DNA from: Phototrophicaceae bacterium
GTDB lineage: Bacteria > Chloroflexota > Anaerolineae > Aggregatilineales > Phototrophicaceae
Assembly: GCA_965205875.1 (NCBI GenBank)
Contig: CBDBIA010000004.1
Coordinates: forward strand, 2,682,830 to 2,746,829
Reading direction: 5' to 3'
DNA: 64,000 bases
The position numbers and the translations under genes were made by a program. How positions within the stretch are numbered: position 1 is the stretch's first letter; the number at the start of each line of letters is the position of its first letter. Shown here one piece after another: positions 1 to 64,000 of the stretch. Below the pieces are notes generated by a model. The model had not been told where the DNA came from and did not search any database. It was given only the letters and a program-made list of their open reading frames with translations.

Positions 1-28
1 GGGCGGAACGGGCCTGCCGGAGGGCAAT

Positions 29-475
29 GTGGCGAAGTACAAAACCTGGGTGGCCCGGGACAAGGAAATCGAACGCGACTGGTGGCTGGTGGATGCTGAA
101 GGGCAGACCCTCGGACGCCTGGCCTCGCGCATCGCGCCGGTCTTGCGCGGCAAGCACAAGCCTGCCTTCACGCCCCACACAGACGTCGGCGACTACGTCA
201 TCGTCATCAACTGCGAGAAAGTCAACGTAACCGGCAACAAGCTCGACCAGAAGATGTACTATCGCCATTCCGGCTACAACGGCGGCCTCAAAACTATCTC
301 GCTGCGGCGCCAGCTGGAACGCTTCCCGGAACGCGTCATCGAGGCGGCGGTGCGCGGCATGTTGCCGAAGAATGCACTGGGCCGGCGCACGTTCAGGAAG
401 TTACGCGTCTACACTGGCGAAATGCACCCGCACAACGCCCAGAATCCACAGCCACTGTCCTTCCAGGAGCGCTAG
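29..475 (+). CDS. rplM: 50S ribosomal protein L13
   Basis: 148-aa ORF with GTG start preceded by GGAGGG. Conserved L13 core ([35 protein letters not shown]). Followed directly by the S9 gene, as in the canonical rplM-rpsI operon. Confidence 0.95.
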
Positions 476-476
476 T

Positions 477-872
477 ATGTCGGCACAATATTACGAAGGC
501 ATCGGCCGCCGCAAGCAGGCCTCCGCGCGTGTGCGTCTGTTCCCCGGCGGCACGGGCAACATCATCATCAACGACCGCGAGGCCGGCGACTATCTGCCGC
601 GCCACGGTGACATGGACAACGTTGTCGAGCCGCTGCGCGCGGTCGGCCAGGAAAAGTACTACAACATCAGCGTCCACGTGCAGGGCGGCGGCATCTCCGG
701 CCAGCGCGACGCCATCCGCCTGGGCATTTCCCGCGCCTTGCTGAAAATTGATCCGGATCTTAAGCCGGAGCTGAAGGCGAAAGACCTGCTCACGCGCGAC
801 CCGCGCGTCAAGGAGCGCAAGAAGCCCGGTCTGCGCCGCGCGCGCAAGGCGCCGACATACACCAAGCGCTAG
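477..872 (+). CDS. rpsI: 30S ribosomal protein S9
   Basis: ATG at 477 (Met36 of track ORF 372..872), 2 nt after the rplM stop. 131 aa ending in the S9 C-terminal signature RDPRVKERKKPGLRRARKAPTYTKR. Confidence 0.95.
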   Translation: MSAQYYEGIGRRKQASARVRLFPGGTGNIIINDREAGDYLPRHGDMDNVVEPLRAVGQEKYYNISVHVQGGGISGQRDAIRLGISRALLKIDPDLKPELKAKDLLTRDPRVKERKKPGLRRARKAPTYTKR

Positions 873-938
873 CAGCGCAAGGCGATCCCCTGCCTCAGGC
901 GCCAGCAGCGCAGGGCGATAGTGTCAGGAACAGTCAGA

Positions 939-963
939 GGCAGGCCGGCAGGCCTGCCTTTTG
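939..963 (+). terminator. Rho-independent terminator after rpsI
   Basis: Perfect 8-bp GC stem GGCAGGCC / GGCCTGCC with GGCA loop, followed by TTTTG. Confidence 0.6.
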
Positions 964-978
964 CACAGGGGGTGGCTC

Positions 979-1299
979 ATGAGCAATTTCACTCACTTCC
1001 GCGAACACCTTGGGGCGCGGGCCGACAAGCATTACAAGGCTGCCCTGTTCAATGGCGAGCAGCTGATGGTCGGCCTCAACTGCCTTGAGCCGGGCCAGCA
1101 GCAGCCGGTACACGACCACGCGGACCAGGACAAGGTCTACAGCGTGCTGGAGGGCAACGGCGTCTTCACCGTCGGCGCGGAGCAGCGCAGCGTCGGCGTT
1201 GGCGCAGTGGTATGGGCGCGGGCCGGTGTGGCCCATGGCGTGCGCAACGAGGGCGCTGAACGTCTCACGCTGCTGGTGTGCATCGCCCCGCCGCCCTGA
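979..1299 (+). CDS. cupin domain protein
   Basis: 106-aa reading from ATG 979 (GGGGGTGG upstream; the track ORF begins at TTG 961). Cupin-type metal motif region PVHDHADQDKVYSVLEG ... AGVAHGVRN. Confidence 0.75.
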   Translation: MSNFTHFREHLGARADKHYKAALFNGEQLMVGLNCLEPGQQQPVHDHADQDKVYSVLEGNGVFTVGAEQRSVGVGAVVWARAGVAHGVRNEGAERLTLLVCIAPPP

Positions 1300-1320
1300 A
1301 TCAAGCGTCGTAGCGGTCGC

Positions 1321-2577
1321 TCAGACCCCGAGTTCGCGACGCAACTTCACTCTGAACTGTGCGTTGCCCTTGCGCCCGAACTTCAGCTGCCTCGCCCCGT
1401 GGAAGGCCATGAAGTCGCGCAGGGCCGCCGCCACGTCGGCGATCAGGCGCTCGTCCGGCTCCACGCCGGGCTGCAAGTGCAGCGCGCGGACGTGCAGCGT
1501 TCCGCTTTCGCGTTCGAGTTTGGGGTCGAGGCGGCCGATGAGGCGCTCGCGCTGCAGGATGGGCAGTGTGAAATAGCCCCATTTACGTTTGGGCTGCGGC
1601 ACATAGAGCTCAATGTCATGGTGATAGCCCCAGAAGGCGTGACCGTGCCGTTTGGACCAGAGCAGGCTGTCGAAGGGGCTGAGCAGGGTCGTGTGCTGCG
1701 GCTGCAGCTCGCCATCCAGCGCGCGCTGCAAGTCCGGCAGGCGCTCCCGATGCAAGACAAGCTCGCGCGTCCCGCCTTCACTGACCTCGCCTTCGACCGC
1801 GATCAGGACGCCCTCCGCCCGCAGCGTCTCAAGTACCGGCCGAATGCGCTGCAGCAGCAGGTAGGTGTAGTCGGCGATGCAGGATGCCTGGCAAATGCCC
1901 AGGGCGCGCAGGGCGAGTTCGACGTCATGGCGGTCGGCTTCTTCCGCGCTGGCCGGGTTGGTATCCACCCAGGCGGGCAGCACGCGTTGCGGCAAGTCAT
2001 AGACGCGCTGAAAGTTGTCTCGTCCGCTGATCATCAGCTCGCCGCAATCGTAGAGGTACTCAAGCGCGCGCTTGGCCGGCTTCCAGTCCCACCATTCCCC
2101 GCGTCTTTCGCCTTCGTAGGCGAAGTCGGCGGCGCGCAGCCCGCCCTCGGCCGCGATGCGCCGGCGCACCTGCGCGAGGGCGGGCGCGGCTTCGTCAAGC
2201 TTCAGCCAGCGTTGCAAACCCAGGCGCGGCCGCTCACGACGCTGCTTCATGCGCGCCATGCTGAAACGAAAGTGTTCGAGTGGGATGAAAGACGCGGCCT
2301 TTTTCCAGTACTCGAAGTAGCGCCGTTCGCCCGGACGAAAGAGCAGCGCATCCAGCTGCGCCGGGTCGTAGCAACCCAGCCGGCTCCACAGCGCCAGGTA
2401 GTGACTGCGCGCGACCACCTGCAGCGTGTCAATTTGCAGGCAGCCCAGCGCCATGACGGTCGCGTAGATGGCCTCTGCGTCCGGCGCGGTGGCCGGCCGC
2501 GCGGCGAGGCACTGGGCGTGCAGCGCCAGCGCGCGGCTGGCCCGCAAGGGAACTGGACTGGCGGGGAGCGCGGGCAT
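1321..2577 (-). CDS. YcaQ-family winged-helix protein (DNA crosslink-repair glycosylase family, former DUF1006)
   Basis: 418-aa ORF. The N-terminal LHAQCL..., LGCLQIDTLQVVARSHYLALWSRL and FEYWKKAASFIP blocks match my recollection of the YcaQ/HTH_42 family. The strong opposite-strand ORF 1399..2622 is a GC artefact. Confidence 0.75.
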   Translation of the reverse strand: MPALPASPVPLRASRALALHAQCLAARPATAPDAEAIYATVMALGCLQIDTLQVVARSHYLALWSRLGCYDPAQLDALLFRPGERRYFEYWKKAASFIPLEHFRFSMARMKQRRERPRLGLQRWLKLDEAAPALAQVRRRIAAEGGLRAADFAYEGERRGEWWDWKPAKRALEYLYDCGELMISGRDNFQRVYDLPQRVLPAWVDTNPASAEEADRHDVELALRALGICQASCIADYTYLLLQRIRPVLETLRAEGVLIAVEGEVSEGGTRELVLHRERLPDLQRALDGELQPQHTTLLSPFDSLLWSKRHGHAFWGYHHDIELYVPQPKRKWGYFTLPILQRERLIGRLDPKLERESGTLHVRALHLQPGVEPDERLIADVAAALRDFMAFHGARQLKFGRKGNAQFRVKLRRELGV

Positions 2578-2663
2578 GGGCAGGTCCTGGCTTGCGCGGA
2601 CGGTCAGCGGCGGCTAGCATAGCACAGGTGTTCGCGGGCAACAACGACGGGAGAGGGGCGCGG

Positions 2664-4115
2664 ATGGGTATCACGATTGTGGGGCTGGGGCCGGGCGCGG
2701 CGGAGGATGTGACGCGCCGGGCCTGGCGTACCCTGAACGCTGCGCAGCGGCTGTTTTTGCGCACGGCGCAACACGGCTGCGTCCCCGCTCTGTCGCCAAC
2801 GCTGCGCTTCACCAGCTTCGACGCGCTCTACGAAGCGCACGATCGCTTCGAGGAAGTCTACGAAGCCATCATCGCGCAACTGCTGGCGGCCGCGCGTGAA
2901 GGCGACGTGGTTTATGCGGTGCCGGGCGATCCGCTGGTGGGCGAGGCCACGACGACCGGCCTGCTGCAGGCGGCGCGCGCGGAAGGCATCGCGCTGCACG
3001 TCGTCAACGGCGTCAGTTTTGTGGAGCCCTTGCTGGCGCAGCTGGGCGTGGACGCGCTGGATGGCCTGCAACTGCTGGACGGCCTGCAGGTTGCCGCCAT
3101 GCATCATCCGCCGCTCAATCCCGCCTTCCCGGCCCTGCTGGCCCAGCTTTACAGCACGGCGGTCGCCTCCGACGTCAAGCTGACGCTGATGAACCAGTAT
3201 CCCGACGACTTCACGCTGCAGCTGGTGCATGCCGCCGGCACGCCCGGAGTAGTGGTGGAGACGCTGCCGCTCTACGCCCTCGACCGCAGCGCGCAGATCG
3301 GCCCGCTGACGGCGCTCTACCTGCCCGCGCTGGGCGAGCACAGCAGCTTTGAATATGCACAGGAGATCATCGCCCATCTGCGGGCGCCGGAAGGCTGCCC
3401 CTGGGACCGCGAGCAGACGCACGAGTCGCTGCGCCGCTTCCTCATTGAGGAGGCCTGGGAGGTGCTGGAGGCTATCGAGGAGGGCGATGCAGCGTCCCTC
3501 GCCGAAGAGCTGGGCGACCTGCTGCTACAGATCGTGCTGCACACGCAGATCGCCAGCGAGGATGGCCGCTTCCGCATGAGCGACGTGCTGCAGCACATCA
3601 ACGAGAAGATGATCCGGCGCCACCCGCACGTCTGGGGCGACACCGAGGTCAACAACGACCCGGAGCAGGTGCTGCGCAACTGGGAGGAACTCAAGCGTGA
3701 GGAGAAGGCCGCCGTCGGCAAGGGCGACGAGTTTCTGCTGGACAGCTTGCCGCGCGGCATGCCGGCCCTGCTGCAGGCGCTGCGCATCCAGGAACGCGCG
3801 GCGAAGGTCAACTTCGACTGGACGCATCAGGAGCAGGTGCTGGACAAGCTGCGCGAGGAGCTGGACGAGTTGCTGGCGGCGCAGACGGAGGCGGAGCGCG
3901 AGGAGGAACTGGGCGATGTCTTCTTCACGCTGGTCAACCTGGCGCGCTGGCTGAAGCTGGAGCCGGAGGGCGCCCTGCGCGCCGCCAACGCAAAGTTCCG
4001 CCGCCGCTTTCGTTACATTGAGGAGCGCGCGCGGGCAACTGGCCGGCCACTCGCCGCGCACACTCTGGCGCAACTGGACGCCATGTGGAACGCCGCCCGC
4101 GAAGCCGGACTGTGA
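2664..4115 (+). CDS. YabN-type fusion: tetrapyrrole-methylase-like domain + MazG NTP pyrophosphohydrolase
   Basis: ATG 2664 (MGITIVGLGPG, typical methylase-like N-terminus). The C-terminal half carries two MazG repeats (EEAWEVLEAIE...ELGDLLLQIV and ELDELL...EELGDVFFTLVNLAR). Confidence 0.85.
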   Translation: MGITIVGLGPGAAEDVTRRAWRTLNAAQRLFLRTAQHGCVPALSPTLRFTSFDALYEAHDRFEEVYEAIIAQLLAAAREGDVVYAVPGDPLVGEATTTGLLQAARAEGIALHVVNGVSFVEPLLAQLGVDALDGLQLLDGLQVAAMHHPPLNPAFPALLAQLYSTAVASDVKLTLMNQYPDDFTLQLVHAAGTPGVVVETLPLYALDRSAQIGPLTALYLPALGEHSSFEYAQEIIAHLRAPEGCPWDREQTHESLRRFLIEEAWEVLEAIEEGDAASLAEELGDLLLQIVLHTQIASEDGRFRMSDVLQHINEKMIRRHPHVWGDTEVNNDPEQVLRNWEELKREEKAAVGKGDEFLLDSLPRGMPALLQALRIQERAAKVNFDWTHQEQVLDKLREELDELLAAQTEAEREEELGDVFFTLVNLARWLKLEPEGALRAANAKFRRRFRYIEERARATGRPLAAHTLAQLDAMWNAAREAGL

Positions 4116-4125
4116 GCCTGTCGTT

Positions 4126-5202
4126 TCAGTCGCGCCGCGCGAGCAGGTAGATGCGCGGGTGCAGGCCGCCCTGGAAGACCTTCACCTCCTGCTGCAGCGT
4201 CCACAGCGCGGCGCAGTCGCGCAGCACCCGTTCCATCAGCCTGATCTCGTGCGTGATGAAGATGGCGCGCGCATTCGGCGCCGCCACGCGCCCCGCCTCG
4301 GCCAGTACCTGCGGATAGAGCGTCGCGTTCGCCTCGTGCGTGCCCAGCAGCTGGCCCCAGGGCAGGTCCGCGCAGAGCACGTCGATGCTGGCGTCCGGCA
4401 GTTTCAGCTTCGTCGCGTCCATCGCGAAGAGCTGGCCAATTTCCTCCGCGCCTGAGGCCCGCAGATTGTCAGTGGCGCAGCGCAGCGCCTCCTTGCTGGT
4501 ATCGCAGCCGGCCGCGGCCTGCAGCGGCGCGCGCAGCAGCCGCTCGATGAGCAGGGTGCCGGTGCCGCACATCAGGTTGAAGAAGCGATCTTCCGGCTGC
4601 GGCCGGGTCATCTCGATCATGGCGGCGGCGATGGTGGCGTTGAGCGCGCCGGGCAGATTGCAGACGCGCCAGCGGCGCGCGGAAAGCGGCCGCGGCGTCA
4701 GGCGAAATAGCAACTCCCAACCACTGTCATGCAGGTCGGCCGCCCGGATGCGCAGCAGCAGGTCGCCCTCTTCCTCATCGTAAACCAGCCCGGACTGCGC
4801 CGCGATGGCCTCGCGCAACCGCTGCATCACGCTCGAATCGCGGCCGGCGGCGCTGATGCGAAAGCTGCGGAAGCTGTCGCTGTCGTGCAGCTTTCTCACG
4901 CGCTCGATCTGCCGCAGCAGGCGCGTGAGATGCTGATGGCCCAGCAGGCCCGCCGGTCGCGGGATGGCGAAGTGCTGCACCAGATAGATGGCGTTGCACT
5001 TGCCGACTGCGCCCAGGGCCGCCAGATCGCCGCTGTAGTGGAAGGGCAGTTCGTCGGGGCGCTCCTTGCGCAGCAAGCGCGCGTCGCCGCCGAAGCGCGA
5101 GAGCAACTCGCTGGCGGCCTCGGCCTTCAGGCCGGCGACCACCTCGGCCTCGCACAGAATGCGCTCCCGCTCGGGAGCGCTGCGTTGGCGCGTCCGCTTC
5201 AT
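4126..5202 (-). CDS. THUMP-domain class I SAM-dependent RNA methyltransferase
   Basis: Only the last 358 codons of track ORF 4126..6414 are credible; the upstream part is antisense to the next gene. Start ATG at 5202 (MKRTRQRS). SAM-binding motif FFNLMCGTGTLLIE and motif IV-like DLPWG. Confidence 0.8.
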   Translation of the reverse strand: MKRTRQRSAPERERILCEAEVVAGLKAEAASELLSRFGGDARLLRKERPDELPFHYSGDLAALGAVGKCNAIYLVQHFAIPRPAGLLGHQHLTRLLRQIERVRKLHDSDSFRSFRISAAGRDSSVMQRLREAIAAQSGLVYDEEEGDLLLRIRAADLHDSGWELLFRLTPRPLSARRWRVCNLPGALNATIAAAMIEMTRPQPEDRFFNLMCGTGTLLIERLLRAPLQAAAGCDTSKEALRCATDNLRASGAEEIGQLFAMDATKLKLPDASIDVLCADLPWGQLLGTHEANATLYPQVLAEAGRVAAPNARAIFITHEIRLMERVLRDCAALWTLQQEVKVFQGGLHPRIYLLARRD

Positions 5203-5328
5203 GAGACCGGCCCTGGCGGCGGGCCGGAATGTGGCATAGTGGGGCAGGTGGGCAAGCGCTGTCTCCTTCGCGGCTGCGGCTGCGGCTGCGCCAGTATAGC
5301 AGCATGAGGCCGCGCGGCTGACAGCCCA

Positions 5329-6369
5329 ATGTGGAGCCGCTATGCTGGTCCCATGAGCGCCAGCATGAACCATGAAAAGCGTCTGGCCCTGCTGGAGGCC
5401 GCCGCCCCGCAACTCGCCGCGGCCTTCGGCATCGAGCTGCTGCGCGTCCGTCGGCTGCCGTCCATCAGCCGGGCCGTCTTCGCGCTGGAAGAGGCGAGCG
5501 GGCCTTACGTCCTGCGCGTGCATCAGGGGCATGAGCGCGGCGACCAGCTCGACTCGCTGTTGGTATGGCTGCAGGCGCTCGCCGTGACCGGGCAGCTTTG
5601 TGTGCCGCGCCCGCTGGCCACAGCGCAGGGCGCGTTGCTGGCGCAAGTGCGCGTGGACGGGCTGCCGGGCCTGCAACGCTGCAGCCTGTTGACCTGGCTG
5701 CCGGGCGCGTCGCTTACGCCGAATGCGCTGACGCCAGGGCGGGCGCGGGCCATGGGCGATTTGTTGGCGCGACTGCATGACTTTGCCGCGCAGTGGCGGC
5801 CGCCGCCTGGCTTTGCGCGACCGAGCCTGGATGCCGCCGGGCTTTTCGGCGAGCGCTCGCCCTACGCCTCTGACGCCGGTGACGCGCTCTTCTCCAGCGA
5901 ACTGCGCCAGTTGATGGTAGCAGTGGCGCAACGAACGCATGTGTTGATGCAGCGTCTGGACGCGGCGCCGGACGCGCGCGGCCTCATCCACGCTGACTTC
6001 ATCGTCAAGAACTGCCTGTTCACGGACGCGGCGGCCTGCGCACTCGATTTCGACGATTGCGCCTGGGGTTACTTTCTCTATGACCTGGCGCCGGCCATGT
6101 TGCAGTTCAGCGCGCTGCCCGGCCATACTGACCTGGCGGAGGCCCTGTGGTCGGGCTACACAGCGCGCCGACCCCTGCCGCAAGCGCAGCGCAATAACCT
6201 GGAGACTCTGGTCGCGGCGCGCCTGGTCGCTTCCTGCCGCTGGCTGGCGGCCAACCAGCAGGTGCCGCAGGTGCGCGCGCAGACGGGAAAATTGCTGGCG
6301 CAGCGCGCCGCCACCCTGCGCGACTACCTGGACACGGGTCGGGTGCGGCGGCGCTCGGCGATGTTGTGA
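5329..6369 (+). CDS. aminoglycoside/choline-kinase-type phosphotransferase family protein
   Basis: 346-aa ORF with Brenner-type catalytic loop IHADFIVKNCLF and DFDD metal motif. Start uncertain (alternative ATGs at 5353 and 5365). Confidence 0.75.
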   Translation: MWSRYAGPMSASMNHEKRLALLEAAAPQLAAAFGIELLRVRRLPSISRAVFALEEASGPYVLRVHQGHERGDQLDSLLVWLQALAVTGQLCVPRPLATAQGALLAQVRVDGLPGLQRCSLLTWLPGASLTPNALTPGRARAMGDLLARLHDFAAQWRPPPGFARPSLDAAGLFGERSPYASDAGDALFSSELRQLMVAVAQRTHVLMQRLDAAPDARGLIHADFIVKNCLFTDAAACALDFDDCAWGYFLYDLAPAMLQFSALPGHTDLAEALWSGYTARRPLPQAQRNNLETLVAARLVASCRWLAANQQVPQVRAQTGKLLAQRAATLRDYLDTGRVRRRSAML

Positions 6370-6404
6370 GCGAGGGTCTGACAAGAGAGAGAAGGAGAGC
6401 AGGC

Positions 6405-7682
6405 ATGACTGCACTGGCCGAGCACATCCAGCACACCTGGCTTTGTGATACGCACGAGCACTTGCGGACGGAACGTGTCTACCTGGAGCAGGGGCCGGAC
6501 GTGCTCGTCGACCTCTTCGGCAACTACGTGTCCGCCGACCTGATCTCCGCCGGCGCCTCGCAGCAGGCCGTCGCGGCCCTGCTCGACAGCGGCAACGCGG
6601 ACGTCGAGCAGCGCTGGCGGGGCGTGCGCGAGGCCTGGCAGCACTGCCGTTACACGGGCTACGGCGAGGCGGTGCGCAGCGTCGCGCGTGAGGTTTACGA
6701 CATGGAAGAAATTACGCTGGCTGGCATCGAGGCGGCGGCGGAACTTAATCTGCGCTTGCGGCAGCCCGGCGAGCGGCTGCGCATCCTGCGCGAGCGCGGG
6801 CGGCTCGACCACGTGCAGACCGACGACATGCAGTGGGCCTGCGCGCCGGATGAGTCCGGCCCCGGCTTCTTCCTCTACGATCTCTCGCTCGTCGCCTTCG
6901 CCTCGGGCCGCTTCGATGCGCAGGCCCTGGCGGCGGAGACGGACATTGAAGTCCGCGATCTGGCCAGCCTCGATTCGGCCATGGCGGCGCTCTTCGCCAA
7001 GTACGGTCCGCTGGCCGTCGCTGTCAAGACTCAGCATGCCTACGAACGCACACTCCGCTGGCGCTCGCGCTCGCGCGAGGAAGTCGCGCCGGTGCTGACG
7101 AAACACCTGCGCGGCGCAGCGCTGGACGTGCCGGAGCGCAATTGTCTGGGCGACTGGTGCCTGGAGCGCGGGGCGGCGCTGGCGGCGGAGCACAATCTGC
7201 CGCTCAAGATCCATACCGGCTATTACGCTGGCAACAATCGCATGCCGGTGGATTTCATCCGCCCCGGCAATCTTTGCGCGCTGCTGGCTGCGCATCTGGA
7301 TACGCGCTTCGTGCTGATGCACAGTGGCTGGCCTTATGATGCCGAGCTGGCGGCGCTGGCCAAACACTATGCCAATGTGTGGGTGGACATGTGCTGGGCC
7401 TGGAGCATTGACCCGCACAGCAGCGCCGACTTCCTGCGGCGCATGATTCACAGCGTCCCCGTCAACAAGATTTTCCTGTTTGGTGGCGACACTGCCTGGC
7501 CCAACTGCGTCGTGGCCTATGCGCAGCAGGCCCGGCGTGGACTGACGCGCGCCCTGCAGGCCGAGATTGACGAGGGCGAACTGTGCGAGGCGCAGGCCAT
7601 GGCGCTGGCCACGCAGCTGATGCAGGGCAACCAGCAGGCCTGCTTCGACCTGACGGGCCTGCGCGCGCGCCTGGCGGGCTGA
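6405..7682 (+). CDS. amidohydrolase-family metal-dependent hydrolase
   Basis: ATG 6405 preceded by GAAGGAGAG. N-terminal HxH metal motif in WLCDTHEHL. 425 aa. Confidence 0.7.
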   Translation: MTALAEHIQHTWLCDTHEHLRTERVYLEQGPDVLVDLFGNYVSADLISAGASQQAVAALLDSGNADVEQRWRGVREAWQHCRYTGYGEAVRSVAREVYDMEEITLAGIEAAAELNLRLRQPGERLRILRERGRLDHVQTDDMQWACAPDESGPGFFLYDLSLVAFASGRFDAQALAAETDIEVRDLASLDSAMAALFAKYGPLAVAVKTQHAYERTLRWRSRSREEVAPVLTKHLRGAALDVPERNCLGDWCLERGAALAAEHNLPLKIHTGYYAGNNRMPVDFIRPGNLCALLAAHLDTRFVLMHSGWPYDAELAALAKHYANVWVDMCWAWSIDPHSSADFLRRMIHSVPVNKIFLFGGDTAWPNCVVAYAQQARRGLTRALQAEIDEGELCEAQAMALATQLMQGNQQACFDLTGLRARLAG

Positions 7683-7744
7683 GGGCGAGGCGACGCGGCC
7701 TGTACCTCGCGCAGCGCTTCGACTACCATGGCCGACAAAGACAA

Positions 7745-7767
7745 ATCCCGCACCTGAAGTGCGGGAT
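7745..7767 (-). terminator. hairpin terminator downstream of tRNA-Pro (possibly bidirectional)
   Basis: 9-bp stem ATCCCGCAC / GTGCGGGAT with 5-nt loop. On the minus strand it is followed by TTGTCTTTGTC. It also lies about 60 nt after the plus-strand amidohydrolase stop. Confidence 0.5.
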
Positions 7768-7772
7768 CCTTG

Positions 7773-7846
7773 TCGGGGCGACGGGATTTGAACCCATGAC
7801 CTCACCGACCCGAACGGTGCGCGCTACCGGGCTGCGCCACGCCCCG
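7773..7846 (-). tRNA. tRNA-Pro (anticodon CGG)
   Basis: The reverse complement reads CGGGGCG-TG-GCGC-AGCCCGGTA-GCGC-G-CACCG-TTCGGGT-CGGTG-AGGTC-ATGGG-TTCAAAT-CCCGT-CGCCCCG-A. This is a clean cloverleaf with CGG in the anticodon loop. CCA is not encoded. Confidence 0.9.
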
Positions 7847-7893
7847 ATTGCCGCGAGTGTAGCGATGGCGCGCGTGAAAGGCAAGAGCGTCTT

Positions 7894-8490
7894 GTGAGCA
7901 GCGCTCCCGACACGCTGACCGGGCGCGCTCGCCGTTTGACGGGTCGGCGCCTGGCGCAGCTGGGCATGGCACTGCATCGTCGGGGCGTCTCCGCGGACGC
8001 CATCACCATCGCCGGGCTGCTGCTGACGCTGCTGGCGGCGCTGCTCATCGCGGACGGGCAGCTGCAGCAGGGCGGCTTGCTGTTGCTGCTGAGCCTGCCG
8101 CTGGACGCCCTGGATGGCGCGGTCGCGCGCGCCGCATTGCGCAGCGATGCATTCGGCGGCGTGCTCGATTCAACGCTGGACCGCTATGCGGACGCTGCAT
8201 TGTTCGCGGCGCTGGGGTATTATTTTGCCGGGCTGGGGCAGATGGAGGGCCTGGCGCTGGCCTTGCTCGCGCTGGTTGGCAGTTTCGGCGTCAGCTATGT
8301 CCGGGCCCGCGCCGGCGAGGCAGGCATCTCGCTGCGGGACGGCCTGTTTACGCGCCTGGAGCGCACTGTCGTTTTACTGTTGGCGCTGTTGATTCCGGCG
8401 CTGCTGCTGCCCGGACTGTGGCTGCTGGCCCTGGGCACCAATCTGACCGCGCTGCAACGACTGTGGCTGGTCTACCGACGGGAACGTTGA
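7894..8490 (+). CDS. CDP-alcohol phosphatidyltransferase family protein
   Basis: 198 aa, GTG start. Signature D(x2)DG(x2)AR(x8)G(x3)D(x3)D present as DALDGAVARAALRSDAFGGVLDSTLDRYAD. Multiple TM helices. Confidence 0.85.
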   Translation: MSSAPDTLTGRARRLTGRRLAQLGMALHRRGVSADAITIAGLLLTLLAALLIADGQLQQGGLLLLLSLPLDALDGAVARAALRSDAFGGVLDSTLDRYADAALFAALGYYFAGLGQMEGLALALLALVGSFGVSYVRARAGEAGISLRDGLFTRLERTVVLLLALLIPALLLPGLWLLALGTNLTALQRLWLVYRRER

Positions 8491-8502
8491 GGGAGTTGGC
8501 TG

Positions 8503-9510
8503 ATGGAATTTGAGCGAGAGCTGATCGTCCTGTTCGACCGCGTTCAGCTGCGCTACTACGGCATTATTCTCGTCGTGGCGATGCTGGTGGCGGCCAACGT
8601 GGCCGCGCGCCTGGCCCGGCGCAGTGGCCGCGACCCGGAGCACATCTGGGGGGCGTTGACCTGGGCCATTATCCCGGCCATCATTGGCGCGCGTTTGTGG
8701 TTCGTCTTCTTTCCGCCGGCCGCGCTGGTCGACCAGGGCATCACCACGACCTGGATGTTGCAGAACTTTTTCGACATGCAGAGCGGCGCCATCGCCATCT
8801 GGAGTGGCGGCCTGGGCATCTTCGGCGCGGTCGGCGGCGGCCTGCTGGGCGTCTGGATCTACCTGCGCCGCAACAACCTCATGCCCGGTCCCTGGCTGGA
8901 CATCGCCGCCGTGGCGCTCCCCGTGGGCCAGGCGATCGGACGCTGGGCCAACTTCGTCAACCAGGAGCTCTACGGTACGCCTACCGACCTGCCCTGGGGT
9001 ATCAGCATTGACGCCGCCAGCCGCATCGAGCCCTACCGCAGCCTGGTCGAGTATCCGCTGGAGACCGGCTTTCATCCCATTTTCCTCTACGAATCGCTCT
9101 GGAGCCTGTTGAGCTTTTTCATCCTGCTCAACCTCTATCGGCGCTGGCAACGGCGGCTGCCCGGCGACCTCTTCCTCGTCTACCTCGCGTTCTATTCTGT
9201 CGCGCGTTTCCTGCTGGAATTCATCCGCGTCGAGGTCGTGCTGATCAACACGCTCAACGTCAACCAGACCCTGGTCGGGTTGCTCTTCCTCGCCTCTGTC
9301 GCGCTTCTGCTCTACCGGCGGCGCGGTGGCGCGGAAGTCTTTGCAGCGCGTCTGGCGCTGGCCGCGGATCAGGAGCGGGCCTCCCGTCACGCCGAGGAAG
9401 AAGCCCGGCTCGCCCGCGAGGCCGCTGAGGAACGGCGCAAGGCGCGTCAGAAACCGCTGCATCTTGCCATCCGTGCGCGCATCAACAAACTTCGCGGCCG
9501 CGATGCCTGA
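8503..9510 (+). CDS. lgt: prolipoprotein diacylglyceryl transferase with charged C-terminal tail
   Basis: 335 aa. Conserved Lgt blocks YGIILVVAML, GGLGIFGAVGGG, GQAIGRWANFVNQELYG and HPIFLYESLW. Confidence 0.9.
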   Translation: MEFERELIVLFDRVQLRYYGIILVVAMLVAANVAARLARRSGRDPEHIWGALTWAIIPAIIGARLWFVFFPPAALVDQGITTTWMLQNFFDMQSGAIAIWSGGLGIFGAVGGGLLGVWIYLRRNNLMPGPWLDIAAVALPVGQAIGRWANFVNQELYGTPTDLPWGISIDAASRIEPYRSLVEYPLETGFHPIFLYESLWSLLSFFILLNLYRRWQRRLPGDLFLVYLAFYSVARFLLEFIRVEVVLINTLNVNQTLVGLLFLASVALLLYRRRGGAEVFAARLALAADQERASRHAEEEARLAREAAEERRKARQKPLHLAIRARINKLRGRDA

Positions 9511-10024
9511 TCCCCTGCGCATTGCGCAGCTGGCCGCCCAGGCCGACAGCATCCGCCAGCTCTGCGCGGGCGTGGCAATGGTACAGGCACGCTGGCGCCC
9601 GGACGCCGATTCCTGGTCGTTGCTGGAGGTCATCAACCACCTGGCGGATGAAGAGTGCGCGGACTTCCGCACGCGCCTGGATTACCTCCTGCATCGTCCC
9701 GGCGAGCCCTGGCCGCCCATTGACCCCGGCGCCTGGGTGCACGAGCGGCAGTACAACCAGCGCGACCTGGCAGAATCGCTGGATCGCTTCAGCGCATTGC
9801 GCGCCGACTCGCTGGACTGGTTGCGTTCGCTGGAAGCGCTGCGAGCGTCGGACCTGGACAGGTCGGAGCCGGCCCCCGGGGGCGGCCGCTTTCATGCCGG
9901 CGACATGCTGGCGGCATGGGTCGCGCACGATTTGCTGCATCTGCGCCAGCTGGTCGAGTTGCATTACGCCTGGACAGCGCAGCAATTGCAGCCCTACAGC
10001 GTGGCCTACGCCGGCGACTGGTAA
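9503..10024 (+). CDS. DinB/YfiT-like (DinB_2) four-helix-bundle protein
   Basis: ATG 9503 overlaps the lgt stop. 173 aa with His-containing helices (WSLLEVINHLADEE, AWVAHDLLHLRQL) typical of the DinB superfamily. The upstream part of track ORF 9326..10024 overlaps lgt. Confidence 0.65.
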   Translation: MPDPLRIAQLAAQADSIRQLCAGVAMVQARWRPDADSWSLLEVINHLADEECADFRTRLDYLLHRPGEPWPPIDPGAWVHERQYNQRDLAESLDRFSALRADSLDWLRSLEALRASDLDRSEPAPGGGRFHAGDMLAAWVAHDLLHLRQLVELHYAWTAQQLQPYSVAYAGDW

Positions 10025-10111
10025 TCCGGCCGCATGGTGCCCTCCTGGAATCGTACAAGAATTGCGGATTCCAACGCGGGATTAACTCCCCCGTGCCTTA
10101 ATGTTCAGGTA

Positions 10112-10127
10112 CTGTGCCATGGCACAG
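10112..10127. promoter_or_regulatory. perfect 16-nt palindrome in the lon leader
   Basis: CTGTGCCATGGCACAG reads identically on both strands. It lies 26 nt upstream of the lon ATG at 10153. Confidence 0.3.
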
Positions 10128-10152
10128 CCTTGTTGAGGACCTGGACGACAGC

Positions 10153-12627
10153 ATGAACGAACCCATCGTGGAACGCGACGATCCGGTCGAAACGACCGGG
10201 CTCGCTGAAGAAAACGGCGTCGCGGCAGCGCCGGATGACGCCGCGGAAGAAGAAGCGCTGCAGCCGCTGGAGCTGCCGGTGCTGCCCCTGCGCGGCATGG
10301 TGGTCTACCCCCAGACGGCCGTGCCGCTCACCGTGGGCCAGCCGCGCAGCATGAAGCTGGTCGACAGCGTCGTCAATGGCGACCGCGTGATTTGCCTCGT
10401 CGCCTCCAAAGACCCGGACAACGAAACGCCCGGGCCGGACGAGGTCTTCCGCGTCGGCACCCGCGCCTCCATCCATCGTATGTCGCGCTCGCCGGACGGT
10501 TCGCTGCGCCTGCTGGTGCAGGGTCTGACGCGCCTGCGCATCGATGACTTCGTGGAAGAGGATCCCTGGCTGAAGGCCTCCGTCAGCGAAATCCCGGAAG
10601 AGCAGGACGCCGACGAGCTGGAGCTGGAGGCCTTGATGCGCAACGTCGTCGACCAGTTCACGCGCATGGCCGAGCTGGTGCCCAGCATCCCCGGCGAGCT
10701 GATCTCCTCCGCGCTGAACATGGAAGACCCGCTGCAGCTGGTCTACGCCATCGCCACCTACGTACGCATCGAGCTGGACGAGGCCCAGAATTTGCTGGAG
10801 ATCGACTCGCTCGAAAGCAAGCTGCGCCACCTGATGGCCCTGCTGGGCAAGGAACTGGAGGTGCTGGAGCTGGGCCGCAAGATCCAGACCGAGGCGCAAT
10901 CCGGCATGGAGAAGGTGCAGCGCGAATACTTTCTGCGCGAACAGCTGAAGGCCATCCAGCGCGAACTGGGCGAGAGCGACGAGCAGACCGTGGAGGTGGA
11001 GGAGTTTCGCGAACGCATCATGGCGGCCGGCATGCCGGAGGAGGCGCAGAAGGAAGGCCTGCGCGAGCTGGAGCGACTCTCGCGCCTGCCGACGGCCGCT
11101 GCTGAATACGGCGTCATCCGCACCTGGCTGGATTGGCTGACGAGCCTGCCCTGGTCGCAGCGCAGCGAGGACAAGCTCGACATCGGCAACGCGCGCGCCG
11201 TGCTGGACGAGGACCACTATGGTCTGAAGGACATCAAGGAGCGCATCCTCGAATACCTGGCCGTGCGCAAGCTGCGCGCCGAACGCGCCGAAGAGCAGGA
11301 AGCGGATGAGCCGCAGGACCACATCCGCCGCGACCGCCAGGGCGCCATCCTGGCCTTCATCGGGCCGCCGGGCGTGGGCAAGACCTCGCTGGGCGCCTCG
11401 ATCGCGCGCGCCATGGGGCGCGAGTTCGTGCGCATGAGCCTCGGCGGCGTGCGCGACGAGGCGGAGATTCGCGGCTTCCGGCGCACCTACGTCGGCGCCA
11501 TGCCCGGTCGCCTCATCCAGACCCTGCGCCGCGTCGAGTCCATCAATCCGGTCATCATGATGGACGAGGTCGACAAGCTGGGGCGCGACTTTCACGGCGA
11601 CCCCGCCAGCGCGCTGCTGGAGGTGCTGGATCCGGAGCAAAATCATGAGTTTCGTGATCACTATCTGGACGTGCCGCTGGACCTGAGCGAGGTGCTCTTC
11701 ATCACCACCGCCAACGAACTGGAGCCCATCCCCGGGCCGCTGCGCGACCGCATGGAGATCATCCATCTAAGCGGCTACACCGAGCAGGAGAAGGCCGAAA
11801 TTGCGCGTCAGTATCTGGTGCCGCGCCAGATCCGTGAAAATGGCCTGCGCCGCTCCGAGATCGCCTTCGACGACGAGACCCTCTTGCAACTCATCCGCGA
11901 TTACACGCGCGAGGCCGGTGTCCGCAGCCTGGAGCGCGAAATCGGGCGCGCCGCGCGCAAGGTGGTCACGCGCATCGCGGAGGGCGAGCAGGATTGTGTA
12001 CAGATCGACGAAACGCTGCTGCGCGAACTGCTGGGCAAGCCGCGTCACGGCTGGCGCGAGGAGATCGCCGAACGCACCGACAAGCCCGGAGTCGCGACCG
12101 GCCTGGCGTGGACGCCGGTGGGCGGCGAGGTGCTCTTCGTCGAGGCGGCGCGCATGCCCGGCGGCAAGGGCTTCCAGTACACCGGCCAGCTGGGCGAGGT
12201 GATGCAGGAGAGCGCGCTCACGGCGCTGAGCTACATCCGCTCGCAGGCGGAAACGCTGGATATTGACCCGGCGCTCTTCGAGAGCAACGACATCCACCTG
12301 CACGTGCCGGCGGGCGCCGTGCGCAAGGACGGTCCCTCCGCCGGCGTGACCATGGCCGTGGCGCTGGCCTCACTGTTGACCGGACGGCCGGTTCGCAGCG
12401 AAGTGGCCATGACGGGCGAAATCACCCTGCGCGGTCAGGTGCTGCCGGTGGGCGGCATCAAGGACAAGGTGCTGGCTGCACACCGCCTCGGCGTGGCCAC
12501 CGTTATCATCCCCCACAAAAACGAGAACGACCTCGACGACCTGCCGGACGAGGTGCGCGAGTCGCTGGAGTTCGTACTCGCCGAGCGCGTCGACGATGTG
12601 CTGGCCGCGTCGCTGGTGGCAGGGTGA
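10153..12627 (+). CDS. lon: ATP-dependent protease Lon
   Basis: 824 aa from ATG 10153 (the track ORF begins at GTG 10114). LON N-domain, Walker [10 protein letters not shown], proteolytic-site block [14 protein letters not shown]. Confidence 0.95.
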
Positions 12628-12639
12628 CGCGCTGGCGGG

Positions 12640-13521
12640 TTAGCCAACCTGGCTCCAGCGCCCGTCCGCGAGAAGTTCGATCTGGCCGCGCCGCTTCAGG
12701 CCTTGCTGCGCGTTGCGCACGTAGTGCTTCCATCGCTTGCCGAAGTGGACGTCGCCGATCACCCTGTCGATAGTGTCATCGCAAATGTCGGGGTGAAGAC
12801 CTTGAATACGGGGATGTAGCGCGACGGTTGAAAGTGGTCCGTGCTGCTTTAGCAAGAATAGGATGGCGTCCGCGAGAATCCCGTTGGTCGAGTTACCTTG
12901 AGCACGCGCCTCATAGAGTTTTAACTTTTGTTCCAGTTTGTTTATCCTGGACTTCACTTCCTGGTTGATTGAGCCTTGTGCCTCTTTTCGGGCGGCGTTC
13001 AACTGCTCCGACTCCAGTGCGATTCTGCTGAGGGTATCTCGTGGAAACATGGTGCCCTGTGAGGCATATCCCTCGAACTCATTTCTCAGATGGTTTACGG
13101 AAGGTTCGTCGTGGAACAGCACGCCATACTCGAGATTCTTGTTGAGCCCGTAATGCGTCAAATTAGCTGACGTGATAATGGCAGCGTGCGAATCCGCGAT
13201 GTAGGCCTTGGCGTGCAGGGAAGACAGATGCGTAACGCTCGCAGATTGGACTTCGTCAGCGAACTCAATCAGCGCAGCGACATTTAAGGAGTCGCCACTA
13301 CGGTAGCCATTTCCCAGATTTGTCAGGATCAGAGTTTGCGGAGGGTATGTGCGCTCATGCAACAGTGACGCGATACGCATGAGTGGCTGGCGTGTGATGA
13401 AGGGGGAAACAATAAGGAGCGATTGTTCCGCGCTTCGTGCGAGTTTGTCGAGATGTTCTGACCAGGGTCTGGACAGAAATATCGGCATGTATTCCATGGG
13501 ATTGGTAGCTCGACCGCACAT
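12640..13521 (-). CDS. single-HKD phospholipase-D-fold nuclease fused to a C-terminal winged-helix (Mrr_N-like) module
   Basis: 293-aa ORF in a visibly lower-G+C stretch. HKD motif HAKAYIAD-SHAAII-TSAN at 13162..13215. Coiled-coil-like linker (EQLNAARKEAQGSINQEVKSRINKLEQKLKLYEA). C-terminal HPDICDDTIDRVIGDVHFGKRWKHYVRNAQQGLKRRGQIE resembles Mrr N-terminal wHTH domains. The start may instead be Met9 (13497) or Met12 (13488). Confidence 0.7.
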   Translation of the reverse strand: MCGRATNPMEYMPIFLSRPWSEHLDKLARSAEQSLLIVSPFITRQPLMRIASLLHERTYPPQTLILTNLGNGYRSGDSLNVAALIEFADEVQSASVTHLSSLHAKAYIADSHAAIITSANLTHYGLNKNLEYGVLFHDEPSVNHLRNEFEGYASQGTMFPRDTLSRIALESEQLNAARKEAQGSINQEVKSRINKLEQKLKLYEARAQGNSTNGILADAILFLLKQHGPLSTVALHPRIQGLHPDICDDTIDRVIGDVHFGKRWKHYVRNAQQGLKRRGQIELLADGRWSQVG

Positions 13522-13611
13522 TGGTAGCTTGCCCTATCAAGGTGTCCATCATATCGTTTTTGCACGCAGGCGACAGCAGCGACTGCGAACCTTGGAGAAA
13601 CGGAGCGTACA

Positions 13612-13887
13612 ATGGACGGCACCTCTCCACAGTTATTTAACTCCACAAGAATATGCTGGCGAGGCGCATGGACCTTGGGCCTCATCAAACTGAACGAGGA
13701 ACTCAGGCGGCGGATGCTTTACTTCCTGGACCATGAAGTGTCCGACCTGTACAATTCAACCGAAGCGAAGTTGAGACGAGAGAGCAAGGACCTGGAAGTC
13801 GATCTCGTCGATTTGGATATCTCGTTTCAGGACGCATGTAAGGCTCTTCAGAACGACTACCTCGACCCTGAAGACATCGGTGTGTAA
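13612..13887 (+). CDS. hypothetical small acidic protein
   Basis: 91-aa ORF with GGAG 6 nt upstream of ATG 13612, divergent from the PLD gene. The C-terminal 57 aa (from Met at 13714) contain 15 D/E versus 5 K/R. No family recognised. Confidence 0.35.
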   Translation: MDGTSPQLFNSTRICWRGAWTLGLIKLNEELRRRMLYFLDHEVSDLYNSTEAKLRRESKDLEVDLVDLDISFQDACKALQNDYLDPEDIGV

Positions 13888-13976
13888 CTGTCAACCAGTT
13901 GCCAGGCAAACTCCAATGTGCCAGTTCCGTTTGGTCTCATTTGCTGACCGGTTCAAGTATATTGCCTTGGTGACCA

Positions 13977-14005
13977 GTGACGCAACGCGTGGCTTGCGCT
14001 ATACT
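13977..14005 (+). promoter_or_regulatory. candidate sigma70-type promoter for the PHP gene
   Basis: GTGACG, 17-nt spacer, TATACT (-10 at 14000..14005). TATACT recurs as the -10 in other intergenic regions of this window. Confidence 0.35.
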
Positions 14006-14171
14006 GTGAACGCGCGACCCTGCGCGGCGGATGCGCGCGCCGGTTCGCGTCCCGGCTTCCCTGACGCATCCCTCATTCTGTCCGAATAACGAATCCGAAG
14101 ACGCTGCGTTGAGCTTAACGCCTGTCGCAACGAGAGAGACGAACCAGTTGGCTTCCAGAAAAAAAGCGCAG

Positions 14172-15977
14172 ATGAAGTGGTATCGCGCTGACTTGCACCT
14201 GCACACCCCCGCTTCCGACGACTATCAGGAAAAAGCAATATCCACCCTGGACATCCTGCGCCGGGCCGAAACCCGCGGCCTGGATGTCATCGCCTTTACC
14301 GACCACAATACGATCGGCGGTTACGCCGCCATGATGCGCGAGATCGAGCAGCTCACCTGGCTGGAGGAGTTGGGCCGCGCCCAGGACGCCGAGCAGCGCA
14401 AGCTGGCAGACTATCGCCGCTTGCTCGACAAGATGCTCGTGCTGCCGGGCTTCGAGTTCACCGCCACGCTCGGCTTTCACATCATCGGCGTCTTCGCGCC
14501 GGACACGCCCCTGCGTCAGATCGAGCACGCGCTGCTAAGCCTGAACGTGCCGCCCGAGGTGCTGGAGTCCGGCTCCTCGCGCGTGGGCGCCTCCGCCGAC
14601 GTGCTCAGCGCCTATCGCGTCATCAACGACTCCGGCGGCATCTGCATCGCGGCCCACGTCAACAGTACGCACGGCGTGGCCATGCGCGGCGTGGATTTCG
14701 GCGGCCAGACGCGTATCGCCTACACTCAGGACTCAAATCTGCACGCGCTCGAGGTGACCGACCTGACGAGCAAGGCGCGCGGTAGCACCCAGCGCTTCTT
14801 CTCCGGCACCAAGCCGGAGTATCCGCGACGCATGCGCTGCATCCAGGGCTCGGACGCGCATCGCCTGGTCGGGGCCGGCGGCAGGGAGCGCAACCGCAAC
14901 CTGGGCGTCGGCGACCGCGTGACGGAAGTGCAGCTGCCGGAACGCTCTTTCGCGGCCCTGCTGGAGCTCTTCCGCAGCGATGATTTCTCGCGCTCGCGAC
15001 CCTACACGGTCAGCCGCAAGACCTACGACTACGTCGGCCTGGCGCGCGAGGAAGGCAGCAGCGTGATCCAGTCCTTCCACGAAACGATGACGAAGCGCGG
15101 CGGCCGCCTCTACAACATCATCGCCGACGTCTGCGCCTTCGCCAATGGCAACGGCGGCACCGTCTGGGTGGGCGTCAGCGCCGATGGCAAAAAGGAACCC
15201 GTTGGCGTGAGTCGCGTGACTGAAAGCACCAGGGCGCTGTCAGAGGCCATCAGCCGCATGCTGACGCCGCAGCTCAAGGTTGAAATCGACGCGCTCGAAA
15301 GCCAGGGCAAAAAGGTCGTGCGCATGCGCGTGCCGCGTGGCGAGGACAAGCCCTACGCCATTGAAGACTCCAGGATTTACGTGCGCTCGGATGTCGAAAC
15401 CAGCCTGGCAGTGCGCGACGAGATCGTCAACCTCGTGCGCCAGCTCCCGCAGCAACAGCAGCAGGCAGCTGCACCCGCAGCGCAGCCTGAACCTGCGCCC
15501 GCTGCGCCGCCTGCGCAGCCTCGCCCGGCGCCCTCGCGCCGTCGCAAGGCGGCTCCATCCGGCAACGGCGCCGCCCCGACTGAGTCTGTTGAATCTGCTG
15601 CGGAGTCCCGGGGAGCGGACGGAATCATCAAACCACCGCGCGGCGGCGTCGAGATCATTGGCACCGAGCTGCGCAACGATACGCGTTATCATGTGCTGCG
15701 CGACCTGCGCAATGGCAACATCGTCAAAAATGTCACGCGCTCGTCGGCGCGCCGGCTGTGGCACTATGCCATCACGCGGCGCGAGTCCAACCCTGTGCGC
15801 GCGCGCGACGTACAGTGGCAGGGTGATATCGGCCTGGTACGCCGTTACCAGCGCGAGGGCAAGACGCGCTTCGATCTGGCCCAGCGCAAAAGCGGCAATA
15901 TGCGCATCTACTACGGCGTCGCCGAAAGCGGCATGCACGGCGACTGGCAGGCCTTCCTTGCGGACGAGGAGAGCTGA
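14172..15977 (+). CDS. PHP phosphoesterase domain + AlbA_2 (Schlafen-like) domain + Q/A/P-rich linker + unknown C-terminal domain
   Basis: 601 aa from ATG 14172 (alternative ATG 14031). PHP motifs [24 protein letters not shown] and IQGSDAHR. AlbA_2-like block [22 protein letters not shown]. Low-complexity [25 protein letters not shown] linker. The last ~130 aa are unassigned. Confidence 0.75.
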
Positions 15978-16511
15978 TCAGGCCTGCGACTCCGCATCCC
16001 CGGGCGGGTGATAGCGACTGTGAAAGGTCGCGTCATCCATGTGCCAGGGTTCACCCGCCAGACCAATCAGCAGCCAGTTGCCGGCAGTTACGGTGACTGG
16101 CTGCGCGCTTTCCAGCGACTGGACGCGCCGCGCCGCCTGCAAACGTAAGGCCCACACGCCGCGAAATTTGTACCAGGGCTGGCAGCCGGCCTGCTGCAGC
16201 GCCCCAATTCCTGCCAGCTGCGGCAGCGCCTCGTCCCAGGGCCGGTAGACGCGTTCGAAGAGCTCGCGGCGCACCGGCCAACGCTCCCCTTCTCCAGTTT
16301 GCGCCGGGTCCTCCGGTCGATAGCAGAGCATGTCGCCGGCCAGGGCCTGCAACGGACCGGAGTTGCTCATCACCGTCTGCGCCGCGCGCAATTCACGCGC
16401 CATCACGAGGCGCTTGCGCGGCAGCCAGAAGCGAAAACCCGCCGCCCGCAACTCATCCTCGGACCAGTCGCGCTGCCGCAGTACCTCGTCCGCGTCCATC
16501 GCAGCTGTCAT
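15978..16511 (-). CDS. hypothetical protein
   Basis: 177-aa ORF with good GC3 bias. Its stop abuts the PHP gene stop (TGATCA). It contains two similar segments (AGDMLCY..GEGERWPV..LFERVY and AGNWLLIGLAGEPWHM..TFHSRY). No family assigned with confidence. Confidence 0.55.
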   Translation of the reverse strand: MTAAMDADEVLRQRDWSEDELRAAGFRFWLPRKRLVMARELRAAQTVMSNSGPLQALAGDMLCYRPEDPAQTGEGERWPVRRELFERVYRPWDEALPQLAGIGALQQAGCQPWYKFRGVWALRLQAARRVQSLESAQPVTVTAGNWLLIGLAGEPWHMDDATFHSRYHPPGDAESQA

Positions 16512-16577
16512 GGCAAGGGCGCCTCGTCACGCTTCCGGCGCAGAGTATAGCGCAGCCGCGCGGTGCAACTGCGCCGC

Positions 16578-17393
16578 TCAGGGCCAGCCCCGCACGGCTC
16601 GGATGTGATCCCAGGCTTCGGCCACGGCGCGGAAACGTTCCTCGGCCAGCGCGGTCGGCAGGGCGCTCACATCCGGGTGCACGTCGAAGACCTGGCGCCG
16701 AAAGGCCTCGCGCACCTGCTCATGGCCGGCGTCCAGCGTCACGCCCAGCAGCGTGTAGCAGCGCTCAAGCTCGCGCTCGGCGCGGGCCTGCGGATCAGGC
16801 GGCAGCTGTGGCGCCCCGCCAGCAGAATCACGGGGCGCTGCGAAGCGATCGTTTGTCTCGCGCTGCCAGAAGGCCTCCGCGCCGAAGTGCGCGATGTTCC
16901 AGAAGCCACGGATGCTGCGCCTGCGGATGTTGACGCGGCCGGCGTGCAGTCGACGCGGCAGCAGTTGCGGCCCGTAACGCGCGACGTGGCGCTGTCCGCC
17001 CTCCAGCGGCTCCAGATGCACGGGCTGCACGCCCGGCGTCCGGCCTGGCGCGGCGCAAACGTAGATCCGCTCGTTGCCGAGGCTGTGCAGGGCCAGCAGC
17101 CAGTCCGGCGGCACGAAACGCTGGTCGGGTTGTGGCGCGAGGGCCGGGGCGAGCAGGAAGAGCGAGGCGCTGCTGGCCTCCTCGTCGCGTTGCAGCATGC
17201 GCCGTAGTTGCCGCTTGCCCGGCTCCGCGTCAAGGTAGTGCACGTGGATGAGAATGCCCGTCCACAGGCCGATGCACAGGGCCGGCGCGGCCGCGCGCTC
17301 GCCTGACAGCGTCAGCGGCGGCGGCCCGCAAGAGCGCACATCCACCAGGGGCCGCAGCTGTTGGCACAGCCAGTCGCGCAGATCGGGATTCAT
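16578..17393 (-). CDS. J-domain protein with unknown N-terminal domain
   Basis: 271 aa. The C-terminal ~65 aa are a J domain (CYTLLGVTLDAGHEQVREAFRRQVFDVHPD with an HPD tripeptide). The N-terminal ~200 aa are unassigned. The start overlaps the upstream small ORF by 4 nt. Confidence 0.7.
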   Translation of the reverse strand: MNPDLRDWLCQQLRPLVDVRSCGPPPLTLSGERAAAPALCIGLWTGILIHVHYLDAEPGKRQLRRMLQRDEEASSASLFLLAPALAPQPDQRFVPPDWLLALHSLGNERIYVCAAPGRTPGVQPVHLEPLEGGQRHVARYGPQLLPRRLHAGRVNIRRRSIRGFWNIAHFGAEAFWQRETNDRFAAPRDSAGGAPQLPPDPQARAERELERCYTLLGVTLDAGHEQVREAFRRQVFDVHPDVSALPTALAEERFRAVAEAWDHIRAVRGWP

Positions 17394-17844
17394 GTCTCTT
17401 GCTTGCCCTCACCCGCTGCAGACAAGCGCACCCTCTCGCGCAGCAGCAGGCAGACAAGGCCGATGCCGAGGCCGGTCAGGGCGAAGCTGAGGGCCATTTG
17501 TGGCGCGAGCTGCAGGGTCGCCAGCAAGCGGTCGACCGGGAAGTCCGGGATGCTGTGGGCGTGTCGCACGTTCTTGAACAGCATCAGGCCGACGGCGCAG
17601 AGACAGGCGCCCGTCCCGGCCAGCAGGCCGCCGCCAAATCCGAGGCCGATGATCCGCCCGGGCCGGGCTTATGGCCCCGCAGGCGACCGAGCAGGAAGTG
17701 CAGCGTCAGCAGGCTGGCGAGGGCCGCGCCCAGCGCCAGCGGCGGCCACAGCGCCTGGTCTTCCAGCGCGAGCCAGAAGAGCGTGCAGCTGCCGCTCAGC
17801 AGCAGCGCCAGGCGCGGGCCGCGGGTCGCAGCTGTATTGTTCAC
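17390..17844 (-). pseudogene. small multi-TM membrane protein, either frameshifted or two coupled mini-ORFs (86 aa + 64 aa)
   Basis: ORF 17584..17844 (GTG start overlapping the amylase-family stop) has high GC3 only in its first ~59 codons. The high-GC3, TM-like reading then continues in the frame of ORF 17390..17584 (ARPGRIIGLGFGGGLLAGTGACLCAVGL-MLFKNV...). The switch must fall in the C/G run at 17654..17668. Confidence 0.45.
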
Positions 17845-19331
17845 TGGCGCAAAAAGCGGAACAGATGCGCCCCCCAGGGCGGCAGCACGATGCCAAGACC
17901 CTGTTGCGACATCTCACCGCCCGCGCGTGGGTAACGGGCGCCATCGAAAACATCTTCCAGCAGCCAGTCGCTCTCCGCGATCTCCTGCCAGGCGTCCAGC
18001 GGCACCCGTCCACGAGCCGGTTCATCGCTCATGTTGACGGCGATCAGGCGCCAGTCATCCGGCGTGGCCCAGCCCTGCACGATCAGGCTGGCGCAACTCT
18101 CGTCGCCCTGATGCAGGGGCAGTGCGTCGAAGTGGCGCCAGCTGCCATGCTGGAAGGGCCTGGCGCGCAGCTCACGCAACAGCTTGCGCTGAAAGGCCTC
18201 CAGCCCAGGCAATGGCGTCTCCTGCGCTTGCCGCGCCAGCTGCACCGGCAACCTGATGCGCCGGCCCTCCAGCTGGCCGCCATGCAGCAGCAGCGCGCCG
18301 GGCAGGGTGGCCGCCAGCGCCAGCGCGGCGCGGCTGCGCGTTTCGCCAAAGGCGCTGGCAGCGCGTTGCTCGTCGTGGTTCTCGGTGAAGCGCAGCAGCC
18401 GCTGCTGATGAGTCACTCCGGCGCCCAGCTGCGTGCCCAACTGCGGCAGGTCATTGTGCAGCAGCGCATCGTAAAGCCTCTTGTCGTAGCAGAAGTCGAA
18501 GCCGAGCTGCAGCATGTCGACTTCCATGTCCCAGTAGACCTCGGCGATGAAACGGAAGTCCGGATAGCTGGCGCGCAGGGGCGGGATGAGCGCCTCCCAG
18601 AACTCCGTCTCCGGCACGGCGTCCTCGTCATAATGACCGCGCCAGGTGTCGGCGAAGACGGCAGTGCGCAGCAGCATGGCCATGTCGCAGCGCAGGCCGT
18701 CGCACTGCGCGGCGAGGTCAAACAGGACGTCGCCCGCAGCCTTGCGATAGTCGCGATTGAAGGCGTGGACCTGCGCGCTGTCCGTCCAGCCTGGGAACCA
18801 TGGGTCGCGGCCGTGCGCAAAAATGCGCCGGCCCGTTTGCGTTTCCGCGGCGAAAAAGTCGCCAGGGCGCTCGTCAAGGTCGCGCTCGCTGCCCTGAATG
18901 AACCAGTCGGGCTGCGCTTGCAGCCAGGCGTGATCGCGCGCCACGTGGTTGGACACGTAGTCCAGCAGCAGGCCGATGCCGCGCGCGCGCAGACGCTGAC
19001 GCAGTTCGGCCAGGGCAGCGCGTCCGCCGAGCTGCGGCGCGACCTGCCAGTCGTAAACGGCGTAGGGCGAGCCGACCACGTCTTCTTCAGTGATATCCGG
19101 CAACGCCGCCCGATATTCCGGCAGCATCTCAAGCGCCAGCTCGCGCCCGCGCGGGCTGCGCGTCCAGACGCCCATCAGCCACAGCAGGTTGACGCCCAGC
19201 TCGGCCAGTTCGTCGAGCGTCTCTTCCGGTACCTGGGCGAGGGTGAGCGCCTGGCCACAGCCCTGCCCGAGCGTGCGCAGCCAGACCCGGCTGTTGAGCT
19301 CAAGGATGAGAGGTTTTTGCGGCCAGAACAT
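17841..19331 (-). CDS. alpha-amylase (GH13-like) family protein
   Basis: Region I-like block LLLDYVSNHVARDH, plus GVNLLWLMGVW. Start set at ATG 19331 (MFWPQKP; alternative 19409), because the rest of track ORF 17841..19700 overlaps the divergent cupin gene. Confidence 0.75.
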   Translation of the reverse strand: MFWPQKPLILELNSRVWLRTLGQGCGQALTLAQVPEETLDELAELGVNLLWLMGVWTRSPRGRELALEMLPEYRAALPDITEEDVVGSPYAVYDWQVAPQLGGRAALAELRQRLRARGIGLLLDYVSNHVARDHAWLQAQPDWFIQGSERDLDERPGDFFAAETQTGRRIFAHGRDPWFPGWTDSAQVHAFNRDYRKAAGDVLFDLAAQCDGLRCDMAMLLRTAVFADTWRGHYDEDAVPETEFWEALIPPLRASYPDFRFIAEVYWDMEVDMLQLGFDFCYDKRLYDALLHNDLPQLGTQLGAGVTHQQRLLRFTENHDEQRAASAFGETRSRAALALAATLPGALLLHGGQLEGRRIRLPVQLARQAQETPLPGLEAFQRKLLRELRARPFQHGSWRHFDALPLHQGDESCASLIVQGWATPDDWRLIAVNMSDEPARGRVPLDAWQEIAESDWLLEDVFDGARYPRAGGEMSQQGLGIVLPPWGAHLFRFLRQ

Positions 19332-19442
19332 GGAGTATCCTGTAGCATCGGCTGCTGCGAACCATTGTAGCAGGGCCTGGCCGTAGCCGTGGCGCTGGCC
19401 ATGCGGCATAATCTGTATGTCAGACTGAGGGAGAATTGGTCC

Positions 19443-19781
19443 ATGGGCTATTTTGTAACTCCCGGCGATGTCGGGCAAATTGAAATGGCTGCCGGTCTGC
19501 GGCGGCGCACGATGGCGACGACCGACGAAGCCATGCTCTGCGAGTTTTTGCTGGAGCGCGGCACGGAGATTCCGCCCCACAGCCACCGCAACGACCAGGT
19601 TGGTTACCTCGTCTTCGGACGCCTGCAGATCACGATCGGCTCCGAGACGCGGCTGCTGCAGCCGGGCGACAGTTATGCCATCCCCGGCGGCGTAATGCAC
19701 AGTGCCCGGGCTGAGGTCGACTCCCTCGCCATCGATGTCTTTTCGCCGCCGCGTCGCGATTATCTCAGCGAGGCGCGCTGA
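19443..19781 (+). CDS. cupin domain protein
   Basis: ATG 19443 preceded by GAGGGAG. 112 aa with cupin motifs EIPPHSHRNDQVGYLVFG and GDSYAIPGGVMHSA. Confidence 0.75.
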   Translation: MGYFVTPGDVGQIEMAAGLRRRTMATTDEAMLCEFLLERGTEIPPHSHRNDQVGYLVFGRLQITIGSETRLLQPGDSYAIPGGVMHSARAEVDSLAIDVFSPPRRDYLSEAR

Positions 19782-19843
19782 ACTTCATGTATACTTAAGC
19801 AGCATCCCGGTCGTCCAGCGCACAACAGGGAGGCTGTGTAGCA

Positions 19844-21562
19844 GTGGAAGAAACTTTACAGCCGCGCCGGCGCCGGCCCGCAAGCCGCGCCCGTGACCGG
19901 CAGCGCCGCCGTCGGCAGCGCGCGGCGAACGGGTCGCCGGTCTCCACCGACTATGTGCCACAGCTAAGGCAAGGTCTGCAACAGGCGCTGCTGCCCCTGC
20001 GCGACGGCCTGTGGCATCTGCGCAACACGCGCGTTTTGCTGGCCTTCGCGACTGTAGTGCTCGTTGTCGTCCTGCTGGTCTTCGCCGGCATGCATCTGGT
20101 GCAGGGGCGCATCTTCCCTGGTGTGTGGGTGTCCGGCGTCTACGTGGGCGGAATGACCCTGGAAAATGCGGAGGAGGCCCTGCTCTACGGCTGGGGCAGG
20201 GACGTGCTGCTGCGCCTGGTGGATGTGGACCGCTACTGGGAAGCGACTCCGGCGGACCTCGGCATGCGCCTCAACAGCGAACAGGCCCTCGCGGCCGCGC
20301 GCGCCGTGGGCCTGGCCGGTATCCCCTTCGGCTGGGACGTCGAGCCGGAGATAGAGACCGACTACTTGCGGGCGCAGACCTTCCTGCTGGACCTGGTGAA
20401 CGAAGTGGATGTCCCCCCGGCCAACGCCGCCTACAGCCTGGAGAACCGGCAGCTGACGGGCGTCCGCGGCCGCGTCGGCAAGGTGCTGGAAGTCGGCCAG
20501 ACGATGTCTGTCCTGACCGGCAACACTGCCGAAATCGTGCGCCGCCGTCAGCTGGATCTGATTACCCGCCCGCTGGTGCCCGACGTCATCGATCCCGCGC
20601 CCTACCTGGAAGCGGTGCGCGATCTGGTGCAGCAGCCCTTCCAGATGGTTGGCTATGATCCCTATAACGACAAGTCGCTAGTCTGGGAAACTACGCCGGA
20701 GACCTTCGTCTCCTGGATCGAGGTGGATGAATTCGGGCTGACCTTGCGCGAGGAGACTTTCATCCCCTTTTTCCACGCGCAAAACAACTCGCTCAACCCG
20801 CCCGGGACGCCTGATCCGCGTTACCTCGACCAGGTGGCCACGCTGGAAAAGATGCGCCGGGCCATTGCCAGCCGCAGTCAGGTTGTCCACCTGCGCGTGC
20901 GCTACCGTCCCTCGCTTTACACCGTGCAACGGGGCGACCGCGGCTTTTTCATTTCGCGCAAGACGGGCATCCCCTTCTTCCTCATCGAGGAAGTGAACCG
21001 TGACCGGGACCTGAACCAACTATACCCGGGCGATGTCTTGAAGATGCCCTCGCGCGACGTGGCCGTGCCGCTCGACCCGGTAGTCAACAAGCGCATCATT
21101 GTCGACCTGACCTACCAGCGGCTGACAGCCTACGAAAACGGCCGGCCGGTGTTCAACTGGAGCATCGCCACGGGCATTGAGGGCAATCCCACGTCGCCCG
21201 GCATTTATCAGATCCTTACGCACGACGAGATCGCGCACGGCAGCAGTTTTAATCTCTGCGGCGCACAGGGCTGTGGTCAGTGGAAGATGAACTGGTTCAT
21301 GGGCGTGTACGAAGTGCGCCCCGGGCTCATGAACGGCTTTCACGGCGCCGTGGAGCTGCCGAACGGCACGTACCTGAACAATGGCCTCGTGGGTGTGCCA
21401 GCCACCTACGGCTGCGTCATGTCGGTCGATGACAACGCCCGCTCGCTCTATGACTGGGCCGAGGTGGGCACGCTGGTCGAGATCATTTCACCTGAGTACG
21501 AGCCCAAAAGTGAACTGGCGCTGCAGGCGCGCATCGCGACCGAGCGCGATATCTTCGCCTGA
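19844..21562 (+). CDS. LysM + YkuD L,D-transpeptidase domain protein
   Basis: 572 aa with Arg-rich N-terminus and one TM. LysM-like YTVQRGDRGFFISRKTGIPFFLIEEVN...LYPGDVLKMP. YkuD block IATG..TSPGIYQI...FHGAVE...TYGCVMS with the catalytic His and Cys. Confidence 0.8.
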   Translation: MEETLQPRRRRPASRARDRQRRRRQRAANGSPVSTDYVPQLRQGLQQALLPLRDGLWHLRNTRVLLAFATVVLVVVLLVFAGMHLVQGRIFPGVWVSGVYVGGMTLENAEEALLYGWGRDVLLRLVDVDRYWEATPADLGMRLNSEQALAAARAVGLAGIPFGWDVEPEIETDYLRAQTFLLDLVNEVDVPPANAAYSLENRQLTGVRGRVGKVLEVGQTMSVLTGNTAEIVRRRQLDLITRPLVPDVIDPAPYLEAVRDLVQQPFQMVGYDPYNDKSLVWETTPETFVSWIEVDEFGLTLREETFIPFFHAQNNSLNPPGTPDPRYLDQVATLEKMRRAIASRSQVVHLRVRYRPSLYTVQRGDRGFFISRKTGIPFFLIEEVNRDRDLNQLYPGDVLKMPSRDVAVPLDPVVNKRIIVDLTYQRLTAYENGRPVFNWSIATGIEGNPTSPGIYQILTHDEIAHGSSFNLCGAQGCGQWKMNWFMGVYEVRPGLMNGFHGAVELPNGTYLNNGLVGVPATYGCVMSVDDNARSLYDWAEVGTLVEIISPEYEPKSELALQARIATERDIFA

Positions 21563-21588
21563 GGCAACACAAACAGGGAGAATCATAC

Positions 21589-23475
21589 ATGCAGCAGGAA
21601 TTGCGCGCCTGGGGTACCTGGCCGAGTCCCTTGACGCCTGGCTCGCTGGCAGCCGGGCTGCGCCTGGTTGACGTCCAGTGGGACGGGGCCAGCGATACCC
21701 TCGTTTGGCTGGAGAATCGTGGCGCCCAGGGCGTCCTCGTCGCGCAGCAGGGGCAGGATGCCGCGCGCGACCTGACGGCCGAACGCTCCGTGCGCGCGCT
21801 GGTGGGCTACGGCGGCGGCGACTTCACCGTGGCCGCCGGTCAGGTCTACTTCGCCGGGCCGGAGGGGCGCCTTTATCAGCAGGCGCTGGCGGGCGGCGAG
21901 GCGCATGCCGTCACGCCGGGCTTTGGCGCAGTAGCAGCGCCGCGCGTCTCCGCGGACGGGCGTTGGCTGGCCTATGTCTACAGTCATGAAGGCGAGGATG
22001 GCCTGGCGCTGGTGGATTGCGCCGGCGAGGCCTGGCCCGCGAAACTCTTCGCCGCCAGCGATTTCGTCATGCAGCCGGCCTGGCAGCCGGATGGCAAGGC
22101 AATTGCCTGCATCACCTGGAACCAGCCGCAGATGCCCTGGGACGGCACGTCCCTGCGCCTGCTCACGCTGGAGCAGAATGACCAGGGCCTGCCGCGCTGC
22201 GTTGACACCTGCGTGCTGGCCGGGGACGAGGACACGGCTATTCTGCAGCCGGAGTTTTCGCCGGACGGGCGCTGGCTGGCCTTCGTCAGCGACGTCAGCG
22301 ACACAGGTCAGCTTTGGCTGCACGACCTGCAGGGCGGGGCGCAGCGTCAACTGACGACGGCGGATGCTGACCATGGGGGCCCGGCCTGGGCGCAGGGCCT
22401 GCGCGTTTTCGCCTGGTCGCATGACGGGGCCGCGCTGTTTTTCCTGCGCAACGAACGGGGTTTCCTCAGCCTGTGGCGTTACGAGCTGGCCAGCGGCGCC
22501 GAATCGTGCCTTACGCAGTTGGATGACTACAGCAGCCTGGGCCAGCTCTCCGCCTCGGCACAAGGCAATTCGCTCGCGCTCATGGCCAGCGCAGCGCAGA
22601 TTCCTTCACGCATCCTCACCCTGGATGCGGGGGGCGCGCTGCAAGTGCGGCGACGCTCGTCCACCGAGAACACCGGCCGCCAGCAGCTGGCGCCGGTGCA
22701 GGCCCTGACCTGGCGCGGCGCGGATGAAGAAGAAGTGCACGGGCTGTACTACGCGCCCCACAGCGAGCGCTACCGCGGCGAGGGGTCGCCACCGCTGATC
22801 GTCACGGTGCACGGCGGCCCGACCTCGCAGGTCAGCGCTGCCTATGACGCGCGCGCCCAGTTCTTCGCCACGCGCGGCATCGCGGTGCTGGACGTGAACT
22901 ATCGCGGCAGCACCGGCTACGGGCGCAAGTACATGCAGCGCCTCTACGGCAACTGGGGCATCTGCGACGTGGAGGACGCGCTCAGTGGCGCGGAGTATCT
23001 GGCGGGCCGCGGCCTGGCGGATCGCGAACGCCTGGTCATCATGGGCGGCAGCGCGGGCGGCTTCACCGTCTTGCAGACGCTGGTGGATCATCCCGGCTTC
23101 TTCCGCGCGGGGATCTGTCTCTACGGCGTGGCCAACCAGTTCAGCCTGGCGATGGAAACGCACAAGTTCGAGGCGCGCTATCTGGACATGCTGCTGGGCC
23201 CGCTGCCCGCCGCCGCGGAGATATACCGCCAGCGTTCCCCCGTGTTCCACGCGGATAAACTCGTCGATCCGATCGCCATCTTCCAGGGCGACGTCGACAA
23301 GGTCGTGCCGCGCAACCAGTCCGACGCCATCGTCGAGTCGCTGCGCGCGCGCAACGTGCCGCACGAATACCACGTCTACGAGGGCGAGGGGCATGGCTGG
23401 CGCCGGCCCGATACCATCGAGGCCTTTTACACCAGCGTGTTGCGCTTCCTGCAACAGTACGTCATCTATGCCTGA
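21589..23475 (+). CDS. S9 family serine peptidase (beta-propeller + alpha/beta hydrolase)
   Basis: 628 aa. Nucleophile elbow GGSAGG, acid/His region FQGDVDKVV ... GEGHGW. Confidence 0.85.
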   Translation: MQQELRAWGTWPSPLTPGSLAAGLRLVDVQWDGASDTLVWLENRGAQGVLVAQQGQDAARDLTAERSVRALVGYGGGDFTVAAGQVYFAGPEGRLYQQALAGGEAHAVTPGFGAVAAPRVSADGRWLAYVYSHEGEDGLALVDCAGEAWPAKLFAASDFVMQPAWQPDGKAIACITWNQPQMPWDGTSLRLLTLEQNDQGLPRCVDTCVLAGDEDTAILQPEFSPDGRWLAFVSDVSDTGQLWLHDLQGGAQRQLTTADADHGGPAWAQGLRVFAWSHDGAALFFLRNERGFLSLWRYELASGAESCLTQLDDYSSLGQLSASAQGNSLALMASAAQIPSRILTLDAGGALQVRRRSSTENTGRQQLAPVQALTWRGADEEEVHGLYYAPHSERYRGEGSPPLIVTVHGGPTSQVSAAYDARAQFFATRGIAVLDVNYRGSTGYGRKYMQRLYGNWGICDVEDALSGAEYLAGRGLADRERLVIMGGSAGGFTVLQTLVDHPGFFRAGICLYGVANQFSLAMETHKFEARYLDMLLGPLPAAAEIYRQRSPVFHADKLVDPIAIFQGDVDKVVPRNQSDAIVESLRARNVPHEYHVYEGEGHGWRRPDTIEAFYTSVLRFLQQYVIYA

Positions 23476-23488
23476 CGAATCTGTGTCC

Positions 23489-23539
23489 GTTTATGGCCGT
23501 GACATGGCCATGGCCAACCAACATGGCCAGTTTATGGCC
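23489..23539. repeat. ATGGCC repeat / hairpin cluster in a convergent intergenic spacer
   Basis: Five ATGGCC copies. GTTTATGGCC occurs at 23489 and 23530; ACATGGCCA occurs at 23503 and 23521. ATGGCC/GGCCAT pairings allow consecutive short hairpins. Confidence 0.5.
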
Positions 23540-23558
23540 AACTCATGTCCGGGCTGAC

Positions 23559-24635
23559 TCAGTCGGCAGACAGGGTCAGCCAGCGTCGTTCAGCCGAGGA
23601 ACGGCGGATGCCATCCAGCGCCATCTGACAGTGCAGGCCATCCCGGAAGGTGGCGCCGGCCTGCAGGGCGCGTCCCTCGCGGATGGCTGCGCAGAGCTCC
23701 TGCATTAAAGCGACGAAAGACACGTTCCAGATGCCGCTGTTGACCATGGGCAGGCTGGCATTGGGGTCGCTTTCGCTGAGATCCACATAGTCCTCGCCGG
23801 CGCGGGCGAAGAGCAGTCGTTCGTCGGCGTCTGCCAGGCTGATCGTGCCCTCGCTGCCGAAAATGTACAGCGTGCTGCCTGTGCCGTGGCGCGCGGCGCC
23901 GCTCATAAAGACTGATACCAGCGCGCCGTTTTGCATTTCCAGCATGAAGCTGTTCTGGTCGTCGGCCGTCGCCCGCCAGGCCTCGCCGGTAGCTGCATCA
24001 ATGCGCTGCGGCACCATCGTGGCGACCTGACCGCTGAGCGCGCCGATATCCCCCAGCCACCAACGGATCATGTCGATCACATGCGAGCCGGCGGCGCCGA
24101 GACGGCCGCCGCCCATATTCGCCAGGGACCACCAGTCGCCGGCCGGGCGTGAGGCGGGGTCGCCCCACATGGGATTCACGCTGTTTATATTGACGTGCCG
24201 GATCGTGCCGGGCTCACCACTGTCCAGCAGGGCCTTGATACGGCGGCGGTTGGGGTTGAAGCGCAATTCGTGGCCGATGATGTGCAGCTTGCCGGCTGCC
24301 TCGGCCGCCTCCAGCATCGACTGCGCCTCGCCGGCGTTCATGGCCATCGGCTTTTCGCAGAGCACGTGCGCCCCGGCCGCCAGCGCGGCCAGGGTCATGG
24401 GCGCGTGCTGGACCGTTGGCGTGGCGATGCAGACCAGGTCGACTTCGTGGCGTTCCAGCATGAGGCGCCAGTCGTCGTAGGCCTGCGGGATGCCGAACTG
24501 GTCCGCCGCCGCCTGCGCGCTGCTCATGCGCGCGCTGGCGAGTGCCACGACCTGCGCGTCCTCAATGTTGGCAAGGGCGGGCAGGTAGGCGTCGCGGGCA
24601 AAGCTGGCGCCGATTACCGCCGTACGTATGGTCAT
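23559..24635 (-). CDS. Gfo/Idh/MocA family oxidoreductase
   Basis: 358 aa with N-terminal Rossmann MTIRTAVIGASFARDAYLPAL and the conserved EKP motif (VLCEKPMA). Confidence 0.85.
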   Translation of the reverse strand: MTIRTAVIGASFARDAYLPALANIEDAQVVALASARMSSAQAAADQFGIPQAYDDWRLMLERHEVDLVCIATPTVQHAPMTLAALAAGAHVLCEKPMAMNAGEAQSMLEAAEAAGKLHIIGHELRFNPNRRRIKALLDSGEPGTIRHVNINSVNPMWGDPASRPAGDWWSLANMGGGRLGAAGSHVIDMIRWWLGDIGALSGQVATMVPQRIDAATGEAWRATADDQNSFMLEMQNGALVSVFMSGAARHGTGSTLYIFGSEGTISLADADERLLFARAGEDYVDLSESDPNASLPMVNSGIWNVSFVALMQELCAAIREGRALQAGATFRDGLHCQMALDGIRRSSAERRWLTLSAD

Positions 24636-24726
24636 GTCTCTCTCCCTTTACAGTAATCAGCGCAGCGCTGTGATCTGTCCCGGCTGGCGCAAGGGTCCCG
24701 CCAGCAACGCCAACAGTCCCACCCCC

Positions 24727-25434
24727 TCATTGCCCTCCACGGGGCAATAGGGTCGGCGTCGCGTCGGGTTCCCGGTCTTCGACGATCAGGTCGCGGCCGG
24801 TGGCGACATGTGCCTGAATGGCCTCGGTGGCCCGCGTTTCGTCGCGGTCGTGGATGGCCTTGAGAATGGGCACGTGACTGTAGGCAACCAGGCGGAGGTC
24901 GCTGTTGCGCATGTTGCGCAGGGTCATCACCCGGCGCACGCGCAGCGCCACCAGATTCCAGGTCGTCAGCAAGAGGCTGTGGCCGCTCATGATGATCAGC
25001 GTATCGTGAAAGCTGTGGTCGAGTTCGTTGAGTTTGCGCATGCGGCCATCATTGGCAGCCCGCAACATGCGCTCGCAGATCGCTTCCAGTCGCCGCAGAT
25101 CGCAGGGATCGCTCTGGTCGATAATGCAGTGGATGGCGAGCGCCTCAAGCACGCCGCGCAGGCTGTAAAGCTCGACGATGTCCTTGCGATCCAGGCTGCG
25201 CACGCGCGTGCCACGCCTGGGAATCGTCTCGACCAGACCTTCGCTGTTGAGGATTTGAATGGCCTCGCGCAGGGGCGCGCGACTGACGCCCAGTTGCGCC
25301 GCCAGTTCGGTCTCGATCAGGGGTTGGCCGGGGCGCAGGTCGCCGGAGAGAATCGCATCGTGCAACACATCGACGACGTGCTCGCGCAGCGATTTGTTCT
25401 GCAGCTGGCCGAGTGCGGGGAGCGCGTCAGGCAT
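24727..25434 (-). CDS. GntR family transcriptional regulator (FadR/FCD subfamily)
   Basis: 235 aa. N-terminal wHTH (LRPGQPLIETELAAQLGVSRAPLREAIQILNSEGLV) and a helical C-terminal domain. Divergent from the DUF4438 operon. Confidence 0.85.
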   Translation of the reverse strand: MPDALPALGQLQNKSLREHVVDVLHDAILSGDLRPGQPLIETELAAQLGVSRAPLREAIQILNSEGLVETIPRRGTRVRSLDRKDIVELYSLRGVLEALAIHCIIDQSDPCDLRRLEAICERMLRAANDGRMRKLNELDHSFHDTLIIMSGHSLLLTTWNLVALRVRRVMTLRNMRNSDLRLVAYSHVPILKAIHDRDETRATEAIQAHVATGRDLIVEDREPDATPTLLPRGGQ

Positions 25435-25444
25435 GGCTGAATCT

Positions 25445-25473
25445 TTGACATCGAGGAAGCATCATCCTATACT
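25445..25473 (+). promoter_or_regulatory. near-consensus sigma70 promoter of the DUF4438 operon
   Basis: TTGACA, 17-nt spacer, TATACT. The palindrome TGTCGACA (25490..25497) lies about 10-15 nt downstream of the predicted start site. Confidence 0.55.
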
Positions 25474-25580
25474 CCCGGCACTGGTTGGCTGTCGACAATC
25501 GACTGGCGACTTGTCAGAGTATAGGCATTCTGGCCAGACCTGTCAAACAGGATGCGAGGCACGTTCAGGAGGTCACGCCG

Positions 25581-26450
25581 ATGCCACCCCCCGCGACCAA
25601 TGCCGCGCAACTCGTGCAGATCGCCGTCAGCGGCCGGGTAGCCCAGCCTTCCCTGCGCTACCCGGGTTACATCGCCGACACCAGCGGCAGCTCGGTCGTG
25701 CTGCCGGGAATGGCCGGCGTGGTCTACAACGCGCGCGTCGGTGACCCGGCCTTTGGCTGGGCCGGCGACCATGTGGAACCGGGCGTCTCCATCGACAATC
25801 CGGATAGCCCGGCTGATTTCGCCATGCACTACCTGACCTGCGTTGGCAACCGGGCGCGCGTCACCAGCGGCCTGGCAGCGGGCGCCGGGGGCATCGTAAC
25901 CGGCGAGCACGCGCGCCTGCTGGTCGACTTCGCGCCCGAAGTGAACGAGTTGCTCTGCGTCGGCGACAACATCCAGATCATGGCGCTGGGGCGCGGCCTC
26001 GCCTTCAGCGACCTGCCGCAGATCGAGGTCAAGAAGTGCAGCCCGGCTCTCATCGAGGCCATCCCGCTCAGCATTGCGGAGAGCGGCCGCCTGCGCGTGC
26101 CGGTCACCATGGCCTTGCCATCGCACATTATGGGCTCGGGCGCAGAGCTGAACTCCGAGTTTGTCGACCAGGATCTCATGTCGGGGGATCGTTCGCTGAT
26201 GGCCGAGCTGGGCATCGACCAGATGCGCCTCGGCGACCTGGTCGCCATCCCGGACGCGGATCACCGCTGGGGCCGCGGCTATCGCAAGGGCGCAATCACG
26301 ATAACCCTGTGCATTCACGGCGACTCGGTGATGAACGGGCACGGTCCAGGCATGCTGGCCCTGATGAGCTGTCCGGAACCGGACATCGAATGGGTGATTG
26401 ACCCACAGGCCAATATTGCCCGCTATCTGAACATTCGGGAACTGGCATGA
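25581..26450 (+). CDS. DUF4438-like protein, paralogue A
   Basis: ATG 25581 preceded by CAGGAGG. 289 aa. The block VVYNARVGDPAFGWAGDHVEPGVSI matches my recollection of the DUF4438 family and is shared with the next gene. Confidence 0.6.
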   Translation: MPPPATNAAQLVQIAVSGRVAQPSLRYPGYIADTSGSSVVLPGMAGVVYNARVGDPAFGWAGDHVEPGVSIDNPDSPADFAMHYLTCVGNRARVTSGLAAGAGGIVTGEHARLLVDFAPEVNELLCVGDNIQIMALGRGLAFSDLPQIEVKKCSPALIEAIPLSIAESGRLRVPVTMALPSHIMGSGAELNSEFVDQDLMSGDRSLMAELGIDQMRLGDLVAIPDADHRWGRGYRKGAITITLCIHGDSVMNGHGPGMLALMSCPEPDIEWVIDPQANIARYLNIRELA

Positions 26451-27328
26451 ACCTGCGCAGCAATGTCGACCACCTGGTGACAGTCTCCGCGATGGGGCAG
26501 ATCGCCTCGCCGGGCTTTCCCGGTCTGCCCGCGCTGCCCTACCAGCTGAGCGCGGAGGGCCAGCCCTTCCTGTTGCCGGCCTTCGGCGGGATTGTGTACA
26601 ACGTCTCGGTCGGCGATCCGGCCTTCGGCTGGCTGGCGGACTGCGTCCACCCGGGCGTCAGCATTGCGCTGGCCGATGACAATGGCAATCGCGGCCTCAA
26701 CATCCTTTCCTGCGTCGGCAACGTGGCCGTCGTGATGTCTGGCGGGGCGCAGGGCGCGCGCGGCGTGGTGACCGGCAAGTCCGGCCGCTTTGCCGACCAG
26801 GTCATCCTGCATTTCCCGCGAGCAGTCCGCGAGCAGATGGCCATCGGCGACAAAATCGTGGTGCGAACGCAGGGCGTCGGACTGCAACTGACGGATCACC
26901 CGGACGTAAAACTGAAGAGTTGCGCGCCCGGTCTGCTGGACGGCCTTGAAGTCACCAGCGACGACGCGGGCCGGCTGGCGGTGCCGGTGGTTGGCACGGT
27001 GCCGCCGCATCTGCTGGGCGCCGGCTCCGGCCTGGACAGCGAGGGTGGCTCGCTGCATATCCAGAGCGCGGACCGCGCGGCGCTGTCCGAGGCCGGTCTC
27101 GACGGTCTGCGCCTGGGCGACGTGGTCGCTCTGACGGGGCTGGACAGCAGCTGGAATCATGGCTACCGACGCGGCGCGAGCGCGGTCGGCGTCGTCGGGC
27201 AGGGCGATAGCCCGCGCAACGGCTACGGGCCCGGCGTCACCGTGCTGATGACCTCGGCCGCGGGCGGCATTGCGCCCATGGTTACGGCCGGCGTCAACCT
27301 TAAGGGGCTGTTTAACCTGGACGACTGA
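26447..27328 (+). CDS. DUF4438-like protein, paralogue B
   Basis: 293 aa. The start overlaps the paralogue A stop (ATGA). It aligns along its length to paralogue A (IVYNVSVGDPAFGWLADCVHPGVSI; LRLGDVVAL vs MRLGDLVAI; GYGPG vs GHGPG). Confidence 0.6.
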   Translation: MNLRSNVDHLVTVSAMGQIASPGFPGLPALPYQLSAEGQPFLLPAFGGIVYNVSVGDPAFGWLADCVHPGVSIALADDNGNRGLNILSCVGNVAVVMSGGAQGARGVVTGKSGRFADQVILHFPRAVREQMAIGDKIVVRTQGVGLQLTDHPDVKLKSCAPGLLDGLEVTSDDAGRLAVPVVGTVPPHLLGAGSGLDSEGGSLHIQSADRAALSEAGLDGLRLGDVVALTGLDSSWNHGYRRGASAVGVVGQGDSPRNGYGPGVTVLMTSAAGGIAPMVTAGVNLKGLFNLDD

Positions 27329-27348
27329 ATCGGGGCAGGAGGAACGCA

Positions 27349-27816
27349 ATGGCGGGGGAACGTTACATCAAGCACATGGCCTTCGCGGTGCATGACGCGC
27401 AGGCGGCATGGCAGCAATACAAGGACTTTCTCGGCCTGGGGCACGACGGCCGCATCGAGGACTACGAGAAGTCGCGCAATCGTGTGGCCCTCTTCAACGT
27501 CGGCGGAGTCGAGTACCAGCTCTGCCAGTCGATGGACGAAGGCGGTCGCTATGACGCCTGGATCAAGGAACGCGGCCAGCAGGGCCTGCATCACATTTGC
27601 TACGCCGTGCCGGACATTGAGGCGGCGCTATTGGAGGCCCAGGAGCGCGGCGCTACGCTGAAGGACTGTCCGGCCTGCAAGGTGATGGGCAGCCACGTCC
27701 ACCCGGAAGGCTGGGTCGCCTTTTTGGAAGAGGAGCCCGGCGGCATCGAGCTGGAGTTGATGCAGGTCTACACCGAGGCGGAACTGGAAGAATACAAGGC
27801 CGTGCAGGGAATCTGA
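27349..27816 (+). CDS. VOC (glyoxalase/methylmalonyl-CoA-epimerase-like) family protein
   Basis: 155 aa. IKHMAFAV ... GLHHICYAV ... GIELELMQ pattern of paired beta-alpha-beta-beta-beta modules. Confidence 0.7.
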   Translation: MAGERYIKHMAFAVHDAQAAWQQYKDFLGLGHDGRIEDYEKSRNRVALFNVGGVEYQLCQSMDEGGRYDAWIKERGQQGLHHICYAVPDIEAALLEAQERGATLKDCPACKVMGSHVHPEGWVAFLEEEPGGIELELMQVYTEAELEEYKAVQGI

Positions 27817-27997
27817 CGTCCGGTTTCCCATCAGGTCATCGCCTGGGCAAGATGTCGCATCTGTCCGTCTTCGGGCGCGCCACGGCGAGTATCTTGCATC
27901 CCTGCCTGCAGCATCCTGAAACGAACGCGGTTTGGCCACGGCGCGCAAAGCGTGGCGTGTGAGTCCATTGCGCGGCAAGCGGTAAAGGAGTCCCAAC

Positions 27998-29383
27998 GTG
28001 CGCTTTGACACTGTCATCCGCAATGGTGAGGTGATCACGGAGAATGGGGCGCTCGCGGCCGACGTCGCCATCCGCGACGGGGTCATCGCTGCGCTGCTGA
28101 CGCGCGGCACAGAAGTCGAGGCCGCGGAAGGCATCGACGCGAGCGGCCAGCTGGTGCTGCCTGGCGCCATCGACATTCACTTTCACTGCCGCGCGCCGGC
28201 CTGGCCGCAGCGCGGCGACTTCTCCACCGAGACGCGCGCCGCGGCCGCCGGCGGCGTGACCACTATCTTCGAGATGCCGGTCTCAAAACCCTGCTGCTCG
28301 ACCGCCGCCATCTTTCGTCAACGCAGGGCGCTGGCGGACGCCGATGCCTGGGTCAACTTTGCCCTCTACGCTGCGCCGGGCATGCTGCAACGCGACGAGG
28401 TGCACGCGCTGGCGGCGGAAGGCGCCATCGCCTTCAAGATCTTCATGACCTCCGCGCCCGCGGGCCGCGATGACGAGTTCGAGGGGCTGTGCCTGACCGA
28501 GGCGCCTGAGCAGCTGCAAGCCATGCAGCTGGTGGCGGAGACGGGAAGGCTGTGCGTGGCGCACGCGGAGGACAACGCGCTGCTTTCGCATTATACGGCG
28601 CAGTTGCAGGCGGCCGGCCGCAATGACCTGCAGGCGCACATCGAGTCGCGTCCGCCGCATGTCGAGGCGCTCGCCATCGCCACGCTGCTCACACTCAACG
28701 CGGAAGCCGGCGTCCGCCTGCACATCGCTCACGTGACGTCCAGGGCCGCGCTGGCGGTATTGCGCCGGCACCAGGCGGAGGGCGCGGACGTCAGCGGCGA
28801 GACTTGCCCGCAATACCTGTTCTTCACCGAGGAGGACTTCCTGCGCATCGGCGCCTGGGCGCGCATCAATCCGCCCATCCGCGGCCAGGCAGACCAGGAT
28901 GCGCTGTGGCAGGCGCTGGCGGACGGCACCCTGCTGGCCGTCACTACCGACCATTCGCCCTTCACGGTCGAAGAGAAAGAGCGGGCCAGCGAGAGCATCT
29001 GGAGCGTGCCTCCGGGCGCGCCCGGCGTCGAGGAGCTGGTGCCGGCGATGTTGGACGCTGCGCTGGCGGGCCGCCTGAGCGTCGGCGAGGCGGTGAAGCT
29101 CATCAGCACCAACGGCGCCCGACGCTTCGGCATCTACCCGCGCAAGGGCATCATCGCGCCCGGCTCCGACGCGGACATCGTGCTTTACGATCCGGCGGAC
29201 AGCACTACCATTCACCAGGACATGCTCTTCAGCAAGGCGCGCGCCAGCGACAAACTCTACGAAGGCATGACTTTTCGCGGTCGGGTGACGCGCACCCTGG
29301 TCAACGGCGCGACGGTCTACTCAAATGGCGAGATCGTCGGCGTGCGTGGCGGCGGGCGTTTCGTGCGGCCGGATACCGACTGA
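27998..29383 (+). CDS. cyclic amidohydrolase (dihydroorotase / hydantoinase / allantoinase family)
   Basis: 461 aa, GTG start. LPGAIDIHFH metal motif, carboxylated-Lys context IAFKIFM, HAED, and TDHSP near the C-terminus. Confidence 0.8.
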   Translation: MRFDTVIRNGEVITENGALAADVAIRDGVIAALLTRGTEVEAAEGIDASGQLVLPGAIDIHFHCRAPAWPQRGDFSTETRAAAAGGVTTIFEMPVSKPCCSTAAIFRQRRALADADAWVNFALYAAPGMLQRDEVHALAAEGAIAFKIFMTSAPAGRDDEFEGLCLTEAPEQLQAMQLVAETGRLCVAHAEDNALLSHYTAQLQAAGRNDLQAHIESRPPHVEALAIATLLTLNAEAGVRLHIAHVTSRAALAVLRRHQAEGADVSGETCPQYLFFTEEDFLRIGAWARINPPIRGQADQDALWQALADGTLLAVTTDHSPFTVEEKERASESIWSVPPGAPGVEELVPAMLDAALAGRLSVGEAVKLISTNGARRFGIYPRKGIIAPGSDADIVLYDPADSTTIHQDMLFSKARASDKLYEGMTFRGRVTRTLVNGATVYSNGEIVGVRGGGRFVRPDTD

Positions 29384-29419
29384 GTACGACGACCCAGGGC
29401 AAGCGACCTGGCGAATGCT

Positions 29420-30307
29420 TCAGTCCTGAGGAGTTTCGGGCTGCCGCTGGCCACTGCCGCGACGCAGGCGTTGGCGCAGCGCGTGCGCTGCGTATACCAG
29501 CCCGAAGATCGCGCTCAGCTCAAGCACAATGGCGCTGCCCGGCGGGATGTTCAGCCCCCAGGACAGGTAGAAGCCGATCACGCCGCCTGCGCAGCCCAGT
29601 AGAGCGGCGACCAGAATCATGTGCGCCATGCGCTGCGTCAGCAGGCGCGCCGTCGCCGCCGGCGTCAGCAGCAGGGCCAGCATCAACGCGACGCCGACGG
29701 CCTGCATGCTGGCGACGATGGTCACCGCAATGAGCACCAGCAGCAGGGTGCGCAGAAAGTTGACCGGCAGGTGCAGCACGCGACCAAGTTCGGGGTCGAA
29801 GCAGACGATCAGCAGCTGTTTGTAGAACACGAGGACTACCAGCAGCACGAGCCCGCCGAGCAGGGCCATGGAACCGAGGTCGGAATCGCTGATGCCGCTG
29901 ATGCTGCCGAAGAGGATGTGCGCGAGGTCGACGCTGTAGCTGGGCCGGCTGCTGATGATGGCGATGCCGAGCGCGAACATCGTCACAAAGGCGATGCCGA
30001 TCGCCGTGTCTTCCTTCACGCGCCGGTCACGCGTCAACAGGACGATGGCCAGCGCCGTGAGAATGCCGGCGCCGAGCCCGCCGATGAAGAGATTGCTGCC
30101 CACCGCGCCGCCGCCGGTGGTGTAGGCAATTGCGACGCCGGGCAACACGGCGTGGGAGAGCGCATCGCCGAAGAAAGCCAGGCCACGCGCCACCATGAAG
30201 CTGCCGACGACCGCGCTGAGACCGCCGACCAGCACCAGCGCCAGCAGGCCGCGTTGTGCAAAGCTGTAGGACAGCGGCTCAAGCAGGGAGGCGAGAATGC
30301 CATCCAT
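29420..30307 (-). CDS. znuB: metal (Zn/Mn-type) ABC transporter permease
   Basis: 295 aa, 8-9 TM, ZnuB/MntB/TroD-like. In an operon with the ATPase and substrate-binding-protein genes. Zn specificity is inferred only from the His-rich binding protein. Confidence 0.75.
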   Translation of the reverse strand: MDGILASLLEPLSYSFAQRGLLALVLVGGLSAVVGSFMVARGLAFFGDALSHAVLPGVAIAYTTGGGAVGSNLFIGGLGAGILTALAIVLLTRDRRVKEDTAIGIAFVTMFALGIAIISSRPSYSVDLAHILFGSISGISDSDLGSMALLGGLVLLVVLVFYKQLLIVCFDPELGRVLHLPVNFLRTLLLVLIAVTIVASMQAVGVALMLALLLTPAATARLLTQRMAHMILVAALLGCAGGVIGFYLSWGLNIPPGSAIVLELSAIFGLVYAAHALRQRLRRGSGQRQPETPQD

Positions 30308-30320
30308 TTGCGACTATCCT

Positions 30321-31106
30321 TTAGTAACCCGTGCCGACGATGACGCGGCCGTCACGGCTACGCATGAAGACGTTCTCGGTCTTGCCATAGGCCGCAAACA
30401 AATGCTCCGCGGAGAGAACTTCCTGTGGCGCACCATCAGCCAGGATGGTGCGCCGCACCAGCAGGATGCGCTTGAAGTCGCGCGCGGCGCGCACCATGTC
30501 GTGCGTGGTCATCAACAATGTCAGGCCCTGATTATGCAGAAACTTGAGTGTCGCGGTGATTTCCGAGGCGGCGGCCACGTCGACGCCGCTGAAAGGTTCG
30601 TCCAGCAGCAAAATGTCGGCTTCCTGGGCGAGGGCGCGCGCGATAAAAATGCGTTGCTGCTGGCCGCCGCTGAGGGCGCTGAAGGGACGTTTGGCCAGAC
30701 TTTCGAGGTCCAGCATTTCCAGCACTTCGCTTGCGCGCCGCCGGGCCTCCTGCGGCCACCAGGGTAGCCAGCGACTGGCGCGCGTGCAGCCCATCATCAC
30801 GACTTCTTCCACAGTGACGGGGAAGTTGGGATCGATGGCGTTGCGCTGCGGCACAAGCCCGATTTGCACGTTCATGTGCTGGCAATCGTGACCGTGCACG
30901 CGGACCTCACCGGTCTCGTGGGGGACCAGCCCGGCGAGGGCCAGTAGCAAGGTGCTCTTGCCGGCGCCGTTGGGCCCGAGAATGGCGACGCTCTCCCCGG
31001 GCTGGACGATAAAGTTAATGTCAGCGATGGCGCGCGGCATCATTTGGTAGCCGGCGCAGAGCTCACAGACTTCCAGCGCCGCCGGTGAGGGCGACCCGGC
31101 GCTCAT
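30321..31106 (-). CDS. znuC: metal ABC transporter ATP-binding protein
   Basis: 261 aa. Walker A GPNGAGKST, signature LSGGQQQR, Walker B ILLLDEP. Confidence 0.8.
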   Translation of the reverse strand: MSAGSPSPAALEVCELCAGYQMMPRAIADINFIVQPGESVAILGPNGAGKSTLLLALAGLVPHETGEVRVHGHDCQHMNVQIGLVPQRNAIDPNFPVTVEEVVMMGCTRASRWLPWWPQEARRRASEVLEMLDLESLAKRPFSALSGGQQQRIFIARALAQEADILLLDEPFSGVDVAAASEITATLKFLHNQGLTLLMTTHDMVRAARDFKRILLVRRTILADGAPQEVLSAEHLFAAYGKTENVFMRSRDGRVIVGTGY

Positions 31107-32395
31107 GCTGTGTCTTCCCTCTCAAGGGAGGCCACAATGCTTGTGACGAGGTTACGCAACATCTCGAGCCAGGTGCCGGCGAGGCCCTCCGCTTCACCCA
31201 GGGACTCCAGTTGCAGGAGCACCAGTTGCGCGCCGCTTTCAGCGGCCACCTGTTGCGCTACATCGTTGCTGGACGTCGCCTCACCAAAGATGACCGGCAG
31301 GTTGTGTTCCCGCACCAGATCGATCAGGGCCGCGAGTTGCGCCACGCCCGGTTCGGCCAGGGTACTGGTGCCCGGCAGCACGCTGCCCGGCGTTTCAAAG
31401 CCAAAGCCGGCGGCAAAATAACCCAGGGTGAGGTGGTTACTGATCAGCACGCGTTGTTCCTGCGGTAGCGCTGCAACCAGCAGCAGCAGCTCCTGCTCCA
31501 GCGCGACGATATCGTCGAGGAAGGCGTCGCTGCGCGCCCCATAGGCCGTTGCGTTTGCGCTGTCGCGCGCCGCCAGGACGTCCCGCGCCAACAGGGTCCA
31601 GAGCGCGACGTTGCGCGGCAGCAGCCAGACGTGGGGGTCGCAGCCCTGCAGCGCGCTGCAATTGACGCTGTAGAGCGGGCCGGGGCCGGCCTGGCCCGGC
31701 AGGGTCAGGAAGCGCTCACCCAGCTCCACTTCGTGCTGCTCGCAAAGGCTTTCCATTGCCTCGTGGTGAGCGTCCTCCTCACCTTCGTGAACCTCGTCAA
31801 CGTGCTCGTCCTCATCGCCATGGTCGTCGTCTTCGTGCTCGCCTTCGTCGCCATGGTCGTCGTCAACGTGCTCGCCTTCGTCGCCATGATCGTCGTCTTC
31901 GTGCTCGTCCTCGTCGCCATGATCGTCATTTTCGTGCTCGTCCTCATCGCCATGGTCGTCGTCGACGTGCTCGTCCTCGTCGCCATGGTCGGCATCGGCG
32001 TGATCGTCCTCGTCGCCGTGATCGTCGTCTTCGTGCTCGTGCTCATGACCACTTGGCAGGACCGCCACGCAGTCCGAGAGCGTGAACAGCGCGTCTTCGG
32101 CTACCGTGAGCTCAATGGCGGCAAGCAGGCCTTCCTCATAGCCGGCGCCGTTGATGAAGACGAGGTCGGCATCGGCCAGGGCGCGCAGGTCGGAGGGTGC
32201 CGGGCGGTAGCTGTGGGGATCTGAACCCCTGGGAATGAGGGAAGTGACTTCAGCGTCCGCTCCGGCCACGCGCGCCAGTACGTCGGCGGCGATGCTGTGG
32301 CTGGCGACGATGCGCAGCCCTGTCTCCTGCGCGGCCAGCGAGGCCGAAAAGAGCAGTACAAGTAGAACTGCAAGTGCAATTCTGATCAGACGCAT
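31103..32395 (-). CDS. znuA: cluster A-I metal-binding lipoprotein/SBP with giant His/Asp/Glu-rich loop
   Basis: Start ATG 32395 (MRLIRIALAVLLVLLF signal peptide, AAGAGGAGAG upstream). The rest of track ORF 31103..33325 is antisense to the GT2 gene. Conserved HSYRP and DPHVWL metal ligand blocks. A ~95-aa acidic His-rich insert is typical of ZnuA. Confidence 0.8.
   Translation of the reverse strand: MRLIRIALAVLLVLLFSASLAAQETGLRIVASHSIAADVLARVAGADAEVTSLIPRGSDPHSYRPAPSDLRALADADLVFINGAGYEEGLLAAIELTVAEDALFTLSDCVAVLPSGHEHEHEDDDHGDEDDHADADHGDEDEHVDDDHGDEDEHENDDHGDEDEHEDDDHGDEGEHVDDDHGDEGEHEDDDHGDEDEHVDEVHEGEEDAHHEAMESLCEQHEVELGERFLTLPGQAGPGPLYSVNCSALQGCDPHVWLLPRNVALWTLLARDVLAARDSANATAYGARSDAFLDDIVALEQELLLLVAALPQEQRVLISNHLTLGYFAAGFGFETPGSVLPGTSTLAEPGVAQLAALIDLVREHNLPVIFGEATSSNDVAQQVAAESGAQLVLLQLESLGEAEGLAGTWLEMLRNLVTSIVASLEREDTA
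31802..32050 (-). repeat. 7.5 tandem 33-bp repeats encoding (E/V)DDDHGDE(D/G)EH units
   Basis: Plus-strand units begin at 31802, 31835, 31868, 31901, 31934, 31967 and 32000, with a partial unit at 32033. The consensus is GTGCTCGTCCTCRTCGCCATGRTCGTCGTCTTC. Confidence 0.9.
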
Positions 32396-32545
32396 GCCAT
32401 CTCTCCTCTTATCACCCTGAATTCCCGGGTAAGGCACAAGGTAGCGGGAATCAAACCGGGGTGCAAGACTGGTGCCAGGGTGCACTCCCGGTTGACGCAC
32501 CCTGCCAACGCGGTCAGAATCAGGCGCGAGCAAGCCCGGAGGGGC

Positions 32546-33268
32546 ATGAACGAGTGCGCAAGGCCCAAAACGTTGCTGGTCATCCCGGCGCTGAACGAGG
32601 CGGCCAACATTGGCCAGGTGGTCACGCGCGCGCGGCAGCAGCTGCCCGGAGTCGATCTGCTCGTCATCAACGACGGCTCCAGCGACGACACCGCCGCGGT
32701 CGCGCGCGAGGCTGGCGCCATGGTGCTGACGCTGCCCTACAACGTGGGAATTGGCGCGGCCGTGCAGACCGGCTTCGTCTACGCTGACCGGCACGGCTAC
32801 GAGATTGTGCTGCGCTGCGACGGTGACGGCCAACATGATGCCGGCGACCTGCTGCGCCTGCAGCAGGCCTTGCAGGCGGGGGACAGCGACGTCGTGACCG
32901 GCACGCGTTTCGGCGCCCACGTAAGCGCCAGGGTCGTTACCCTGGGTCGACGCCTTGGCATCCTCCTGCTCTCCCGCCTCATTTCGCTCCTCATCGGCCA
33001 GACCATCACGGACCCGACCTCCGGCCTGGCCGCCTTCAACCGCAATGCCATCCGGCTCTTCGCGCAGGAGTATCCGCACGATTACCCGGAGCCAGAGGGC
33101 ATCGTGCTGGCGCAACGCAACGGGCTGCGCCAGCAGGAGCTGCCCGTGACGATGCAGCCGCGCCGGCTGGGCCGCTCGTCCATCAGCTACCTGGACGGCG
33201 TCTACTACATGGTCAAGGTCACCCTGGCGATCCTCATCAGCCTGCTGCGGCCGCCGCGGCCGCGCTGA
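32546..33268 (+). CDS. family 2 glycosyltransferase (polyprenol-phosphate glycosyltransferase-like)
   Basis: ATG 32546 preceded by GGAGGGG. LLVIPALNEAANI ... LLVINDGSSDDT ... CDGDGQHD motifs. 240 aa. Confidence 0.8.
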   Translation: MNECARPKTLLVIPALNEAANIGQVVTRARQQLPGVDLLVINDGSSDDTAAVAREAGAMVLTLPYNVGIGAAVQTGFVYADRHGYEIVLRCDGDGQHDAGDLLRLQQALQAGDSDVVTGTRFGAHVSARVVTLGRRLGILLLSRLISLLIGQTITDPTSGLAAFNRNAIRLFAQEYPHDYPEPEGIVLAQRNGLRQQELPVTMQPRRLGRSSISYLDGVYYMVKVTLAILISLLRPPRPR

Positions 33269-33284
33269 AAGGCAAGGCCGACCC

Positions 33285-34397
33285 ATGCGCGTGCTGATGC
33301 TCTCCAAGGCCTGTCTGGTGGGCATCTATCAGCGCAAGCTGGAGGAAATTGCGCGCCTGGGTGTGGAGCTGTTGACGCTGGTGCCGCCTCTCTGGCGCGA
33401 CGCCGGCGGCGCGACGCGGCTGGAACGGCTGTATACCAGCGGCTATCGTCTCGAGACCACCGACATACGCCTCAACGGCAACTATCACCTGCATCACTAT
33501 CCGCGGCTGGGAGCGGCGTTGCGTGCATTTCGCCCCGATGTGCTGCATATCGACGAGGAGCCCTATAACCTGGCGACCTGGCAGGCGCTGTGGCTGGCGC
33601 GCCGGGCTGGTTGCCGCGCGCTCTTCTTTAGCTGGCAGAACATCCGGCGCCGCTATCCGCCGCCCTTCAGCCTCGGCGAGCGCTACGTGCTGCTCGGCGT
33701 AGACCACGCCATCGCCGGCACGGAGAGCGCCGCCGCTGTCCTGCGCGCCAAGGGCTACGGCGGGCCGCTGAGCGTCATCCCGCAGTTCGGCATCGACCCG
33801 CAGCTCTTCCGACCCCCGGATTCGCCCTTGCCGCCGCGACCCTTCACCCTGGGCTACTTTGGCCGCCTGGTGCCCGAAAAAGGGTTGGACAGCCTCTTGC
33901 AGGCGCTGGCCATGCTGGATGGCGAGAGTCGACTGCGCCTGGTTGGCGAGGGGCCACAGCGCGCTGAGCTGGTCGCGCTGGCGCAGCGCCTGGGCCTGGG
34001 CGCGCGCGTGGACTTCTGCGCGGCGCTGCCCTCGGTCGCCATGCCGGCGCAATATCATCAGATCGACGCGCTGGTCTTGCCCTCAGTGACGCGGCGCAAC
34101 TGGAAGGAACAGTTCGGGCGCGTGCTGGTGGAAGCGATGGCCAGCGCGCTGCCCGTCGTCGGCTCGGACAGCGGCGCGATTCCCGGCGTGATCGGGGACG
34201 CCGGTCTGACATTCGCTGAAGGCGACGCGGCGGCGCTGGCGGCGCAACTGACGCGGCTGCAACATGACGCGACGCTGCGGCAGGCGCTGGCGCAACGGGG
34301 CCGCGAACGCGCGCTGGCGCAGTTCACGCATGCTGGCGTGGCAGAGGCGACGGTGGCGGTCTATCGAACGCTGGCGGAGGAGCGCAAGAAGAACTGA
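33285..34397 (+). CDS. family 4 (GT-B) glycosyltransferase
   Basis: 370 aa. C-terminal EQFGRVLVEAMASALPVVGSDSGAIP, the E-x7-E-type GT4 signature. Confidence 0.8.
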   Translation: MRVLMLSKACLVGIYQRKLEEIARLGVELLTLVPPLWRDAGGATRLERLYTSGYRLETTDIRLNGNYHLHHYPRLGAALRAFRPDVLHIDEEPYNLATWQALWLARRAGCRALFFSWQNIRRRYPPPFSLGERYVLLGVDHAIAGTESAAAVLRAKGYGGPLSVIPQFGIDPQLFRPPDSPLPPRPFTLGYFGRLVPEKGLDSLLQALAMLDGESRLRLVGEGPQRAELVALAQRLGLGARVDFCAALPSVAMPAQYHQIDALVLPSVTRRNWKEQFGRVLVEAMASALPVVGSDSGAIPGVIGDAGLTFAEGDAAALAAQLTRLQHDATLRQALAQRGRERALAQFTHAGVAEATVAVYRTLAEERKKN

Positions 34398-34408
34398 GAC
34401 GGTCTGCC

Positions 34409-35923
34409 TCAATCTGCGTCATCTGCGCCGGACAGGGCGACGCGCGCCCGCAGGGGCCAGGGCAGGGCCTGCCGCAGCCGGGCCAGCAGCGCGCGGTCGC
34501 CGGCGTCGAGGATGCGCGTCAAGCCGGCCAGGTAGAGCAGCGCGCCGATAATCATGCCGGCCAGCGTGCTCCAGAGCTGTGTTGCCAGCCCCATGCCGAG
34601 GGCCATCACGAGCGCCAGCAAGAGCAGCGGCGCGCTGCGCCTGAGCAGCGGGCGCCAGGCTGGCACGGGCGAGCTGTAGAGCAGCAGGGCCAGCGCCAGC
34701 AGCATCGAAACCAGGGAGGCGATAGCGGCGCCGTTGACGCCCATGCGCGGTAGCAGGATGGCGTTGAGCAGGACGTTCAGCAGCAGGCCGACGGCGCGCA
34801 CGACCATCATGCGGCGTTGCCGGTTGCTGGTGATCAGCGCCTGGATGTAGACGTCGGCGACCAGCCTGATCAGCGCGTACCACACCAGGATGCGCAGCAG
34901 GGCCGCCGCCGGGGCGAAGTCCGCGCCGAAGAGCGGCACGGTGATGTCTGGCGCGAAGAAGGACAGCAGCAGGGTCAGCGGCAGGCTCGCCAGCAGGGTG
35001 AACCAGGCCAGGCGACGCACGATGTTGTGCAGGGTGTCGCCGCTGTAGCGCGACATCATGGGGTAGAGCGACATCAGCACGGTCGTGCCCAGCAACTCGA
35101 TCATGCCGGTAACGATGACGAAGGCGGCGGTCAGCCAGCCAGTCTGTTGCGTGCCGAGCAGACGCGCGGTCATCAGCTTGTCGGCGTGGAGCCAGGCGAG
35201 GGAGAAGAAGCTGGTGAGCGCGAGCGGCAGGCTGCCGACCAGCAGGCTGCGCAGCAGGTCGCCGCGCATGCGGGCGGGCCGCACACCGCTGCGCAGCACC
35301 TGCGCCCACAGCATGGCGGCGCGCGCCAGGCCGGCGGCGATGGTCGCGAGGTACAGCCCCACCAGTCCGCCGCCGCTGGCCAGGGCCAGGCTGGCAAGGG
35401 CCAGCAGCAGCAGCATGTGCAGCACCGTCACCAGCGACGACGTGCGCATACGCTCCTGCGCCAGCAGGATCTCGTAACAGAGGTTGCCCCAGGTGTCGAC
35501 CAGCAGGCTGAGGGATGCCAGCGCCAGCAGGTTGCGGATTTCCAGGTCGAAACCGGCCAGCGGCGCGAGGGTGTTCAGCAGGAGCCAGGCCAGCAGCGCC
35601 AGGCCGCTGCGTAGCCACAGCGTCACGCCCAGATAGTCGCCCGCCAGGCGCGGCCGGCGCGCCACCTCGCGTATGATAATGGGGCCTGTGCCGAAGGTGC
35701 TGATCGCCGCGCCAATGGCGATGAAGGCGCCCACGGCGCCGTAAATGCCGTAGCCTGCATCGCCGAGAAAGCGCGCCAGCACCAGTTGCCACAGGAAGAG
35801 CAGGCCCTTCGAGACGACGCTGGCCAGGGTGAGGGCGCTGACATTGCGCAGCGCCCGTTGCGTTTCCGTGGCAGAGACGTGGCTGGCGTCCGTCACGCTG
35901 GCCCGTCCGCGGCTGCGCGCCAC
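34409..35923 (-). CDS. Wzx/MOP-superfamily oligosaccharide flippase
   Basis: 504 aa, ~12-14 TM, polysaccharide-biosynthesis-protein-like N-terminus (LRNVSALTLASVVSKGLLFLWQLVLARFLG). The alternate-frame ORF 34419..36188 is R/A/P-rich junk. Confidence 0.75.
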   Translation of the reverse strand: MARSRGRASVTDASHVSATETQRALRNVSALTLASVVSKGLLFLWQLVLARFLGDAGYGIYGAVGAFIAIGAAISTFGTGPIIIREVARRPRLAGDYLGVTLWLRSGLALLAWLLLNTLAPLAGFDLEIRNLLALASLSLLVDTWGNLCYEILLAQERMRTSSLVTVLHMLLLLALASLALASGGGLVGLYLATIAAGLARAAMLWAQVLRSGVRPARMRGDLLRSLLVGSLPLALTSFFSLAWLHADKLMTARLLGTQQTGWLTAAFVIVTGMIELLGTTVLMSLYPMMSRYSGDTLHNIVRRLAWFTLLASLPLTLLLSFFAPDITVPLFGADFAPAAALLRILVWYALIRLVADVYIQALITSNRQRRMMVVRAVGLLLNVLLNAILLPRMGVNGAAIASLVSMLLALALLLYSSPVPAWRPLLRRSAPLLLLALVMALGMGLATQLWSTLAGMIIGALLYLAGLTRILDAGDRALLARLRQALPWPLRARVALSGADDAD

Positions 35924-36291
35924 TCCGCGAGCACGGCGGCGGCCCCGGCATCGTCCTCCACCAGGCGCAGCAGGCGCCGGCCATCGCTGTAGCTGCCGTC
36001 AGCGCCGCCCAGCATGGCCGCCAGCGTCGGCTCCAGGCCGATGATGATGAGGCGGTTGCGCATGCGCGGGTGCAGCGCCAGACCCAGGCTGCGGATGTGG
36101 CCGAAGGCGCCGAGCGGCAGCCTGGGCGACTGGCGCAGGTCCAGCAGCAGCTCGACCGGGCCGCCTGCCGCGGGCAACTGCAGGGCAACGCGGCGCATGC
36201 CCTTGTGCAGGTCGTTCCAGTTCCAGGGCTGCGTCAGCGTCAGGCGCAGGGCGGTGGCCGCCTCGTCCTCCCAGGCGCTGCTCAGCGGCAC
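35893..36291 (-). CDS. hypothetical 132-aa protein (possibly STAS/SpoIIAA-like)
   Basis: The GTG start overlaps the NUDIX 3' end by 10 nt, and the 3' end overlaps the flippase ORF start by 31 nt. The pattern LTLTQPWNWNDL...VELLLDLRQSPRLPLGAF...NRLIIIGL suggests a small alpha/beta domain. The family is not certain. Confidence 0.5.
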   Translation of the reverse strand: MPLSSAWEDEAATALRLTLTQPWNWNDLHKGMRRVALQLPAAGGPVELLLDLRQSPRLPLGAFGHIRSLGLALHPRMRNRLIIIGLEPTLAAMLGGADGSYSDGRRLLRLVEDDAGAAAVLAEWRAAADGPA

Positions 36292-36722
36292 GGCGCCGGC
36301 TGCAGCAAGGCCGTCAGCCCCTCCGGCACCAGTGGCGTATCGCCCAGCGCCGTCGGCGCCAGCCAGCGCGCGCGGATGCGCCGCTCGCCTTCATGCGCCT
36401 GCAGGAACGGGCGTTCATAGACGCTGCGGTCGACGAACTGCGCGTCATAAATGCGCAGCAACTCGTGGCGCGGCCGGTCGCGATAGTTAAAGATGCTCTC
36501 CAGCGTGCCCAGATAGCGCAGCGCGCAAATCTCCTCGCCCAGCTCCTCGCGCAGCTCGCGCACGAGGGCCTGCGCGCCCGTTTCGCCGAAGCGGATGCCG
36601 CCGCCCAGCGGCCGGTAGAAGGTCGCGTCATTCGCGCGGTCGCGGCCCCTGGCGACCAGGATGCGGCCCTCGTGCTGGAACACGCAGAGCGCCACCGGGC
36701 GGATGCGCAGCTTGCGCGCCAT
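36282..36722 (-). CDS. NUDIX hydrolase
   Basis: ATG 36722 (MARKLRIRPVAL), 146 aa. Nudix box GGGIRFGETGAQALVRELREELGEE. The start overlaps the upstream stop (TGATG). Confidence 0.85.
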   Translation of the reverse strand: MARKLRIRPVALCVFQHEGRILVARGRDRANDATFYRPLGGGIRFGETGAQALVRELREELGEEICALRYLGTLESIFNYRDRPRHELLRIYDAQFVDRSVYERPFLQAHEGERRIRARWLAPTALGDTPLVPEGLTALLQPAPCR

Positions 36723-37510
36723 CAGCTGCCCTGCGCGCGGGCCAGCGCCCGCTCGATGCGGTTGTGCAGGTCGGTCAAACGCTCGCAGGCGTCGCTGAGT
36801 CCGGCGAGGTCCTCGCGCCGCTCGATCAGCGGGCGCGTGGGATGGCTGATGCGGTTGCGGATGCCCTGCAAATCCATCGCCTTGCGGCACTGGCTGTTGG
36901 AGCTGAAGCCCAGCAGCGCGCGCACCGCTTCGTGCTTGCGCGCGATGTCCACCATGTCGCCCAGTTCCATCATCTGCAGCAGGTCCAGCTCGACGTCGCC
37001 GCGGGCCTGGCGAATGCGATCCTCCTGCAGCCTCTGCCAGCGCGTTGCGGTGAAGAAGGGGCGATAGTCGTCATCGCCAGCCAGCACCAGACGCAGCAGC
37101 CGCGCCAGCTCCAGCTCAAAGTGCGCGACCAGCAGGTAGACGCTGGCCCGCGCCGGGATCTTGTTGAGGTCCGCCGGCGCCACCAGGCCGACGATCGCGC
37201 TGGACTGCAGCACGAGGAAGATGCGCTGCGGCTGTTGCGCGAAGAGCTTAATGAGTTCAAGCATGCGCGTGTCCGTCGCCAGCAACCAGTCCGCCGTCAG
37301 CGGCTGGGCGGCGGCGCCGGCGTCCAGCTCCGCGCGGCTGATGATGCCGCAGACGCCATTCTCGTCCAGCACCGGAATGTAGGTCAGGTTATGGGCGTGG
37401 GCCGCTGCCACGACCGCGTCGCGCGGCTCATTCGCCCGCCAGCAGGTCAGTTGCGCCAGCGGCGTGGCGATGTCCAGCACCGTGTAGCCTGGATCGTAGC
37501 GTGCCTGCAT
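36722..37510 (-). CDS. CBS-pair protein with C-terminal HEPN-like (Rx4H) helical domain
   Basis: ATG 37510 (MQARYDPGYTV), 262 aa. The rest of track ORF 36722..39124 is antisense to the GT9/cyclase genes. CBS motifs YIPVLDENGVCGIISRAEL and IFLVLQSSAIVGLVAPADL. The C-terminal all-alpha region ends in GIRNRISH (36842..36859). Confidence 0.65.
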   Translation of the reverse strand: MQARYDPGYTVLDIATPLAQLTCWRANEPRDAVVAAAHAHNLTYIPVLDENGVCGIISRAELDAGAAAQPLTADWLLATDTRMLELIKLFAQQPQRIFLVLQSSAIVGLVAPADLNKIPARASVYLLVAHFELELARLLRLVLAGDDDYRPFFTATRWQRLQEDRIRQARGDVELDLLQMMELGDMVDIARKHEAVRALLGFSSNSQCRKAMDLQGIRNRISHPTRPLIERREDLAGLSDACERLTDLHNRIERALARAQGS

Positions 37511-37616
37511 GGGGTTCCCCGTTTGCTTCTGCCCGGCCAGTGTACCACGCGGGCCGCGATTCCTGCGGGGTGTCAGTCGACGCAGCGCAGTAGATTGACC
37601 GGATGGCGCCGGGCAA

Positions 37617-37645
37617 TTGTGAGCGCCGCAAGGCGCGTTTATACT
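37617..37645 (+). promoter_or_regulatory. candidate promoter of the cyclase-GT9 operon
   Basis: TTGTGA, 17-nt spacer, TATACT. It lies 31 nt upstream of ATG 37676. Confidence 0.35.
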
Positions 37646-37675
37646 CGACGTGGCAAGGCAGGGAGTCCCGCACAC

Positions 37676-38134
37676 ATGCCCATATCCGAAGCGGCCCACG
37701 AACTGCTGGACGCGCTCGATTTTCGCGACCGCGACGCGCTTGCCAGGCTGGTCGCGGCGGACTTCCGCTGCAGCGGCACGGTCAGCGCAATGCCGGGCCG
37801 GCAAGGGGCGCTGGCTGTGCTGGACATTTGCGTGGCGGCCTTTTCGGATTTCTCCTTCAACTTCACCGAGGCGAGCGAGCAGGCCGGTGTCCTGCGGCTG
37901 CGCTACGCGATCAGCGGCACGCACGACGGCCCGCTCGACCTGTATCCCCTGGGCATTCCGCTGCAATTGCCGCCCACCGGCACCATCCTGCGCCTGCCCG
38001 CCTCGGCCGCGACCGCAACCTTCAACAACTCCGGCCAGGTCGCCAATCTGTTTTTGCAGGTTGCCGCTGGCGCCGGACCAGGGGACATGATCGCGCGCCT
38101 GGGCGGGACCCTGCCGCCGGTGCCCAGCGGCTGA
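37676..38134 (+). CDS. SnoaL-like / ester cyclase family protein
   Basis: 152 aa. The pattern FSDFSFNFTE...LRLRYAISGTHDGPL...PPTGTILRLPASAATATFNNSGQVANLFL fits the ester cyclase (NTF2-like) family. Confidence 0.65.
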   Translation: MPISEAAHELLDALDFRDRDALARLVAADFRCSGTVSAMPGRQGALAVLDICVAAFSDFSFNFTEASEQAGVLRLRYAISGTHDGPLDLYPLGIPLQLPPTGTILRLPASAATATFNNSGQVANLFLQVAAGAGPGDMIARLGGTLPPVPSG

Positions 38135-39199
38135 ATGCGCGTGACCGGCCACCTGAAGCCGCGGCGCATCGTGCTGGTGTTGCCCTGTTGCATCGGCGAC
38201 GTGCTGATGGCGACCGCTACCCTGGCGGCCCTGCGCCGCGCCTGGCCAGACGCGCACATCGCCTGGGCGGTTGGCGGCGCCGCGCGCGCGGTAATCAGCG
38301 ACCACGACATGCTCAACGCCACGCTCGAGTGCGATCCCCTGCCGCAACGTTCGCCGCGGCAACTGTTGCGCCTGGCGCGTCAGTTGCGCGAGGGCGGTTA
38401 CGACCTCGCCATCTCCCTGACGCGCTCGCCGCTGCTGAGTCTGGCGCTGCGCATGAGCGGCATTCCGCTGCGCGCCGGCCTGGACAGCGGCGGCCGCGGC
38501 CTGGGCTACAACTTGCGCGTCCCGCTCGACCCGGCGCTTGTGCGCCATGAGGCGGAGATTTACCTCGACGTGGCGCGCGCCCTGGGTCTCGATGTCAGCG
38601 ACTGCCAGGCGAATGTGCCCGTGCGGGCAGCCTTGTGGCCGGCGTTGCGGCAGCGTCTGCTCGCGGCCGGCGTCGACCCGCAGCGCTATGCCCTGCTGCT
38701 GCCCGCCGGTGGCAGCAACCCCGGCACGACCATGGCGCAGAAGCGCTGGCCGCCGCAGCATTACGCGCAGCTCGCGCGGCAATTGGGAATAGACATCGTA
38801 CTCGTCGGCGGGCCGGAGGACAGCGTCATCCTGGCTGCTGTGGGCCAGCAGTTGAGTGGGTCGTATCTCAGTCTGGCAGGCGAACTCTCCTTCGCCGAGA
38901 TTGCGTTGCTGGCATGTCGCGCGCGCGTCGCCGTTGGCAACGACAGCGGCCTCACGCACCTTGCCGCCGCCGCCGGCGCGCGCACGGTCGCCATCTTCGG
39001 CCCCAGCGACCCGCGCCGTTACGCGCCTTTCGCGGCCGGCGTGCTGGTGCTGTGGCGACCAGGCCCGCTGCCCACGGCCGGCGTGAGCGCTGGCGCTGTC
39101 CCCGGCTGGAGCTGGCAGCAGCACGGCATCGGCGCGGATGAGGTCTGCGCGCGCGTGCTGGACTTCCTCGAGAAGGGCGCTACCAGCGCGTCGCCTTGA
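38135..39199 (+). CDS. family 9 glycosyltransferase (heptosyltransferase-like)
   Basis: The ATG directly abuts the preceding stop (TGAATG). 354 aa. RIVLVLPCCIGDVLMATATLAALRRAWP and GNDSGLTHLAAAAGARTVAIFGPSDP are classic GT9 blocks. Confidence 0.8.
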   Translation: MRVTGHLKPRRIVLVLPCCIGDVLMATATLAALRRAWPDAHIAWAVGGAARAVISDHDMLNATLECDPLPQRSPRQLLRLARQLREGGYDLAISLTRSPLLSLALRMSGIPLRAGLDSGGRGLGYNLRVPLDPALVRHEAEIYLDVARALGLDVSDCQANVPVRAALWPALRQRLLAAGVDPQRYALLLPAGGSNPGTTMAQKRWPPQHYAQLARQLGIDIVLVGGPEDSVILAAVGQQLSGSYLSLAGELSFAEIALLACRARVAVGNDSGLTHLAAAAGARTVAIFGPSDPRRYAPFAAGVLVLWRPGPLPTAGVSAGAVPGWSWQQHGIGADEVCARVLDFLEKGATSASP

Positions 39200-40466
39200 A
39201 TTGCCAGCCCGGATTCACCTTCTGCATCTCGACCTCGTCGTTGCGCCGCTGCAGGCCGCTTTCCAGATACTTCGCATGCAGTTCCGCCACCTGCGCGCGA
39301 TCCAAAGTGACCCCCAGGCCAGGCTCGCGGGAGACCGCGACCGCGCCGTCCTCGAAGCGGATGCGTCCGCCTTCGATGATTTCATCGTATTGCCAGGGGT
39401 AGTGCGTATCGCAGGCGTAGGTCAGGTTGGGCACGGCCGCCCCCAGCTGCACCATCGCCGCCAGCGAGATGCCGAGGTGGCTGTTGGAATGCATCGACAG
39501 GCCGCGGCCGAAGGTCTGGCAGATGCGCGCCAGCGCCACTGAATTGCGCAGCCCGCCCCAGCTGTGATGGTCGCTGAGAATGATGGCTTCGGAGCCGAGG
39601 CGCAGGCTGCCAGGCAGGTCGGCGAAGGAGGTGGTGCACATGTTGGTCGCCAACGGGATGTCCAGCGCCTGCGCCACCTGGGCCATGTTTGCCTGGCCGC
39701 GCGCCGGGTCCTCGAAGTACTCGAGCACCCCCTCCATCCGTTTGCCGGCGCGGATGGCCGTCTCAACGCTCCAGATGGCGTTGGGGTCGTGGCGCAGCGG
39801 TACTTCCGGCCCGAAGGCCTCATGGAGGGCATGCATGGCCGCGACCTCGGCATCCGGCTCGAAGACGCCGCCCTTCAGCTTGATGGAGTGGAAACCGAAG
39901 GCCGAGCACATGGCCTGCGCCTGCGCAACCACGCCCGCCGGGTCCAGCGCCGCGGCCTGCCGCGCCGCTGCCCAGCCGGTCGCCTGCGGGTCAGTGTCGA
40001 AGCCGAGCGCGCCGCCGGCCCCCTCGTACTTGTAAAACAGGTAGGCCGCGAAAGGCACCGCGTCCCGCACGCGACCGCCCAGCAGGTCGCAGACCGGTCG
40101 CCCGACCGCCTTGCCCACGAGGTCGAGACAGGCGACTTCCAGCGCGCTGAGCACGTGCATAAACTGGCGCGCGTCCCAGGGCTCGTCGCCACGCTGCCCG
40201 CCCTCGTCCACTGTGAGCCAGGTCCTCAGCGCCGCCTCCAGTGCGTTACGCTGAAAGGGGTCGCTGCCGATGACGACTTCGCGCGCCGCATTCAGGGCCG
40301 CTTCAGTCTCCACGCTGCCGGGGATTTCGCCAAGACCGCTGATGCCGTCGTCACTGAACAGCTCGACGATGAGGCGCAGCGCGTAAGGCGCGTGCAGGCC
40401 GGCGGCGTTCAGCAAGGGCGGGTCGCTGATGGCCACCATAGTGACCTGCATGTCTGCAATTCGCAT
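39180..40466 (-). CDS. gudD: glucarate dehydratase family enolase-superfamily enzyme
   Basis: 428 aa. The N-terminus MQVTMVAISDPPLLNAAGLHAPYALRLIVELFSDDGISGLGEIPG parallels E. coli GudD ([45 protein letters not shown]). Confidence 0.75.
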   Translation of the reverse strand: MRIADMQVTMVAISDPPLLNAAGLHAPYALRLIVELFSDDGISGLGEIPGSVETEAALNAAREVVIGSDPFQRNALEAALRTWLTVDEGGQRGDEPWDARQFMHVLSALEVACLDLVGKAVGRPVCDLLGGRVRDAVPFAAYLFYKYEGAGGALGFDTDPQATGWAAARQAAALDPAGVVAQAQAMCSAFGFHSIKLKGGVFEPDAEVAAMHALHEAFGPEVPLRHDPNAIWSVETAIRAGKRMEGVLEYFEDPARGQANMAQVAQALDIPLATNMCTTSFADLPGSLRLGSEAIILSDHHSWGGLRNSVALARICQTFGRGLSMHSNSHLGISLAAMVQLGAAVPNLTYACDTHYPWQYDEIIEGGRIRFEDGAVAVSREPGLGVTLDRAQVAELHAKYLESGLQRRNDEVEMQKVNPGWQFKATRW

Positions 40467-40478
40467 AATTCCTCCCTG

Positions 40479-43388
40479 TCAGCCCTGGCCTTGTTGCGGG
40501 TTGCGCAGCACGCGCAGGGTCATCTCGTCGCTGGCCTGGTTGCCGACCTCGTCGTAGGCTACCGCACGAAAGGTATCCGTGCCCGTGCCCTCGATGTGCC
40601 AGTCAAAGCCCCAGGGCCAGACGCGGTCGCTGCCCAGCAGCTGACCGTTCCGATAAAAATCTACCCGATTCACCGCCAGGTTGTCCTCAACTTCCGCGCT
40701 CAGGTGGATCTCGCGCTTTGCGGGCCAGATGATGTTCGTATCGCCCGGTTCCAGCCGCAGCGTCGGCGCCTCATTGTCGACCATGACCTGGCGCAGCCTG
40801 GATTCGCGCGTGCCGTCCACGCGCACTATGGTGAGGCGCAGGCTGTGCAGGCCGGCGAGCCCGCTCGTATCCCAGCTGCCCAGCAGGCCACGCTCAGGTG
40901 GCGCGCTGCTGCCAGCGCCTGTGTGTTGCCATACGAGCGGCTTCAGGCCGGCGCCGTACTCCAGCAGATAGTAGTTCATATCCTGCGGATCAAGGCTGCC
41001 ACGAATCTCCACCACGCCACCCACCCAGTCGAAGGGTTCCGGCTGCTCCAGGCCCGTTGCCGTCTGGTCGGGCGCGTCGAGCAGGTCCGGCGGCAGTGGC
41101 AAGGCGCCGGCCCGCCACCAGGCCAGGGCCTCCGGCGGCGGGACGAAGTAAATGCGCTGGCTGAGCAGCTCCGGCGGCGTGGCGACCGTGGCGAGGCGGC
41201 CGTTGCGCGCATTAATGGCGAAGAGCTGCCAGTGGCTGTCTACCCGCTGCGGCAGGACGCCGCTGATGAAGCGTTCGCGGTGCATGGGGCAGATGCCGTT
41301 GGGCAACAGACCGGAACGCTCGCACACTTCCGCCTCAACGATCTCTTGCGGCGCCGTCCAGTTTTCGGGCGCCTGGCCCTCGTGCAGCGCCAGCATCAGC
41401 GCGCGCCAGAGCTGGGCCGCGGGGCCTGTGCCGCTCAGCTCGGCGCTCATCGAGCCCCCGTCGCTGCGTCCCAGATGCACCCCCACCAGGTAGCGCGGCG
41501 TGTAGCCCAATGCCCAGGCCGCGCGCCTCTGCCCGGTCATACTGCTGACCACGGCGGCCGGCCGGTCAATGTCCAGCAGACGCACGTCCGCCTCGCCCAG
41601 CACACGCGCGCGCGCCGTCTGGTCTGCCAGCACGTCGTTCACCAGATAGCCCAGCTCGCCGGCGAAGACCGGCGTGCAATCCGGCGCTGCATTGCAGTCA
41701 GCACCGTCGGCGCGCGGCGCCTGCCACAGCAGCTGTCCCTGCGCGTCCTCGATGCGCAGCACAGCGAGCGGATCGCGCCCGCGTGTAGTGGTTGCCGTCG
41801 GCTCCAGCTGCAACCCGCGCTGCTCGCCCTGTGTGGCGAAGAGGGAATAGGCGTAGGCGATATCCAGCATGGACACTTCGCCGCCGCGTTCCAGCAGCGA
41901 GAGGCCGGGGCTGGCATTATCATCGAGACTGACGAGGCCCAGGCTGCGGGCGCGCGCGAGGATGGTTTCGAGGCGCAGTTCGCTGGCCAGCTGCACCGCC
42001 GGTGGCAGCAGGCCGGCGCTCATGGCCTCGCGCAGGCTGAGCGGACCGCGATAATGCCCGTCAGCGTTGGACGGCGTGTAGATCAGGCCCTCGATTGCGC
42101 CAGGCAGTTCCAGCGGGATGTCCAACAGCATGTCCGCCGCGGTCCTGCCGCTGCGGAAGGCCTCGAAGTAGACGAAGGGCTGCAGTAGCGGCCCGGGCGG
42201 AAAGCGCAGACTGGTCGCGTCGCCGTGCATGGTCAGTAGCTCGCCGCTGCGCAAGTCGAGCAAGACCAGAGCAGCCTCCTGCGGTGGCTGTGCCATGGCG
42301 AGCGCCGGGGCCAGCAATTCCGCATTGATGCAAGGCGGAGCAGGCTGTCTCTCTGCCGCCAGCTGTCCCAGATGGAGCTGCAGCAGACAGTCAGCGCGCT
42401 CCTGCAGCGCGAGGTCGAGCGTGGTCAGGATGCGCAGGCCGCCGCGCGCCAGCAAGCGCTCGCCATCCAGGCCCTGGGAATCAAGGATGGCGCGCGCCTG
42501 GCGCCGGGCGTAGGCGCTGAAGTCCGGCGCCAGGCGGGGCGCCAGGCTGTTGCGGGCCTGCAGTTGCGTCACTGTCGCAGAGGCCGTTGCGGCTTCAGCG
42601 GTGCTGATTGCGGCGGCGGCCTGCAGGTCGCGCAGCACTTCGTCCTGGCGAATGCGGGCGGCTACCTCGTTCTGCAGTGGATTCAGCGCCGGCGCAGGCG
42701 GAATGGCGGCCAGCAGGGCGACCTCGTCCAGCGCCAGTTGCGCCGCAGCCTTGCCGAGGTAAAGCCGGGCCGCAGCCTCAATGCCCCAGGCTTCATTGCC
42801 ATAATGGCTGGTGTTCAGATGCCACTCAAGCAGGGCCTCGCGCGAATACAGCCGCTCCAGTTCCGCCGCCAGCACAATCTCGCGCTCGCGCGTCAGCGCA
42901 GCGCCTGGCGCGTAGAGGTTGCGCACCAGACGCAATGTCAGCGTCTGTTCCGGCGGCAGTGGGCTGCCAATGAGATTCTGCCACAGGCGCAGTGCCGTAG
43001 TCACGGGGGAGGGCGCCGGGCGAGTCAGGAAGTCGGGATCTTCCATGAGCAGGGTGGCTGCCACCAGGGGTTCTGGCAACTCCGCCAGCGTCACCCAGGA
43101 GCTTGCGTCGTTCGTGACTTCACGCACACTGAACAGCGGGGTCGCGCCACTGCGATCGTAAAAGTGGGACGGGCCGGCAGCGGGCGCCGCCTGACCCCCT
43201 GCCGGCAGCGGCGGCAGCGCGGCCAACGCATCCTGGTACATCCACCAGGCGCCCCCGGCCGGCAGTATCAGCAGCAGCGCAGTTGCCACCAGTAGCGCGC
43301 CCAGCCCCAGCCCCAGGCGCTGCTGGCGGGCCCTGCGCAGCGCTCTGCGCCGCCGTCGCCGCTGGAAGATTCGGGTCGCCGCAGTCAA
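40479..43388 (-). CDS. class-A-PBP-like protein (GT51 + degenerate transpeptidase domain + C-terminal Ig-like region)
   Basis: 969 aa, N-terminal Arg-rich anchor with one TM. GT51 blocks (MEDPDF, REREIVLAAELERLYSREALLEWHLNTSHYG, GIEAAARLYLGK). The transpeptidase-fold region aligns to PBPs, but SxxK, SxN and KTG read PLLQ, GLL and MTG. The C-terminal ~250 aa are beta-rich. Confidence 0.8.
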   Translation of the reverse strand: MTAATRIFQRRRRRRALRRARQQRLGLGLGALLVATALLLILPAGGAWWMYQDALAALPPLPAGGQAAPAAGPSHFYDRSGATPLFSVREVTNDASSWVTLAELPEPLVAATLLMEDPDFLTRPAPSPVTTALRLWQNLIGSPLPPEQTLTLRLVRNLYAPGAALTREREIVLAAELERLYSREALLEWHLNTSHYGNEAWGIEAAARLYLGKAAAQLALDEVALLAAIPPAPALNPLQNEVAARIRQDEVLRDLQAAAAISTAEAATASATVTQLQARNSLAPRLAPDFSAYARRQARAILDSQGLDGERLLARGGLRILTTLDLALQERADCLLQLHLGQLAAERQPAPPCINAELLAPALAMAQPPQEAALVLLDLRSGELLTMHGDATSLRFPPGPLLQPFVYFEAFRSGRTAADMLLDIPLELPGAIEGLIYTPSNADGHYRGPLSLREAMSAGLLPPAVQLASELRLETILARARSLGLVSLDDNASPGLSLLERGGEVSMLDIAYAYSLFATQGEQRGLQLEPTATTTRGRDPLAVLRIEDAQGQLLWQAPRADGADCNAAPDCTPVFAGELGYLVNDVLADQTARARVLGEADVRLLDIDRPAAVVSSMTGQRRAAWALGYTPRYLVGVHLGRSDGGSMSAELSGTGPAAQLWRALMLALHEGQAPENWTAPQEIVEAEVCERSGLLPNGICPMHRERFISGVLPQRVDSHWQLFAINARNGRLATVATPPELLSQRIYFVPPPEALAWWRAGALPLPPDLLDAPDQTATGLEQPEPFDWVGGVVEIRGSLDPQDMNYYLLEYGAGLKPLVWQHTGAGSSAPPERGLLGSWDTSGLAGLHSLRLTIVRVDGTRESRLRQVMVDNEAPTLRLEPGDTNIIWPAKREIHLSAEVEDNLAVNRVDFYRNGQLLGSDRVWPWGFDWHIEGTGTDTFRAVAYDEVGNQASDEMTLRVLRNPQQGQG

Positions 43389-43475
43389 GTCCGCCTCGCT
43401 TTACACGGGAGCCGCCAGTATAGCAAATGCCGGGCGCAAGGCCGGGCACGGGCTGCTATACTGGGCGCCGCAGAG

Positions 43476-43571
43476 GGGAATGGTTGTGTCCCGGTGGATG
43501 CCCCGGTCTTCAAAACCGGTGGCGGGTTGCGCTGAGCAGGCCGCGGTGGGTTCGACTCCCATCCATTCCCG
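43476..43571 (+). tRNA. selC: tRNA-Sec (anticodon UCA)
   Basis: 8-bp acceptor GGGAATGG/CCATTCCC with discriminator G. 6-bp D stem GTGTCC/GGATGC with CGGT loop. Anticodon arm CCGGT-CTTCAAA-ACCGG. Long variable arm GCGGGTTGC-GCTGA-GCAGGCCGC. 5-bp T arm GTGGG-TTCGACT-CCCAT. This is the bacterial 8/5 Sec fold and is colinear with E. coli selC. Confidence 0.85.
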
Positions 43572-43599
43572 AGCGAGGCGATTTTATGAGGAGCGGGAA

Positions 43600-44499
43600 A
43601 TGAGCGCGCGGATCGTCGTCGTCGGCAGCTTCAACATGGACTTGACCACCACCATGGAGCGGCTGCCGCTGCCCGGCGAGACGCTGCATGGCAAGGTCTT
43701 CAGCACCGGGCCGGGTGGCAAAGGCTCCAACCAGGCGGTGGCGGCCGCGCGCCTGGGCGCGGAGGTCAGCTTCGTCGGCCGCGTTGGCGCAGACCCCTAC
43801 GGCGCGGAGGCGCTGGCCTTCTGGCAGGGCGAGGGCATCAACACGGAGTTCGTCGTACGTGACGCAGAACTGGCCACGGGTGTTGCGCCCATCTGGGTTG
43901 ATGAGCGGGGCGAGAACGCCATTGTGGTGGCGGGAGGCGCCAACCTGGCGGTTTCGCGCGCGGATGTCGACGCAGCCGCGGCTGTCATCGCCGGCGCCGA
44001 TCTGCTGGTCTTGCAGCTGGAGATCCCGCTGGACACTGTGGCCCATGCCATGCAGCTGGGACAGGAATCAGGCGTGCGCAGCATCCTCAATCCGGCGCCG
44101 GCCGTGTCGCTGGAGCCGGCGTTCATCGCGCGCGCCAGCTGGCTCACGCCCAACGAGACCGAGCTGGCCACGCTCTTCGGCGAGTCTCCGGCGGACCTGC
44201 GTCCCCTGGTCGCGCATGAAGGACAGACGCTGATCCAGACTTTGGGGTCTGCGGGCGCCCGTTGGGCGACACAGACGGAATGCGGTCAGGTGTCCGCCTT
44301 CGATGTAAAAGTGGTGGATACCACTGGCGCCGGCGACGCCTTCAATGGTGGGCTGGCAGTCGCGCTGGCGGAGGGGCTGACACTGGAAGCGGCCCTGCGT
44401 TTCGCCAACGCCGCCGCGGCGCTCTCAGTCACGCGCTTCGGCACCGCGCCCGCCATGCCGCGGCGCGCGGAAGTGGAGGCCTTGCTGGCACAGGGCTGA
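43600..44499 (+). CDS. rbsK: ribokinase
   Basis: ATG 43600 (GAGGAG upstream). The N-terminal part of track ORF 43480.. overlaps tRNA-Sec. IVVVGSFNMDL, GGKGSNQAVAAARLG and DTTGAGDAFNGG motifs. Confidence 0.85.
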   Translation: MSARIVVVGSFNMDLTTTMERLPLPGETLHGKVFSTGPGGKGSNQAVAAARLGAEVSFVGRVGADPYGAEALAFWQGEGINTEFVVRDAELATGVAPIWVDERGENAIVVAGGANLAVSRADVDAAAAVIAGADLLVLQLEIPLDTVAHAMQLGQESGVRSILNPAPAVSLEPAFIARASWLTPNETELATLFGESPADLRPLVAHEGQTLIQTLGSAGARWATQTECGQVSAFDVKVVDTTGAGDAFNGGLAVALAEGLTLEAALRFANAAAALSVTRFGTAPAMPRRAEVEALLAQG

Positions 44500-44505
44500 G
44501 CGCGC

Positions 44506-45084
44506 TCACTGCAGCGCGAAGAGCGTCAGGGGCACCAGCACGCCCACCAAAGCGCCGCCCAGCAACTGCGCCGGGTTGTGGCGCCCCAGCTGCAGGCGCG
44601 CCGCCGCCACCAGCAACCACAGCGGCAATACCAGCGTGGCCCAGCCAGGGCCGAAAAAGGCGTAGGCAGCGACCATCACGCCCGTGATGCTCATCATGTG
44701 CATGCTGACCTGCCAGACCAGCGTAATGAGCGCGATCGACGTGATCAGCGCCAGGCTGCAGAGCGCGAAGAAGGGCATCACGCCGGGCGCGCCGCTGCTC
44801 TGCAATATCCACCAGGCGAGGGCCGTGCAGGCGATGGAGACGAGGAAGGGCCGGCTGCGCTCTGCGCGCAGCGGCATGTCCAGCGAGCTGATCTCTCCGC
44901 GGCGCACCATCAGCGCAACGTAGAGCATGGGCAGCAGGCTGACAAGTAGCCCGTAGAGGGCCGCATTGCGCAGGCCCTGCGCAGTGGTCTCCGCATCGCG
45001 CAGCGCCACCGGCACGGCCATCAACGCCCAGACCGGCGGCGGACTCAGCAGGAGGGAGACGAGGCGCGCCCAGCTCACTGGCAA
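44506..45084 (-). CDS. PAP2-like integral membrane phosphatase (diverged)
   Basis: 192 aa, ~6 TM. Motif-like blocks RAERSRP (C1), SMH (C2) and ARLQLGRHNPAQLLGGALVG (C3, with Asp replaced by Gln). Confidence 0.5.
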   Translation of the reverse strand: MPVSWARLVSLLLSPPPVWALMAVPVALRDAETTAQGLRNAALYGLLVSLLPMLYVALMVRRGEISSLDMPLRAERSRPFLVSIACTALAWWILQSSGAPGVMPFFALCSLALITSIALITLVWQVSMHMMSITGVMVAAYAFFGPGWATLVLPLWLLVAAARLQLGRHNPAQLLGGALVGVLVPLTLFALQ

Positions 45085-46286
45085 GGCCGTTCAGCTCCGA
45101 GTGACTCATAGAGCGCTGCGTAGCGCCCTGCGACTTGTTGCCAGCTGTACTGCGCCTCAACCAGCTCCCGCCCTGCGCGCGCCAGGCGCTGCCGCAAGGC
45201 CGCGTCGCCCAGCAGCGTGAGCAGGGCAGTGGGCAGCTCACTGCGCTTTGCCAGTAGCGCGTGTTGCCCGGAAATGGCGGCGATGCCGTCCACGCTCAGC
45301 GGCGTGGCCGCCAGCGGACAAGCGCTCGCCAGCGCCTCCAGCACCTTGTTCTTGATGCCGGCGCCCAGTCGCAGTGGACTGACAAACAGCGTGGCGCGCG
45401 CCAGCCAGGGCCGCAGATCCGGCACGCGCCCGCTGACCAGAACGCGCTCGCCCGCCAGCGCGCGCATGGCGGCCGACGGCGCGTCTCCCACCAGCCACAA
45501 TTGCGCCTCGGGAATCTGCTGCCGCAACGTTGGCAGGAGCTCGCGCGCCAGGTAGAGAGCGGCCTCCTCATTGGGCTCGTAGGCGAAGTTGCCGGTGAAG
45601 AGCAGCGTGGCCGCTTCGCGCGGGCCGGACTGCGGCCGGAAGTACTCAAGGTCGACGCCGTTGGGGATGACTTCCCAGTCCAGCGCCGGGTTGATGCTGC
45701 GCAGCTCCGCGCGGTCACGTTCGGCCACGACCACCCGCCGCAGAAAGGGCGTGAACATCCAGGACTCGTAGCGCCGCGCCAGGAAGTGGCGTACGCGCGC
45801 GCCCGGCGCCGGCCCGGCCTGTGCCTCAAGCTCGCGTCGCAGATAGAGGCTGTAGGATTCGTAGGGCGTGATGAGCGCGGGCAGGGTCCCGACCGCCTTG
45901 CAGTATTCGTAGACCTGCACGCCGCCGAAAAAGTGCGCGCAAGTGTAGCGCTGCCTGGCAAGCTGCTGGGTGATGGCCCGCCACATGGCCGGCGAGCGGG
46001 CCTGGTCCGCATGTTGCGGGAAACGCGTCTGCGGCAGCAGCAGTCGGCGCAGCAGCGTGCTCTGGCTACGCGGCGGCTCGTCGATTAGCGTGATGTCGCC
46101 GAAGTGTGCGCGGTAGCGTTCTGTTTCTTCGTGGTCTGAGGGGCACTTGGCGAAAGCCAGCAGGTCGATGACATGGCCGCGCTGCGCCAGTTCGCGCGCC
46201 AGATGCCAGATGATGAGGCGGTCGCCCAGGTGCAGTGGCCAGGGCGGGCAGCGGGAGATGAGCAGGACGCGCGGCATGGCGACCAT
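45075..46286 (-). CDS. family 4 (GT-B) glycosyltransferase
   Basis: 403 aa. N-terminal RVLLISRCPPWPLHLGDRLIIWHLAREL and C-terminal GAGIKNKVLEALASACPLAATP blocks. Confidence 0.8.
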   Translation of the reverse strand: MVAMPRVLLISRCPPWPLHLGDRLIIWHLARELAQRGHVIDLLAFAKCPSDHEETERYRAHFGDITLIDEPPRSQSTLLRRLLLPQTRFPQHADQARSPAMWRAITQQLARQRYTCAHFFGGVQVYEYCKAVGTLPALITPYESYSLYLRRELEAQAGPAPGARVRHFLARRYESWMFTPFLRRVVVAERDRAELRSINPALDWEVIPNGVDLEYFRPQSGPREAATLLFTGNFAYEPNEEAALYLARELLPTLRQQIPEAQLWLVGDAPSAAMRALAGERVLVSGRVPDLRPWLARATLFVSPLRLGAGIKNKVLEALASACPLAATPLSVDGIAAISGQHALLAKRSELPTALLTLLGDAALRQRLARAGRELVEAQYSWQQVAGRYAALYESLGAERPCQ

Positions 46287-46354
46287 GATAGCACAGGGTC
46301 TGGTCAGGGCCGCGGGCGGAGGCTATCATGCGCCGCAGCGAATGAGGAAAAGAT

Positions 46355-47104
46355 ATGCGCAGATTGCTGCTGATCGTTCTGGGGCTGGGGATCGTCGTCG
46401 CAATAGCCCTCGGCATCATCGCGGCCGTGCTCTACTTTCAGGGCGGCACTGACCTGGTCAGCGAGGTCGTCAACTCGGCCGTACTTTTTGTTCAGGGAGG
46501 CTCCGGGCAACCCAGTGAGGCCATCAGCGCGCCCGGCCTGACGGCCACTGACAGCGCCACCGTGTTCAGCATCGTGGCGGAAGAATCTGAAGTGCGCTTC
46601 ATCATCGACGAGGTGTTGAACGGCGCGGACTTCACCGTGGTCGGCGCTACCGACCAGGTCGCCGGCGACATCAGTGTCAACCAGGGCAATCCGGCGGCTT
46701 CGGCCATCGGCCTGATTCGCATCAACGCGCGTACCCTGGCGACCGACAACGGCAATCGCAACCGGGCGCTGCGCACTTTCATTCTGAAATCGGGCCAGGA
46801 CGAATACGAATTCGCGGAGTTTGAGCCTCAGGAACTGACGGGCCTGCCGCAGGGCGTGACAGTCGGCGAGCCCTTCGAGCTGCAGATTGTCGGCGAGCTG
46901 CGCATCGCCGGCGCGGTACAGGAGCTCAGCTTCGACGCCAGTATCACGCTGGAGAGCGCGGAGCGCCTGAGCGGCACGGCGCACACGTCGTTGCGCCACG
47001 CCGATCTGGGCCTCACCATCCCCAGCGTGCCTTCCGTCTCTAACGTTTCGGAAGAGGTCAGGCTCGAAATCGACTTCGTGGCCGTGGCCGCGGCCGAGGG
47101 ATAG
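46355..47104 (+). CDS. YceI-like domain protein with N-terminal membrane anchor
   Basis: 249 aa. SEVRFIIDEVLNG ... GDISVN ... INARTLATDNGNRNRALR ... EVRLEIDFVA matches the YceI lipocalin-like family. Confidence 0.75.
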   Translation: MRRLLLIVLGLGIVVAIALGIIAAVLYFQGGTDLVSEVVNSAVLFVQGGSGQPSEAISAPGLTATDSATVFSIVAEESEVRFIIDEVLNGADFTVVGATDQVAGDISVNQGNPAASAIGLIRINARTLATDNGNRNRALRTFILKSGQDEYEFAEFEPQELTGLPQGVTVGEPFELQIVGELRIAGAVQELSFDASITLESAERLSGTAHTSLRHADLGLTIPSVPSVSNVSEEVRLEIDFVAVAAAEG

Positions 47105-47107
47105 CGC

Positions 47108-47614
47108 TTACGCGCCCTCCTCCGCTGGCGGAGCGGCGCCCAGCTCCCGGTCGAGCAGGAAGAGGCCAGGACCGAAATCGCCGACCAGGTTGAGGTCCTG
47201 GATGGCCTCGTCAACAATGGCTTCCTCTTCCACCTGCTCGTCCACAAACCATTGCAGGAAGCTGAAGCTGGCCTGGTCGTTCTCCTTCGTCGCCAGCGCG
47301 ACCAGGTCGTTGATGAGCTGCGTGACGTGCTGTTCGTGCTTCAGGGCGTCCTTGAAGGCGGCCAGCGGCGTGTCCCAGTCGGTAGTGGGTTGCGGTAGCG
47401 GTTTCAACAGCACGCGGCCATCGCGCTCGTTGACGAAGTCGTAGATCTTCATGGCATGCACCATCTCTTCCTCGGCATGCCGGCGCATCCAGGCGGCGAA
47501 GCCGCGGAAGTCGCGATATTCGAACCAGGCGCTCATGGACAGATAGGTGTAATATGCACTCAACTCGGCGTTGATCTGTTCGTTGAGCGCCTGCTGCATA
47601 ACGTCCTTAATCAT
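47108..47614 (-). CDS. non-heme ferritin
   Basis: ATG 47614 (MIKDVMQQALNEQINAELSAYYTYLSM). Ferroxidase ligands EEEMVHAMK and LKHEQHVT. 168 aa. Confidence 0.9.
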   Translation of the reverse strand: MIKDVMQQALNEQINAELSAYYTYLSMSAWFEYRDFRGFAAWMRRHAEEEMVHAMKIYDFVNERDGRVLLKPLPQPTTDWDTPLAAFKDALKHEQHVTQLINDLVALATKENDQASFSFLQWFVDEQVEEEAIVDEAIQDLNLVGDFGPGLFLLDRELGAAPPAEEGA

Positions 47615-47640
47615 GGTGTCCCCTTTGCCGTAGCAGTGAC

Positions 47641-47697
47641 TCTGCAAAGTTAATCTCTGTAAATCTTATCATACTCTGGTTTTATCTGTAAAGTTAA
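47641..47697. promoter_or_regulatory. triple TCTGYAAA repeats in the ferritin / histidine-phosphatase divergent promoter
   Basis: TCTGCAAAGTTAA (47641..47653) and TCTGTAAAGTTAA (47685..47697) are a 13-nt direct repeat with 1 mismatch. A third TCTGTAAA lies at 47656..47663. On the ferritin strand a TTTACA, 18-nt spacer, TAAGAT promoter overlaps them. Confidence 0.4.
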
Positions 47698-47746
47698 CCA
47701 GCGGTCATTCAACGTCGCAGACTAATGCCACGCACAGGAGTCTCCC

Positions 47747-48361
47747 ATGAGTTGCACCATCCATCTGGTTCGCCACGGTGAAGTACACAACCCGCAGCAT
47801 GTGATGTACGGGCGTCTGCCCGGCTATCGTCTCAGCCAGCGCGGCCAGCAGCAGGCGCAGGCTGCGGCGCAGTGGCTGAAATCGCGCCCGCTGGCTGCGC
47901 TGCATGCCAGCCCCATGCAACGCGCCCGCGAAACGGCCTCCATCCTCGCCGCGCAGAACGGGAACCTGCCGGTTCACATCGACGAGCGCCTGATCGAGGT
48001 GAACACGCCCTTTGAAGGTCGACCCCTGAGCGAATTGTTCGCGCGGGACTGGGACCTCTACAGCGGCAGCGGGCCGGAATACGACCAGCCGGAAGACGTG
48101 GCCAGCCGGGGCCAGGCCTTCCTGGCCGACATGCGCCGGGCCTGGCCGGAAGGCGAGGTGGCCGCAGTCTCACACGGCGACGTGATCGCCTTCGCCATCC
48201 TGCTGGCCGCCGGAGATCCGCCAGATGTCAGGGGCAAGCAGAACCTGCCACAATACGGGGTGACGGACGGCTACCCGGAGACCGCCTCGATCAACAGCTT
48301 TCACTGGCGTACCCAGGACCCGGACGAGCTGCCCGAATTCAGCTACCTGCGTCCCTGGTAG
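47747..48361 (+). CDS. histidine phosphatase (phosphoglycerate-mutase-like) family protein
   Basis: 204 aa. Catalytic LVRHGE motif at the N-terminus and SHGD later. Confidence 0.85.
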   Translation: MSCTIHLVRHGEVHNPQHVMYGRLPGYRLSQRGQQQAQAAAQWLKSRPLAALHASPMQRARETASILAAQNGNLPVHIDERLIEVNTPFEGRPLSELFARDWDLYSGSGPEYDQPEDVASRGQAFLADMRRAWPEGEVAAVSHGDVIAFAILLAAGDPPDVRGKQNLPQYGVTDGYPETASINSFHWRTQDPDELPEFSYLRPW

Positions 48362-49580
48362 CCGGCCCCGGCGCCAGCAACATGGCCAGCATGGCCGCCA
48401 GCATGATGCCGGCGGTGAGCCAGAGCATGGGCCCGTAGCTGCCGAAATGATCGTAGAGCGCGCCGGCGCCCACCGGCGCAATCGTCCCCGCCAGAGTCAG
48501 AAAGATGACCATCACGCTGCTGATGCGCCCGAACTGTGCCGCGCCGTAGCGCTGCGCCAGGATGGCGGGCCGCACCAGGGTGCTCGCGCCGATGCCCGCG
48601 CCGAAAAGCAGCACGAAGAGCCAGATACCCCAGGCGGCCCTGACCGTCAGCAACAGCAGCAGGGCCAGCGCCTGCAGCACGAAGGTGCCCGTCGTCAGCA
48701 GGCGCAGCGAAAAGCGCTCGGTGAAGGGCGCGAAGAACAACCGCCCCAACACCTGCGCCGCGCCGATTGCGCCGGCGCAGGTCGCCGCCAGGCTGGACGT
48801 CACGCCCTGGTCCAACAGGAAGGGGACGAAGTGGACGCGGATGGCGTTGCCGGCCAGCATGGCCAGTGAAAAGGCCGCCGTCAGCGCCCAAAAGCCGCCG
48901 CGGCGCAGCACCTCGCGCACTGACCGGGAAGGAGCCGTTGCTGCGGTGTCGTCCACCTCCTGCGCGCCGTCCGGCTGCAGGCCGATGTCCGCCGGGCGCC
49001 GCCGCAGCACCAGCGCGTGCAGCGGTACGGTGGTTACGGCCAGCGTGATGCCCAGCAGCAGGACCGCCGTGCGCCAGCCATGGCGCTGTAACAGCAGGTC
49101 GGCCAGCGGCAGAAAGATGGTGCTGGCGAAGCCGGCGATGAAGGTGATGAAGGCCAGCGCCCGCGCCCGCCGCCGCAGGAACCAGTTGGTGATGACCGTG
49201 AAGGCCGGCTCGTAGAACAGGGCCGCCATACACACGCCCAGCCCGGCCCACACCAGGTAGTACATCAGCGGCCCGCTGGCCTGCGACCAGAGGATCACGA
49301 GTCCGCTGGCCAGCAGCGAGGCCGTGGTCATCAGCAGGCGCGCGCCGTGGCGGTCGATCCAGATGCCGACGGGCACGGCCATGGCGCCGCGCAGTAGCAG
49401 CGCCAGCGAGAAGGCGCCGGTCAGTTGCGTGCGCGTCCAGCCGGTGTCCAGCTCCATCGGACTGATGAAGACCGAAAACGCATAATAAATGATGCCCCAG
49501 GAAATCGTCTCGGTGATTGCCAGGGCCAGTGCGATGCGCCAGCCGTAGTAGGCACTGCGCAGATTGCGCAGTCGTCTCAC
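48339..49580 (-). CDS. MFS transporter
   Basis: 413 aa, ~12 TM. The GTG start overlaps the recF stop (GTGA). The alternate-frame ORF 48343..49608 is an Arg/Ala/Gly-rich artefact. Confidence 0.8.
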   Translation of the reverse strand: MRRLRNLRSAYYGWRIALALAITETISWGIIYYAFSVFISPMELDTGWTRTQLTGAFSLALLLRGAMAVPVGIWIDRHGARLLMTTASLLASGLVILWSQASGPLMYYLVWAGLGVCMAALFYEPAFTVITNWFLRRRARALAFITFIAGFASTIFLPLADLLLQRHGWRTAVLLLGITLAVTTVPLHALVLRRRPADIGLQPDGAQEVDDTAATAPSRSVREVLRRGGFWALTAAFSLAMLAGNAIRVHFVPFLLDQGVTSSLAATCAGAIGAAQVLGRLFFAPFTERFSLRLLTTGTFVLQALALLLLLTVRAAWGIWLFVLLFGAGIGASTLVRPAILAQRYGAAQFGRISSVMVIFLTLAGTIAPVGAGALYDHFGSYGPMLWLTAGIMLAAMLAMLLAPGPATRDAGS

Positions 49581-50800
49581 GATTCCGCTTGCTGCGCGTG
49601 CGACGCAATCTGACCGGCGACGATGTGTAGTACGGCGGCGTGCTGCAGGAAGCGTGGCGTGAAAATATCCAGCTCGGTGGTGGTCAGCAGCGTCTGCGCC
49701 GAGCCATCCAGGCGCTCCAGCAGCCAGTTGCGGCGGTTGGCATCCAGCTCCGCGACGACCTCGTCCAGCAGCAACAGGGGCGGCTCGCCGATGCGCGCGC
49801 GCATCCAGTCCAGCTCCGCCAGTTTGAGCGCCATCACCGCGGTGCGCGCCTGGCCGCGGCTGCCGTAGAGGCCGGCGTCATGGCCGTTGATGTGGATGCG
49901 CAACTCGTCGCGGTGCGGCCCGCTGAGCGTGAAGCCGCGGCTGAGCGACTCCCCGCGTTCCTCCGCCAGGCGGGCGGCGTACTGCGGCGCGATGTCGGCG
50001 GCATCCAGCTCGCGGTGCAGATCCAGGCCCTGCATGTTGAAGGAGAGCTGGCCGTCGCCGGCGGCGGTCGGCGCGAAGCTGGGTTGATAGCGCAGCGCCA
50101 GCGTCTCGCGGCCGCCCGTCAGGTCGTGATGGGCGCGGCAGGCCGTGCCCTCCAGTTCGCGCAGAAAGCGTTGCCGCGCGGCGATGAGAACGGCGCCCGC
50201 CTGCACCAGCTGCGCGTCCCAGAAGTCCAGTTCGTGCGGCGCCGCGCGCTGCTCCTGGATGCGACGTAGCAGGGCGTTGCGCTGCGGCAGCAGCTTGCCG
50301 AAGCTGGTCAGCGCGTCCAGATAGTCCGCGTCGACCTGCGCCAGCGTGTTGTCCATGAACTGGCGCCGGTCCGCGGGCGAGCCCTCAATGAGCGAGAGGT
50401 CGCGCGGCAGGAAGAGCACGGCGTTCAGGCGCCCGACCAGGTCCATCACGCGCTTGTCCGCGCCATTAAGGCGCAGCACCTTTTTGAAGCGCGGCGTCGC
50501 CATGCCCACGTCTTCCAGCAGCAGCGTGACCTCAAGGCGCTCCAGCGAGCTGTGGCGTGAGCTGATTTCGGCGGAGAGGCGCGCGAAGGGGATGGGCTCC
50601 TCCTGGGCGCGCCAGTGGATGAGCTGACGGTCGCTGCTGCTCCAGGGCGAGCGCGACAGGGCCAGGTAGCAAATGGCCTCCAGCAGGCTGGTCTTGCCCT
50701 GGGCGTTGGCGCCGTGAATGAGGGTGGTGCCGGGCGGCAGCGTCCATTCGAGGCGGGCGTAGTTGCGGAAGTTGGTCAGCGAAAGATGTTCGATGCGCAT
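49577..50800 (-). CDS. recF: DNA replication and repair protein RecF
   Basis: ATG 50800 (MRIEHLSLTNFRNY). Walker A GANAQGKTSLLEAI, signature and Walker B LLLLDEV. Confidence 0.9.
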   Translation of the reverse strand: MRIEHLSLTNFRNYARLEWTLPPGTTLIHGANAQGKTSLLEAICYLALSRSPWSSSDRQLIHWRAQEEPIPFARLSAEISSRHSSLERLEVTLLLEDVGMATPRFKKVLRLNGADKRVMDLVGRLNAVLFLPRDLSLIEGSPADRRQFMDNTLAQVDADYLDALTSFGKLLPQRNALLRRIQEQRAAPHELDFWDAQLVQAGAVLIAARQRFLRELEGTACRAHHDLTGGRETLALRYQPSFAPTAAGDGQLSFNMQGLDLHRELDAADIAPQYAARLAEERGESLSRGFTLSGPHRDELRIHINGHDAGLYGSRGQARTAVMALKLAELDWMRARIGEPPLLLLDEVVAELDANRRNWLLERLDGSAQTLLTTTELDIFTPRFLQHAAVLHIVAGQIASHAQQAES

Positions 50801-50874
50801 GGCCTGCCCAGGCTGCCGGTCTGTGGAGACGCCGGAGGCGATTGTAGCGTCGCAGCCATGCCCCTGCACAGCAG

Positions 50875-50904
50875 TTGACAGGAATAGAACATATGTGCTA
50901 ATCT
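50875..50904 (+). promoter_or_regulatory. dinB promoter with embedded LexA (Cheo-type) box
   Basis: TTGACA (50875), 18-nt spacer, TAATCT (50899). The spacer contains AGAACATATGTGCT (50886..50899), compared with the Gram-positive SOS box CGAACATATGTTCG. The region is flanked by the inverted repeat ACAGCAG/CTGCTGT. Confidence 0.55.
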
Positions 50905-50936
50905 GCTGTTAATTGCTGTCACAAGGGTTTAACACC

Positions 50937-52190
50937 ATGTCCCGCATGAACCGCAGTATCCTGCATCTCGATCTGGACGCCTTTTTCTGCGCCGTCGAGG
51001 AGCTGCACGATCCCTCCCTGGCCGGCAAGGCCTTCGCGGTCGGCGGTCAACCAGGGCAGCGCGGCGTGGTCGCTTCCTGTTCCTGGCCCGCGCGCAAGTA
51101 TGGCGTGCGCTCCGCCATGCCCACGGGCGAGGCGCTGCGCCTCTGCCCGCACTTGCTGATCATCTCGCACAGCTTCGGCAACTACAGCGAGGTCTCGGCG
51201 CGGGTCATGGCCCTGCTGCACGAGTTGACGCCGATGATTGAGCCGGTCTCGATCGATGAGGCCTTCCTCGACATCACCGGGCTGCCGGGCGACCCCGCGC
51301 TGATCGCGCGCGCGCTGCAGGCCCGCATCCAGCGCCAGCTGCAGCTGCCCTGTTCCATCGGCGCCGGCACCAGCAAGCTGATCGCCAAAATGGCCACCAA
51401 CGCGGCCAAGCGCAGCGGCAGCGGTGACGTCCCGCCGCGCGCCATCAAGGTCATCGCGCCGGGCGCGGAGGCGGACTTCCTTGCGCCGCTGGCGGTGGAC
51501 GACCTGTGGGGCTGCGGCCCGAAGACCACGGAGCGCCTGCGCGCCATGGGCGTGACCACCATCGGCGCGCTGGCGCGCTGGCCTGTACGCGATCTCATGC
51601 GCCGCTTCGGCAAATATGGTTACGAACTCGGCCAGCACGCCCGCGGCATCGACGAGCGCATCGTCGAAACCTCCTTCGTCACCAAATCGATCGGCCATAG
51701 CAGCACCTTCCTGCGCGACCAGCGCGAGAGCCTGCGCATCCGCCGCAAGCTGCGCGAGCTGGTGGAGGGCGTTGGCCTGCGCCTGCGGCGGCAACGGCTG
51801 CGCGGCAAGACCGTGACGCTCACGCTGCGCTGGTCGGATTTCACGACCGTGATGCACCAGACGACGCTGCCCGTCGCCGTCAACGACGACCTGCTGATCT
51901 GGCAGGCGGCAGAAGCGCTCTTCGAGAGCTACTGGCCGCGTGGCCGGCCGGTGCGCCTGATCGGCGTGCGCGTCAGCAGCCTGGAGCCGGACAAATACGG
52001 GCGTCAGCTGGGGCTGTGGGAGGCGCGGCGCGAGCTGGCCTTGCAGGCGGCCATGGACAACATCCGCAACCGCTTCGGTGATACGGCCGTCCTGCGCTGC
52101 AGCGCGCTGGGCCACTCCGGCAGCTACGCCGGCCCCACGCCCGTCTTCCGCATGAACAACGGCCGCGGCGGCTCATCCGCCCGCGCGTAG
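50937..52190 (+). CDS. dinB: DNA polymerase IV (Y-family)
   Basis: ATG 50937. ILHLDLDAFFCAVEE, SIDEAFLD and GIGPKT-like (CGPKTTERL) motifs. 417 aa. Confidence 0.9.
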   Translation: MSRMNRSILHLDLDAFFCAVEELHDPSLAGKAFAVGGQPGQRGVVASCSWPARKYGVRSAMPTGEALRLCPHLLIISHSFGNYSEVSARVMALLHELTPMIEPVSIDEAFLDITGLPGDPALIARALQARIQRQLQLPCSIGAGTSKLIAKMATNAAKRSGSGDVPPRAIKVIAPGAEADFLAPLAVDDLWGCGPKTTERLRAMGVTTIGALARWPVRDLMRRFGKYGYELGQHARGIDERIVETSFVTKSIGHSSTFLRDQRESLRIRRKLRELVEGVGLRLRRQRLRGKTVTLTLRWSDFTTVMHQTTLPVAVNDDLLIWQAAEALFESYWPRGRPVRLIGVRVSSLEPDKYGRQLGLWEARRELALQAAMDNIRNRFGDTAVLRCSALGHSGSYAGPTPVFRMNNGRGGSSARA

Positions 52191-52787
52191 CTCCGGCATT
52201 AACTGACGCAGCAGGGGCAGGATGCGCGCGGCGGCCAGGCTGCGGTGACTGTGGCGATTCTTCTCGTCCGGCGGCAGCTGCGCCCAGGAGCGGTCCGCGC
52301 CCTGCGGGATGAAGATCGAGTCGTAGCCGAAGCCGGCGGGGCCGGGCATCTCCGCCTGGGCGATGCGGCCCGCAAAATCACCGCTGGCCAGCTTCAGGCG
52401 CTCGCCCCAGGCGACGGCGATCACGCAGCGGAAGCGGGCGCTGCGCTGCGCCGGCGGCAACTCGCCCAGCGCCTCCAGCAGCCTTTGCCGCCGCTGCGCC
52501 ATGCTCAGGCCGGGGCCGCCCCAGCGCGCGGGGAAGACGCCGGGCGCGCCATCCAGCGCCTCCACGAAGAGGCCGGTGTCGTCCGCCAGGGCGGGCAGGC
52601 CGCTGGCCGCTGACCAGGTGCGCGCCTTGTGCACGGCGTTGGCCTCCAGCGTGTCGCCGTCCTCGGCGACCTCCAGCGCCTGCAGGCCGACGTCGGCCGG
52701 GCCGACCAGCTTCAACGGCAGCGCGGCCAGCAGCGCGCGAAACTGTTGCAGCTTGCCTTCGTTGCCCGTGGCAATGAGCAGCGTCAC
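52173..52787 (-). CDS. rdgB: non-canonical purine NTP pyrophosphatase (RdgB/HAM1)
   Basis: 204 aa, GTG start overlapping the upstream stop (GTGA). LLIATGNEGK, DDTGL and GFGYD motifs. Confidence 0.9.
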   Translation of the reverse strand: MTLLIATGNEGKLQQFRALLAALPLKLVGPADVGLQALEVAEDGDTLEANAVHKARTWSAASGLPALADDTGLFVEALDGAPGVFPARWGGPGLSMAQRRQRLLEALGELPPAQRSARFRCVIAVAWGERLKLASGDFAGRIAQAEMPGPAGFGYDSIFIPQGADRSWAQLPPDEKNRHSHRSLAAARILPLLRQLMPELRAGG

Positions 52788-54262
52788 GGGCTGATGCGCC
52801 GCGTCAGCGTGAGCGTGAAGCCGCCGGCGGTATTGGTCGCGCCCTCGTCGCCGCTGTAGCGCGTGGCCCGCACGAGGTAGATGCCGTCGGCCGGCAGCGT
52901 GAAGTCGCCGATGCGCGCGTTGCGCCCTGGGCCGGTGTCGTCGTCGCTGACGAGCAGGATCTGCTCCGCGTCCAGCAGGTAGAGCACGGAGTCAAGGTTG
53001 CCGCTGCTGCGATCCATGGTGATGGTGACGACGTCGCCGGCCCCGCCCGCGAAGGCAAAGAAACGCGCGGGCGTGTCGTCGTTGATGCGCGCCTGCTGCG
53101 GGCGGTCCGGACTGATCACTTGCGTATCCGGTGGCAGGTCTTCGAGGACGAGGGCGGGCAGCAGTAGCTCAAGGCGGTAGCGGCCGCTCGATGTGCCCGC
53201 AGCGCCCTCGAAGCGCGTGGCGAGGATGGTGTATACGCCGTCCCCGGGCAGGACGAAGTCCTCGATCAGGGCGTTTTTCCCGCCAGCGCTGTCGTCGTCG
53301 CTGATCAGCTCGCGGGACCGGCTGTCGCTCAGCACCAGCAGCGGATCGAGCGAGCCGCCGGCCCGCTCCATGCGGATGCTGACCAGCTCCTCCGCCGCGC
53401 CCGCAAACTGGTAGTAGCGCAAATGCTGTTCGTCATTCAGATCGCCGCGCCCGCTGATGCCCGATTTCAGCGGGATGGCGGTGCCCGGCGTGTTGCCGAG
53501 GCCGCTGAAATCGGCCTCGTTCAGGGAAAGCACGAAGTTGCCGCTGCTGGTGCCGGCCGCCTGGCCATAGCGCGAGGCAAGGATCTGGTATTCGCCGTCG
53601 GCCTCGACCAGATGCTCGCTGATGCGGCTGTCGCGCGGCGCCGGCCCGTCGAGGGCGTCGTCATTGGTGGCCAGCACGCGCCCCTCGCTGTCTTGCAGCT
53701 GCAGCCAGGGGTCGAGATCGCCGGAAGCGCGGCGCAAACGCAGGCTGATAACGTCGCCGCGACGGGAGTGGAAGCTGTAGCGGACAACCGGCGTCTCTTG
53801 TGAAATGCGATTGATGACCTGGTCGCCGTAGCGCAGCACGCTGCCGGCGTTGGAACTGACGCCGATCTGTACCAGGCTCAGGCGGTAGCTGCCGGAGGTC
53901 GTGCCCAGCGCCTGCCCCAGGCGCGCCACCACGACGCTGTAGCGCGCGCTGGCGGGCAGGCTCAGCGGCGCCAGCTGTGGCACCAGGCTCCCGGCGCTGT
54001 CGTCAGCAGCGGCCAGCGCTTCGCCGCCGGCATCCAGCAAGAGCAGCACAGGATCGAGATTGCCGGAGAGGACCTCCAGCTGCAGCTCGATGACCTGGCC
54101 GCGCAGGCCGTCAAAGACCCAGGTCGCGCGCGGCCGCCGGTCGTTCAGCGTCCCGTCCACCGTCGCGCCGACGGTGAGCACGTTGTTGCTTTGCGCCTGA
54201 AAGGGGATCGCGCTCAACAGCAGCAGCAGTGCGGGCAACAGGAGACGGGCAAGCGGTCGCAA
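52784..54262 (-). CDS. secreted protein made of four tandem PPC (pre-peptidase C-terminal)-like repeats
   Basis: Signal peptide MRPLARLLLPALLLLLSAIPFQAQ. Four ~115-aa repeats each contain ...G(N/D)LDP.L.L.D..G..LA..DD... and end in TSSG.Y.L.L (GSYRLSL, GNFVLSL, GRYRLEL, GGFTLTL). No catalytic domain. Confidence 0.65.
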   Translation of the reverse strand: MRPLARLLLPALLLLLSAIPFQAQSNNVLTVGATVDGTLNDRRPRATWVFDGLRGQVIELQLEVLSGNLDPVLLLLDAGGEALAAADDSAGSLVPQLAPLSLPASARYSVVVARLGQALGTTSGSYRLSLVQIGVSSNAGSVLRYGDQVINRISQETPVVRYSFHSRRGDVISLRLRRASGDLDPWLQLQDSEGRVLATNDDALDGPAPRDSRISEHLVEADGEYQILASRYGQAAGTSSGNFVLSLNEADFSGLGNTPGTAIPLKSGISGRGDLNDEQHLRYYQFAGAAEELVSIRMERAGGSLDPLLVLSDSRSRELISDDDSAGGKNALIEDFVLPGDGVYTILATRFEGAAGTSSGRYRLELLLPALVLEDLPPDTQVISPDRPQQARINDDTPARFFAFAGGAGDVVTITMDRSSGNLDSVLYLLDAEQILLVSDDDTGPGRNARIGDFTLPADGIYLVRATRYSGDEGATNTAGGFTLTLTRRISP

Positions 54263-54279
54263 GGGCCGTCAGCCGCGCT

Positions 54280-55389
54280 TCAGTTGCCGCGCCGGTCAAG
54301 CCAGACGGGCAAATCGAGCGCCTGCGCGATGTGCAGGGCAACGGCCTGGGTGTTTGTGCTGTAGCTGTGCGACTCGAGTACGCTCACGCCCTGGGCTGCG
54401 TCGCCCTCCGCCCCGGCGATCGAATGGGGCTGCGCGCTCTGCAGCAAATGTTGAAACTGGTTGCTGCTCAGGTGCAGGTTCAGCTCGGCGTACTGCAGGC
54501 CATCCCCGCGCCGGCGCCGTTTGCGCTGCAGCTCCGACACGTAGATCGACTGGATCTGCTCCATGCGCCTGATCCAGAGCACTGCGGCGCCGCGCCGGGC
54601 GCGGATCTGTCGCTGATAGTTATCGAAAATGAACAGGTCAGGTGCATTGCGCCGAAGAACAAGGTTGCGCGCGATGAGCAACACGAGTACCAGCGCGGAG
54701 AATGCGGCCAGCAATGGCAAAAAGGCCGGCCCGGGCATCGCGATGCCGCTGAAGTGACTGGCGACGATGAGGAAGACATAGACCGCGGCCCACAACGTGT
54801 ACCACAGGATGCGCCGCGTCATGGCGCGGGCCGCCTTCGGGTCGCGCACCAGTTGCAACATGCCGGTCGTGCCGATTTCAAGCGACCAGGTATCGCTGAA
54901 GGCCAACGGCAAATGCGGCAGGGGACGCTCCGGCGGCGACGGCGCTTCCTCGAAGATCGGCTCGCGCACCTGCGGCACCGGCGCTTGCGGCGCAATCAAC
55001 TGGAAGGGCCGCCCGGTCAGCGCAGCCAGGGTCTGGCCGGCGCGCTCGGCCAACTCAAGAAAGTCGCTCTGGTCCGGGTCTGGCCAGGAGACCAGTTCAC
55101 ACCAGCGACTGTCGCGCAGCGCAGCCAGCTGCGGCGTCAGCAGCAGACCCAGATGCCAGGCCTGGTCGCTCTCCGACCAGCCAAGCACGATCCGCTCGAT
55201 GTGGCCGATCGCCAGCGCGCCGCTGGCGGGCAGATGACGCGACCAGGCGAAGGCCTCCGAATAGCGCAGCATGGCGTCGGGCCCGGCGCAGAGCAATTCA
55301 TGAGAGCCGCGCAGGTCGCTGTGCAGCAGGCGCCAGGCTTCCGGCGCCAGCTCGACAAACAGGTTTTCGGCGGCAGGGACTGTGTCCAT
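54280..55389 (-). CDS. hypothetical membrane protein (soluble N-domain, 2 TM, basic C-domain)
   Basis: 369 aa. TM pair ILWYTLWAAVYVFLIVASHF / FLPLLAAFSALVLVLLIA. No family recognised. Confidence 0.55.
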   Translation of the reverse strand: MDTVPAAENLFVELAPEAWRLLHSDLRGSHELLCAGPDAMLRYSEAFAWSRHLPASGALAIGHIERIVLGWSESDQAWHLGLLLTPQLAALRDSRWCELVSWPDPDQSDFLELAERAGQTLAALTGRPFQLIAPQAPVPQVREPIFEEAPSPPERPLPHLPLAFSDTWSLEIGTTGMLQLVRDPKAARAMTRRILWYTLWAAVYVFLIVASHFSGIAMPGPAFLPLLAAFSALVLVLLIARNLVLRRNAPDLFIFDNYQRQIRARRGAAVLWIRRMEQIQSIYVSELQRKRRRRGDGLQYAELNLHLSSNQFQHLLQSAQPHSIAGAEGDAAQGVSVLESHSYSTNTQAVALHIAQALDLPVWLDRRGN

Positions 55390-55434
55390 GGACCCTCGTT
55401 CAGTTCCGCCGGGGATTGTAGCACGGCGTACGCA

Positions 55435-58149
55435 TCATTCGTAGCGCAACACGTTTTGCGCGCTTTCGTTGATGGCCACGCGCGCGCTAAGCACCGTCGC
55501 CAGGGCGCCGATGGCGACGGCGGCGATGACCAGCGCGATGGCGACCGGCGTCGCGTCGGCGGGGATGAGGATGGTCGCCTGGATGCCGAAGCGGCTCATG
55601 ATGGCCACACCCAGGGCGCTCAGGCCGAGGCCCAGCAGGCCGCCCAGCAGGCTGATGAGCACATTTTCGAGCAACATGATGCCGAGTACGCGGCGCCCCT
55701 TGAGCCCGACCGCCTTGAGGATGCCGATCTGGCGCCGGCGCTCCAGCGTGGCGAGCGCGACGGTGTTGGCCATGATCACGGCTGCAGCGCCCAGCGACAG
55801 CAAGCCCACCAGCGTGGGCAGCGCGCTGAACTGGTCGATGAAGCGGCCGATGAGGCCATCGATGAAGCTGATGTCGATAGCGAAGACCAGTGGCAGGGCG
55901 GAGAGGCTGAGCAGTGCGGCATCGAGGTGCTCGGTCTCAATTTCGGCCAGGGTGAACTGAATGGCCGGATCGCCGCCGCCGGTCAACACACCAGGCGGCG
56001 CGACCGCCTCGCCGGCGCTGAAACTGGCGGAGGTCTGCACGCCGACGATTTCAAACTCATACTGCGCGTCGTCAATTTCCAGCGTGAGCATTGCGCCGAG
56101 AGGCGCGCCCAGCTCTTGCAAGTCTTCCTCCAGCACAATCAACACAGGCTGGCCGATGTCATCCATATTTAGCGGTCGGCCGGCGACGATGCGCGCGTTG
56201 CCGCCGAGGTTGCTGCCCGTTGTGTCGCGCACCGAGATGTCGAGAGTGTAGTCCGGCAGCTGGTCCAGTTGCTGGCCAAGCTCGGCCGTGCGGCCGAAGT
56301 TGCCGTCGCGCGAAGCCTCGCGCATCTCCTCGCGCAACTGGCGCGACTGGTTGATGATTTCTTCACTGGCGACTGGCGCGCCGTCGATAGCAATGACCTC
56401 GCTGCGGTAGCTGAGGACGCGCGTGCGCGAACTGACGCCGTCCAGGGAGTCGAGACGCCCGTCGATGAGCGGATTGGCGAGGAGCGCCGGCACGGGCGTG
56501 AAGATGATGACGTTGCCGCCAAGCGTGTCGCTGAGCGTGGTTTGCAGAATCTGGCGCGTGCCGGCGCCGAAAAAGGTGATGCTGCTCAGGGCGAACATGC
56601 CGGCGCTGAGGGCCAGCAGGGTGGTCGCCGTGCGCGCCCGTCCGGAGCGCAGGTTGCGCAGCGCCAGGCGCAGGTCAACGAAGCCGAAGGCCGGAATGCG
56701 CCCGACGACCCACACCAGCAGCCAGAGCAGGCCGATGAGAACGCCGAGCAGCAACACGGTTAGCGCGGTGCCAATGATGCCGGCGAGCGTGTTCGCCAGG
56801 ATCTGGCCGGCGATGAGCCCCAGCGCCAACACGACCAGCAGCAGCGCCAGCAGCGAGTGCAGCAGGCCGGTGCGCGGCAGAATGGTCTCGTTGGGGCGCA
56901 GGATGATGCCAGGGCGCACGCGCACGGCGGTCAGCACCGGCAGCACGCCGAAGACCGCGGCAACAATCAGGCCGATGACGACGCCGAAGAGCAGGGCCTC
57001 GGGTTGCAGGCGCCAGCCGAGCGGCTGCTGGATGAGGGCCTCGCCGTAACTGTTGGCGAGGCGGCCCAGAAAGATGCCCAGCAGGGCGCCCAGCGCGCTG
57101 CCCGCCATACCCATCAGCAGCGCTTCGGCCATGAAGAGGATTGCGACCTGGCGCCCGTGCAGGCCGAAGGTCTTGAGCGCGGCGATCTCCAGCGTGCGGC
57201 GACGCACCATCACCAGCATGGTGTTGACAATGCCCACGCCGCCGATCAGCATCGCGCCGAGCCCCATGACCACGATGAACTGGCCGGTCAGGTCAGCGAT
57301 GAGCTGATTCTCGGCACGCAGGTTGGGCACGGTCGTGTACCTGAAGCTGCGCCCCAGCAGCCGACGCAGGCCGTCGGTCAGCGTATCCGACTGTTCCTGC
57401 GTGTCTGGCGCCTGCTCCGGCGGGAGCAGAATACTGACGCGGTTGGGGCCTTCGTCGAGCGAGAGCTTTTCCGCGCTGGCGAGATCGAAGTAGGCGAAGC
57501 CGAAGAAGGCGGCGAAGGGGTTGCGCAGGCCAGCCTCATATTCGGTGGCGACGATGCCGCGCACCGTGAATTCTTCCTCCGTGCCGCTGACGCGCACCTG
57601 GTCGCCGGGCGCGATGCCCAGCGATTCTGCCAGATTCTGGCTCACGACGAGTTCGTTGCCACCCGTGAACAGGCTGGCGAGGGGCGCCTGCGGCGGCTCC
57701 AGCGCGACCACCTCGTGCGAGAGCGGCCAGCTGGCCGTATCGACGAAGAGCGAGGTGATGAACTGTGGCCGGCCGGCAGAGTCGCTGCCGGGCAGGGCGA
57801 TCTGTATGGTGGGGCTGGAAAGCCAGGCGCTCCACGCGCCGTCACGCTCGCTCACCCAGTCGTCGAGCAGGGCGAGGGTTGCCTCGTCCAGTTGCCTGTC
57901 CGCGTTGTCGCTGCCGCTTCCCTGGCCACCAAAGGCGAAGCTGAAGCCCGCGCTCTCGCCAGCGACGATGATGGTGATGTCGCCGTGGTTGCTGGCGCGC
58001 AGATTGCTGGTTAGCGAGTCGCCGATGGCGAGGCCGAGGCTGCGCAAGGCAACGATGCTGGCCACGCCCGCGGCGATCGAGAACACGGCGAAGAGCGACC
58101 AGCGCCGGTTGCGCCAGAAGTTGCGCAGCGCGTACTGCAAATAAAACAT
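55435..58149 (-). CDS. FtsX/MacB-type ABC permease, duplicated (10-TM, two FtsX modules)
   Basis: ATG 58149 (MFYLQYALRNFWRNRRWSLFAVFSIAAG), 904 aa. Two repeats of TM + large extracytoplasmic domain + 3 TM, with the ...EIAALKTFG... and ...QIGILKAVG... FtsX hallmarks. Confidence 0.8.
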   Translation of the reverse strand: MFYLQYALRNFWRNRRWSLFAVFSIAAGVASIVALRSLGLAIGDSLTSNLRASNHGDITIIVAGESAGFSFAFGGQGSGSDNADRQLDEATLALLDDWVSERDGAWSAWLSSPTIQIALPGSDSAGRPQFITSLFVDTASWPLSHEVVALEPPQAPLASLFTGGNELVVSQNLAESLGIAPGDQVRVSGTEEEFTVRGIVATEYEAGLRNPFAAFFGFAYFDLASAEKLSLDEGPNRVSILLPPEQAPDTQEQSDTLTDGLRRLLGRSFRYTTVPNLRAENQLIADLTGQFIVVMGLGAMLIGGVGIVNTMLVMVRRRTLEIAALKTFGLHGRQVAILFMAEALLMGMAGSALGALLGIFLGRLANSYGEALIQQPLGWRLQPEALLFGVVIGLIVAAVFGVLPVLTAVRVRPGIILRPNETILPRTGLLHSLLALLLVVLALGLIAGQILANTLAGIIGTALTVLLLGVLIGLLWLLVWVVGRIPAFGFVDLRLALRNLRSGRARTATTLLALSAGMFALSSITFFGAGTRQILQTTLSDTLGGNVIIFTPVPALLANPLIDGRLDSLDGVSSRTRVLSYRSEVIAIDGAPVASEEIINQSRQLREEMREASRDGNFGRTAELGQQLDQLPDYTLDISVRDTTGSNLGGNARIVAGRPLNMDDIGQPVLIVLEEDLQELGAPLGAMLTLEIDDAQYEFEIVGVQTSASFSAGEAVAPPGVLTGGGDPAIQFTLAEIETEHLDAALLSLSALPLVFAIDISFIDGLIGRFIDQFSALPTLVGLLSLGAAAVIMANTVALATLERRRQIGILKAVGLKGRRVLGIMLLENVLISLLGGLLGLGLSALGVAIMSRFGIQATILIPADATPVAIALVIAAVAIGALATVLSARVAINESAQNVLRYE

Positions 58150-58198
58150 GCATGCTCCTGTCAACTGTGCCCTGCGCTTCAGTTTAGCGCAGGCGGAC

Positions 58199-60874
58199 CT
58201 ATTCGTAGCGTAGCACCTGAACGACCGGTTCATTGACGGCGCTGCGCGCGCCCGCCAGGGTCGCCAGCCAGGCGATCAGCAGGACGGCCAGCAACAGCAG
58301 CAGCATGAGCGGGAGCGCCTCCAGCGGCAGGGGCAGTGGCACGCCAGTGCCCAGCGCTGTCAGCAGTGACTGGCTGGCTGCGGCCAGCGCGATACCCGGC
58401 CCGGCGCCCAGCAGGCCCAGCAGCAGATTCTCCAGCAACATGATGCGCAGCACGCGCTCGCGGCGCAGGCCGAGCGCGCGCAGCACGCCGGTCTGACGGC
58501 GCCGCTCCAGCGTGGCGAGCGTGACCGTGTTGCCCATGATGACTGCGGCCGCGGCCAGCGACAGCAAGCCGACGGCAGTTGGCAGCGCGCTCATCTGCTC
58601 GATCAGACGCGCGACGAGATCATCGAGGAAGGTCACGTCGACGGCCAGCAGCAGCGGCATTACGCTGAGGCGCCCCAGCACCTTGTCCACCTGTTCGGGC
58701 GCGACGTCGAGCATGTTGAAGCGCGCCACGCTGTCGTTCAGGTCGAGCAGGCCGGCTGGCAGAAAGACGGCGCCGACGCCGGGCAGCATGGCGTTGCTGC
58801 TGCTGCTGACGATGCCGATCACTTCCAGTTCGAGCGTCTGGCCAGCGACGCGCAAACGCAGCCAGCTGCCCGGCCCGATGTCCAGCGCCTCCAGCGAACC
58901 AGCGCCCAGGGCGCGCTCCAGCGGCGAGCCGCGGGCCAGCACGGCCACCGGCTGACCGGCGTCTGCGGGCGTCAGATCCCGGCCGACGATGAGCGTGCCG
59001 CTACGCAAGTCAGGCTTTTGCGTCTCGCGCACGATGAGCGGCAGGCGCGGCTCCGTGCTCGCCCCGGCGAGCGCCTGGTCATCGACGGCCTGCAGCCGCG
59101 CGAGGAAGGCGCCGGTCTGCGTGTTGTGGCGCACCTCTTCCTGCAGGTCGGGCAGCAGGTCGAGCAGAGCCTGGCCAACGCCTTGCTGCACCAGCGGCAC
59201 GACCAGTACGTTGCCGCCCAGCGACTCCGCGAAGCGAAAGCGCAGCACCTGGCGCGCCCCCAGGCCGAGGAAGCTGACGATGCTGAGCGCGAAGACCCCA
59301 ATGCCCAGGGCCAGCAGGGTGACGGCGCTGCGCAGGCGACGCGCCCCCAGGTTGGCCAGGGCGAGGCGCATCTCGATGCTGGCGCCGGGGGGCAGGCGGC
59401 CCACCAGCCAGAGCAGCAGCCACAACACAGCCGTCAGCGCGCCAAGCGTCGCCAGCACGGCGGCGACGAAGGCGACGCCGGCGAGCGTGGCGTCCGGGGC
59501 CCTGCCGGCCAGACTCCGCTCGAGCAGGGGTTTGATGATCTGGCCGGTGATGGCTCCCGCCACCAGCAGCAACACGCTCAGCGCGAAGGCGAGCTCCGCC
59601 AGGCCGGCGCGCGGGATGTGGGTCTGCGCGGGACGCAGTATGATGGCCGGGCGCACGCGCGCCGCGATGCTGACCGGCAGCACGCCGAAAACCAGGGTGA
59701 CCGCCAGCCCCATGCCGAGCCCAAAGAGCAGCGCCTCCGGATACAGGCGCAAGGTCAGGGGCCGCTGGACCAGGGTTTCGCCGAAGCTGCTGACAGTCAG
59801 GCTGAGCAGGAAGCCAACCACCATGCCCGTCACGCTGCCCGCCAGGCCCAGCAGCAGCGCTTCACTGCCGAAGATGGCCGCGATCTGCATACGCCGCAGC
59901 CCGAAAGTCTTGAGCGCGGCGATTTCCTGCGTGCGGCGGCCGGTGAGCACCAGCATGGTGTTGACGATGCCCACGCCGCCGATGAGCAGCGCCACCAGCC
60001 CGGTCAGCACCACGAAGCGCTCGATGAACTCGGCCAGCGCGGCATTGCGCAGCAACAGGTCCGGCGTCGTGGTCATCGAAAAAATGCCGGCGCGGCTGGC
60101 CCACAGAGCCAGCCCCAGCTCGTGGATCGTCTCCGACGCGCTGCCGTCGGGCAGCAGGATGCTGATCTGGTTGGGCGCGGGACTGAGCTGCAGCTGCAGC
60201 GCCTGGTCGCGGTGAAAATAGGCGAAGCCGAAGAACGCCGCGGCCAGATCGCGGATATTGGCCTCGCTGTGGTCGGGCACGATGCCGCTCACAGTGTAGG
60301 CCTGGTCGCCGCCGGACACCCGCACCGGGTCGCCCACCTGCAGCGCCAGCGCATCGGCCAGCTTGCGGCTGACGACCACCTCGCGTTCGCCAGTCAGCAA
60401 CTGACCCAGCGGCACCTCATCCGGCTCGTCGGCGCGCACCTCGTGGCTGATGGCGAAGGTCTGCGGGTCGATGAAGAAGCTGCTGATGATTCCGGGCCGG
60501 CCGGCAGCGCCAGCGTCGAAGGCGGCCAGCTGCACGTTGTTATAGACGCTGTAATGAGTCAGGCGACCGTCATATTGCGCGACCAGGTCGCTGATGCGCT
60601 CCAGCTCGCCGTCGCTGAAGACGCTGCTCTCCCAGGCGCCCTGATTTACGGTGAAGACGAAGGGGCCGCTGCTGACGCTGCGTACATTGATGTCGCCGCG
60701 ATTGACCTCGCGCAGATTGAGCAGCAGCGCGTCGTTGATGGCGAGCCCCAGGCTGCGCAGGGCGACCATGGCGGCCACGCCCGCGGCCACGCCGAGGATG
60801 GCAAAAATCGTCCAGCGTGCGTTGCCGCGCAGATTCTGCCAGGCGAGGCGCAGGTAAAAACGCGGGCGATGCAT
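58199..60874 (-). CDS. FtsX/MacB-type ABC permease, duplicated (paralogue of the previous gene)
   Basis: ATG 60874 (MHRPRFYLRLAWQNLRGNARWTIFAILG), 891 aa. Same architecture (EIAALKTFG, QTGVLRALG). The track ORF extension to 61021 overlaps the next gene's promoter. Confidence 0.8.
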   Translation of the reverse strand: MHRPRFYLRLAWQNLRGNARWTIFAILGVAAGVAAMVALRSLGLAINDALLLNLREVNRGDINVRSVSSGPFVFTVNQGAWESSVFSDGELERISDLVAQYDGRLTHYSVYNNVQLAAFDAGAAGRPGIISSFFIDPQTFAISHEVRADEPDEVPLGQLLTGEREVVVSRKLADALALQVGDPVRVSGGDQAYTVSGIVPDHSEANIRDLAAAFFGFAYFHRDQALQLQLSPAPNQISILLPDGSASETIHELGLALWASRAGIFSMTTTPDLLLRNAALAEFIERFVVLTGLVALLIGGVGIVNTMLVLTGRRTQEIAALKTFGLRRMQIAAIFGSEALLLGLAGSVTGMVVGFLLSLTVSSFGETLVQRPLTLRLYPEALLFGLGMGLAVTLVFGVLPVSIAARVRPAIILRPAQTHIPRAGLAELAFALSVLLLVAGAITGQIIKPLLERSLAGRAPDATLAGVAFVAAVLATLGALTAVLWLLLWLVGRLPPGASIEMRLALANLGARRLRSAVTLLALGIGVFALSIVSFLGLGARQVLRFRFAESLGGNVLVVPLVQQGVGQALLDLLPDLQEEVRHNTQTGAFLARLQAVDDQALAGASTEPRLPLIVRETQKPDLRSGTLIVGRDLTPADAGQPVAVLARGSPLERALGAGSLEALDIGPGSWLRLRVAGQTLELEVIGIVSSSSNAMLPGVGAVFLPAGLLDLNDSVARFNMLDVAPEQVDKVLGRLSVMPLLLAVDVTFLDDLVARLIEQMSALPTAVGLLSLAAAAVIMGNTVTLATLERRRQTGVLRALGLRRERVLRIMLLENLLLGLLGAGPGIALAAASQSLLTALGTGVPLPLPLEALPLMLLLLLAVLLIAWLATLAGARSAVNEPVVQVLRYE

Positions 60875-61019
60875 CCAGGCTCCGGGACAGTGACTGGCGG
60901 AGAGCTTTACTATACACCAGCGTAGCGCTCGCAATTTTCGGCGCAGACTCTTGAAATCGCTGTGCAGCAGGTATACTCGGCGCAGAGCAGACAAGGCGCA
61001 TTCGCGAAGGACGTAGAAC

Positions 61020-61808
61020 ATGATCTCGCAACAGGACGTGAACTTTTACAATGAAAACGGCTTCCTCCGTATTCCCGCGTTGTTCACGGAGGCCGAGGCG
61101 GATGAACTGGCCGACGAACTGGACCGTCTCGTGCAGGACTGGTCCTTCACCAGTCCAGGCTGGTCCGGGCCCTGGCGCCAGGCCTACATGAACCCGGAGA
61201 TCGAGAAACAGTCGCAGCTCACGGCCATGCACGACCTGCATCTCTATTCCGCCGCCTGGTCCGGGGCGGTGACCAATCCGCGTCTGGCGGCGGCGCTGGC
61301 GGCCCTCATCGGCCCCAATGTCGAGCTGCATCACACCACCATGCACATCAAGCCGCCGCAGACCGGGCATCCCTTCCCGATGCATCAGGATCATCCCTTC
61401 TACGCCCACGAGAACGGCCGCTTCATCGACGTGCTGGTACACCTCGACGACACTTGCCATGAGAATGGCGAAATCCGTTTCCTGAAGGGCTCGCACAAGA
61501 ATGGCGCGCTCAAGCACATCACCATGACCGAAGACGGCCCCTGCACGCCGCATCTGCCCACGGACGAGTGGAAGCTGGAAGACACGGTGCCGGTGCCGGC
61601 CAAACGCGGCGACGTGGTGCTCTTCTGCTATCACACCGTGCACGGCTCCTACATCAACACCACGCGCAATCCGCGGCGCATGGTGCGCATGGGCTATCGC
61701 GACCCGCACAATCGCCAGGCCTATGGTCAAAGCATGGGCCGGGCCGGGCTGATTGTCGCCGGCTATCGCGAGCGGGTTGAAGCCGAGCCGCTGCTCAAGC
61801 AGACCTGA
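61020..61808 (+). CDS. phytanoyl-CoA dioxygenase (PhyH) family Fe(II)/2OG oxygenase
   Basis: 262 aa. FYNENGFLRIPALF N-terminus. HxD...H facial triad candidates (MHQDHPFY ... VHGSYIN). Confidence 0.8.
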   Translation: MISQQDVNFYNENGFLRIPALFTEAEADELADELDRLVQDWSFTSPGWSGPWRQAYMNPEIEKQSQLTAMHDLHLYSAAWSGAVTNPRLAAALAALIGPNVELHHTTMHIKPPQTGHPFPMHQDHPFYAHENGRFIDVLVHLDDTCHENGEIRFLKGSHKNGALKHITMTEDGPCTPHLPTDEWKLEDTVPVPAKRGDVVLFCYHTVHGSYINTTRNPRRMVRMGYRDPHNRQAYGQSMGRAGLIVAGYRERVEAEPLLKQT

Positions 61809-61822
61809 GCGGGCCAGGCAAT

Positions 61823-63343
61823 ATGCATGACGAAACGCTCGCCCTCGTTCCGCAGCCGCGTTCGCTGCAGCGCGAGGCAGACGTTTTCGCGTTCACTGCG
61901 GCGACCCGCATCGAGGTCGTAGCCGGCCGGCAGGTCGCGGCGCAACGCTGCGCCGATCTGCTACGCGCGGCGACGGGTCTGTCGCTGCCGCTCACACAGA
62001 ACGAGGTCGCGACGAACTATCTGCGACTGACGCTGGCGCCCGACATCGACGCGGAGGGCTACCGGCTGCATGTGACGCCGGCAGCGATCATATTGCAGGC
62101 GGCGGACGAGGCGGGCCTGTGGTACGGCGCCCAGACGCTGCGCCAGCTGCTGCCGACGGATGGTACAGCGCCGGCGCTGCCCTGCCTGCGCATTGAGGAT
62201 GCGCCGCGCTATCGCTGGCGCGGCCTGCACCTGGATGTCGGTCGTCATCTCTATCCGCTTGATTTCCTCTACAAGACGCTCGACCTGATGGCGCTGCACA
62301 AGCTGAACCTGTTTCACTGGCATTTGACCGAGGACCAGGGCTGGCGCATCGAGATCAAGGGCTGGCCGCGTCTGACTGAAGTGGGCGCGCAGCGCGCGGA
62401 ATCGCCGCTGCCGGCAGATCGCAACACGCTCGACGGCCAGCCCTATGGCGGCTTTTATACGCAGGACGAAGTTCGCGCGCTGGTCGCATACGCCCGCGAA
62501 CGTCACATCACGGTTCTGCCCGAGATAGAAATGCCGGGTCATGCCCAGGCGGCCCTGGCCAGCTACCCGCAGTTGGGCTGTCGCGGTTCGGGTTATGAAG
62601 TGCGGCGGCGCTGGGGCATCAGCGACGAGGTGTTCTGCGCGGGCAACGATGAGGTTTTCGATTTTCTTGAAAGCGTGCTGAATGAAGTGATGGCGCTCTT
62701 CCCTGGCAAATACCTCCACATCGGCGGCGACGAATGCCCGAAGGCGCGCTGGGCGGCCTGCCCGCAGTGTCAGGAGCGCATGCGCCAGGAAGGTCTGCGC
62801 GACGAAGAGGAACTGCAGAGCTGGTTCATCCGCCGCATCGAAGGCTTCCTGCGCCGCAAGGGCCGGCGTTTGGTCGGCTGGGACGAAATCCTTGAGGGCG
62901 GCCTCGCGCCCGGCGCCACCGTGATGAGTTGGCGCGGCGCTGATGGTGGCATCGCAGCCGCCAGCGCCGGTCACGACGTCGTCATGTCACCCAACACGCA
63001 CTGCTACTTCGACTACTATCAGCGCGCTGACGTGGAAAACGAGCCGCCGGCCATAGGTGGCTACCTGCCGCTTGAGCGCGTCTACGAATTCGACCCGGTC
63101 GCCGGTATCGCGGCGCCGCAGCAGGCGCATGTGCTGGGCGGCCAGGGCAACGTGTGGACGGAGTATCTGCCAACTACAGAGCTGGTGGAGTACATGACCT
63201 GGCCGCGTGCCGCGGCGCTGGCAGAGGCGCTGTGGACGGCCCCGTCACCGCGCGACTACGCGGACTTTGAGCGGCGTCTGCGCGGGCATCTGCCGCGCTT
63301 GCGACGACTCGACGTGAACTACTGCGACCCCTTCCGCGATTGA
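61823..63343 (+). CDS. GH20 beta-N-acetylhexosaminidase
   Basis: 506 aa. RWRGLHLDVGRH, FHWHLTEDQGWR and HIGGDEC (catalytic D-E pair) motifs. Confidence 0.9.
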   Translation: MHDETLALVPQPRSLQREADVFAFTAATRIEVVAGRQVAAQRCADLLRAATGLSLPLTQNEVATNYLRLTLAPDIDAEGYRLHVTPAAIILQAADEAGLWYGAQTLRQLLPTDGTAPALPCLRIEDAPRYRWRGLHLDVGRHLYPLDFLYKTLDLMALHKLNLFHWHLTEDQGWRIEIKGWPRLTEVGAQRAESPLPADRNTLDGQPYGGFYTQDEVRALVAYARERHITVLPEIEMPGHAQAALASYPQLGCRGSGYEVRRRWGISDEVFCAGNDEVFDFLESVLNEVMALFPGKYLHIGGDECPKARWAACPQCQERMRQEGLRDEEELQSWFIRRIEGFLRRKGRRLVGWDEILEGGLAPGATVMSWRGADGGIAAASAGHDVVMSPNTHCYFDYYQRADVENEPPAIGGYLPLERVYEFDPVAGIAAPQQAHVLGGQGNVWTEYLPTTELVEYMTWPRAAALAEALWTAPSPRDYADFERRLRGHLPRLRRLDVNYCDPFRD

Positions 63344-63344
63344 T

Positions 63345-64000
63345 TCAGCGCACCAGCCCGCGCGCCGCGACTTCCCACTCCTGCTCAACCTGGCCATCGC
63401 GTACGCCATAGAGACGGTGGTGCAGGTTGCTGACGACGCAGGTGTGCACCGGCACGACGTGCACCTGCTCGCCGATCCGCGGTCGGCGCTCACAGGCCGA
63501 CAGATCGACGAAGCCGTGCTCCTCATTGAGCTTGTAGATGTGCGCGCCAGGATACTCGCGGATGTGGCCGTGCCCGTCATTCACACGGTCCGCCGCCAGG
63601 GTCTTGCTGCCGCTGTCGAGAATGGCGCGGTCAGGTGATGGCCGGCTTACGACCGTGACCTGCACGCTCATGGCGCAATCGTTCAGCGTTGCCCAGCCGC
63701 CTTGCACCGTGTTCATGTCGTTGAAAATGTAGGTGCCCACGCGCAGTTCCGTCAGCTCGGGCAGCTCGTGCGCGGTCTGCGCGGCGCCGGTGCCGCCGCC
63801 GCTGACCTCCGGCACCTCGATGCCGGCGCCGGCGAGACCTGCCAGTGTCTCCTGCAGGCGCGGGCGGATGACCGGGTTGGCGGGGTAGACAAAGAGGCCG
63901 GCGAACTCCAGGTGCGGGCTGGCGACGATCTGCTGCGCCAGCGCGACGACCTGCTCCGGCGATGCGCCGGTGCGCTCGATTTCGGTCTCCAGGTCGGGCA
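63345..64000 (-). CDS. alanine-racemase-fold PLP enzyme, D-threonine aldolase / D-serine deaminase-like (partial, 5' end beyond the window)
   Basis: The track ORF 63345..63815 continues in frame without a stop to the window edge (...ASPEQVVALAQQIVASPHLEFAGLFVYPANP...). C-terminal GTYIFND ... SGSKTL ... HVVPVHTC blocks are typical of the D-TA family. Confidence 0.7.
   Translation of the reverse strand, partial: PDLETEIERTGASPEQVVALAQQIVASPHLEFAGLFVYPANPVIRPRLQETLAGLAGAGIEVPEVSGGGTGAAQTAHELPELTELRVGTYIFNDMNTVQGGWATLNDCAMSVQVTVVSRPSPDRAILDSGSKTLAADRVNDGHGHIREYPGAHIYKLNEEHGFVDLSACERRPRIGEQVHVVPVHTCVVSNLHHRLYGVRDGQVEQEWEVAARGLVR

Follow-up and report, generated by a model that had tools for sequence, protein, structure and literature searches.

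A low-G+C islet at a variable lon-PHP junction in Phototrophicaceae encodes a candidate PLD-winged-helix restriction-type nuclease

The locus described here lies in the window, that is, the whole stretch of 64,000 nucleotides of a Phototrophicaceae genome that was analysed. Between positions ~12650 and 14150 its G+C content falls to 0.51-0.57, with 0.62-0.72 on both flanks. The islet itself measures 1.35 kb and has a G+C content of 0.534, against 0.671 for the whole window, and 1-kb windows below 0.59 are found nowhere else within the 64 kb. An earlier, sequence-only reading of this DNA had reported a visible drop in composition over about 1.5 kb, with AT-rich runs; this drop is readily seen and is the sole one of its kind in the window, and the positions given then for the main ORF, its HKD motif and the lon stop all proved correct. 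The genes follow the same trend, since the PLD-winged-helix (PLD-wH) gene has a G+C content of 0.54 (GC3 0.63) and a second ORF of 91 aa one of 0.51 (GC3 0.65), while lon stands at 0.67 (GC3 0.88) and the PHP gene at 0.65 (GC3 0.82). The features of the locus are the following:

12624..12630, plus strand: left junction heptamer GTGACGC, overlapping the lon stop TGA at 12625-12627, read from the sequence
12628..13976, no strand assigned: low-G+C accessory cassette (islet), from the lon stop codon to the promoter-like region of the PHP/AlbA_2 gene
12640..13521, minus strand: PLD-wH gene, an ORF of 293 aa from ATG 13521 in the ORF list
12643..12897, minus strand: C-terminal winged-helix module, aa 209-293, from the AF2 model and Foldseek
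12898..13065, minus strand: helical linker of three helices, aa 153-208, holding the AT-rich run 12919-12947
13066..13476, minus strand: PLD (HKD) catalytic domain, aa 16-152, from Pfam PLDc_2 and Foldseek
13162..13215, minus strand: single HKD motif HAKAYIAD-SHAAII-TSAN (HxKx4Dx6(G/T)SxN), translating to HAKAYIADSHAAIITSAN, aa 103-120
13501..13534, no strand assigned: tandem direct repeat ATTGGTAGCT(CGACC)/ATTGGTAGCT(TGCCC), copies 19 nt apart, repeat family D7
13612..13887, plus strand: acidic ORF of 91 aa (pI 4.5), divergent from the PLD-wH gene, from the ORF list and its conservation
13977..14005, plus strand: right junction, with the promoter-like sequence GTGACG-17 nt-TATACT ahead of the PHP/AlbA_2 gene, from a promoter scan and alignments with L005-L007

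The islet begins after the lon stop at 12627, and its neighbourhood comprises lon, the 91-aa ORF and the PHP/AlbA_2 gene. Methyltransferase, helicase and ATPase genes are all absent from the lon-PHP interval in the ORF list and Pfam annotation of the 64-kb window, which bears out the earlier statement that no such partner is adjacent. The tetranucleotide GATC is not depleted in the window (230 sites observed, 195 expected), a count that says nothing on methylation. The heptamer of the left junction is repeated at the right junction (13977-13983), and in genomes with an empty site the right-junction segment directly follows lon, the junction reading GGGTGACGTGACGCGAC in the alignments. We considered the heptamer pair as a target-site duplication and found the case too weak, since heptamers occur in the clade of the window only and are absent from the sister clade.

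The main ORF is intact, keeps every conserved residue and is 96-97% identical at the protein level in sister genomes. We recovered 479 homologues at E<=1e-3, most of those among the matches listed being of ~290 aa; the names of the family clusters say only 'phospholipase D family protein [Anaerolineaceae / Chloroflexota bacterium]'. Full-length members of the family were found on none of 72,556 plasmids and none of 50,697 phages. Translation probably begins at ATG 13488 (Met12, 282 aa) or at 13497 (Met9) and not at 13521, and Met12 is favoured because the GGCAT holding this ATG does not vary among the four genomes that carry the cassette and because homologues begin there. The AF2 model of the whole protein has a pLDDT of 90.5 and a pTM of 0.87. 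Searches of PDB sequences with the protein (phmmer) and with a profile of its C-terminal module returned only matches at chance level, such as Rv2667, haemoglobin and eL13.

The protein had been read as a Nuc/BfiI-like PLD nuclease with one intact HKD motif, and the PLDc_2 search then proposed gave a match to aa 28-150 with an E-value of 2e-12 and 47.5 bits, well over the gathering score of 27. The best Foldseek matches, which confirm the PLD fold, are NucT (6ehi; E 5.7e-7, TM 0.71 on the target), Nuc (1byr; TM 0.76), Zucchini (4ggj), SauUSI (7clg) and BfiI (2c1l), and TrmBL2, which combines a wHTH with a PLD-like fold, is also among the matches. A match to Pfam RE_NgoFVII is weak (19.8 bits, below the cut-off of 23.8). 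The motif conforms to the single-HKD nuclease pattern HxK(x)4D(x)6G(S/T)xN, including the catalytic His and Lys; across 43 family members K105, D110, S118 and N120 are invariant and H103 is at least 90% conserved. With one HKD motif per chain, and by analogy with such nucleases, we infer a homodimer with one active site and metal-independent cleavage of DNA.

A linker and a C-terminal winged helix had been proposed to follow, and the structure prediction and Foldseek search suggested at the time agree with both. The linker folds into three helices in the AF2 model (DSSP: H161-181, H187-196, H200-207; pLDDT 77-91) and is the least conserved part of the protein, with a median identity of 29% to distant homologues. 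The 29-mer AT-rich run at 12919..12947, unique in the window even when 3 mismatches are allowed, codes on the minus strand for its Lys/Glu-rich stretch ...SRINKLEQKLKLYE.... The C-terminal module, modelled alone with a pLDDT of 95.1, has the topology H1-b-H2-(b-hairpin insert)-H3-wing, and folds in the model as a generic winged helix (H1-b1-H2-H3-b2-b3) with structural matches of that kind: the PDB matches listed by Foldseek are mostly wH domains (TM 0.5-0.65, probability 0.9-1.0, E 0.05-0.25), headed by the cullin WHB and including ZBP1 Zalpha/Zbeta, histone H1, MarR, DtxR and Zur. Because these E-values are weak, the assignment of the fold is silent on what the module binds; winged helices can mediate protein contacts too.

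The module is basic (pI 9.5) and is conserved to a median identity of 65%, compared with 40% for the PLD domain. It carries a near-invariant motif, HPDxCDDxxDRVIxxVHFGKxWKHxVRNAQ, whose residues are placed by the AF2 model on the loop between H2 and H3, the inserted hairpin and helix H3 itself; an invariant His/Cys/Asp cluster is spread over the same three elements. The specific identification of the module as the Mrr N-terminal winged helix did not survive. Neither Mrr_N (PF14338) nor any other Pfam family matched aa 139-293 or 208-293 at E<=10, and none matched this part in a scan of the full-length protein. A profile of the module run against 1.84 billion representatives retrieved only proteins of the same ~290-aa architecture, and found no wH linked to PD-(D/E)XK, HNH or GIY-YIG domains; at the sensitivity of HMM searches, this leads us to reject the idea of a promiscuous reader shared with other effectors. 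DpnI was matched neither by the profile among PDB sequences (E<=10) nor within the best 50 Foldseek matches listed.

The PLD-wH gene had been called the only substantial gene of the islet, a view that has to be revised, since the cassette also holds the conserved acidic ORF of 91 aa and a conserved intergenic tandem repeat. The ORF has a GGAG 7 nt upstream of its ATG, and the stretch GGAGCGTA(C)CAATG is conserved. It adjoins the PLD gene in L001, L002-L004 and L011, with 58% identity between clades, and is co-inherited with it in every cassette-bearing Phototrophicaceae genome. It has 3 database homologues, each of 91 aa, is not found in 80 other loci, and matches no family except NCBIfam YacC below threshold (18.6 bits, cut-off 80). 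The region between the two divergent genes holds the tandem repeat, which lies on the upstream side of Met12, 13-46 nt from its ATG. Its 10-mer occurs at these 2 sites only in the window, where 0 are expected; the repeat block is 88% identical between clades, against an islet average of 66%, and of the eight 40-nt windows listed as most conserved it alone is non-coding. The repeat is a candidate operator or promoter element.

Comparison of the lon-PHP junction in 13 related genomes revealed three states at one and the same site: empty, filled with the PLD cassette, or filled with an R-M cassette. The islet is missing in L005, L006, L007, L009, L012, L013 and L027, so that lon runs directly into the PHP gene in the three closest Phototrophicaceae relatives and four others (L005-L007, L009 and L013 were aligned in one comparison of empty sites, and L005-L007 in another). 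This comparison had been suggested as a check, and the empty slot of the closest relatives speaks for an accessory islet. The PLD cassette occurs at the same junctions in L001, L002 and L011, and is carried by two separate host clades; the sister clade carries a 55%-identical PLD-wH gene together with the same 91-aa ORF at identical junctions, also with low G+C. In L008 and L020 the slot is filled with a cassette of an N6_N4 methyltransferase and an ORF, resembling a type II R-M system, in keeping with the defence-type context proposed earlier. Cassettes have a G+C content of 0.47-0.53, against 0.64-0.67. Presence/absence polymorphism, alternative cargo and atypical composition, the marks of a hotspot, are thus all seen here, and the lon-PHP slot is a recurrent variable defence hotspot and not simply a recent acquisition. 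The latter, which the composition had suggested to the sequence-only reading, is ruled out by positional orthology in two clades: with the cassette at identical junctions and only 55-58% protein identity, the polymorphism must be old or recurrent.

In L011 the PLD gene is frameshifted and the 91-aa ORF kept. This state is the order of loss expected of a toxin-antitoxin (TA) pair, and an assembly error is possible too.

We then surveyed the neighbourhoods of the family in other genomes, with 51 non-redundant loci and 130 flanking ORFs scanned with Pfam. The sole recurrent families among these ORFs were N6_N4_Mtase (9), HNH_2 (9), Mrr_cat (7), MTaX1 (6) and PIN (4). At about half of the loci a further nuclease gene, or else a small ORF rich in Cys, abuts the PLD-wH gene, the partner being an Mrr_cat protein of 460-490 aa, a Cys-rich ORF of ~100 aa or an MTaX1-HNH_2 protein, and the stop and start codons of the two genes often overlap. 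The partners are mutually exclusive and non-homologous, the PLD-wH gene being the constant element; about one third of the loci are without any such partner, and some copies are solitary among housekeeping genes. The description of the nuclease as stand-alone holds here and at some other loci, and fails at the half where a second nuclease or Cys-rich ORF adjoins, so the PLD-wH protein may not act alone everywhere. Searches of the whole window with Mrr_cat, HNH, Cys-rich and methyltransferase sequences (tblastn) gave no significant remnant of a partner in the islet, the sole match being the conserved upstream region of the PHP gene, which overlaps a 156-aa ORF of L008.

The flanking methyltransferase ORFs that were scanned turned out to be halves, covering positions 1-108/132 or 121/174-218 of the 221 positions of the Pfam model and lacking motif IV or motif I; none of the family loci sampled showed an intact methyltransferase of the N6_N4 type. 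A cassette that splits a methyltransferase gene upon insertion was rejected as an explanation, as N- and C-halves never occur in one locus (tblastn). The G+C content of the PLD gene is below that of the distal flanks in 19/19 loci, with a median difference of -0.084.

On balance we favour, with moderate confidence, a reading in which the protein would be a PLD endonuclease that works as a dimer, needs no metal, is directed to its target by the winged helix and acts as a type IV-like modification-dependent restriction enzyme. A restriction-type defence nuclease without methylase is the most likely product because the slot is empty or filled with R-M genes in relatives. The islet would be a small mobile defence cassette in the lon-PHP/AlbA_2 variable hotspot, and its main product a single-chain restriction-type endonuclease. 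The PLD domain would pair with that of a second copy, in the manner of Nuc, NucT and BfiI, so that the two share a single active site, and cleave phosphodiesters without metal via a phospho-histidine intermediate, as the established chemistry of the family predicts. The basic, highly conserved winged helix would serve as the targeting (reader) module, through its recognition helix H3 and inserted beta-hairpin, and its target is more likely to be something unvarying that is absent from host DNA, for instance a modified base or a form of invading DNA that is out of the ordinary. A strain-specific target protected by methylation is unlikely, because the gene is accompanied by no intact methyltransferase in this window and by none of the N6_N4 type in the family loci sampled, and the reader is near-invariant across phyla. 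In the Phototrophicaceae lineage, the nuclease is probably regulated or kept in check by the acidic 91-aa protein and the tandem ATTGGTAGCT repeat.

A bolder version of this proposal, which we put forward as speculative and unlikely, would see in the winged helix and its invariant His/Cys/Asp cluster a novel type of reader, specific for a DNA modification or DNA form that has so far had no known connection with restriction. On this view the cassette is a selfish or defence element of an 'anti-methylase' kind that cannot coexist with resident N6/N4 methyltransferases and that, in Phototrophicaceae, is held in check by a dedicated acidic 91-aa inhibitor and a ATTGGTAGCT operator. Such an incompatibility would explain why the methyltransferase genes that flank PLD-wH genes in other phyla are truncated halves only.

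Four other explanations were weighed against the modification-dependent nuclease. The locus could be a toxin-antitoxin or abortive infection system, with a self-directed PLD-wH toxin held inactive by the 91-aa protein, acting as a DNA mimic or direct inhibitor, until the nuclease is released by infection, or by the cassette being lost, and the cell is killed or arrested. The co-inheritance of both genes in all cassette-bearing Phototrophicaceae genomes, the opposite charges of the 91-aa protein (pI 4.5) and the winged helix (pI 9.5), the conserved repeat in their shared intergenic region and the recurrence of PIN toxins among family neighbours are what such a system would look like, and published PLD-wH genes were toxic or unexpressed in E. 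coli (PMC11037411). We nevertheless deem it unlikely: the genes are divergent, whereas most TA pairs are co-transcribed, the 91-aa protein is restricted to one lineage (3 database matches, 0 in 80 other loci), and elsewhere the PLD-wH gene is alone or has other partners. It is rather more doubtful that the window copy is an orphan remnant, with reduced or no function, of a multi-nuclease system whose Mrr_cat, MTaX1-HNH_2 or Cys-rich subunit has been lost. Direct abutment by ORFs of these three kinds in the 51-locus survey, often with overlapping stop and start, and the frameshift of the L011 copy would fit a lost partner, but the partners exclude one another and are non-homologous while PLD-wH is constant, a third of the loci or so are partnerless with some copies alone among housekeeping genes, the window ORF is undamaged, has every conserved residue and shows 96-97% identity in sister genomes, and the islet is free of partner remnants.

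The protein might alternatively be a type IIS-like endonuclease analogous to BfiI or NgoFVII, its winged helix reading an unmodified sequence and its cognate methyltransferase being encoded elsewhere in the genome. BfiI, one of the structural matches, indeed joins a PLD nuclease to a DNA-binding domain at the C-terminus, no neighbours of family members are commoner than N6_N4 methyltransferase ORFs, relatives hold an R-M cassette in the same slot, and RE_NgoFVII gives its weak match of 19.8 bits. This score is however under the 23.8 cut-off, the cassette is without methyltransferase, the neighbouring methyltransferase ORFs that were scanned are truncated halves devoid of motif IV or motif I, and the reader is near-invariant across phyla, whereas type II specificity domains diversify with their target sequence; we regard this explanation as quite improbable. 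Finally, a role outside defence, for example as a repair nuclease or as a TrmB-like transcription factor of the wHTH type, in which a degenerate PLD domain binds a ligand and which regulates itself via the ATTGGTAGCT repeats, is very improbable indeed. It would accommodate TrmBL2 among the Foldseek matches and the conserved tandem repeat upstream of the gene, but is at odds with the intact and conserved catalytic HKD residues, the patchy distribution in close relatives, the foreign composition at 19/19 loci and the restriction-type neighbours.

If the favoured reading is true, these proteins form a compact (~280 aa) family of methylase-less restriction nucleases from poorly studied phyla (Chloroflexota, Acidobacteriota), represented in Pfam by no more than the generic PLD domain and matched by the PADLOC library in the HKD region only, and partially. 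Their reader stands out for its conservation and is confined to this family; it could therefore be specific for a defined DNA modification and find use as a reagent. The Phototrophicaceae lon-PHP junction is moreover a clean natural case of one slot that, from one sister genome to the next, is empty, holds R-M genes or holds PLD-wH, which makes it useful for studying the turnover of defence genes by flank-homology recombination. No new category is opened by it, as SauUSI and the END nucleases are established examples of single-chain restriction enzymes made of PLD and sensor, and PLD-wH fusions are already on record.

Among known systems, the PLD/HKD domain is shared with DrmC of DISARM, ZacB of Azaca and MkoB of Mokosh, which are the best PADLOC matches of the window protein. 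The PADLOC search proposed earlier hence did return DrmC/ZacB-type matches, but partial ones: most of them, including all the best-scoring DrmC ones, are confined to the region of the HKD motif. With NF038319, the NCBIfam model of DrmC, the protein reaches 62.8 bits where 133 are required, and membership in DISARM, Azaca or Mokosh was rejected on the grounds that matches mostly cover the HKD region, scores are under the cut-offs and the partner genes are absent. The single-HKD PLD fold is also that of BfiI/NgoFVII and Nuc/NucT, which dimerise to form one metal-independent active site. Nuc and NucT are without a reader domain, unlike the window protein, and BfiI does have a C-terminal DNA-binding domain, but this is a B3-like pseudobarrel accompanied by a cognate methyltransferase. 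Assignment to the type IIS BfiI/NgoFVII R-M systems fails on the sub-threshold RE_NgoFVII score, the missing methyltransferase and the winged-helix nature of the reader.

The use of a winged helix as the reader of a restriction nuclease recalls Mrr_N and the m6A-reading wH of the DpnI type, with a broadly similar 'W..h.R.A...L...G.I' pattern in H3. The present module differs from these by its inserted beta-hairpin and private HPDxCDD...VHFGKxWKH motif, and the Foldseek matches listed contain neither a DpnI nor an Mrr structure. The combination that defines type IV systems, a nuclease plus a reader without cognate methyltransferase, is found within the cassette, the view of the genome being that of the 64-kb window.

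Closer parallels are found among single-chain nucleases. END nucleases are encoded by a single gene, combine PLD with a C-terminal sensor and restrict hypermodified phages (PMC12191111), and their authors mention PLD domains combined with wHTH sensors (PMC12191111). END-PaCF1 and its relatives resemble the window protein in their single gene, their N-terminal BfiI/SauUSI-like PLD nuclease, a C-terminal sensor that sets the choice of substrate and the lack of a methyltransferase; they likewise go undetected by PADLOC or DefenseFinder. On the other hand, what END proteins use as sensor is not a winged helix but a domain of the endonuclease III/OGG type that has been inactivated, and the host range differs.

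The pairing of PLD and winged helix, which the sequence-only reading did not recognise as a named defence system, is not new, because PLD-wH endonucleases of Chloroflexi were described in 2024: Helbrecht et al. 2024 (PMC11037411) proposed PLD-wH fusion endonucleases, including two from Anaerolineaceae/Chloroflexi, as type IV candidates. The two are Aba4572I from an Anaerolineaceae bacterium and CbaI from a Chloroflexi bacterium (PMC11037411). CbaI is toxic in Dam+ E. coli and not in Dam- (PMC11037411); PLD-wH genes were toxic or unexpressed in E. coli, the proteins could not be purified, and the behaviour of Aba4572I was anomalous (PMC11037411). The wH domains of Helbrecht et al. were found via similarity to DpnI/HhiV4I and cluster with PD-(D/E)XK-wH and wH-GIY-YIG readers, none of which the window module detects, and 17/27 of their members lie near type I methyltransferases, which is not so in our 51 loci. 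The neighbourhoods published for the PLD-wH fusions, 'restriction endonuclease - PLD-wH - hypothetical' and 'amino-MTase - PLD-wH - hypothetical' (PMC11037411), were not reproduced in the contexts of three NCBI-sourced members of our family; those of Aba4572I and CbaI do resemble the Mrr_cat-PLD and methyltransferase fragment-PLD arrangements seen in it. The window protein shows the N-terminal PLD and C-terminal wH architecture by which Helbrecht et al. define their fusions, and it is like Aba4572I and CbaI, by description and not by sequence, in having both domains in one chain, in its Chloroflexota host, in the type IV function proposed for it and in requiring no cognate methyltransferase.

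Beyond lon, the G+C content falls to 0.51-0.57 across ~12650-14150, against 0.62-0.72 on either flank, and 1-kb windows below 0.59 occur nowhere else in the 64-kb window. This bears out the low-G+C islet described in an earlier, sequence-only reading. GC3 is 0.63 in the PLD gene and 0.65 in a second, 91-aa ORF, against 0.82-0.88 in lon and the PHP gene. The AT-rich run quoted in that reading was located, is unique, and encodes a linker. Across the whole window, CTAG is almost absent (4 observed, where base composition predicts 195), GCGC is in 2.2-fold excess and GATC is not depleted (230 vs 195).

Features of the islet and, in residues (aa), of the AlphaFold2 model of the PLD-wH protein
12640..13521, minus strand: PLD-wH ORF, 293 aa, present in the ORF list
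12919..12947: AT-rich 29-mer, coding for the Lys/Glu-rich linker SRINKLEQKLKLYE
13162..13215, minus strand: HKD motif, translating to HAKAYIADSHAAIITSAN, canonical and single
13501-13510 and 13520-13529: tandem direct repeat of ATTGGTAGCT, in the region between the PLD gene and the 91-aa ORF
13612..13887, plus strand: 91-aa ORF, divergent from the PLD gene
aa ~16-152: PLD domain
aa 161-207: linker of three helices
aa 212-227 and 232-242 (helices), 252-261 (beta-hairpin), 264-277 (helix), then a two-strand wing: C-terminal module

The PLD-wH ORF is real, and the single intact HKD motif claimed for it is confirmed by translation. PLDc_2 matches residues 28-150 at 47.5 bits, above the Pfam gathering score of 27. 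A database search returned 479 homologues with E<=1e-3; among the 120 listed, most are ~290 aa long, with ~95% query coverage and 42-55% identity, and the few source names given are Chloroflexota, Anaerolineaceae, Bryobacteraceae and Terriglobia. Across 43 aligned members, four residues (K105, D110, S118, N120) never vary, and H103 is at least 90% conserved. The full-length AlphaFold2 model built with this alignment (pLDDT 90.5, pTM 0.87) led Foldseek to PLD nucleases and phosphodiesterases (NucT 6ehi, Nuc 1byr, Zucchini 4ggj, SauUSI 7clg and BfiI 2c1l). In the stretch 13486-13521, the start of the longest ORF (ATG 13521) falls within the conserved intergenic repeat. Because homologues begin at Met12, whose ATG matches an invariant GGCAT beside this repeat, the true start is probably ATG 13488.

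The C-terminal 91 aa were also modelled alone (pLDDT 95.1). Most of the PDB matches listed for this module are winged helices (cullin WHB, the Z-alpha/beta domains of ZBP1/PKZ/ADAR1, the histone H1 globular domain, MarR, DtxR, Zur and IclR), with TM-scores of 0.5-0.65. Since these matches carry weak E-values (0.05-0.25), the model supports a winged-helix fold, as the sequence-only reading had proposed, and nothing more specific. Its assignment to Mrr_N finds no support: the C-terminal part drew no Pfam match even with E<=10 allowed, and a profile of the module found nothing meaningful among PDB sequences. The same profile yielded 306 hits in 1.84 billion representative proteins. Nearly all of the 150 hits listed are either shorter fragments or proteins of ~280-300 aa that carry the module at ~200-285, and by these matches the module is therefore private to the ~280-300-aa PLD architecture. 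It is basic (pI 9.5) and the best conserved part of the protein: distant homologues share a median 65% identity over it, against 40% over the PLD domain and 29% over the linker. The near-invariant HPDxCDD, DRVI, VHFGKxWKH, R269 and Q272 map to the H2-H3 loop, an inserted hairpin and the recognition helix.

The 91-aa ORF encodes an acidic protein (pI 4.5) whose length is constant across all cassette-bearing genomes. It has only three database homologues, and family searches gave no match except a sub-threshold one to NCBIfam YacC. The 10-mer ATTGGTAGCT has no further copies in the window. The two clades that carry the cassette share 88% identity over the repeat block, against an islet average of 66%; in the list of the eight best-conserved 40-nt windows, the block is the only non-coding entry.

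Scanning genomes with Lon marked the host as a Phototrophicaceae/Aggregatilineales (Chloroflexota) relative and provided a graded series of related genomes, in which the junction between lon and the PHP gene is found in three states.

Occupancy of the lon-PHP slot in the window and related genomes
Empty, with lon and the PHP/AlbA_2 gene directly adjacent: L005, L006, L007, L009, L012, L013, L027
PLD + 91-aa cassette: the window, L001, L002-L004, L011
R-M-like cassette, ~1.9 kb, G+C 0.47-0.49, in the same slot as window 12628-13976: L008:12521-14479, L020:12511-14390

The islet is thus absent from several relatives, including the closest (L005, L006 and L007; Lon 95-97%, PHP 91-93%), and present in others. 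PLD identity to the window is 97% in L001 and 55% in L002-L004, where the 91-aa ORF is 58% identical. At L011:12511-13343 a frameshift splits the PLD-wH gene into ORFs of 174 and 132 aa next to an intact 91-aa ORF; this copy is a pseudogene, or else the long-read assembly is in error. The alternative cassette of L008 and L020 resembles a type II R-M system. It contains an N6_N4 DNA methyltransferase, a small ORF of 143-156 aa, and an ORF of 216-218 aa (61% identical between the two, with no Pfam match) that is a candidate restriction endonuclease.

In a neighbour-joining tree of Lon and PHP, the PLD cassette falls into two clades that stand apart, each of which nests among sisters whose site is empty or holds the R-M cassette. 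The junctions are equal in both: the stop codons of lon and the PLD gene are convergent and 11-12 nt apart, and on the right the cassette ends a short distance upstream of the promoter-like GTGACG-17-TATACT of the PHP gene. As the cassette is low in G+C in both clades, its composition marks a foreign origin, but the recent acquisition read from it is too simple. The cassette is either an old un-ameliorated polymorphism or a set of alleles from a lower-G+C pool, repeatedly swapped by recombination in the conserved flanks.

The PHP/AlbA_2 gene itself (14031-15977, plus strand) encodes a PHP domain, resembling the N-terminus of Ppl/TrlF defence proteins at scores far below cut-offs, and a Schlafen AlbA_2 domain. 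Because its G+C is host-like and most of the sampled Aggregatilineales-related loci have it downstream of lon (48-93% identity), it is a core gene on the hotspot border. Downstream of it, at 15978-17393 (minus strand), lie two genes that are syntenic in close, Phototrophicaceae-clade relatives. One product, of 177 aa, matches PGDYG weakly; the other, of 271 aa, carries a DnaJ domain at its C-terminus. At 60-62% identity, both genes have diverged faster than lon (91%).

A metagenome scan gave 80 family loci, 51 of them non-redundant at <85% PLD identity, across which the PLD-wH gene is constant and its neighbours variable. Three mutually exclusive, non-homologous neighbours recur: a protein of 460-490 aa whose C-terminal part is a Mrr_cat nuclease domain, directly upstream (for example L094:4487-5962, L122:4503-5891); a ~100-aa Cys-rich ORF without family match that overlaps the PLD-wH start codon (L098:5660-5962); and an MTaX1-HNH_2 protein, directly downstream (L078:8861-9943, L081:6722-7519). 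The remaining loci have none of these, and some PLD-wH copies are solitary among housekeeping genes. The only Pfam families found more than twice among 130 flanking ORFs were N6_N4_Mtase (9), HNH_2 (9), Mrr_cat (7), MTaX1 (6) and PIN (4). PLD gene G+C is below that of the distal flanks in 19/19 loci (median -0.084), and no full-length member was found on sequenced plasmids or phages. In six loci (L115:7074-7526, L121:2966-3418, L128:7050-7502 and three more), a 150-aa ORF, IS200/RAYT-like by eye, follows the PLD-wH gene at a distance of ~210-230 bp.

The flanking methyltransferase ORFs scanned are halves. Of the four N-terminal fragments, three are upstream of the PLD gene; the one in L160 is downstream, on the other strand. 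Three of the four reach from position 1 to 108 of the 221-position Pfam model, and one reaches from 2 to 132. Downstream fragments span only positions 121/174-218. Both halves were never found within one locus, and no intact N6_N4-type methyltransferase was seen adjoining a family member. Such half-methyltransferase ORFs flank the PLD-wH gene in other phyla (L128:5114-5635, L136:5132-5635, L126:4206-4757, L155:6503-6898, L085:1540-1854, L161:2700-3110), and may be genes in decay, scars left by recombination or small proteins under selection.

Our results show that the cassette holds an intact single-HKD PLD nuclease domain with a basic, highly conserved winged helix, contains no methyltransferase, as the sequence-only reading had noted, and has the genomics of an accessory defence hotspot. 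Nuc, NucT and BfiI cleave independently of metal, via a phospho-histidine intermediate. By analogy, two chains would join their HKD halves into a single metal-independent active site, and this composite site would cleave through the same intermediate. The architecture, an absence of intact methylases and a reader that does not vary between phyla together point to a winged helix that would target a constant feature missing from host DNA, most plausibly a base modification; the PLD-wH protein would therefore be a type IV-like enzyme. More speculatively, the 91-aa protein may be an inhibitor and the conserved repeat an operator.

Other readings have to be weighed against a type IV-like enzyme. 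The PLD-wH gene and the divergent 91-aa ORF could form a TA or abortive-infection pair. The protein could also be a type IIS enzyme with a distant methylase. It might be an orphaned subunit of a multi-nuclease system, or serve a role outside defence.

The PLD + winged-helix pairing, which the sequence-only reading did not recognise as a named defence system, has already been reported: Helbrecht et al. 2024 (PMC11037411) described 27 'PLD-wH' fusion endonucleases and cloned Aba4572I (Anaerolineaceae bacterium) and CbaI (Chloroflexi bacterium); the toxicity of CbaI was Dam-dependent and the proteins could not be purified. The neighbourhoods described for those genes resemble the ones seen in our loci, and the window's protein may belong to the same group. 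It was through similarity to DpnI/HhiV4I that their readers came to light; for the window's module, the profile searches and the structure matches listed gave no link of this kind. END nucleases (PMC12191111), in which a single gene joins a PLD domain to a C-terminal sensor, experimentally restrict hypermodified phages, and the same work mentions PLD-wHTH combinations. MTaX1, a recurrent neighbour of PLD-wH genes, is predicted to discriminate modified DNA (PMC10853773). Matches to DISARM DrmC, Azaca and Mokosh are mostly limited to the HKD region and below cut-offs, and these systems were set aside. Overall, the earlier interpretation is partly borne out: the HKD nuclease and the winged-helix fold are supported, and Mrr_N and a simply recent arrival are not. 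Three features deserve follow-up, though none is a categorical surprise: a reader that is private and highly conserved, neighbours that are half methyltransferases, and a hotspot with three states. The islet is a real, well-defined accessory defence-type cassette. Its main gene belongs with the known restriction nucleases that combine PLD and reader in a single chain, as a new member or possibly one already catalogued.

Follow-up and report, generated by a model that had tools for sequence, protein, structure and literature searches.

Comparison with related genomes shows that the locus derives from a conserved accessory catabolic island, of which it is a copy trimmed by deletions. It belongs to a genuine orphan nutrient-breakdown pathway centred on an uncharacterised pair of DUF4438 proteins, here designated DufA and DufB. 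We put the probability of the explanation as a whole (a trimmed, repressor-controlled catabolic island in which DufA and DufB would form an enzyme with the chemistry proposed below) at roughly 60%. The individual chemical steps are proposed with low confidence.

Organization of the locus

Within the window (the whole 64,000-nt stretch of DNA that was analysed, from a member of the Phototrophicaceae, Chloroflexota), six ORFs were located, each where an earlier note on this DNA had placed it, and all were assigned by Pfam. The minus strand encodes Gfo1 (a Gfo/Idh/MocA NAD(P)-dependent dehydrogenase of 358 aa, positions 23559-24635) and a GntR+FCD regulator of the FadR/FCD subfamily (235 aa, 24727-25434). 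The plus strand encodes the DUF4438 proteins DufA (289 aa, 25581-26450) and DufB (293 aa, 26447-27328), a VOC-fold metalloenzyme (155 aa, 27349-27816) and the cyclic amidohydrolase Amh (461 aa, GTG start, 27998-29383), with good ribosome-binding sites ahead of DufA, VOC and Amh. Because GntR and Gfo1 are co-directional on the minus strand, the genes form two divergent transcription units and not the single GntR-controlled operon described in the earlier note, although GntR control itself is supported at the sequence level. Measured against three sister strains, dN/dS lies between 0.05 and 0.24 for all six genes (GntR, 0.18-0.24; Gfo1, 0.14-0.17; DufA, about 0.1; DufB, 0.08-0.11; VOC, 0.05-0.07; Amh, 0.07-0.10), and flanking genes are similarly low. 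The six surviving genes are thus under purifying selection.

Conservation and trimming of the cluster

Neighbourhoods were compared across 80 related loci and found to be conserved. The canonical cluster comprises about 17 genes in two arms, one containing Gfo1, an orphan 460-aa protein, OppCB, SBP5, Gfo2, an NAD-epimerase and GntR, and the other containing DufA, DufB, VOC, Ldh_2, a dead aminotransferase, an aminotransferase, AstE, M20 and Amh. DufA is present in 80 of these loci, DufB in 78, the aminotransferase and Ldh_2 in 67 each, VOC (following DufB) in 63, GntR (divergent from DufA) and OppB in 54 each, SBP5 in 53, the dead aminotransferase in 50, Gfo2 in 45, Gfo1 and Amh (the latter invariably at the distal end of the plus arm) in 42 each, and M20 in 41. 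Within Chloroflexota the distribution of the island is sporadic, and some MAGs assigned by their labels to other phyla carry it too. Judged against this arrangement, the window has lost 11 canonical genes via internal deletions in both arms, so that the six genes cannot be equated with the pathway, as had been supposed, but are what is left of a cluster of about 17. Gfo1, which shares 70% identity with its counterpart in the canonical cluster of locus L084, closes the minus arm; in relatives its distance from GntR is greater by about 7 kb.

Apart from the genes kept between VOC and Amh, strains with 94% identity are collinear with the window. At this junction (27817..27997, 181 bp), which corresponds to the site of Ldh_2 to M20 in the canonical cluster, one strain (L003, 94% nucleotide identity) retains intact dead aminotransferase and aminotransferase genes, a second (L004) retains an intact M20, and a third (L005) has the same 181-bp junction as the window. 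With 66-67% identity to their canonical counterparts, the genes retained by the first two strains are true orthologues. The 181-bp spacer showed no detectable trace of the missing genes, and genome-wide searches for the other missing canonical genes gave paralogue-level matches or none, with no orthologue at comparable identity. Since the intervening genes are deleted, the adjacency of VOC and Amh is secondary, produced by loss of Ldh_2, two aminotransferase genes, AstE and M20.

Promoters, operator and regulator

The regulator matches the Pfam families GntR (4e-20) and FCD (8e-23), and a tblastn search of the genome for homologues of the cluster regulator (E<1e-10) returned only the GntR gene of this locus. 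Two promoters face each other in the intergenic region, that of the DufA arm at 25445..25473 on the plus strand and that of the GntR-Gfo1 arm at 25518..25546 on the minus strand. Each consists of TTGACA, a 17-nt spacer and TATACT (11/12 consensus matches), and they are the only promoter-like sites found by a consensus scan of 6.4 kb, versus 0.6 expected by chance. A TTGACA...TATAAT arrangement occurs upstream of DufA in most related loci, and conservation in related loci extends to the mirrored GATTATAG...TGTCAAG elements.

Between both -10 boxes of these face-to-face sigma-70 promoters lies a palindromic operator of the ATTGTCGACAAT type, GCTGTCGACAATCGAC, at 25488..25503, with the core palindrome TGTCGACA at 25490-25497. 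Of all sites in the 3.1-Mb genome, this one scores highest. A search of the 400 nt upstream of DufA, allowing no more than 1 mismatch to ATTGTCGACAAT, found such a site in 54 related loci, with the family consensus cTGTCGATTGTCGACAATCGACAG. Given its position between both -10 boxes, a bound repressor would block both promoters. We therefore propose, from sequence, that the FadR-type GntR binds the palindrome centred on TGTCGACA and represses the GntR-Gfo1 and DufA-DufB-VOC-Amh arms together, and that binding of a pathway metabolite to the FCD domain would lift this repression. The ligand-responsive control suggested earlier agrees with this conserved operator between two strong promoters.

A second, paralogous island

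The extended operator, GTTGTCGACAATCGACAG, has just one other site in the 3.1-Mb genome. This site lies 271 kb away, behind a TTGACA-17-TACCAT promoter and ahead of a second island encoding an aminotransferase pair, Ldh_2, three AstE deacylases, two S9 peptidases, two SBP5 proteins, OppBC, a DegT aminotransferase and four MmgE/PrpD proteins. GntR probably represses both arms and the second island. The second island is syntenic in relatives; against this reading, in Candidatus Flexifilum it comes with a GntR paralogue of its own and with a different repeat operator. This second island is probably the in-trans source of uptake, deacylation, transamination and reduction, steps that the trimmed copy has lost. 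Note that complementation in trans should be considered an assumption, because the genes of the second island share only 41-47% identity with those lost from the trimmed cluster.

The DUF4438 pair

Membership of both proteins in DUF4438, proposed in the earlier note, was borne out: DufA matches PF14505 (6e-44) and PF20999 (5e-44), DufB matches the same families (2e-49 and 2e-34), and all four matches are far above gathering scores. The two are indeed paralogues, with 37% identity over their full length (E = 2e-68), and the ATGA overlap of the DufA stop and DufB start is present in the sequence (GCATGAAC, 26445-26452). A search of the literature on DUF4438 found no paper on the family (the match for PF14505 concerned an unrelated family). 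TM1086 (3DCL, 3N99; 5 and 30 chains per deposited entry) matches DufA at E = 3e-58, and an AF2 model of DufA (pLDDT 88) gave a TM-score of 0.89 to 3DCL. Foldseek comparison of the fold with the PDB gave no significant match besides TM1086, in keeping with the description of the family as having no assigned function.

Residue conservation was measured over 76 family representatives. DufA keeps the family-wide residues D55, D63, H64, E66, C87, N90, H110, D129, D219, H246 and H254. Cys87 (72/76) and Asn90 (73/76) are the most invariant, alongside conserved His. In DufB, four His and one Glu that are conserved in 55-59 of the 76 representatives have been replaced (H64C, E66H, H110S, H246Q, H254Y), while Cys87 and Asn90 are still present. 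By its residues, DufA is the "live" paralogue and DufB a degenerate one. The pair occurs in 78 of the 80 loci and overlaps by 4 nt in 72 of the 78; DufA itself is 67-97% identical across the 80 loci. A natural B-A fusion (P0123, 636 aa) has a degenerate N-terminal half, an intact C-terminal half and a Sec-type signal peptide. Pair conservation, overlap, residue loss and fusion together make the obligate hetero-oligomer suggested earlier well supported at the level of sequence.

The accompanying enzymes

Gfo1 matches GFO_IDH_MocA (2e-29) and C-terminal domains in Pfam but does not reach the cut-off for IolG (131.8 vs 355) or that for levoglucosan dehydrogenase (128.6 vs 650). Among structures with a named function, it is closest to levoglucosan dehydrogenase (6A3F) and to DgpA (7XR9), a C-glycoside 3-dehydrogenase; both matches are weak (E about 1e-27) and are outscored by the unnamed oxidoreductases 4FB5 and 4H3V. 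The VOC fold reported earlier was confirmed (Glyoxalase_4, 8e-15). This protein resembles methylmalonyl-CoA epimerase and aligns with human MCEE (3RMU), with the motifs at the IKH, HHIC and ELE positions kept; assignment to the epimerase equivalog was rejected (TIGR03081, 61 bits vs a cut-off of 115). Amh (Amidohydro_1, 1e-18) is of the hydantoinase/allantoinase/dihydroorotase type and lies below every equivalog cut-off, including those for allantoinase (TIGR03178, 343.7 bits vs 357.85) and dihydropyrimidinase (318 vs 393). Its closest solved relative is the L-hydantoinase 1GKR (4e-76, aligned end to end). This alignment upholds the claim of an intact HxH and carboxylated-Lys site, as the binuclear-metal and carboxylated-lysine ligands H61, H63, K147, H189, H245 and D318 are all present.

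Alternative explanations

An earlier suggestion, that of a ureide, hydantoin or dihydropyrimidine-type pathway, would make Amh central and have the DUF4438 pair act on the ring-opened product. The similarity of Amh to allantoinase and 1GKR, with its metal site intact, fits such a pathway, as do two members of the canonical cluster, Ldh_2 (whose family includes ureidoglycolate dehydrogenase) and an M20 enzyme translationally coupled to Amh. The M20 partner, however, is ArgE/DapE-type (TIGR01910, 241.6 bits vs 217.6) rather than a carbamoylase or allantoate amidohydrolase, the best-scoring assignment of Ldh_2 is sulfolactate-dehydrogenase-like with AllD far below cut-off (152 vs 496), and the importer is Opp/Dpp-type. 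With Amh in barely half of the loci, its adjacency here a deletion product and partner enzymes missing, a hydantoin, allantoin or ureide substrate is not supported and we consider it improbable. It is highly improbable that the loss of 11 genes has left the cluster non-functional and decaying. Large deletions in both arms, gene subsets that differ among sister strains and the loss of the cognate importer and the Ldh_2 and aminotransferase genes would all be expected of decay, but the six ORFs are intact and as constrained as their flanking genes, the promoters, operator and ribosome-binding sites are all preserved, and the lost steps could come from the co-regulated paralogous island, as predicted above.

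Two further alternatives concern the DUF4438 pair itself. DufAB might be a Cys-His amidohydrolase or peptidase that cleaves an imported peptide-like compound at an unusual amide or isopeptide bond. The near-invariance of Cys87 and Asn90 beside conserved His and the abundance of peptidases and deacylases in the islands (M14, M20, AstE, S9) are consistent with this, and single-copy DUF4438 genes (Thermotoga, Clostridia) adjoin rhomboid, Rce1-like, S11 peptidase and M23 protease genes. These contexts are non-catabolic, so the basic activity of the family may not be sugar-related. Against a hydrolase, DufB keeps Cys87 and Asn90 after losing all four His, so Cys87 may be structural, and the fold is unlike any known cysteine hydrolase (Foldseek vs PDB); we regard this possibility as rather unlikely. 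Little credence is given to a non-enzymatic pair, i.e. a structural, assembly or ligand-sequestering oligomer beside the pathway. The chain counts of the TM1086 entries hint at large oligomers, no fold relative of known activity was found in the PDB, and single-copy members occur in non-metabolic contexts; but a live/dead pattern in which exactly the conserved polar residues are lost is typical of catalytic/non-catalytic enzyme pairs, and DufA, 67-78% identical across the order, heads a catabolic operon.

Proposed pathway and comparison with known systems

In our preferred explanation, DufA and DufB would form one hetero-oligomeric enzyme, with a predicted active site in DufA (four conserved His, Asp/Glu residues and the near-invariant Cys) and DufB as a non-catalytic partner. 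Our best guess for the substrate is an N-acylated or cyclised amino-acid derivative with a hydroxylated (sugar- or cyclitol-like) part, imported by Opp/Dpp. Gfo1 would oxidise a secondary alcohol of this compound to a ketone, which elsewhere may be made by the aminotransferase. DufAB would then act on the carbonyl-activated intermediate, most likely as a metal-dependent lyase or isomerase (elimination or C-N/C-O cleavage); the Sec-type signal peptide of the fusion protein suggests that it does so without a nucleotide cofactor. VOC would epimerise or isomerise adjacent to the carbonyl, Amh would open a cyclic amide, and the N-acyl product would be deacylated by AstE/M20-type enzymes. Strict coupling of Gfo1 to DufAB is not general, because only 42 of the 80 loci have Gfo1 within 10 kb of the pair.

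A xylose-isomerase-like lyase gene was looked for in two related loci (L083 and L084), and neither contains one. Levoglucosan dehydrogenase and DgpA, the nearest named relatives of Gfo1, are 3-dehydrogenases that ready their substrates for elimination, and the reaction proposed for DufAB is likened to those of TIM-barrel lyases that act after Gfo-type dehydrogenases in other pathways.

Gene layout and family assignments

The cluster lies in a 3.1 Mb genome of Phototrophicaceae (Aggregatilineales, Chloroflexota), and both the ORF listing and the profile searches bear out the six genes that the earlier note had described. A Gfo/Idh/MocA dehydrogenase (Gfo1, 23559-24635) and a GntR+FCD regulator (GntR, 24727-25434) are encoded on the minus strand, and two DUF4438 proteins, DufA (25581-26450) and DufB (26447-27328), a VOC-fold protein (27349-27816) and a cyclic amidohydrolase (Amh, 27998-29383) on the plus strand. 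These genes had been taken for a single operon; because GntR and Gfo1 are co-directional, the unit is instead composed of two divergent arms. Beyond Amh, a long minus-strand ORF (31103-33325) adjoins metal ABC-transporter genes. At about 31700-32050 it encodes ∼110 residues of repeated DDDHGDEDEH-type units, an unusually long His/Asp/Glu-rich run.

Assignments were made against curated NCBIfam equivalog cut-offs wherever a specific function was considered. Gfo1 has the domains of the Gfo/Idh/MocA superfamily and falls below the cut-offs for IolG (131.8 against 355) and LGDH (128.6 against 650); it is filed as a member of the Gfo/Idh/MocA family only. Its nearest named solved relatives are levoglucosan dehydrogenase (LGDH, 6A3F) and DgpA (7XR9), a C-glycoside 3-dehydrogenase. 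Note that two unnamed structural-genomics oxidoreductases score higher. The VOC protein belongs to its fold class by a Glyoxalase_4 match of 55.6 bits (cut-off 27). It carries ligand motifs like those of methylmalonyl-CoA epimerase and scores 61 bits against the profile for that enzyme, TIGR03081, whose cut-off is 114.95; no CoA-ligase or CoA-transferase family was found among the Pfam matches in the regions scanned, namely the islands of two annotated relatives (L083 and L084) and a second array in the host genome (island 2). The full length of Amh can be aligned with L-hydantoinase 1GKR (4e-76), and the binuclear metal site of Amh (HxH, carboxylated Lys, His, His, Asp) is intact, as had been claimed, with H61, H63, K147, H189, H245 and D318 all kept.

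The DUF4438 pair

Both DUF4438 proteins contain PF14505 and PF20999 in N-to-C order (E = 1e-34 to 1e-50), with scores of 149.4 and 149.7 bits in DufA and 167.2 and 118.4 bits in DufB; the gathering cut-offs are 24.9 and 27, respectively. They share 37% identity from end to end, and the DufA stop overlaps the DufB start in an ATGA sequence, so that the proposed family name and the paralogy both stand. A library-wide search returned ∼700 DUF4438 representatives at 50% clustering. A structure from this family has been available since 2008. The library searched for DUF4438, TM1086, PF14505, PF20999 or IPR027924 yielded no paper on these proteins; one literature match for PF14505 proved to be a mis-cited accession and concerns an unrelated family.

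An AF2 model of DufA (pLDDT 88.4) was compared with the PDB using Foldseek. The sole significant match was TM1086 (3DCL_A), with a TM-score of 0.89 and E = 4.5e-31. All other matches had E values of at least 0.1 and were small beta-barrels of ribosomal proteins or F1-ATPase, which are uninformative.

Residue conservation was scored over 76 full-length members, and the conserved polar residues are D55, D63, H64, E66, C87, N90, H110, D129, D219, H246 and H254. All 11 are present in DufA. DufB retains D55, D63, C87, N90, D129 and D219 and has lost the remainder through H64C, E66H, H110S, H246Q and H254Y. The overlap between the two genes is 4 nt in 72 of 78 loci, and a natural 636-aa fusion (P0123) joins two DUF4438 modules in the order B-A, with a degenerate N-terminal half and an intact C-terminal half. 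Taken together, the overlap, the residue losses in DufB and the fusion argue for the hetero-oligomer proposed in the earlier note, in which one protomer would be catalytic and the other non-catalytic. P0123 also begins with a Sec-type signal peptide, and therefore at least some DUF4438 members act outside the cytoplasm. The existence of this secreted fusion argues against a requirement for NAD, ATP or CoA.

The canonical island and its trimming

To describe the neighborhood, 80 loci with close DufA relatives (66-97% identity) were scored with the proteins of one fully annotated relative. The expectation that the neighborhood would be conserved was confirmed, as a canonical two-arm island recurs among these loci. 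Its minus arm encodes GntR, an NAD-epimerase/dehydratase, a second dehydrogenase (Gfo2), SBP_bac_5, OppB, OppC, an orphan 460-aa protein and Gfo1. Its plus arm encodes DufA, DufB, VOC, Ldh_2, a truncated “dead” aminotransferase, an aminotransferase, sometimes AstE, an ArgE/DapE-type M20 deacylase and Amh, often followed by an M14 peptidase. DufA was found in all 80 loci and DufB in 78, followed by the aminotransferase and Ldh_2 (67 each), VOC (63), GntR and OppB (54 each), SBP5 (53), the dead aminotransferase (50), Gfo2 (45), Gfo1 and Amh (42 each) and M20 (41). The 460-aa protein (L084:1497-2879, minus strand) has orthologues in 38 of the 80 loci and is missing from the window. No relative of it was found in Pfam, NCBIfam or the PDB, and it is a second orphan family of the same pathway.

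The window's cluster is a trimmed copy of this larger conserved island. Six canonical genes between GntR and Gfo1 are missing from the minus arm, leaving a 91-bp spacer, and five between VOC and Amh are missing from the plus arm, leaving a 181-bp spacer in which no remnants of the deleted genes were found. The adjacency of VOC and Amh, which had been read as a clue to the pathway, is thus real in the window but secondary, because it was produced by deletion. The left-arm deletion is common to the window and three sister strains (87-96% nucleotide identity), in which the right arm varies: L003 has VOC, the dead aminotransferase, the aminotransferase and Amh; L004 has VOC, M20 and Amh; and L005 is the same as the window. 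Since the sister strains differ on this arm and the genes they kept are true orthologues of the canonical ones (66-67% identity), nested, lineage-specific deletions are the simplest history of the cluster. When the missing genes were sought across the whole genome, the search gave either paralogues of 41-47% identity or, as for the 460-aa orphan and the dead aminotransferase, no match at all. When L004:13482-13620 was compared with window positions 27998-28131, the first ∼45 codons of Amh were strongly diverged and the rest was 94% identical, which suggests a recombination breakpoint within L004 Amh at the edge of the variable segment.

Values of dN/dS against the sister strains range from 0.05 to 0.24 for all six surviving genes. 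These are as low as the values for flanking genes, and the six genes are being maintained. Through the loss of 11 genes, selection has retained GntR, Gfo1, DufA, DufB, VOC and Amh, which marks them as a working core and makes the window's cluster a natural minimal set.

In an even sample of 401 Chloroflexota genomes, only 8 carried DUF4438, and the island is therefore accessory rather than a lineage trait. It is also horizontally mobile. The 80 loci include metagenome-assembled genomes (MAGs) labelled Chloroflexota, Deinococcota, Proteobacteria and Acidobacteriota, and DufA relatives of 67-75% identity occur in MAGs labelled Trueperaceae, Alphaproteobacteria, Acidobacteriaceae and Burkholderiales.

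Promoters, operator and probable regulon

The regulator has a GntR domain (71.8 bits, cut-off 27) and an FCD domain (81.7 bits, cut-off 24.3), arranged as an N-terminal winged helix and a C-terminal FCD as in the FadR (FCD) subfamily. Across 6.4 kb only two promoter-like sites were found, both of them in the divergent region, which is 146 bp long. Each consists of TTGACA, a 17-nt spacer and TATACT (11/12 matches), and the two stand face to face. Between the two -10 boxes lies GCTGTCGACAATCGAC, and the same element occurs upstream in 54 related loci with the consensus cTGTCGATTGTCGACAATCGACAG. We infer that this palindrome is the operator of the GntR protein, which a small-molecule effector would release from it. 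A repressor bound at GCTGTCGACAATCGAC would block both promoters, and GntR is probably auto-regulated. The precise map of operator and promoters is a direct handle for an inducer search.

A genome-wide scan placed the extended operator word at only one other position, G000:C4:2436488 (contig C4 of the host genome, G000), where it lies behind a TTGACA-17-TACCAT promoter and before a long co-directional gene array. A third, weak operator-like site, AATGTAGACAGTAT, occurs at G000:C4:2748530 (L091:4530-4553), 1.7 kb past the end of the window. The stretch around it is AT-rich and precedes a small ORF that encodes a basic protein, and the site was set aside as probably unrelated to the regulon.

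The array behind the second operator, island 2 (G000:C4:2436440-2461000; loci L089 and L090), spans ∼24 kb outside the window, 271 kb upstream. It encodes a degenerate aminotransferase, an aminotransferase and Ldh_2, then AstE followed by two S9 peptidases and two further AstE paralogues, two SBP_bac_5 proteins, OppB, OppC, a DegT-type aminotransferase and four MmgE/PrpD paralogues in tandem. At only 41-47% identity, the aminotransferase, Ldh_2 and AstE of island 2 are paralogues of the genes that island 1 (the window's cluster) has lost. Four consecutive MmgE/PrpD genes are unusual. This family includes iminodisuccinate epimerase, and the quartet hints at aminopolycarboxylate or opine-like substrates.

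The synteny of island 2 extends to the sister strains and to Candidatus Flexifilum, whose genome carries both islands; two genomes bearing the full canonical island lack island 2. In Flexifilum a separate GntR paralogue accompanies island 2, and five tandem GGTCGAT heptamers stand between the TTGACA and TATAAT boxes of the island-2 promoter (L098:4540-4625, G005:C3); these heptamers resemble the GTCGA-based operator in a repeat-type form. The window's genome has a single such GntR regulator by tblastn and an operator of the island-1 type at island 2, from which we infer a single regulon. Island 2 would then supply uptake, deacylation, transamination and reduction steps, and as a second co-regulated island it widens the list of candidate pathway enzymes.

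Proposed pathway and alternatives

In the most far-reaching reading, to which we give a probability of roughly one in eight, DUF4438 A/B is an unrecognized two-subunit enzyme class, made up of a live and a dead protomer, all-beta and using no nucleotide cofactor. It would catalyze an elimination or a C-N/C-O cleavage on a keto intermediate that comes from either a Gfo-type dehydrogenase or an aminotransferase, and would take the place that TIM-barrel lyases occupy in levoglucosan, C-glycoside and inositol degradation. Such a pathway would be cross-phylum and horizontally spread, and would degrade a hydroxylated, N-acylated or cyclized amino-acid-derived compound. Our guess at the substrate class is an Opp-imported, N-acylated or cyclized amino-acid derivative with a hydroxylated part. 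In our preferred model, a carbonyl would be created by Gfo1 or by an aminotransferase, after which DufAB would carry out a metal-dependent elimination, isomerization or cleavage. VOC would then epimerize adjacent to the carbonyl and Amh would open the cyclic amide. AstE/M20-type enzymes would remove the acyl group from the product, leaving the aminotransferase and Ldh_2 to complete the pathway, with a logic that mirrors ectoine catabolism.

The main rival makes DufAB a Cys-His amidohydrolase; it draws on the fact that no residues of the family vary less than C87 and N90. The earlier note had suggested a pathway for a cyclic amide, a ureide-like compound or a sugar-derived one; the ureide reading, which the intact metal site and hydantoinase-like sequence of Amh would suit, is now weak. 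Amh falls below every equivalog cut-off (343.7 against 357.85 for the allantoinase profile TIGR03178, 318.4 against 393.25 for the dihydropyrimidinase profile TIGR02033 and 307 against 650 for ErtD), the M20 enzyme coupled to it in relatives is of the ArgE/DapE type (TIGR01910), and Amh is missing from about half of the loci. Identification of the substrate would define a new catabolic pathway, probably one with new enzyme chemistry. A functionally unassigned family, DUF4438, heads a strongly conserved, repressor-controlled island.

Comparison with known systems

Gfo-type 3-dehydrogenases work with lyases in the degradation of levoglucosan (LgdA/LGDH, LgdB), C-glycosides (DgpA, DgpB-DgpC) and inositol (IolG, IolE), where LGDH and DgpA make the ketone that enables elimination by the partner lyase. 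Similarly, in the window the gene for a Gfo/Idh/MocA dehydrogenase neighbors those for a two-subunit enzyme that probably depends on metal. The known lyases are xylose-isomerase-like TIM barrels, whereas DUF4438 has an unrelated all-beta fold; no xylose-isomerase-like (AP_endonuc_2) lyase was found among the six window genes or is annotated in the L083 and L084 islands. The analogy is offered as a hypothesis on how the cluster may work, with no claim of membership.

Ectoine catabolism uses a ring hydrolase (DoeA), an AstE-family deacetylase (DoeB/EutE), a transaminase (DoeD) and a dehydrogenase (DoeC). The full island follows a similar logic, Amh being its ring-opening hydrolase and AstE and M20 its N-acyl deacylases, alongside an aminotransferase and a dehydrogenase. 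It differs in that its ring hydrolase is a hydantoinase-type amidohydrolase whereas DoeA is of the M24 family, its AstE is DoeB-like at 101 bits, far under the DoeB cut-off of 403, its importer is Opp-type, and its DUF4438, VOC and Gfo enzymes have no counterpart in ectoine catabolism. As for the hyu clusters (Arthrobacter aurescens HyuH/HyuC/HyuA/HyuP), the L-hydantoinase HyuH (1GKR) is the enzyme closest to Amh, which in relatives is likewise coupled to an M20-family hydrolase. In contrast to hyu, that hydrolase is ArgE/DapE-type and no carbamoylase, and the Amh-M20 pair is missing from about half of the DUF4438 loci. No hydantoin-utilization partners (N-carbamoyl-amino-acid amidohydrolase, racemase or permease) were found in the window, and no racemase or hydantoin permease is annotated in the L083 and L084 islands.

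The regulator resembles FadR-subfamily GntR repressors in general, both in its winged-helix and FCD domains and in a TGT-n-ACA-type palindrome that overlaps divergent promoters. It differs from them in its operator word, ATTGTCGACAAT, and the flanking GTCGA repeats at 7-nt spacing, which are island-specific, and in a putative effector specific to this island.

The structural prototype of DUF4438 is TM1086 of Thermotoga maritima (3DCL, 3N99), which shares with DufA the two-domain all-beta fold, ∼40% identity and the conserved His, Asp and Cys residues. The TM1086-type gene of a close Thermotoga relative lies beside a rhomboid gene, trkAH and tRNA synthetases. Single-copy contexts were inspected in Thermotoga sp. 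KOL6 (L086), Caloranaerobacter azorensis (L087) and Zhenhengia yiwuensis (L088), and no metabolic neighbors common to the three emerged; the genes flanking single-copy TM1086-type genes are not catabolic. Direct flanks of the single-copy genes were a rhomboid protease, an Rce1-like CPBP protease with an S11 carboxypeptidase, or an unannotated 547-aa protein. TM1086 is single-copy in a housekeeping neighborhood, whereas in the window a live/dead tandem pair heads a repressor-controlled catabolic operon.

Follow-up and report, generated by a model that had tools for sequence, protein, structure and literature searches.

The closest described relative of the locus reported here is DS-11 of E. coli (WP_000257686.1), a one-protein anti-phage system with CBS and HEPN domains that came from DefensePredictor and was validated in 2025-26 (PMC13092281). 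Its authors assigned the HEPN domain to HEPN_Swt1 by HHpred at 0.98, and the exchanges R330A, H335A and Y157A each abolish phage defence in E. coli, Y157 being an aromatic CBS residue that contacts adenine (PMC13092281). In the literature that we searched, DS-11 is the only tested CBS-HEPN member. CBS-HEPN fusions, some of them with an additional HD domain, had already been predicted in 2013 to be nucleotide-regulated RNases of the Swt1-like group within the Abi2/Swt1 clade, with alr3009 and the Pelobacter protein gi 118580987 as examples (Anantharaman et al., PMC3710099). HEPN domains are defined there as metal-independent RNases with a conserved Rx4-6H motif, a polar residue (N, D or H) directly after the arginine, and a second conserved acidic residue upstream, typically in the form Ex3[KR] (PMC3710099). 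A further system with an Rx4H-containing HEPN RNase is the HEPN-MNT (HepT/MntA) toxin-antitoxin pair, in which regulation is likewise nucleotide-based, by AMPylation.

Layout of the coupled operon

The window, i.e. the whole stretch of 64,000 nucleotides that was analysed, adds a compact CBS-HEPN version of 262 aa from Chloroflexota. The gene stands at the head of four minus-strand genes that overlap at every stop/start junction and that encode the predicted CBS-HEPN protein, a NUDIX hydrolase, a 132-aa orphan protein and a Wzx flippase. The features are:

36722..37510, minus strand: gene 1, CBS-pair and predicted HEPN protein, 262 aa (ORF and translation)
37163..37483, minus strand: CBS pair of gene 1, about residues 10-116, predicted adenosyl-ligand sensor (Foldseek, and Pfam CBS in relatives)
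36725..37162, minus strand: all-helical C-terminal domain of gene 1, residues 117-262, probably of HEPN type (AlphaFold2, and profile alignment to the HEPN domain of DS-11)
36842..36859, minus strand: Rx4H motif R218-N-R-I-S-H223 of gene 1, predicted RNase active site (conservation and DS-11 alignment)
36282..36722, minus strand: gene 2, NUDIX hydrolase of the small MutT-like type, 146 aa (Pfam NUDIX)
36534..36602, minus strand: Nudix box of gene 2, residues 41-63 (read from the translation)
35893..36291, minus strand: gene 3, 132-aa orphan protein with GTG start, likely a Wzx companion
34409..35896, minus strand: gene 4, Wzx/MOP-family flippase with revised start (Pfam Polysacc_synt, E 2.6e-20)

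The sequence-only reading of this DNA had described genes 1 to 3 as a translationally welded trio, and their coordinates and overlaps were confirmed: in the TGATG at 36720..36724, the TGA of gene 1 and the ATG of gene 2 have one base in common, and genes 2 and 3 overlap by 10 nt. The overlap of the 132-aa ORF with the flippase ORF was also borne out, albeit with a revised start, the flippase probably beginning at 35896 and not at 35923. This start and the stop of gene 3 overlap by 4 nt in the form NTGA (start GTG, TTG or ATG) in the window as in each of the 10 related genomes, and an independent gene call puts the flippase at the same start in L078 and L079. All three junctions are kept in 11/11 Phototrophicaceae genomes (the window and the 10 related ones). 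Genes 1, 2 and 3 are all under purifying selection; among these three small genes dN/dS is lowest in gene 1 (0.14-0.23), followed by gene 2 (0.22-0.38) and gene 3 (0.31-0.41). A scan of the minus strand of the operon found no terminator-like sites, and a search for RNA elements in the region found none.

The four-gene operon lies inside a cell-envelope glycan locus, whose flanks consist of GT9, GT4, GT2, PBP and Wzx genes throughout the clade, and the gene 1 locus is fully syntenic and fixed in every clade genome seen. A defence gene would typically not be fixed in an envelope locus like this one, outside any variable defence island. The position leaves room for a housekeeping role or for a local functional tie to the NUDIX protein.

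The CBS-HEPN protein compared with DS-11

Gene 1 begins with a CBS pair, as had been claimed: the best Foldseek match of this part is CBSX2 (4gqy, E 8.7e-6) among 135 matches with E<=1e-3, and Pfam CBS is found in 25/29 and in 81/141 members of the gene 1 family. Within the pair, T16 and G108 do not vary, and D114 of the GhVTPADLN motif is conserved to at least 90%; G108 and D114 each stay at or above this level among 141 diverse relatives. The following ~145 residues, which are the last of the protein, are all-helical in the AlphaFold2 model (pLDDT 92.7; 91.3 when the C-terminal domain is modelled alone), with a helix at 215-222 that ends at the Rx4H motif, a loop, and then a long helix at 234-261, while the short helices at 177-211 could be a HEPN insert. 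At the level of secondary structure, this placement of the motif agrees with the HEPN definition (PMC3710099).

The Rx4H motif stands where the sequence-only reading had placed it, and both R218-x4-H223 and the polar N219 after the arginine agree with the HEPN definition. R218 and H223 are invariant in a set of 35 sequences; H223 still does not vary among 141 distant relatives, of which at least 90% keep R218. N219 is kept in at least 90% of the close family, the wider-family consensus of the motif being RNxVMH. E132, which lies in the first long helix, ranges from at least 90% conservation among the 141 relatives to invariance, at a spacing that is not exactly Ex3[KR]. R218, N219 and E132 are near-invariant although the members are only ~20-30% identical to gene 1.

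The proposal that this domain is a HEPN domain stands at the level of motif conservation and profile alignment, but not at that of structure. A Foldseek comparison of the C-terminal domain, which the sequence-only reading had suggested, gave no HEPN and no other significant match in PDB and BFVD despite the confident model, and it is the sequence profiles and the conserved motif that support the HEPN assignment. Pfam gives no HEPN match for gene 1 itself. Its relatives have HEPN-clan matches that all stay below the gathering threshold, namely to RiboL-PSP (10), MAE_28990 (4), Swt1 (4) and Apea (2), and further to Cthe2314, Abi_2 and STY4199; these weak matches are spread over seven HEPN-clan models, whereas each unrelated family is matched by one member only. 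The Swt1-like subgroup that had been proposed fits with the RiboL-PSP, MAE_28990 and Swt1 matches and with the HEPN_Swt1 assignment of DS-11. The reading of gene 1 as a fusion of a CBS pair and a HEPN-type domain, with Rx4H conserved, is supported. Close homologues of gene 1 form 47 clusters, and a search with the HEPN-domain profile gives 1455 family representatives (clusters at 50% identity) with E<=1e-3. The comparison shows that the minimal form, a CBS pair and a HEPN domain, is the common one in the family.

The family profile aligns with DS-11 by hhalign at 94.5% probability (E 7.7e-8, 197 columns), with gene 1 residues 7-226 on DS-11 residues 122-338, i.e. across CBS and HEPN, and R218 is paired with R330 and H223 with H335; the family HMM scores 52.4 bits on DS-11. 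As gene 1 and DS-11 have no significant match in pairwise BLASTP, the relationship is a distant one. Both proteins combine in one polypeptide a CBS pair and, C-terminal to it, a Swt1-like HEPN domain (predicted in gene 1), with profile-level homology over both domains. DS-11 needs no partner, and distant relatives of gene 1 are solitary, often in defence-type neighbourhoods. A search with DS-11 matches haloarchaeal plasmid proteins, and a search with gene 1 matches one Haloplanus plasmid protein. In contrast to the 365 aa of DS-11, gene 1 has 262 aa and lacks the ~120-aa N-terminal extension; the required Y157 aligns with L42 of gene 1, a position at which the wider-family consensus is F; and gene 1 is fixed in a glycan operon and is coupled to genes for NUDIX, the 132-aa protein and Wzx.

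The arrangement had been regarded as an undescribed system, which does not hold for its CBS-HEPN part, given the prediction of 2013 (PMC3710099) and the demonstrated defence by DS-11 (PMC13092281). With the fusions predicted in 2013, gene 1 shares the Rx4H motif with a polar residue after the arginine and the predicted control of a HEPN RNase by a CBS pair that senses a nucleotide derivative; some of these fusions differ by their extra HD domain, and the comparison was made by description. HEPN-MNT differs in that the regulation of gene 1 is predicted to occur in cis through its CBS pair, whereas genes 2 and 3 have no nucleotidyltransferase match. An assignment to HEPN-MNT was rejected, as profile matches reveal no adjacent minimal nucleotidyltransferase among genes 2 and 3; the sole HEPN-MNT structure in the Foldseek list, 7bxo, has a non-significant E of 8.5.

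The NUDIX and 132-aa proteins

Gene 2 is indeed the canonical NUDIX protein that had been recognized (Pfam PF00293, 47.1 bits against a cut-off of 21.1, E 3.2e-12), and its box G41-x5-E47-x7-R55-E56-L-x-E59-E60-x-G62 is intact in comparison with GX5EX7REUXEEXGU, except that the last U is replaced by E63. Among solved structures, the CTP pyrophosphohydrolase 2rrk and Nudix hydrolase 1 come closest to it. Box and fold-family match agree with the small MutT/NudG type, but all NCBIfam equivalog scores are far under their cut-offs. The family, in which Pseudomonas and cyanobacteria are represented at ~50% identity, comprises 523 clusters at E<=1e-10; one member is fused to MazG, and homologues stand alone on a metagenome contig of Anaerolineaceae, in a Pseudomonas genome and on one further genome contig. 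Gene 2 is thereby shown to be a member of a widespread small MutT-like NUDIX family that is solitary elsewhere. In PADLOC it matches PDC-S07 (2.7e-9).

For gene 3, searches against Pfam, NCBIfam, PADLOC and PDB profiles gave no match. Its 22 clusters include 21 at 64-95% identity and one (P0069) at 51%, and in L077, the one such case found, it adjoins Wzx without NUDIX or gene 1. Gene 3 is therefore likely, on this single supporting case, a lineage-specific Wzx companion. The STAS/SpoIIAA-like fold that had been considered for it gained no support: there was no Pfam or PDB profile match, and hhalign with B. subtilis SpoIIAA gave Prob 0.14%, which is a weak test with an approximate SpoIIAA sequence.

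The arrangement of CBS-HEPN, NUDIX and 132-aa genes was seen only in one syntenic clade (L005, L008-L017, L078, L079), and tblastn found homologues of genes 2, 3 and 4 at gene 1 loci only in L005 and L008-L017. As every genome with the trio belongs to one fully syntenic clade of vertical descent, the arrangement represents a single evolutionary event. A survey of genomes for co-occurrence, which the sequence-only reading had recommended, argues against a wider association: tblastn detected NUDIX within ~6 kb of gene 1 relatives in 0/14 more distant genomes, the NUDIX HMM matched 0/126 neighbour proteins at 44 loci of gene 1 relatives, PF00293 is absent from the called genes of L001-L007, L032 and L033, and four plasmids likewise gave no NUDIX. 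The comparison thereby stops a false lead, since CBS-HEPN proteins do not in general have NUDIX as a partner.

The neighbours of distant gene 1 relatives are of another kind. They include Eco57I/type IIG methylases, GmrSD, Mrr_cat, DEAD/ResIII helicases, TIR_2, SIR2_2, VapBC and HNH, and PADLOC matches among them are DruE-like, type IIG, type IV REase, DrmMI and PsyrT. In this plain listing of neighbours, the relatives often adjoin restriction-modification, TIR, SIR2 or toxin-antitoxin genes. Plasmid copies adjoin a helicase and a cytosine methylase, or NYN and PIN proteins; an ADP-ribosylglycohydrolase gene comes after one Haloplanus plasmid homologue, and TIR and SIR2 genes adjoin two other relatives. 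Links to glycan genes were not seen among the distant relatives.

Explanations for the locus

Which explanation agrees best with these observations? We consider it somewhat more probable than its opposite that gene 1 is a stand-alone DS-11-type CBS-HEPN defence or conflict module, and that the NUDIX and 132-aa genes are local neighbours, not required partners. The protein belongs to the same broad family as DS-11, and by analogy an adenine-containing ligand at the CBS pair may govern whether a metal-independent HEPN RNase dimerises or becomes active, with R218 and H223 as putative parts of the active site. Judging from distant relatives, this family acts as a single-gene conflict or defence module that changes its genomic context, and one copy has been fixed in the Phototrophicaceae clade at the head of the coupled operon for CBS-HEPN, NUDIX, 132-aa protein and Wzx. 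As there is no co-occurrence outside the clade and as DS-11 works alone, the NUDIX and 132-aa proteins are presumably not required by the RNase.

What alternatives exist? NUDIX enzymes occur in polysaccharide clusters, such as WcaH/NudD, a GDP-mannose hydrolase of the colanic acid cluster, and gene 1 could in principle be a domesticated regulator that tunes RNA stability, possibly of its own operon, to the adenylate or energy status, while the NUDIX enzyme would trim the pools of nucleotides or nucleotide sugars that serve the glycan pathway. The fixation among GT9, GT4, GT2, PBP and Wzx in all clade genomes and the low dN/dS of gene 1 agree with this, and a ligand-regulated RNA stability has been proposed for CBS-HEPN proteins (Anantharaman et al., PMC3710099). 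However, the nearest characterised relatives of gene 2 are of the NTP type (NudG/CTP pyrophosphohydrolase, MutT-like) and not sugar-nucleotide hydrolases, one family member is fused to MazG, the region contains no RNA element, and the distant relatives of gene 1 have no link to glycan genes. We therefore regard such a domestication as rather unlikely, albeit as a serious candidate, and a CBS-HEPN gene that is fixed in a core envelope operon, and not in a mobile defence island, makes a case for asking about housekeeping regulation.

It is improbable that the trio is one system as had been envisaged, with the CBS pair as sensor of a nucleotide signal, the HEPN RNase as effector, NUDIX as eraser of that signal and the 132-aa protein in an accessory or antagonistic role. 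The 1-nt and 10-nt overlaps in 11 genomes, the purifying selection on all three genes and the PDC-S07 match would agree with it, as would the Haloplanus ADP-ribosylglycohydrolase, which is another hydrolase of adenine-nucleotide derivatives, and the TIR and SIR2 genes next to two other relatives. But the trio is restricted to a single clade, no NUDIX accompanies the distant, the 44-locus or the plasmid relatives, the NUDIX family is solitary elsewhere, gene 3 keeps Wzx and not NUDIX or gene 1 in L077, the flippase is coupled equally, and DS-11 defends as a single protein (PMC13092281).

A narrower version, which we deem very improbable, would be a clade-specific recruitment in which NUDIX, perhaps together with the 132-aa protein, hydrolyses the adenine-containing ligand that gates the CBS-HEPN RNase. 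If this were true, the ADP-ribosylglycohydrolase, TIR and SIR2 neighbours would suggest that the ligand of the whole DS-11-type family derives from ADP-ribose or NAD. Least probable of all is that the C-terminal domain is not a nuclease and that gene 1 is a CBS-regulated protein of other function with a coincidental or structural Rx4H motif, which would agree with the missing structural neighbours and the sub-threshold Pfam matches, but not with the invariance of H223 and the near-invariance of R218, N219 and E132 at such low identity, nor with the spread of weak matches over seven HEPN-clan models, nor with the requirement of the aligned DS-11 residues for defence (PMC13092281).

The coupled four-gene operon

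From 34409 to 37510, the minus strand carries four genes in succession (ORFs/translations). The first three, which the sequence-only reading had joined into one module, are:

36722..37510, minus strand: gene 1, 262-aa CBS-pair/HEPN protein; the A of its TGA stop is the A of the gene 2 ATG
36282..36722, minus strand: gene 2, 146-aa NUDIX protein; 10-nt overlap with gene 3
35893..36291, minus strand: gene 3, 132-aa orphan; the start is GTG

The predicted HEPN RNase active site of gene 1, the Rx4H motif R218..H223, is encoded by 36842..36859, and the TGATG junction of genes 1 and 2 lies at 36720..36724, exactly as had been read from the sequence. In the ten related genomes that we compared with the window at their junctions (L008-L017), all three gene junctions are kept as they are in the window. 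The stop codon of gene 3 is always overlapped, as NTGA, by a start codon (GTG, TTG or ATG) in the frame of the Wzx flippase, gene 4. This conserved overlap makes 35896 the most likely start of the flippase, and the mechanical ORF start, the first GTG at 35923, is therefore probably wrong; an independent gene call also gives the 4-nt overlap of gene 3 and the flippase. Genes 1-3 are all real coding genes, as indicated by their dN/dS values against three relatives: 0.14-0.23 (gene 1), 0.22-0.38 (gene 2) and 0.31-0.41 (gene 3). A terminator scan detected no terminator-like site on the coding strand of the operon, and an Rfam scan of the operon matched no family. Genes 1-4 form a single translationally coupled operon, in which coupling links the flippase as strongly as it joins genes 1-3 to each other.

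A 100-aa ORF upstream of the operon, called in one compared locus (L005, 5642..5944), was considered as a further operon member and rejected, as it is not conserved in the window. Two separated fragments of it are matched in L012 and L014 (about 4850..5940) and none in the window; the ORF looks like what is left, between GT9 and the operon, of a gene that has decayed. On the other side, a 740-aa ORF listed at 31103..33325 consists of a ZnuA-like gene and a spurious upstream extension that overlaps an opposite-strand GT2 gene. The ZnuA-like metal-binding protein itself (31103..32395, minus strand) contains a 99-aa His/Asp/Glu-rich stretch at 31751..32047, made of (D/E)DDHGDEDEH-like repeats, which is a very long form of the ZnuA His-rich loop.

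Gene 1 and the anti-phage protein DS-11

The reading of gene 1 as a CBS-HEPN protein was right, with the CBS pair recognized by its fold and the HEPN domain by sequence profiles and the conserved motif. Pfam CBS is borderline on gene 1 itself (23.8 bits at a cut-off of 24). The AlphaFold2 model, built with 29 homologues (pLDDT 92.7, pTM 0.86), resembles CBS-pair structures in its N-terminal half (top Foldseek match CBSX2 4gqy, E 8.7e-6), and all 135 Foldseek matches of the whole model at E<=1e-3 are to CBS structures only. Residues 117-262 are all-helical in the model. When this C-terminal domain was modelled separately (pLDDT 91.3), Foldseek found nothing significant in PDB and BFVD (best E 2.0), so this search gives the HEPN assignment no fold-level support. 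PDB sequence-profile searches with whole gene 1 and with the C-terminal domain likewise returned CBS proteins or noise only, and it appears that the all-helical domains of this clade have no close solved relative.

The sequence evidence is consistent with a HEPN domain. Searched exhaustively with a profile of the C-terminal domain, the family comes to 1455 cluster representatives at E<=1e-3 (385 of them at E<=1e-10), mostly proteins of 250-280 aa that carry the domain at their C-terminal end. Among 141 family members, H223 is invariant and conservation reaches at least 90% at R218, E132, R121, N116, D114 and G108, and in a 35-sequence subset T16, G108, E132, R218 and H223 are all invariant. 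The family motif is RNxVMH, with a polar residue after the R as the HEPN definition expects, and in the model the motif sits at a helix end, ahead of the loop that leads into the final long helix, in agreement with its place in that definition. Scanned one by one with Pfam, 81 of the 141 members match CBS, and seven HEPN-clan models are matched weakly, always below the gathering threshold (RiboL-PSP 10, MAE_28990 4, Swt1 4, Apea 2, and Cthe2314, Abi_2 and STY4199 one each); any unrelated Pfam family is matched by one member only. Ten arbitrarily picked members, inspected for RiboL-PSP, gave one weak match over the N-terminal helix.

The sequence-only reading was not aware of a described system, but the CBS-HEPN kind is already known: HEPN-CBS fusions, some also with HD, were placed in the Swt1-like group and proposed to regulate RNA stability in response to a nucleotide ligand (Anantharaman et al. 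2013, PMC3710099), and a distant relative was validated in 2025-26. This is DS-11 of E. coli (WP_000257686.1; sequence from Table S8 of PMC13092281), a one-protein system that gave protection against phages, and protection was abolished by the CBS-domain mutation Y157A as well as by HEPN mutations given as R330A and H335A (PMC13092281). The HHpred table of its authors assigns its HEPN domain to PF18731 (Swt1-like) with a probability of 0.98 (PMC13092281).

Pairwise BLASTP between gene 1 and DS-11 is not significant. Aligned with hhalign, the 35-sequence gene 1 family profile matches DS-11 with a probability of 94.5% and an E of 7.7e-8 over 197 columns (gene 1 residues 7-226, DS-11 122-338), and the alignment pairs R218 with R330 and H223 with H335. 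An HMM of the 141-sequence family alignment scores DS-11 at 52.4 bits. Moreover, DS-11 matches haloarchaeal plasmid "CBS domain-containing proteins", and gene 1 matches a Haloplanus plasmid protein. By these profile results and the BLASTP result, gene 1 is a distant, shorter relative of DS-11. The two proteins differ in that gene 1 lacks the ~120-aa N-terminal extension of DS-11, and in that Y157 of DS-11 corresponds to L42 in gene 1, where the family consensus is F. Gene 1 has no match in PADLOC, as is expected for a family that was validated after that database was built.

Gene neighbourhoods outside the clade

Do genes 1-3 constitute a sensor-effector-eraser system, as had been proposed? 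The window comes from a bacterium of the Phototrophicaceae (Aggregatilineales, Anaerolineae). In tblastn searches with genes 1-4, the quartet recurs, with gene order and spacing unchanged, in all ten genomes with a gene 1 of at least 77% identity, the closest locus having a gene 1 96% identical to that of the window. Throughout this clade the flanking genes are also the same: PBP, an enolase-family gene and GT9 at one end of the quartet, and GT4, GT2 and ZnuA at the other. Here the quartet is a single vertically inherited block and therefore counts as one evolutionary event. None of 14 genomes with a gene 1 of at most 59% identity has a homologue of gene 2, 3 or 4 within ~6 kb (tblastn), and eight such loci contain no NUDIX among their called genes with precomputed Pfam. 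The wider family was sampled in 37 more metagenome loci, found with the 35-sequence alignment and with genes called de novo; an HMM trained on 120 homologues of gene 2 found no NUDIX among 126 neighbour proteins (within +-3 genes) at 44 loci, even at E<=10. A NUDIX neighbour is likewise missing at four plasmid loci of DS-11 relatives. In the genomes and loci sampled, the NUDIX gene thus adjoins gene 1 in a single syntenic clade only; by the refuting condition that came with the sequence-only reading, a trio that does not stay together in other lineages, the three-gene model is not supported. A local functional tie between gene 1 and the NUDIX gene may exist in this clade, with this one event as its comparative support.

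Genes 1, 2 and 3 show three different evolutionary behaviours. The gene 2 family comprises 523 clusters at E<=1e-10, with ~50%-identity relatives in Pseudomonas, cyanobacteria, Desulfonema and other Chloroflexota; one member is fused to MazG, and all three sampled members are solitary, with unrelated genes around them. Residues 9-98 of gene 2 match PDC-S07, a candidate system model of PADLOC, at E 2.7e-9; this was read as generic NUDIX similarity, because Pfam NUDIX gives a lower E (3.2e-12) and gene 1 has no PADLOC match. The gene 3 family is narrow (22 clusters, 21 of them at 64-95% identity). The outermost member, at 51% identity, has a Wzx gene (60% identical to gene 4) immediately downstream, and the gene in front of it encodes an unrelated repeat protein, neither NUDIX nor gene 1. 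Gene 3 has no relative in Pfam, NCBIfam, PADLOC or PDB, and its suggested STAS-like fold found no support in hhalign against SpoIIAA, which is a weak test; gene 3 is an orphan, probably tied to the flippase.

Defence genes beside gene 1 relatives

Selected neighbours of gene 1 relatives at compared loci (L080 and L081 are plasmid loci)
L032: ResIII helicase and two N6/N4 methylases
L033: SNF2 helicase and 1403-aa Eco57I-type methylase upstream; Mrr_N-NERD helicase and integrase downstream
L027 (Ca. Flexifilum breve, JADKGC010000013.1): CBS-HEPN paralogues at 6001..6807 and 10014..10862, 4 kb apart in a restriction island; Eco57I/MmeI-type methylase upstream, GmrSD type IV enzyme between the paralogues
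L043, L045, L048: Mrr-type endonucleases; L043 also with a GmrSD-like protein (by similarity to that of L027) and a 1320-aa DEAD/ResIII helicase
L050: TIR_2-domain protein, 959..1870, directly downstream
L047: SIR2_2-domain protein, 3680..4795, directly upstream
L003, L025: VapB-PIN pair upstream, recognized by Pfam PIN in L003 and as a similar pair of small genes in L025
L006: two small genes, DUF6883 and DUF4926
L081: helicase and cytosine methylase
L080: NYN and PIN-like proteins

The Pfam families that recur most among 124 neighbours are ResIII, DEAD, Mrr_cat and Helicase_C, and Eco57I, N6_Mtase and HNH occur twice each. In PADLOC, neighbours match, among others, DruE-like helicases, restriction enzymes of types IIG and IV, DrmMI, DpdF and PsyrT; other loci are unremarkable (glycoside hydrolases, P450, DUF386). 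This enrichment of defence genes is a qualitative one, and it agrees with the experimental result for DS-11.

Mechanistically, the CBS pair of gene 1 would bind an adenine-containing ligand, and binding would control whether the HEPN RNase, a metal-independent enzyme relying on R218 and H223, dimerizes or becomes active. The CBS-HEPN protein of most lineages would act as a lone conflict or defence effector. In the clade of the window, gene 1 belongs to a core envelope operon and is fixed there, an unusual setting for a defence gene, and it may have kept a defence role there or may have been co-opted for housekeeping RNA control.

The TIR_2 and SIR2_2 neighbours are NAD-consuming defence domains, and TIR_2 proteins are also close to gene 1 relatives in L001/L002 and L006; such adjacency could be chance within defence islands. 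On a plasmid of Haloplanus sp. HW8-1 (L038, NZ_CP098519.1, 6794..8647), an archaeal CBS-HEPN homologue has an ADP-ribosylglycohydrolase family gene 52 bp downstream of it, with genes for QueC, QueE and 6-pyruvoyl-tetrahydropterin synthase (QueC/E/D) and a BREX gene within 7 kb. The ADP-ribosylglycohydrolase was rejected as a recurrent partner, as this neighbour did not recur on four more plasmids. In three genomes of the clade at 55-59% identity, a ~612-aa protein with MutS domain V as its only match is encoded upstream of the CBS-HEPN gene (L019 4133..5971, L020 4133..5968, L021 4103..5971) and ends 4 nt inside its start, a second instance of translational coupling that differs from the one in the window. 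In L006, a MutS_III/V protein is encoded two genes upstream of the CBS-HEPN relative.
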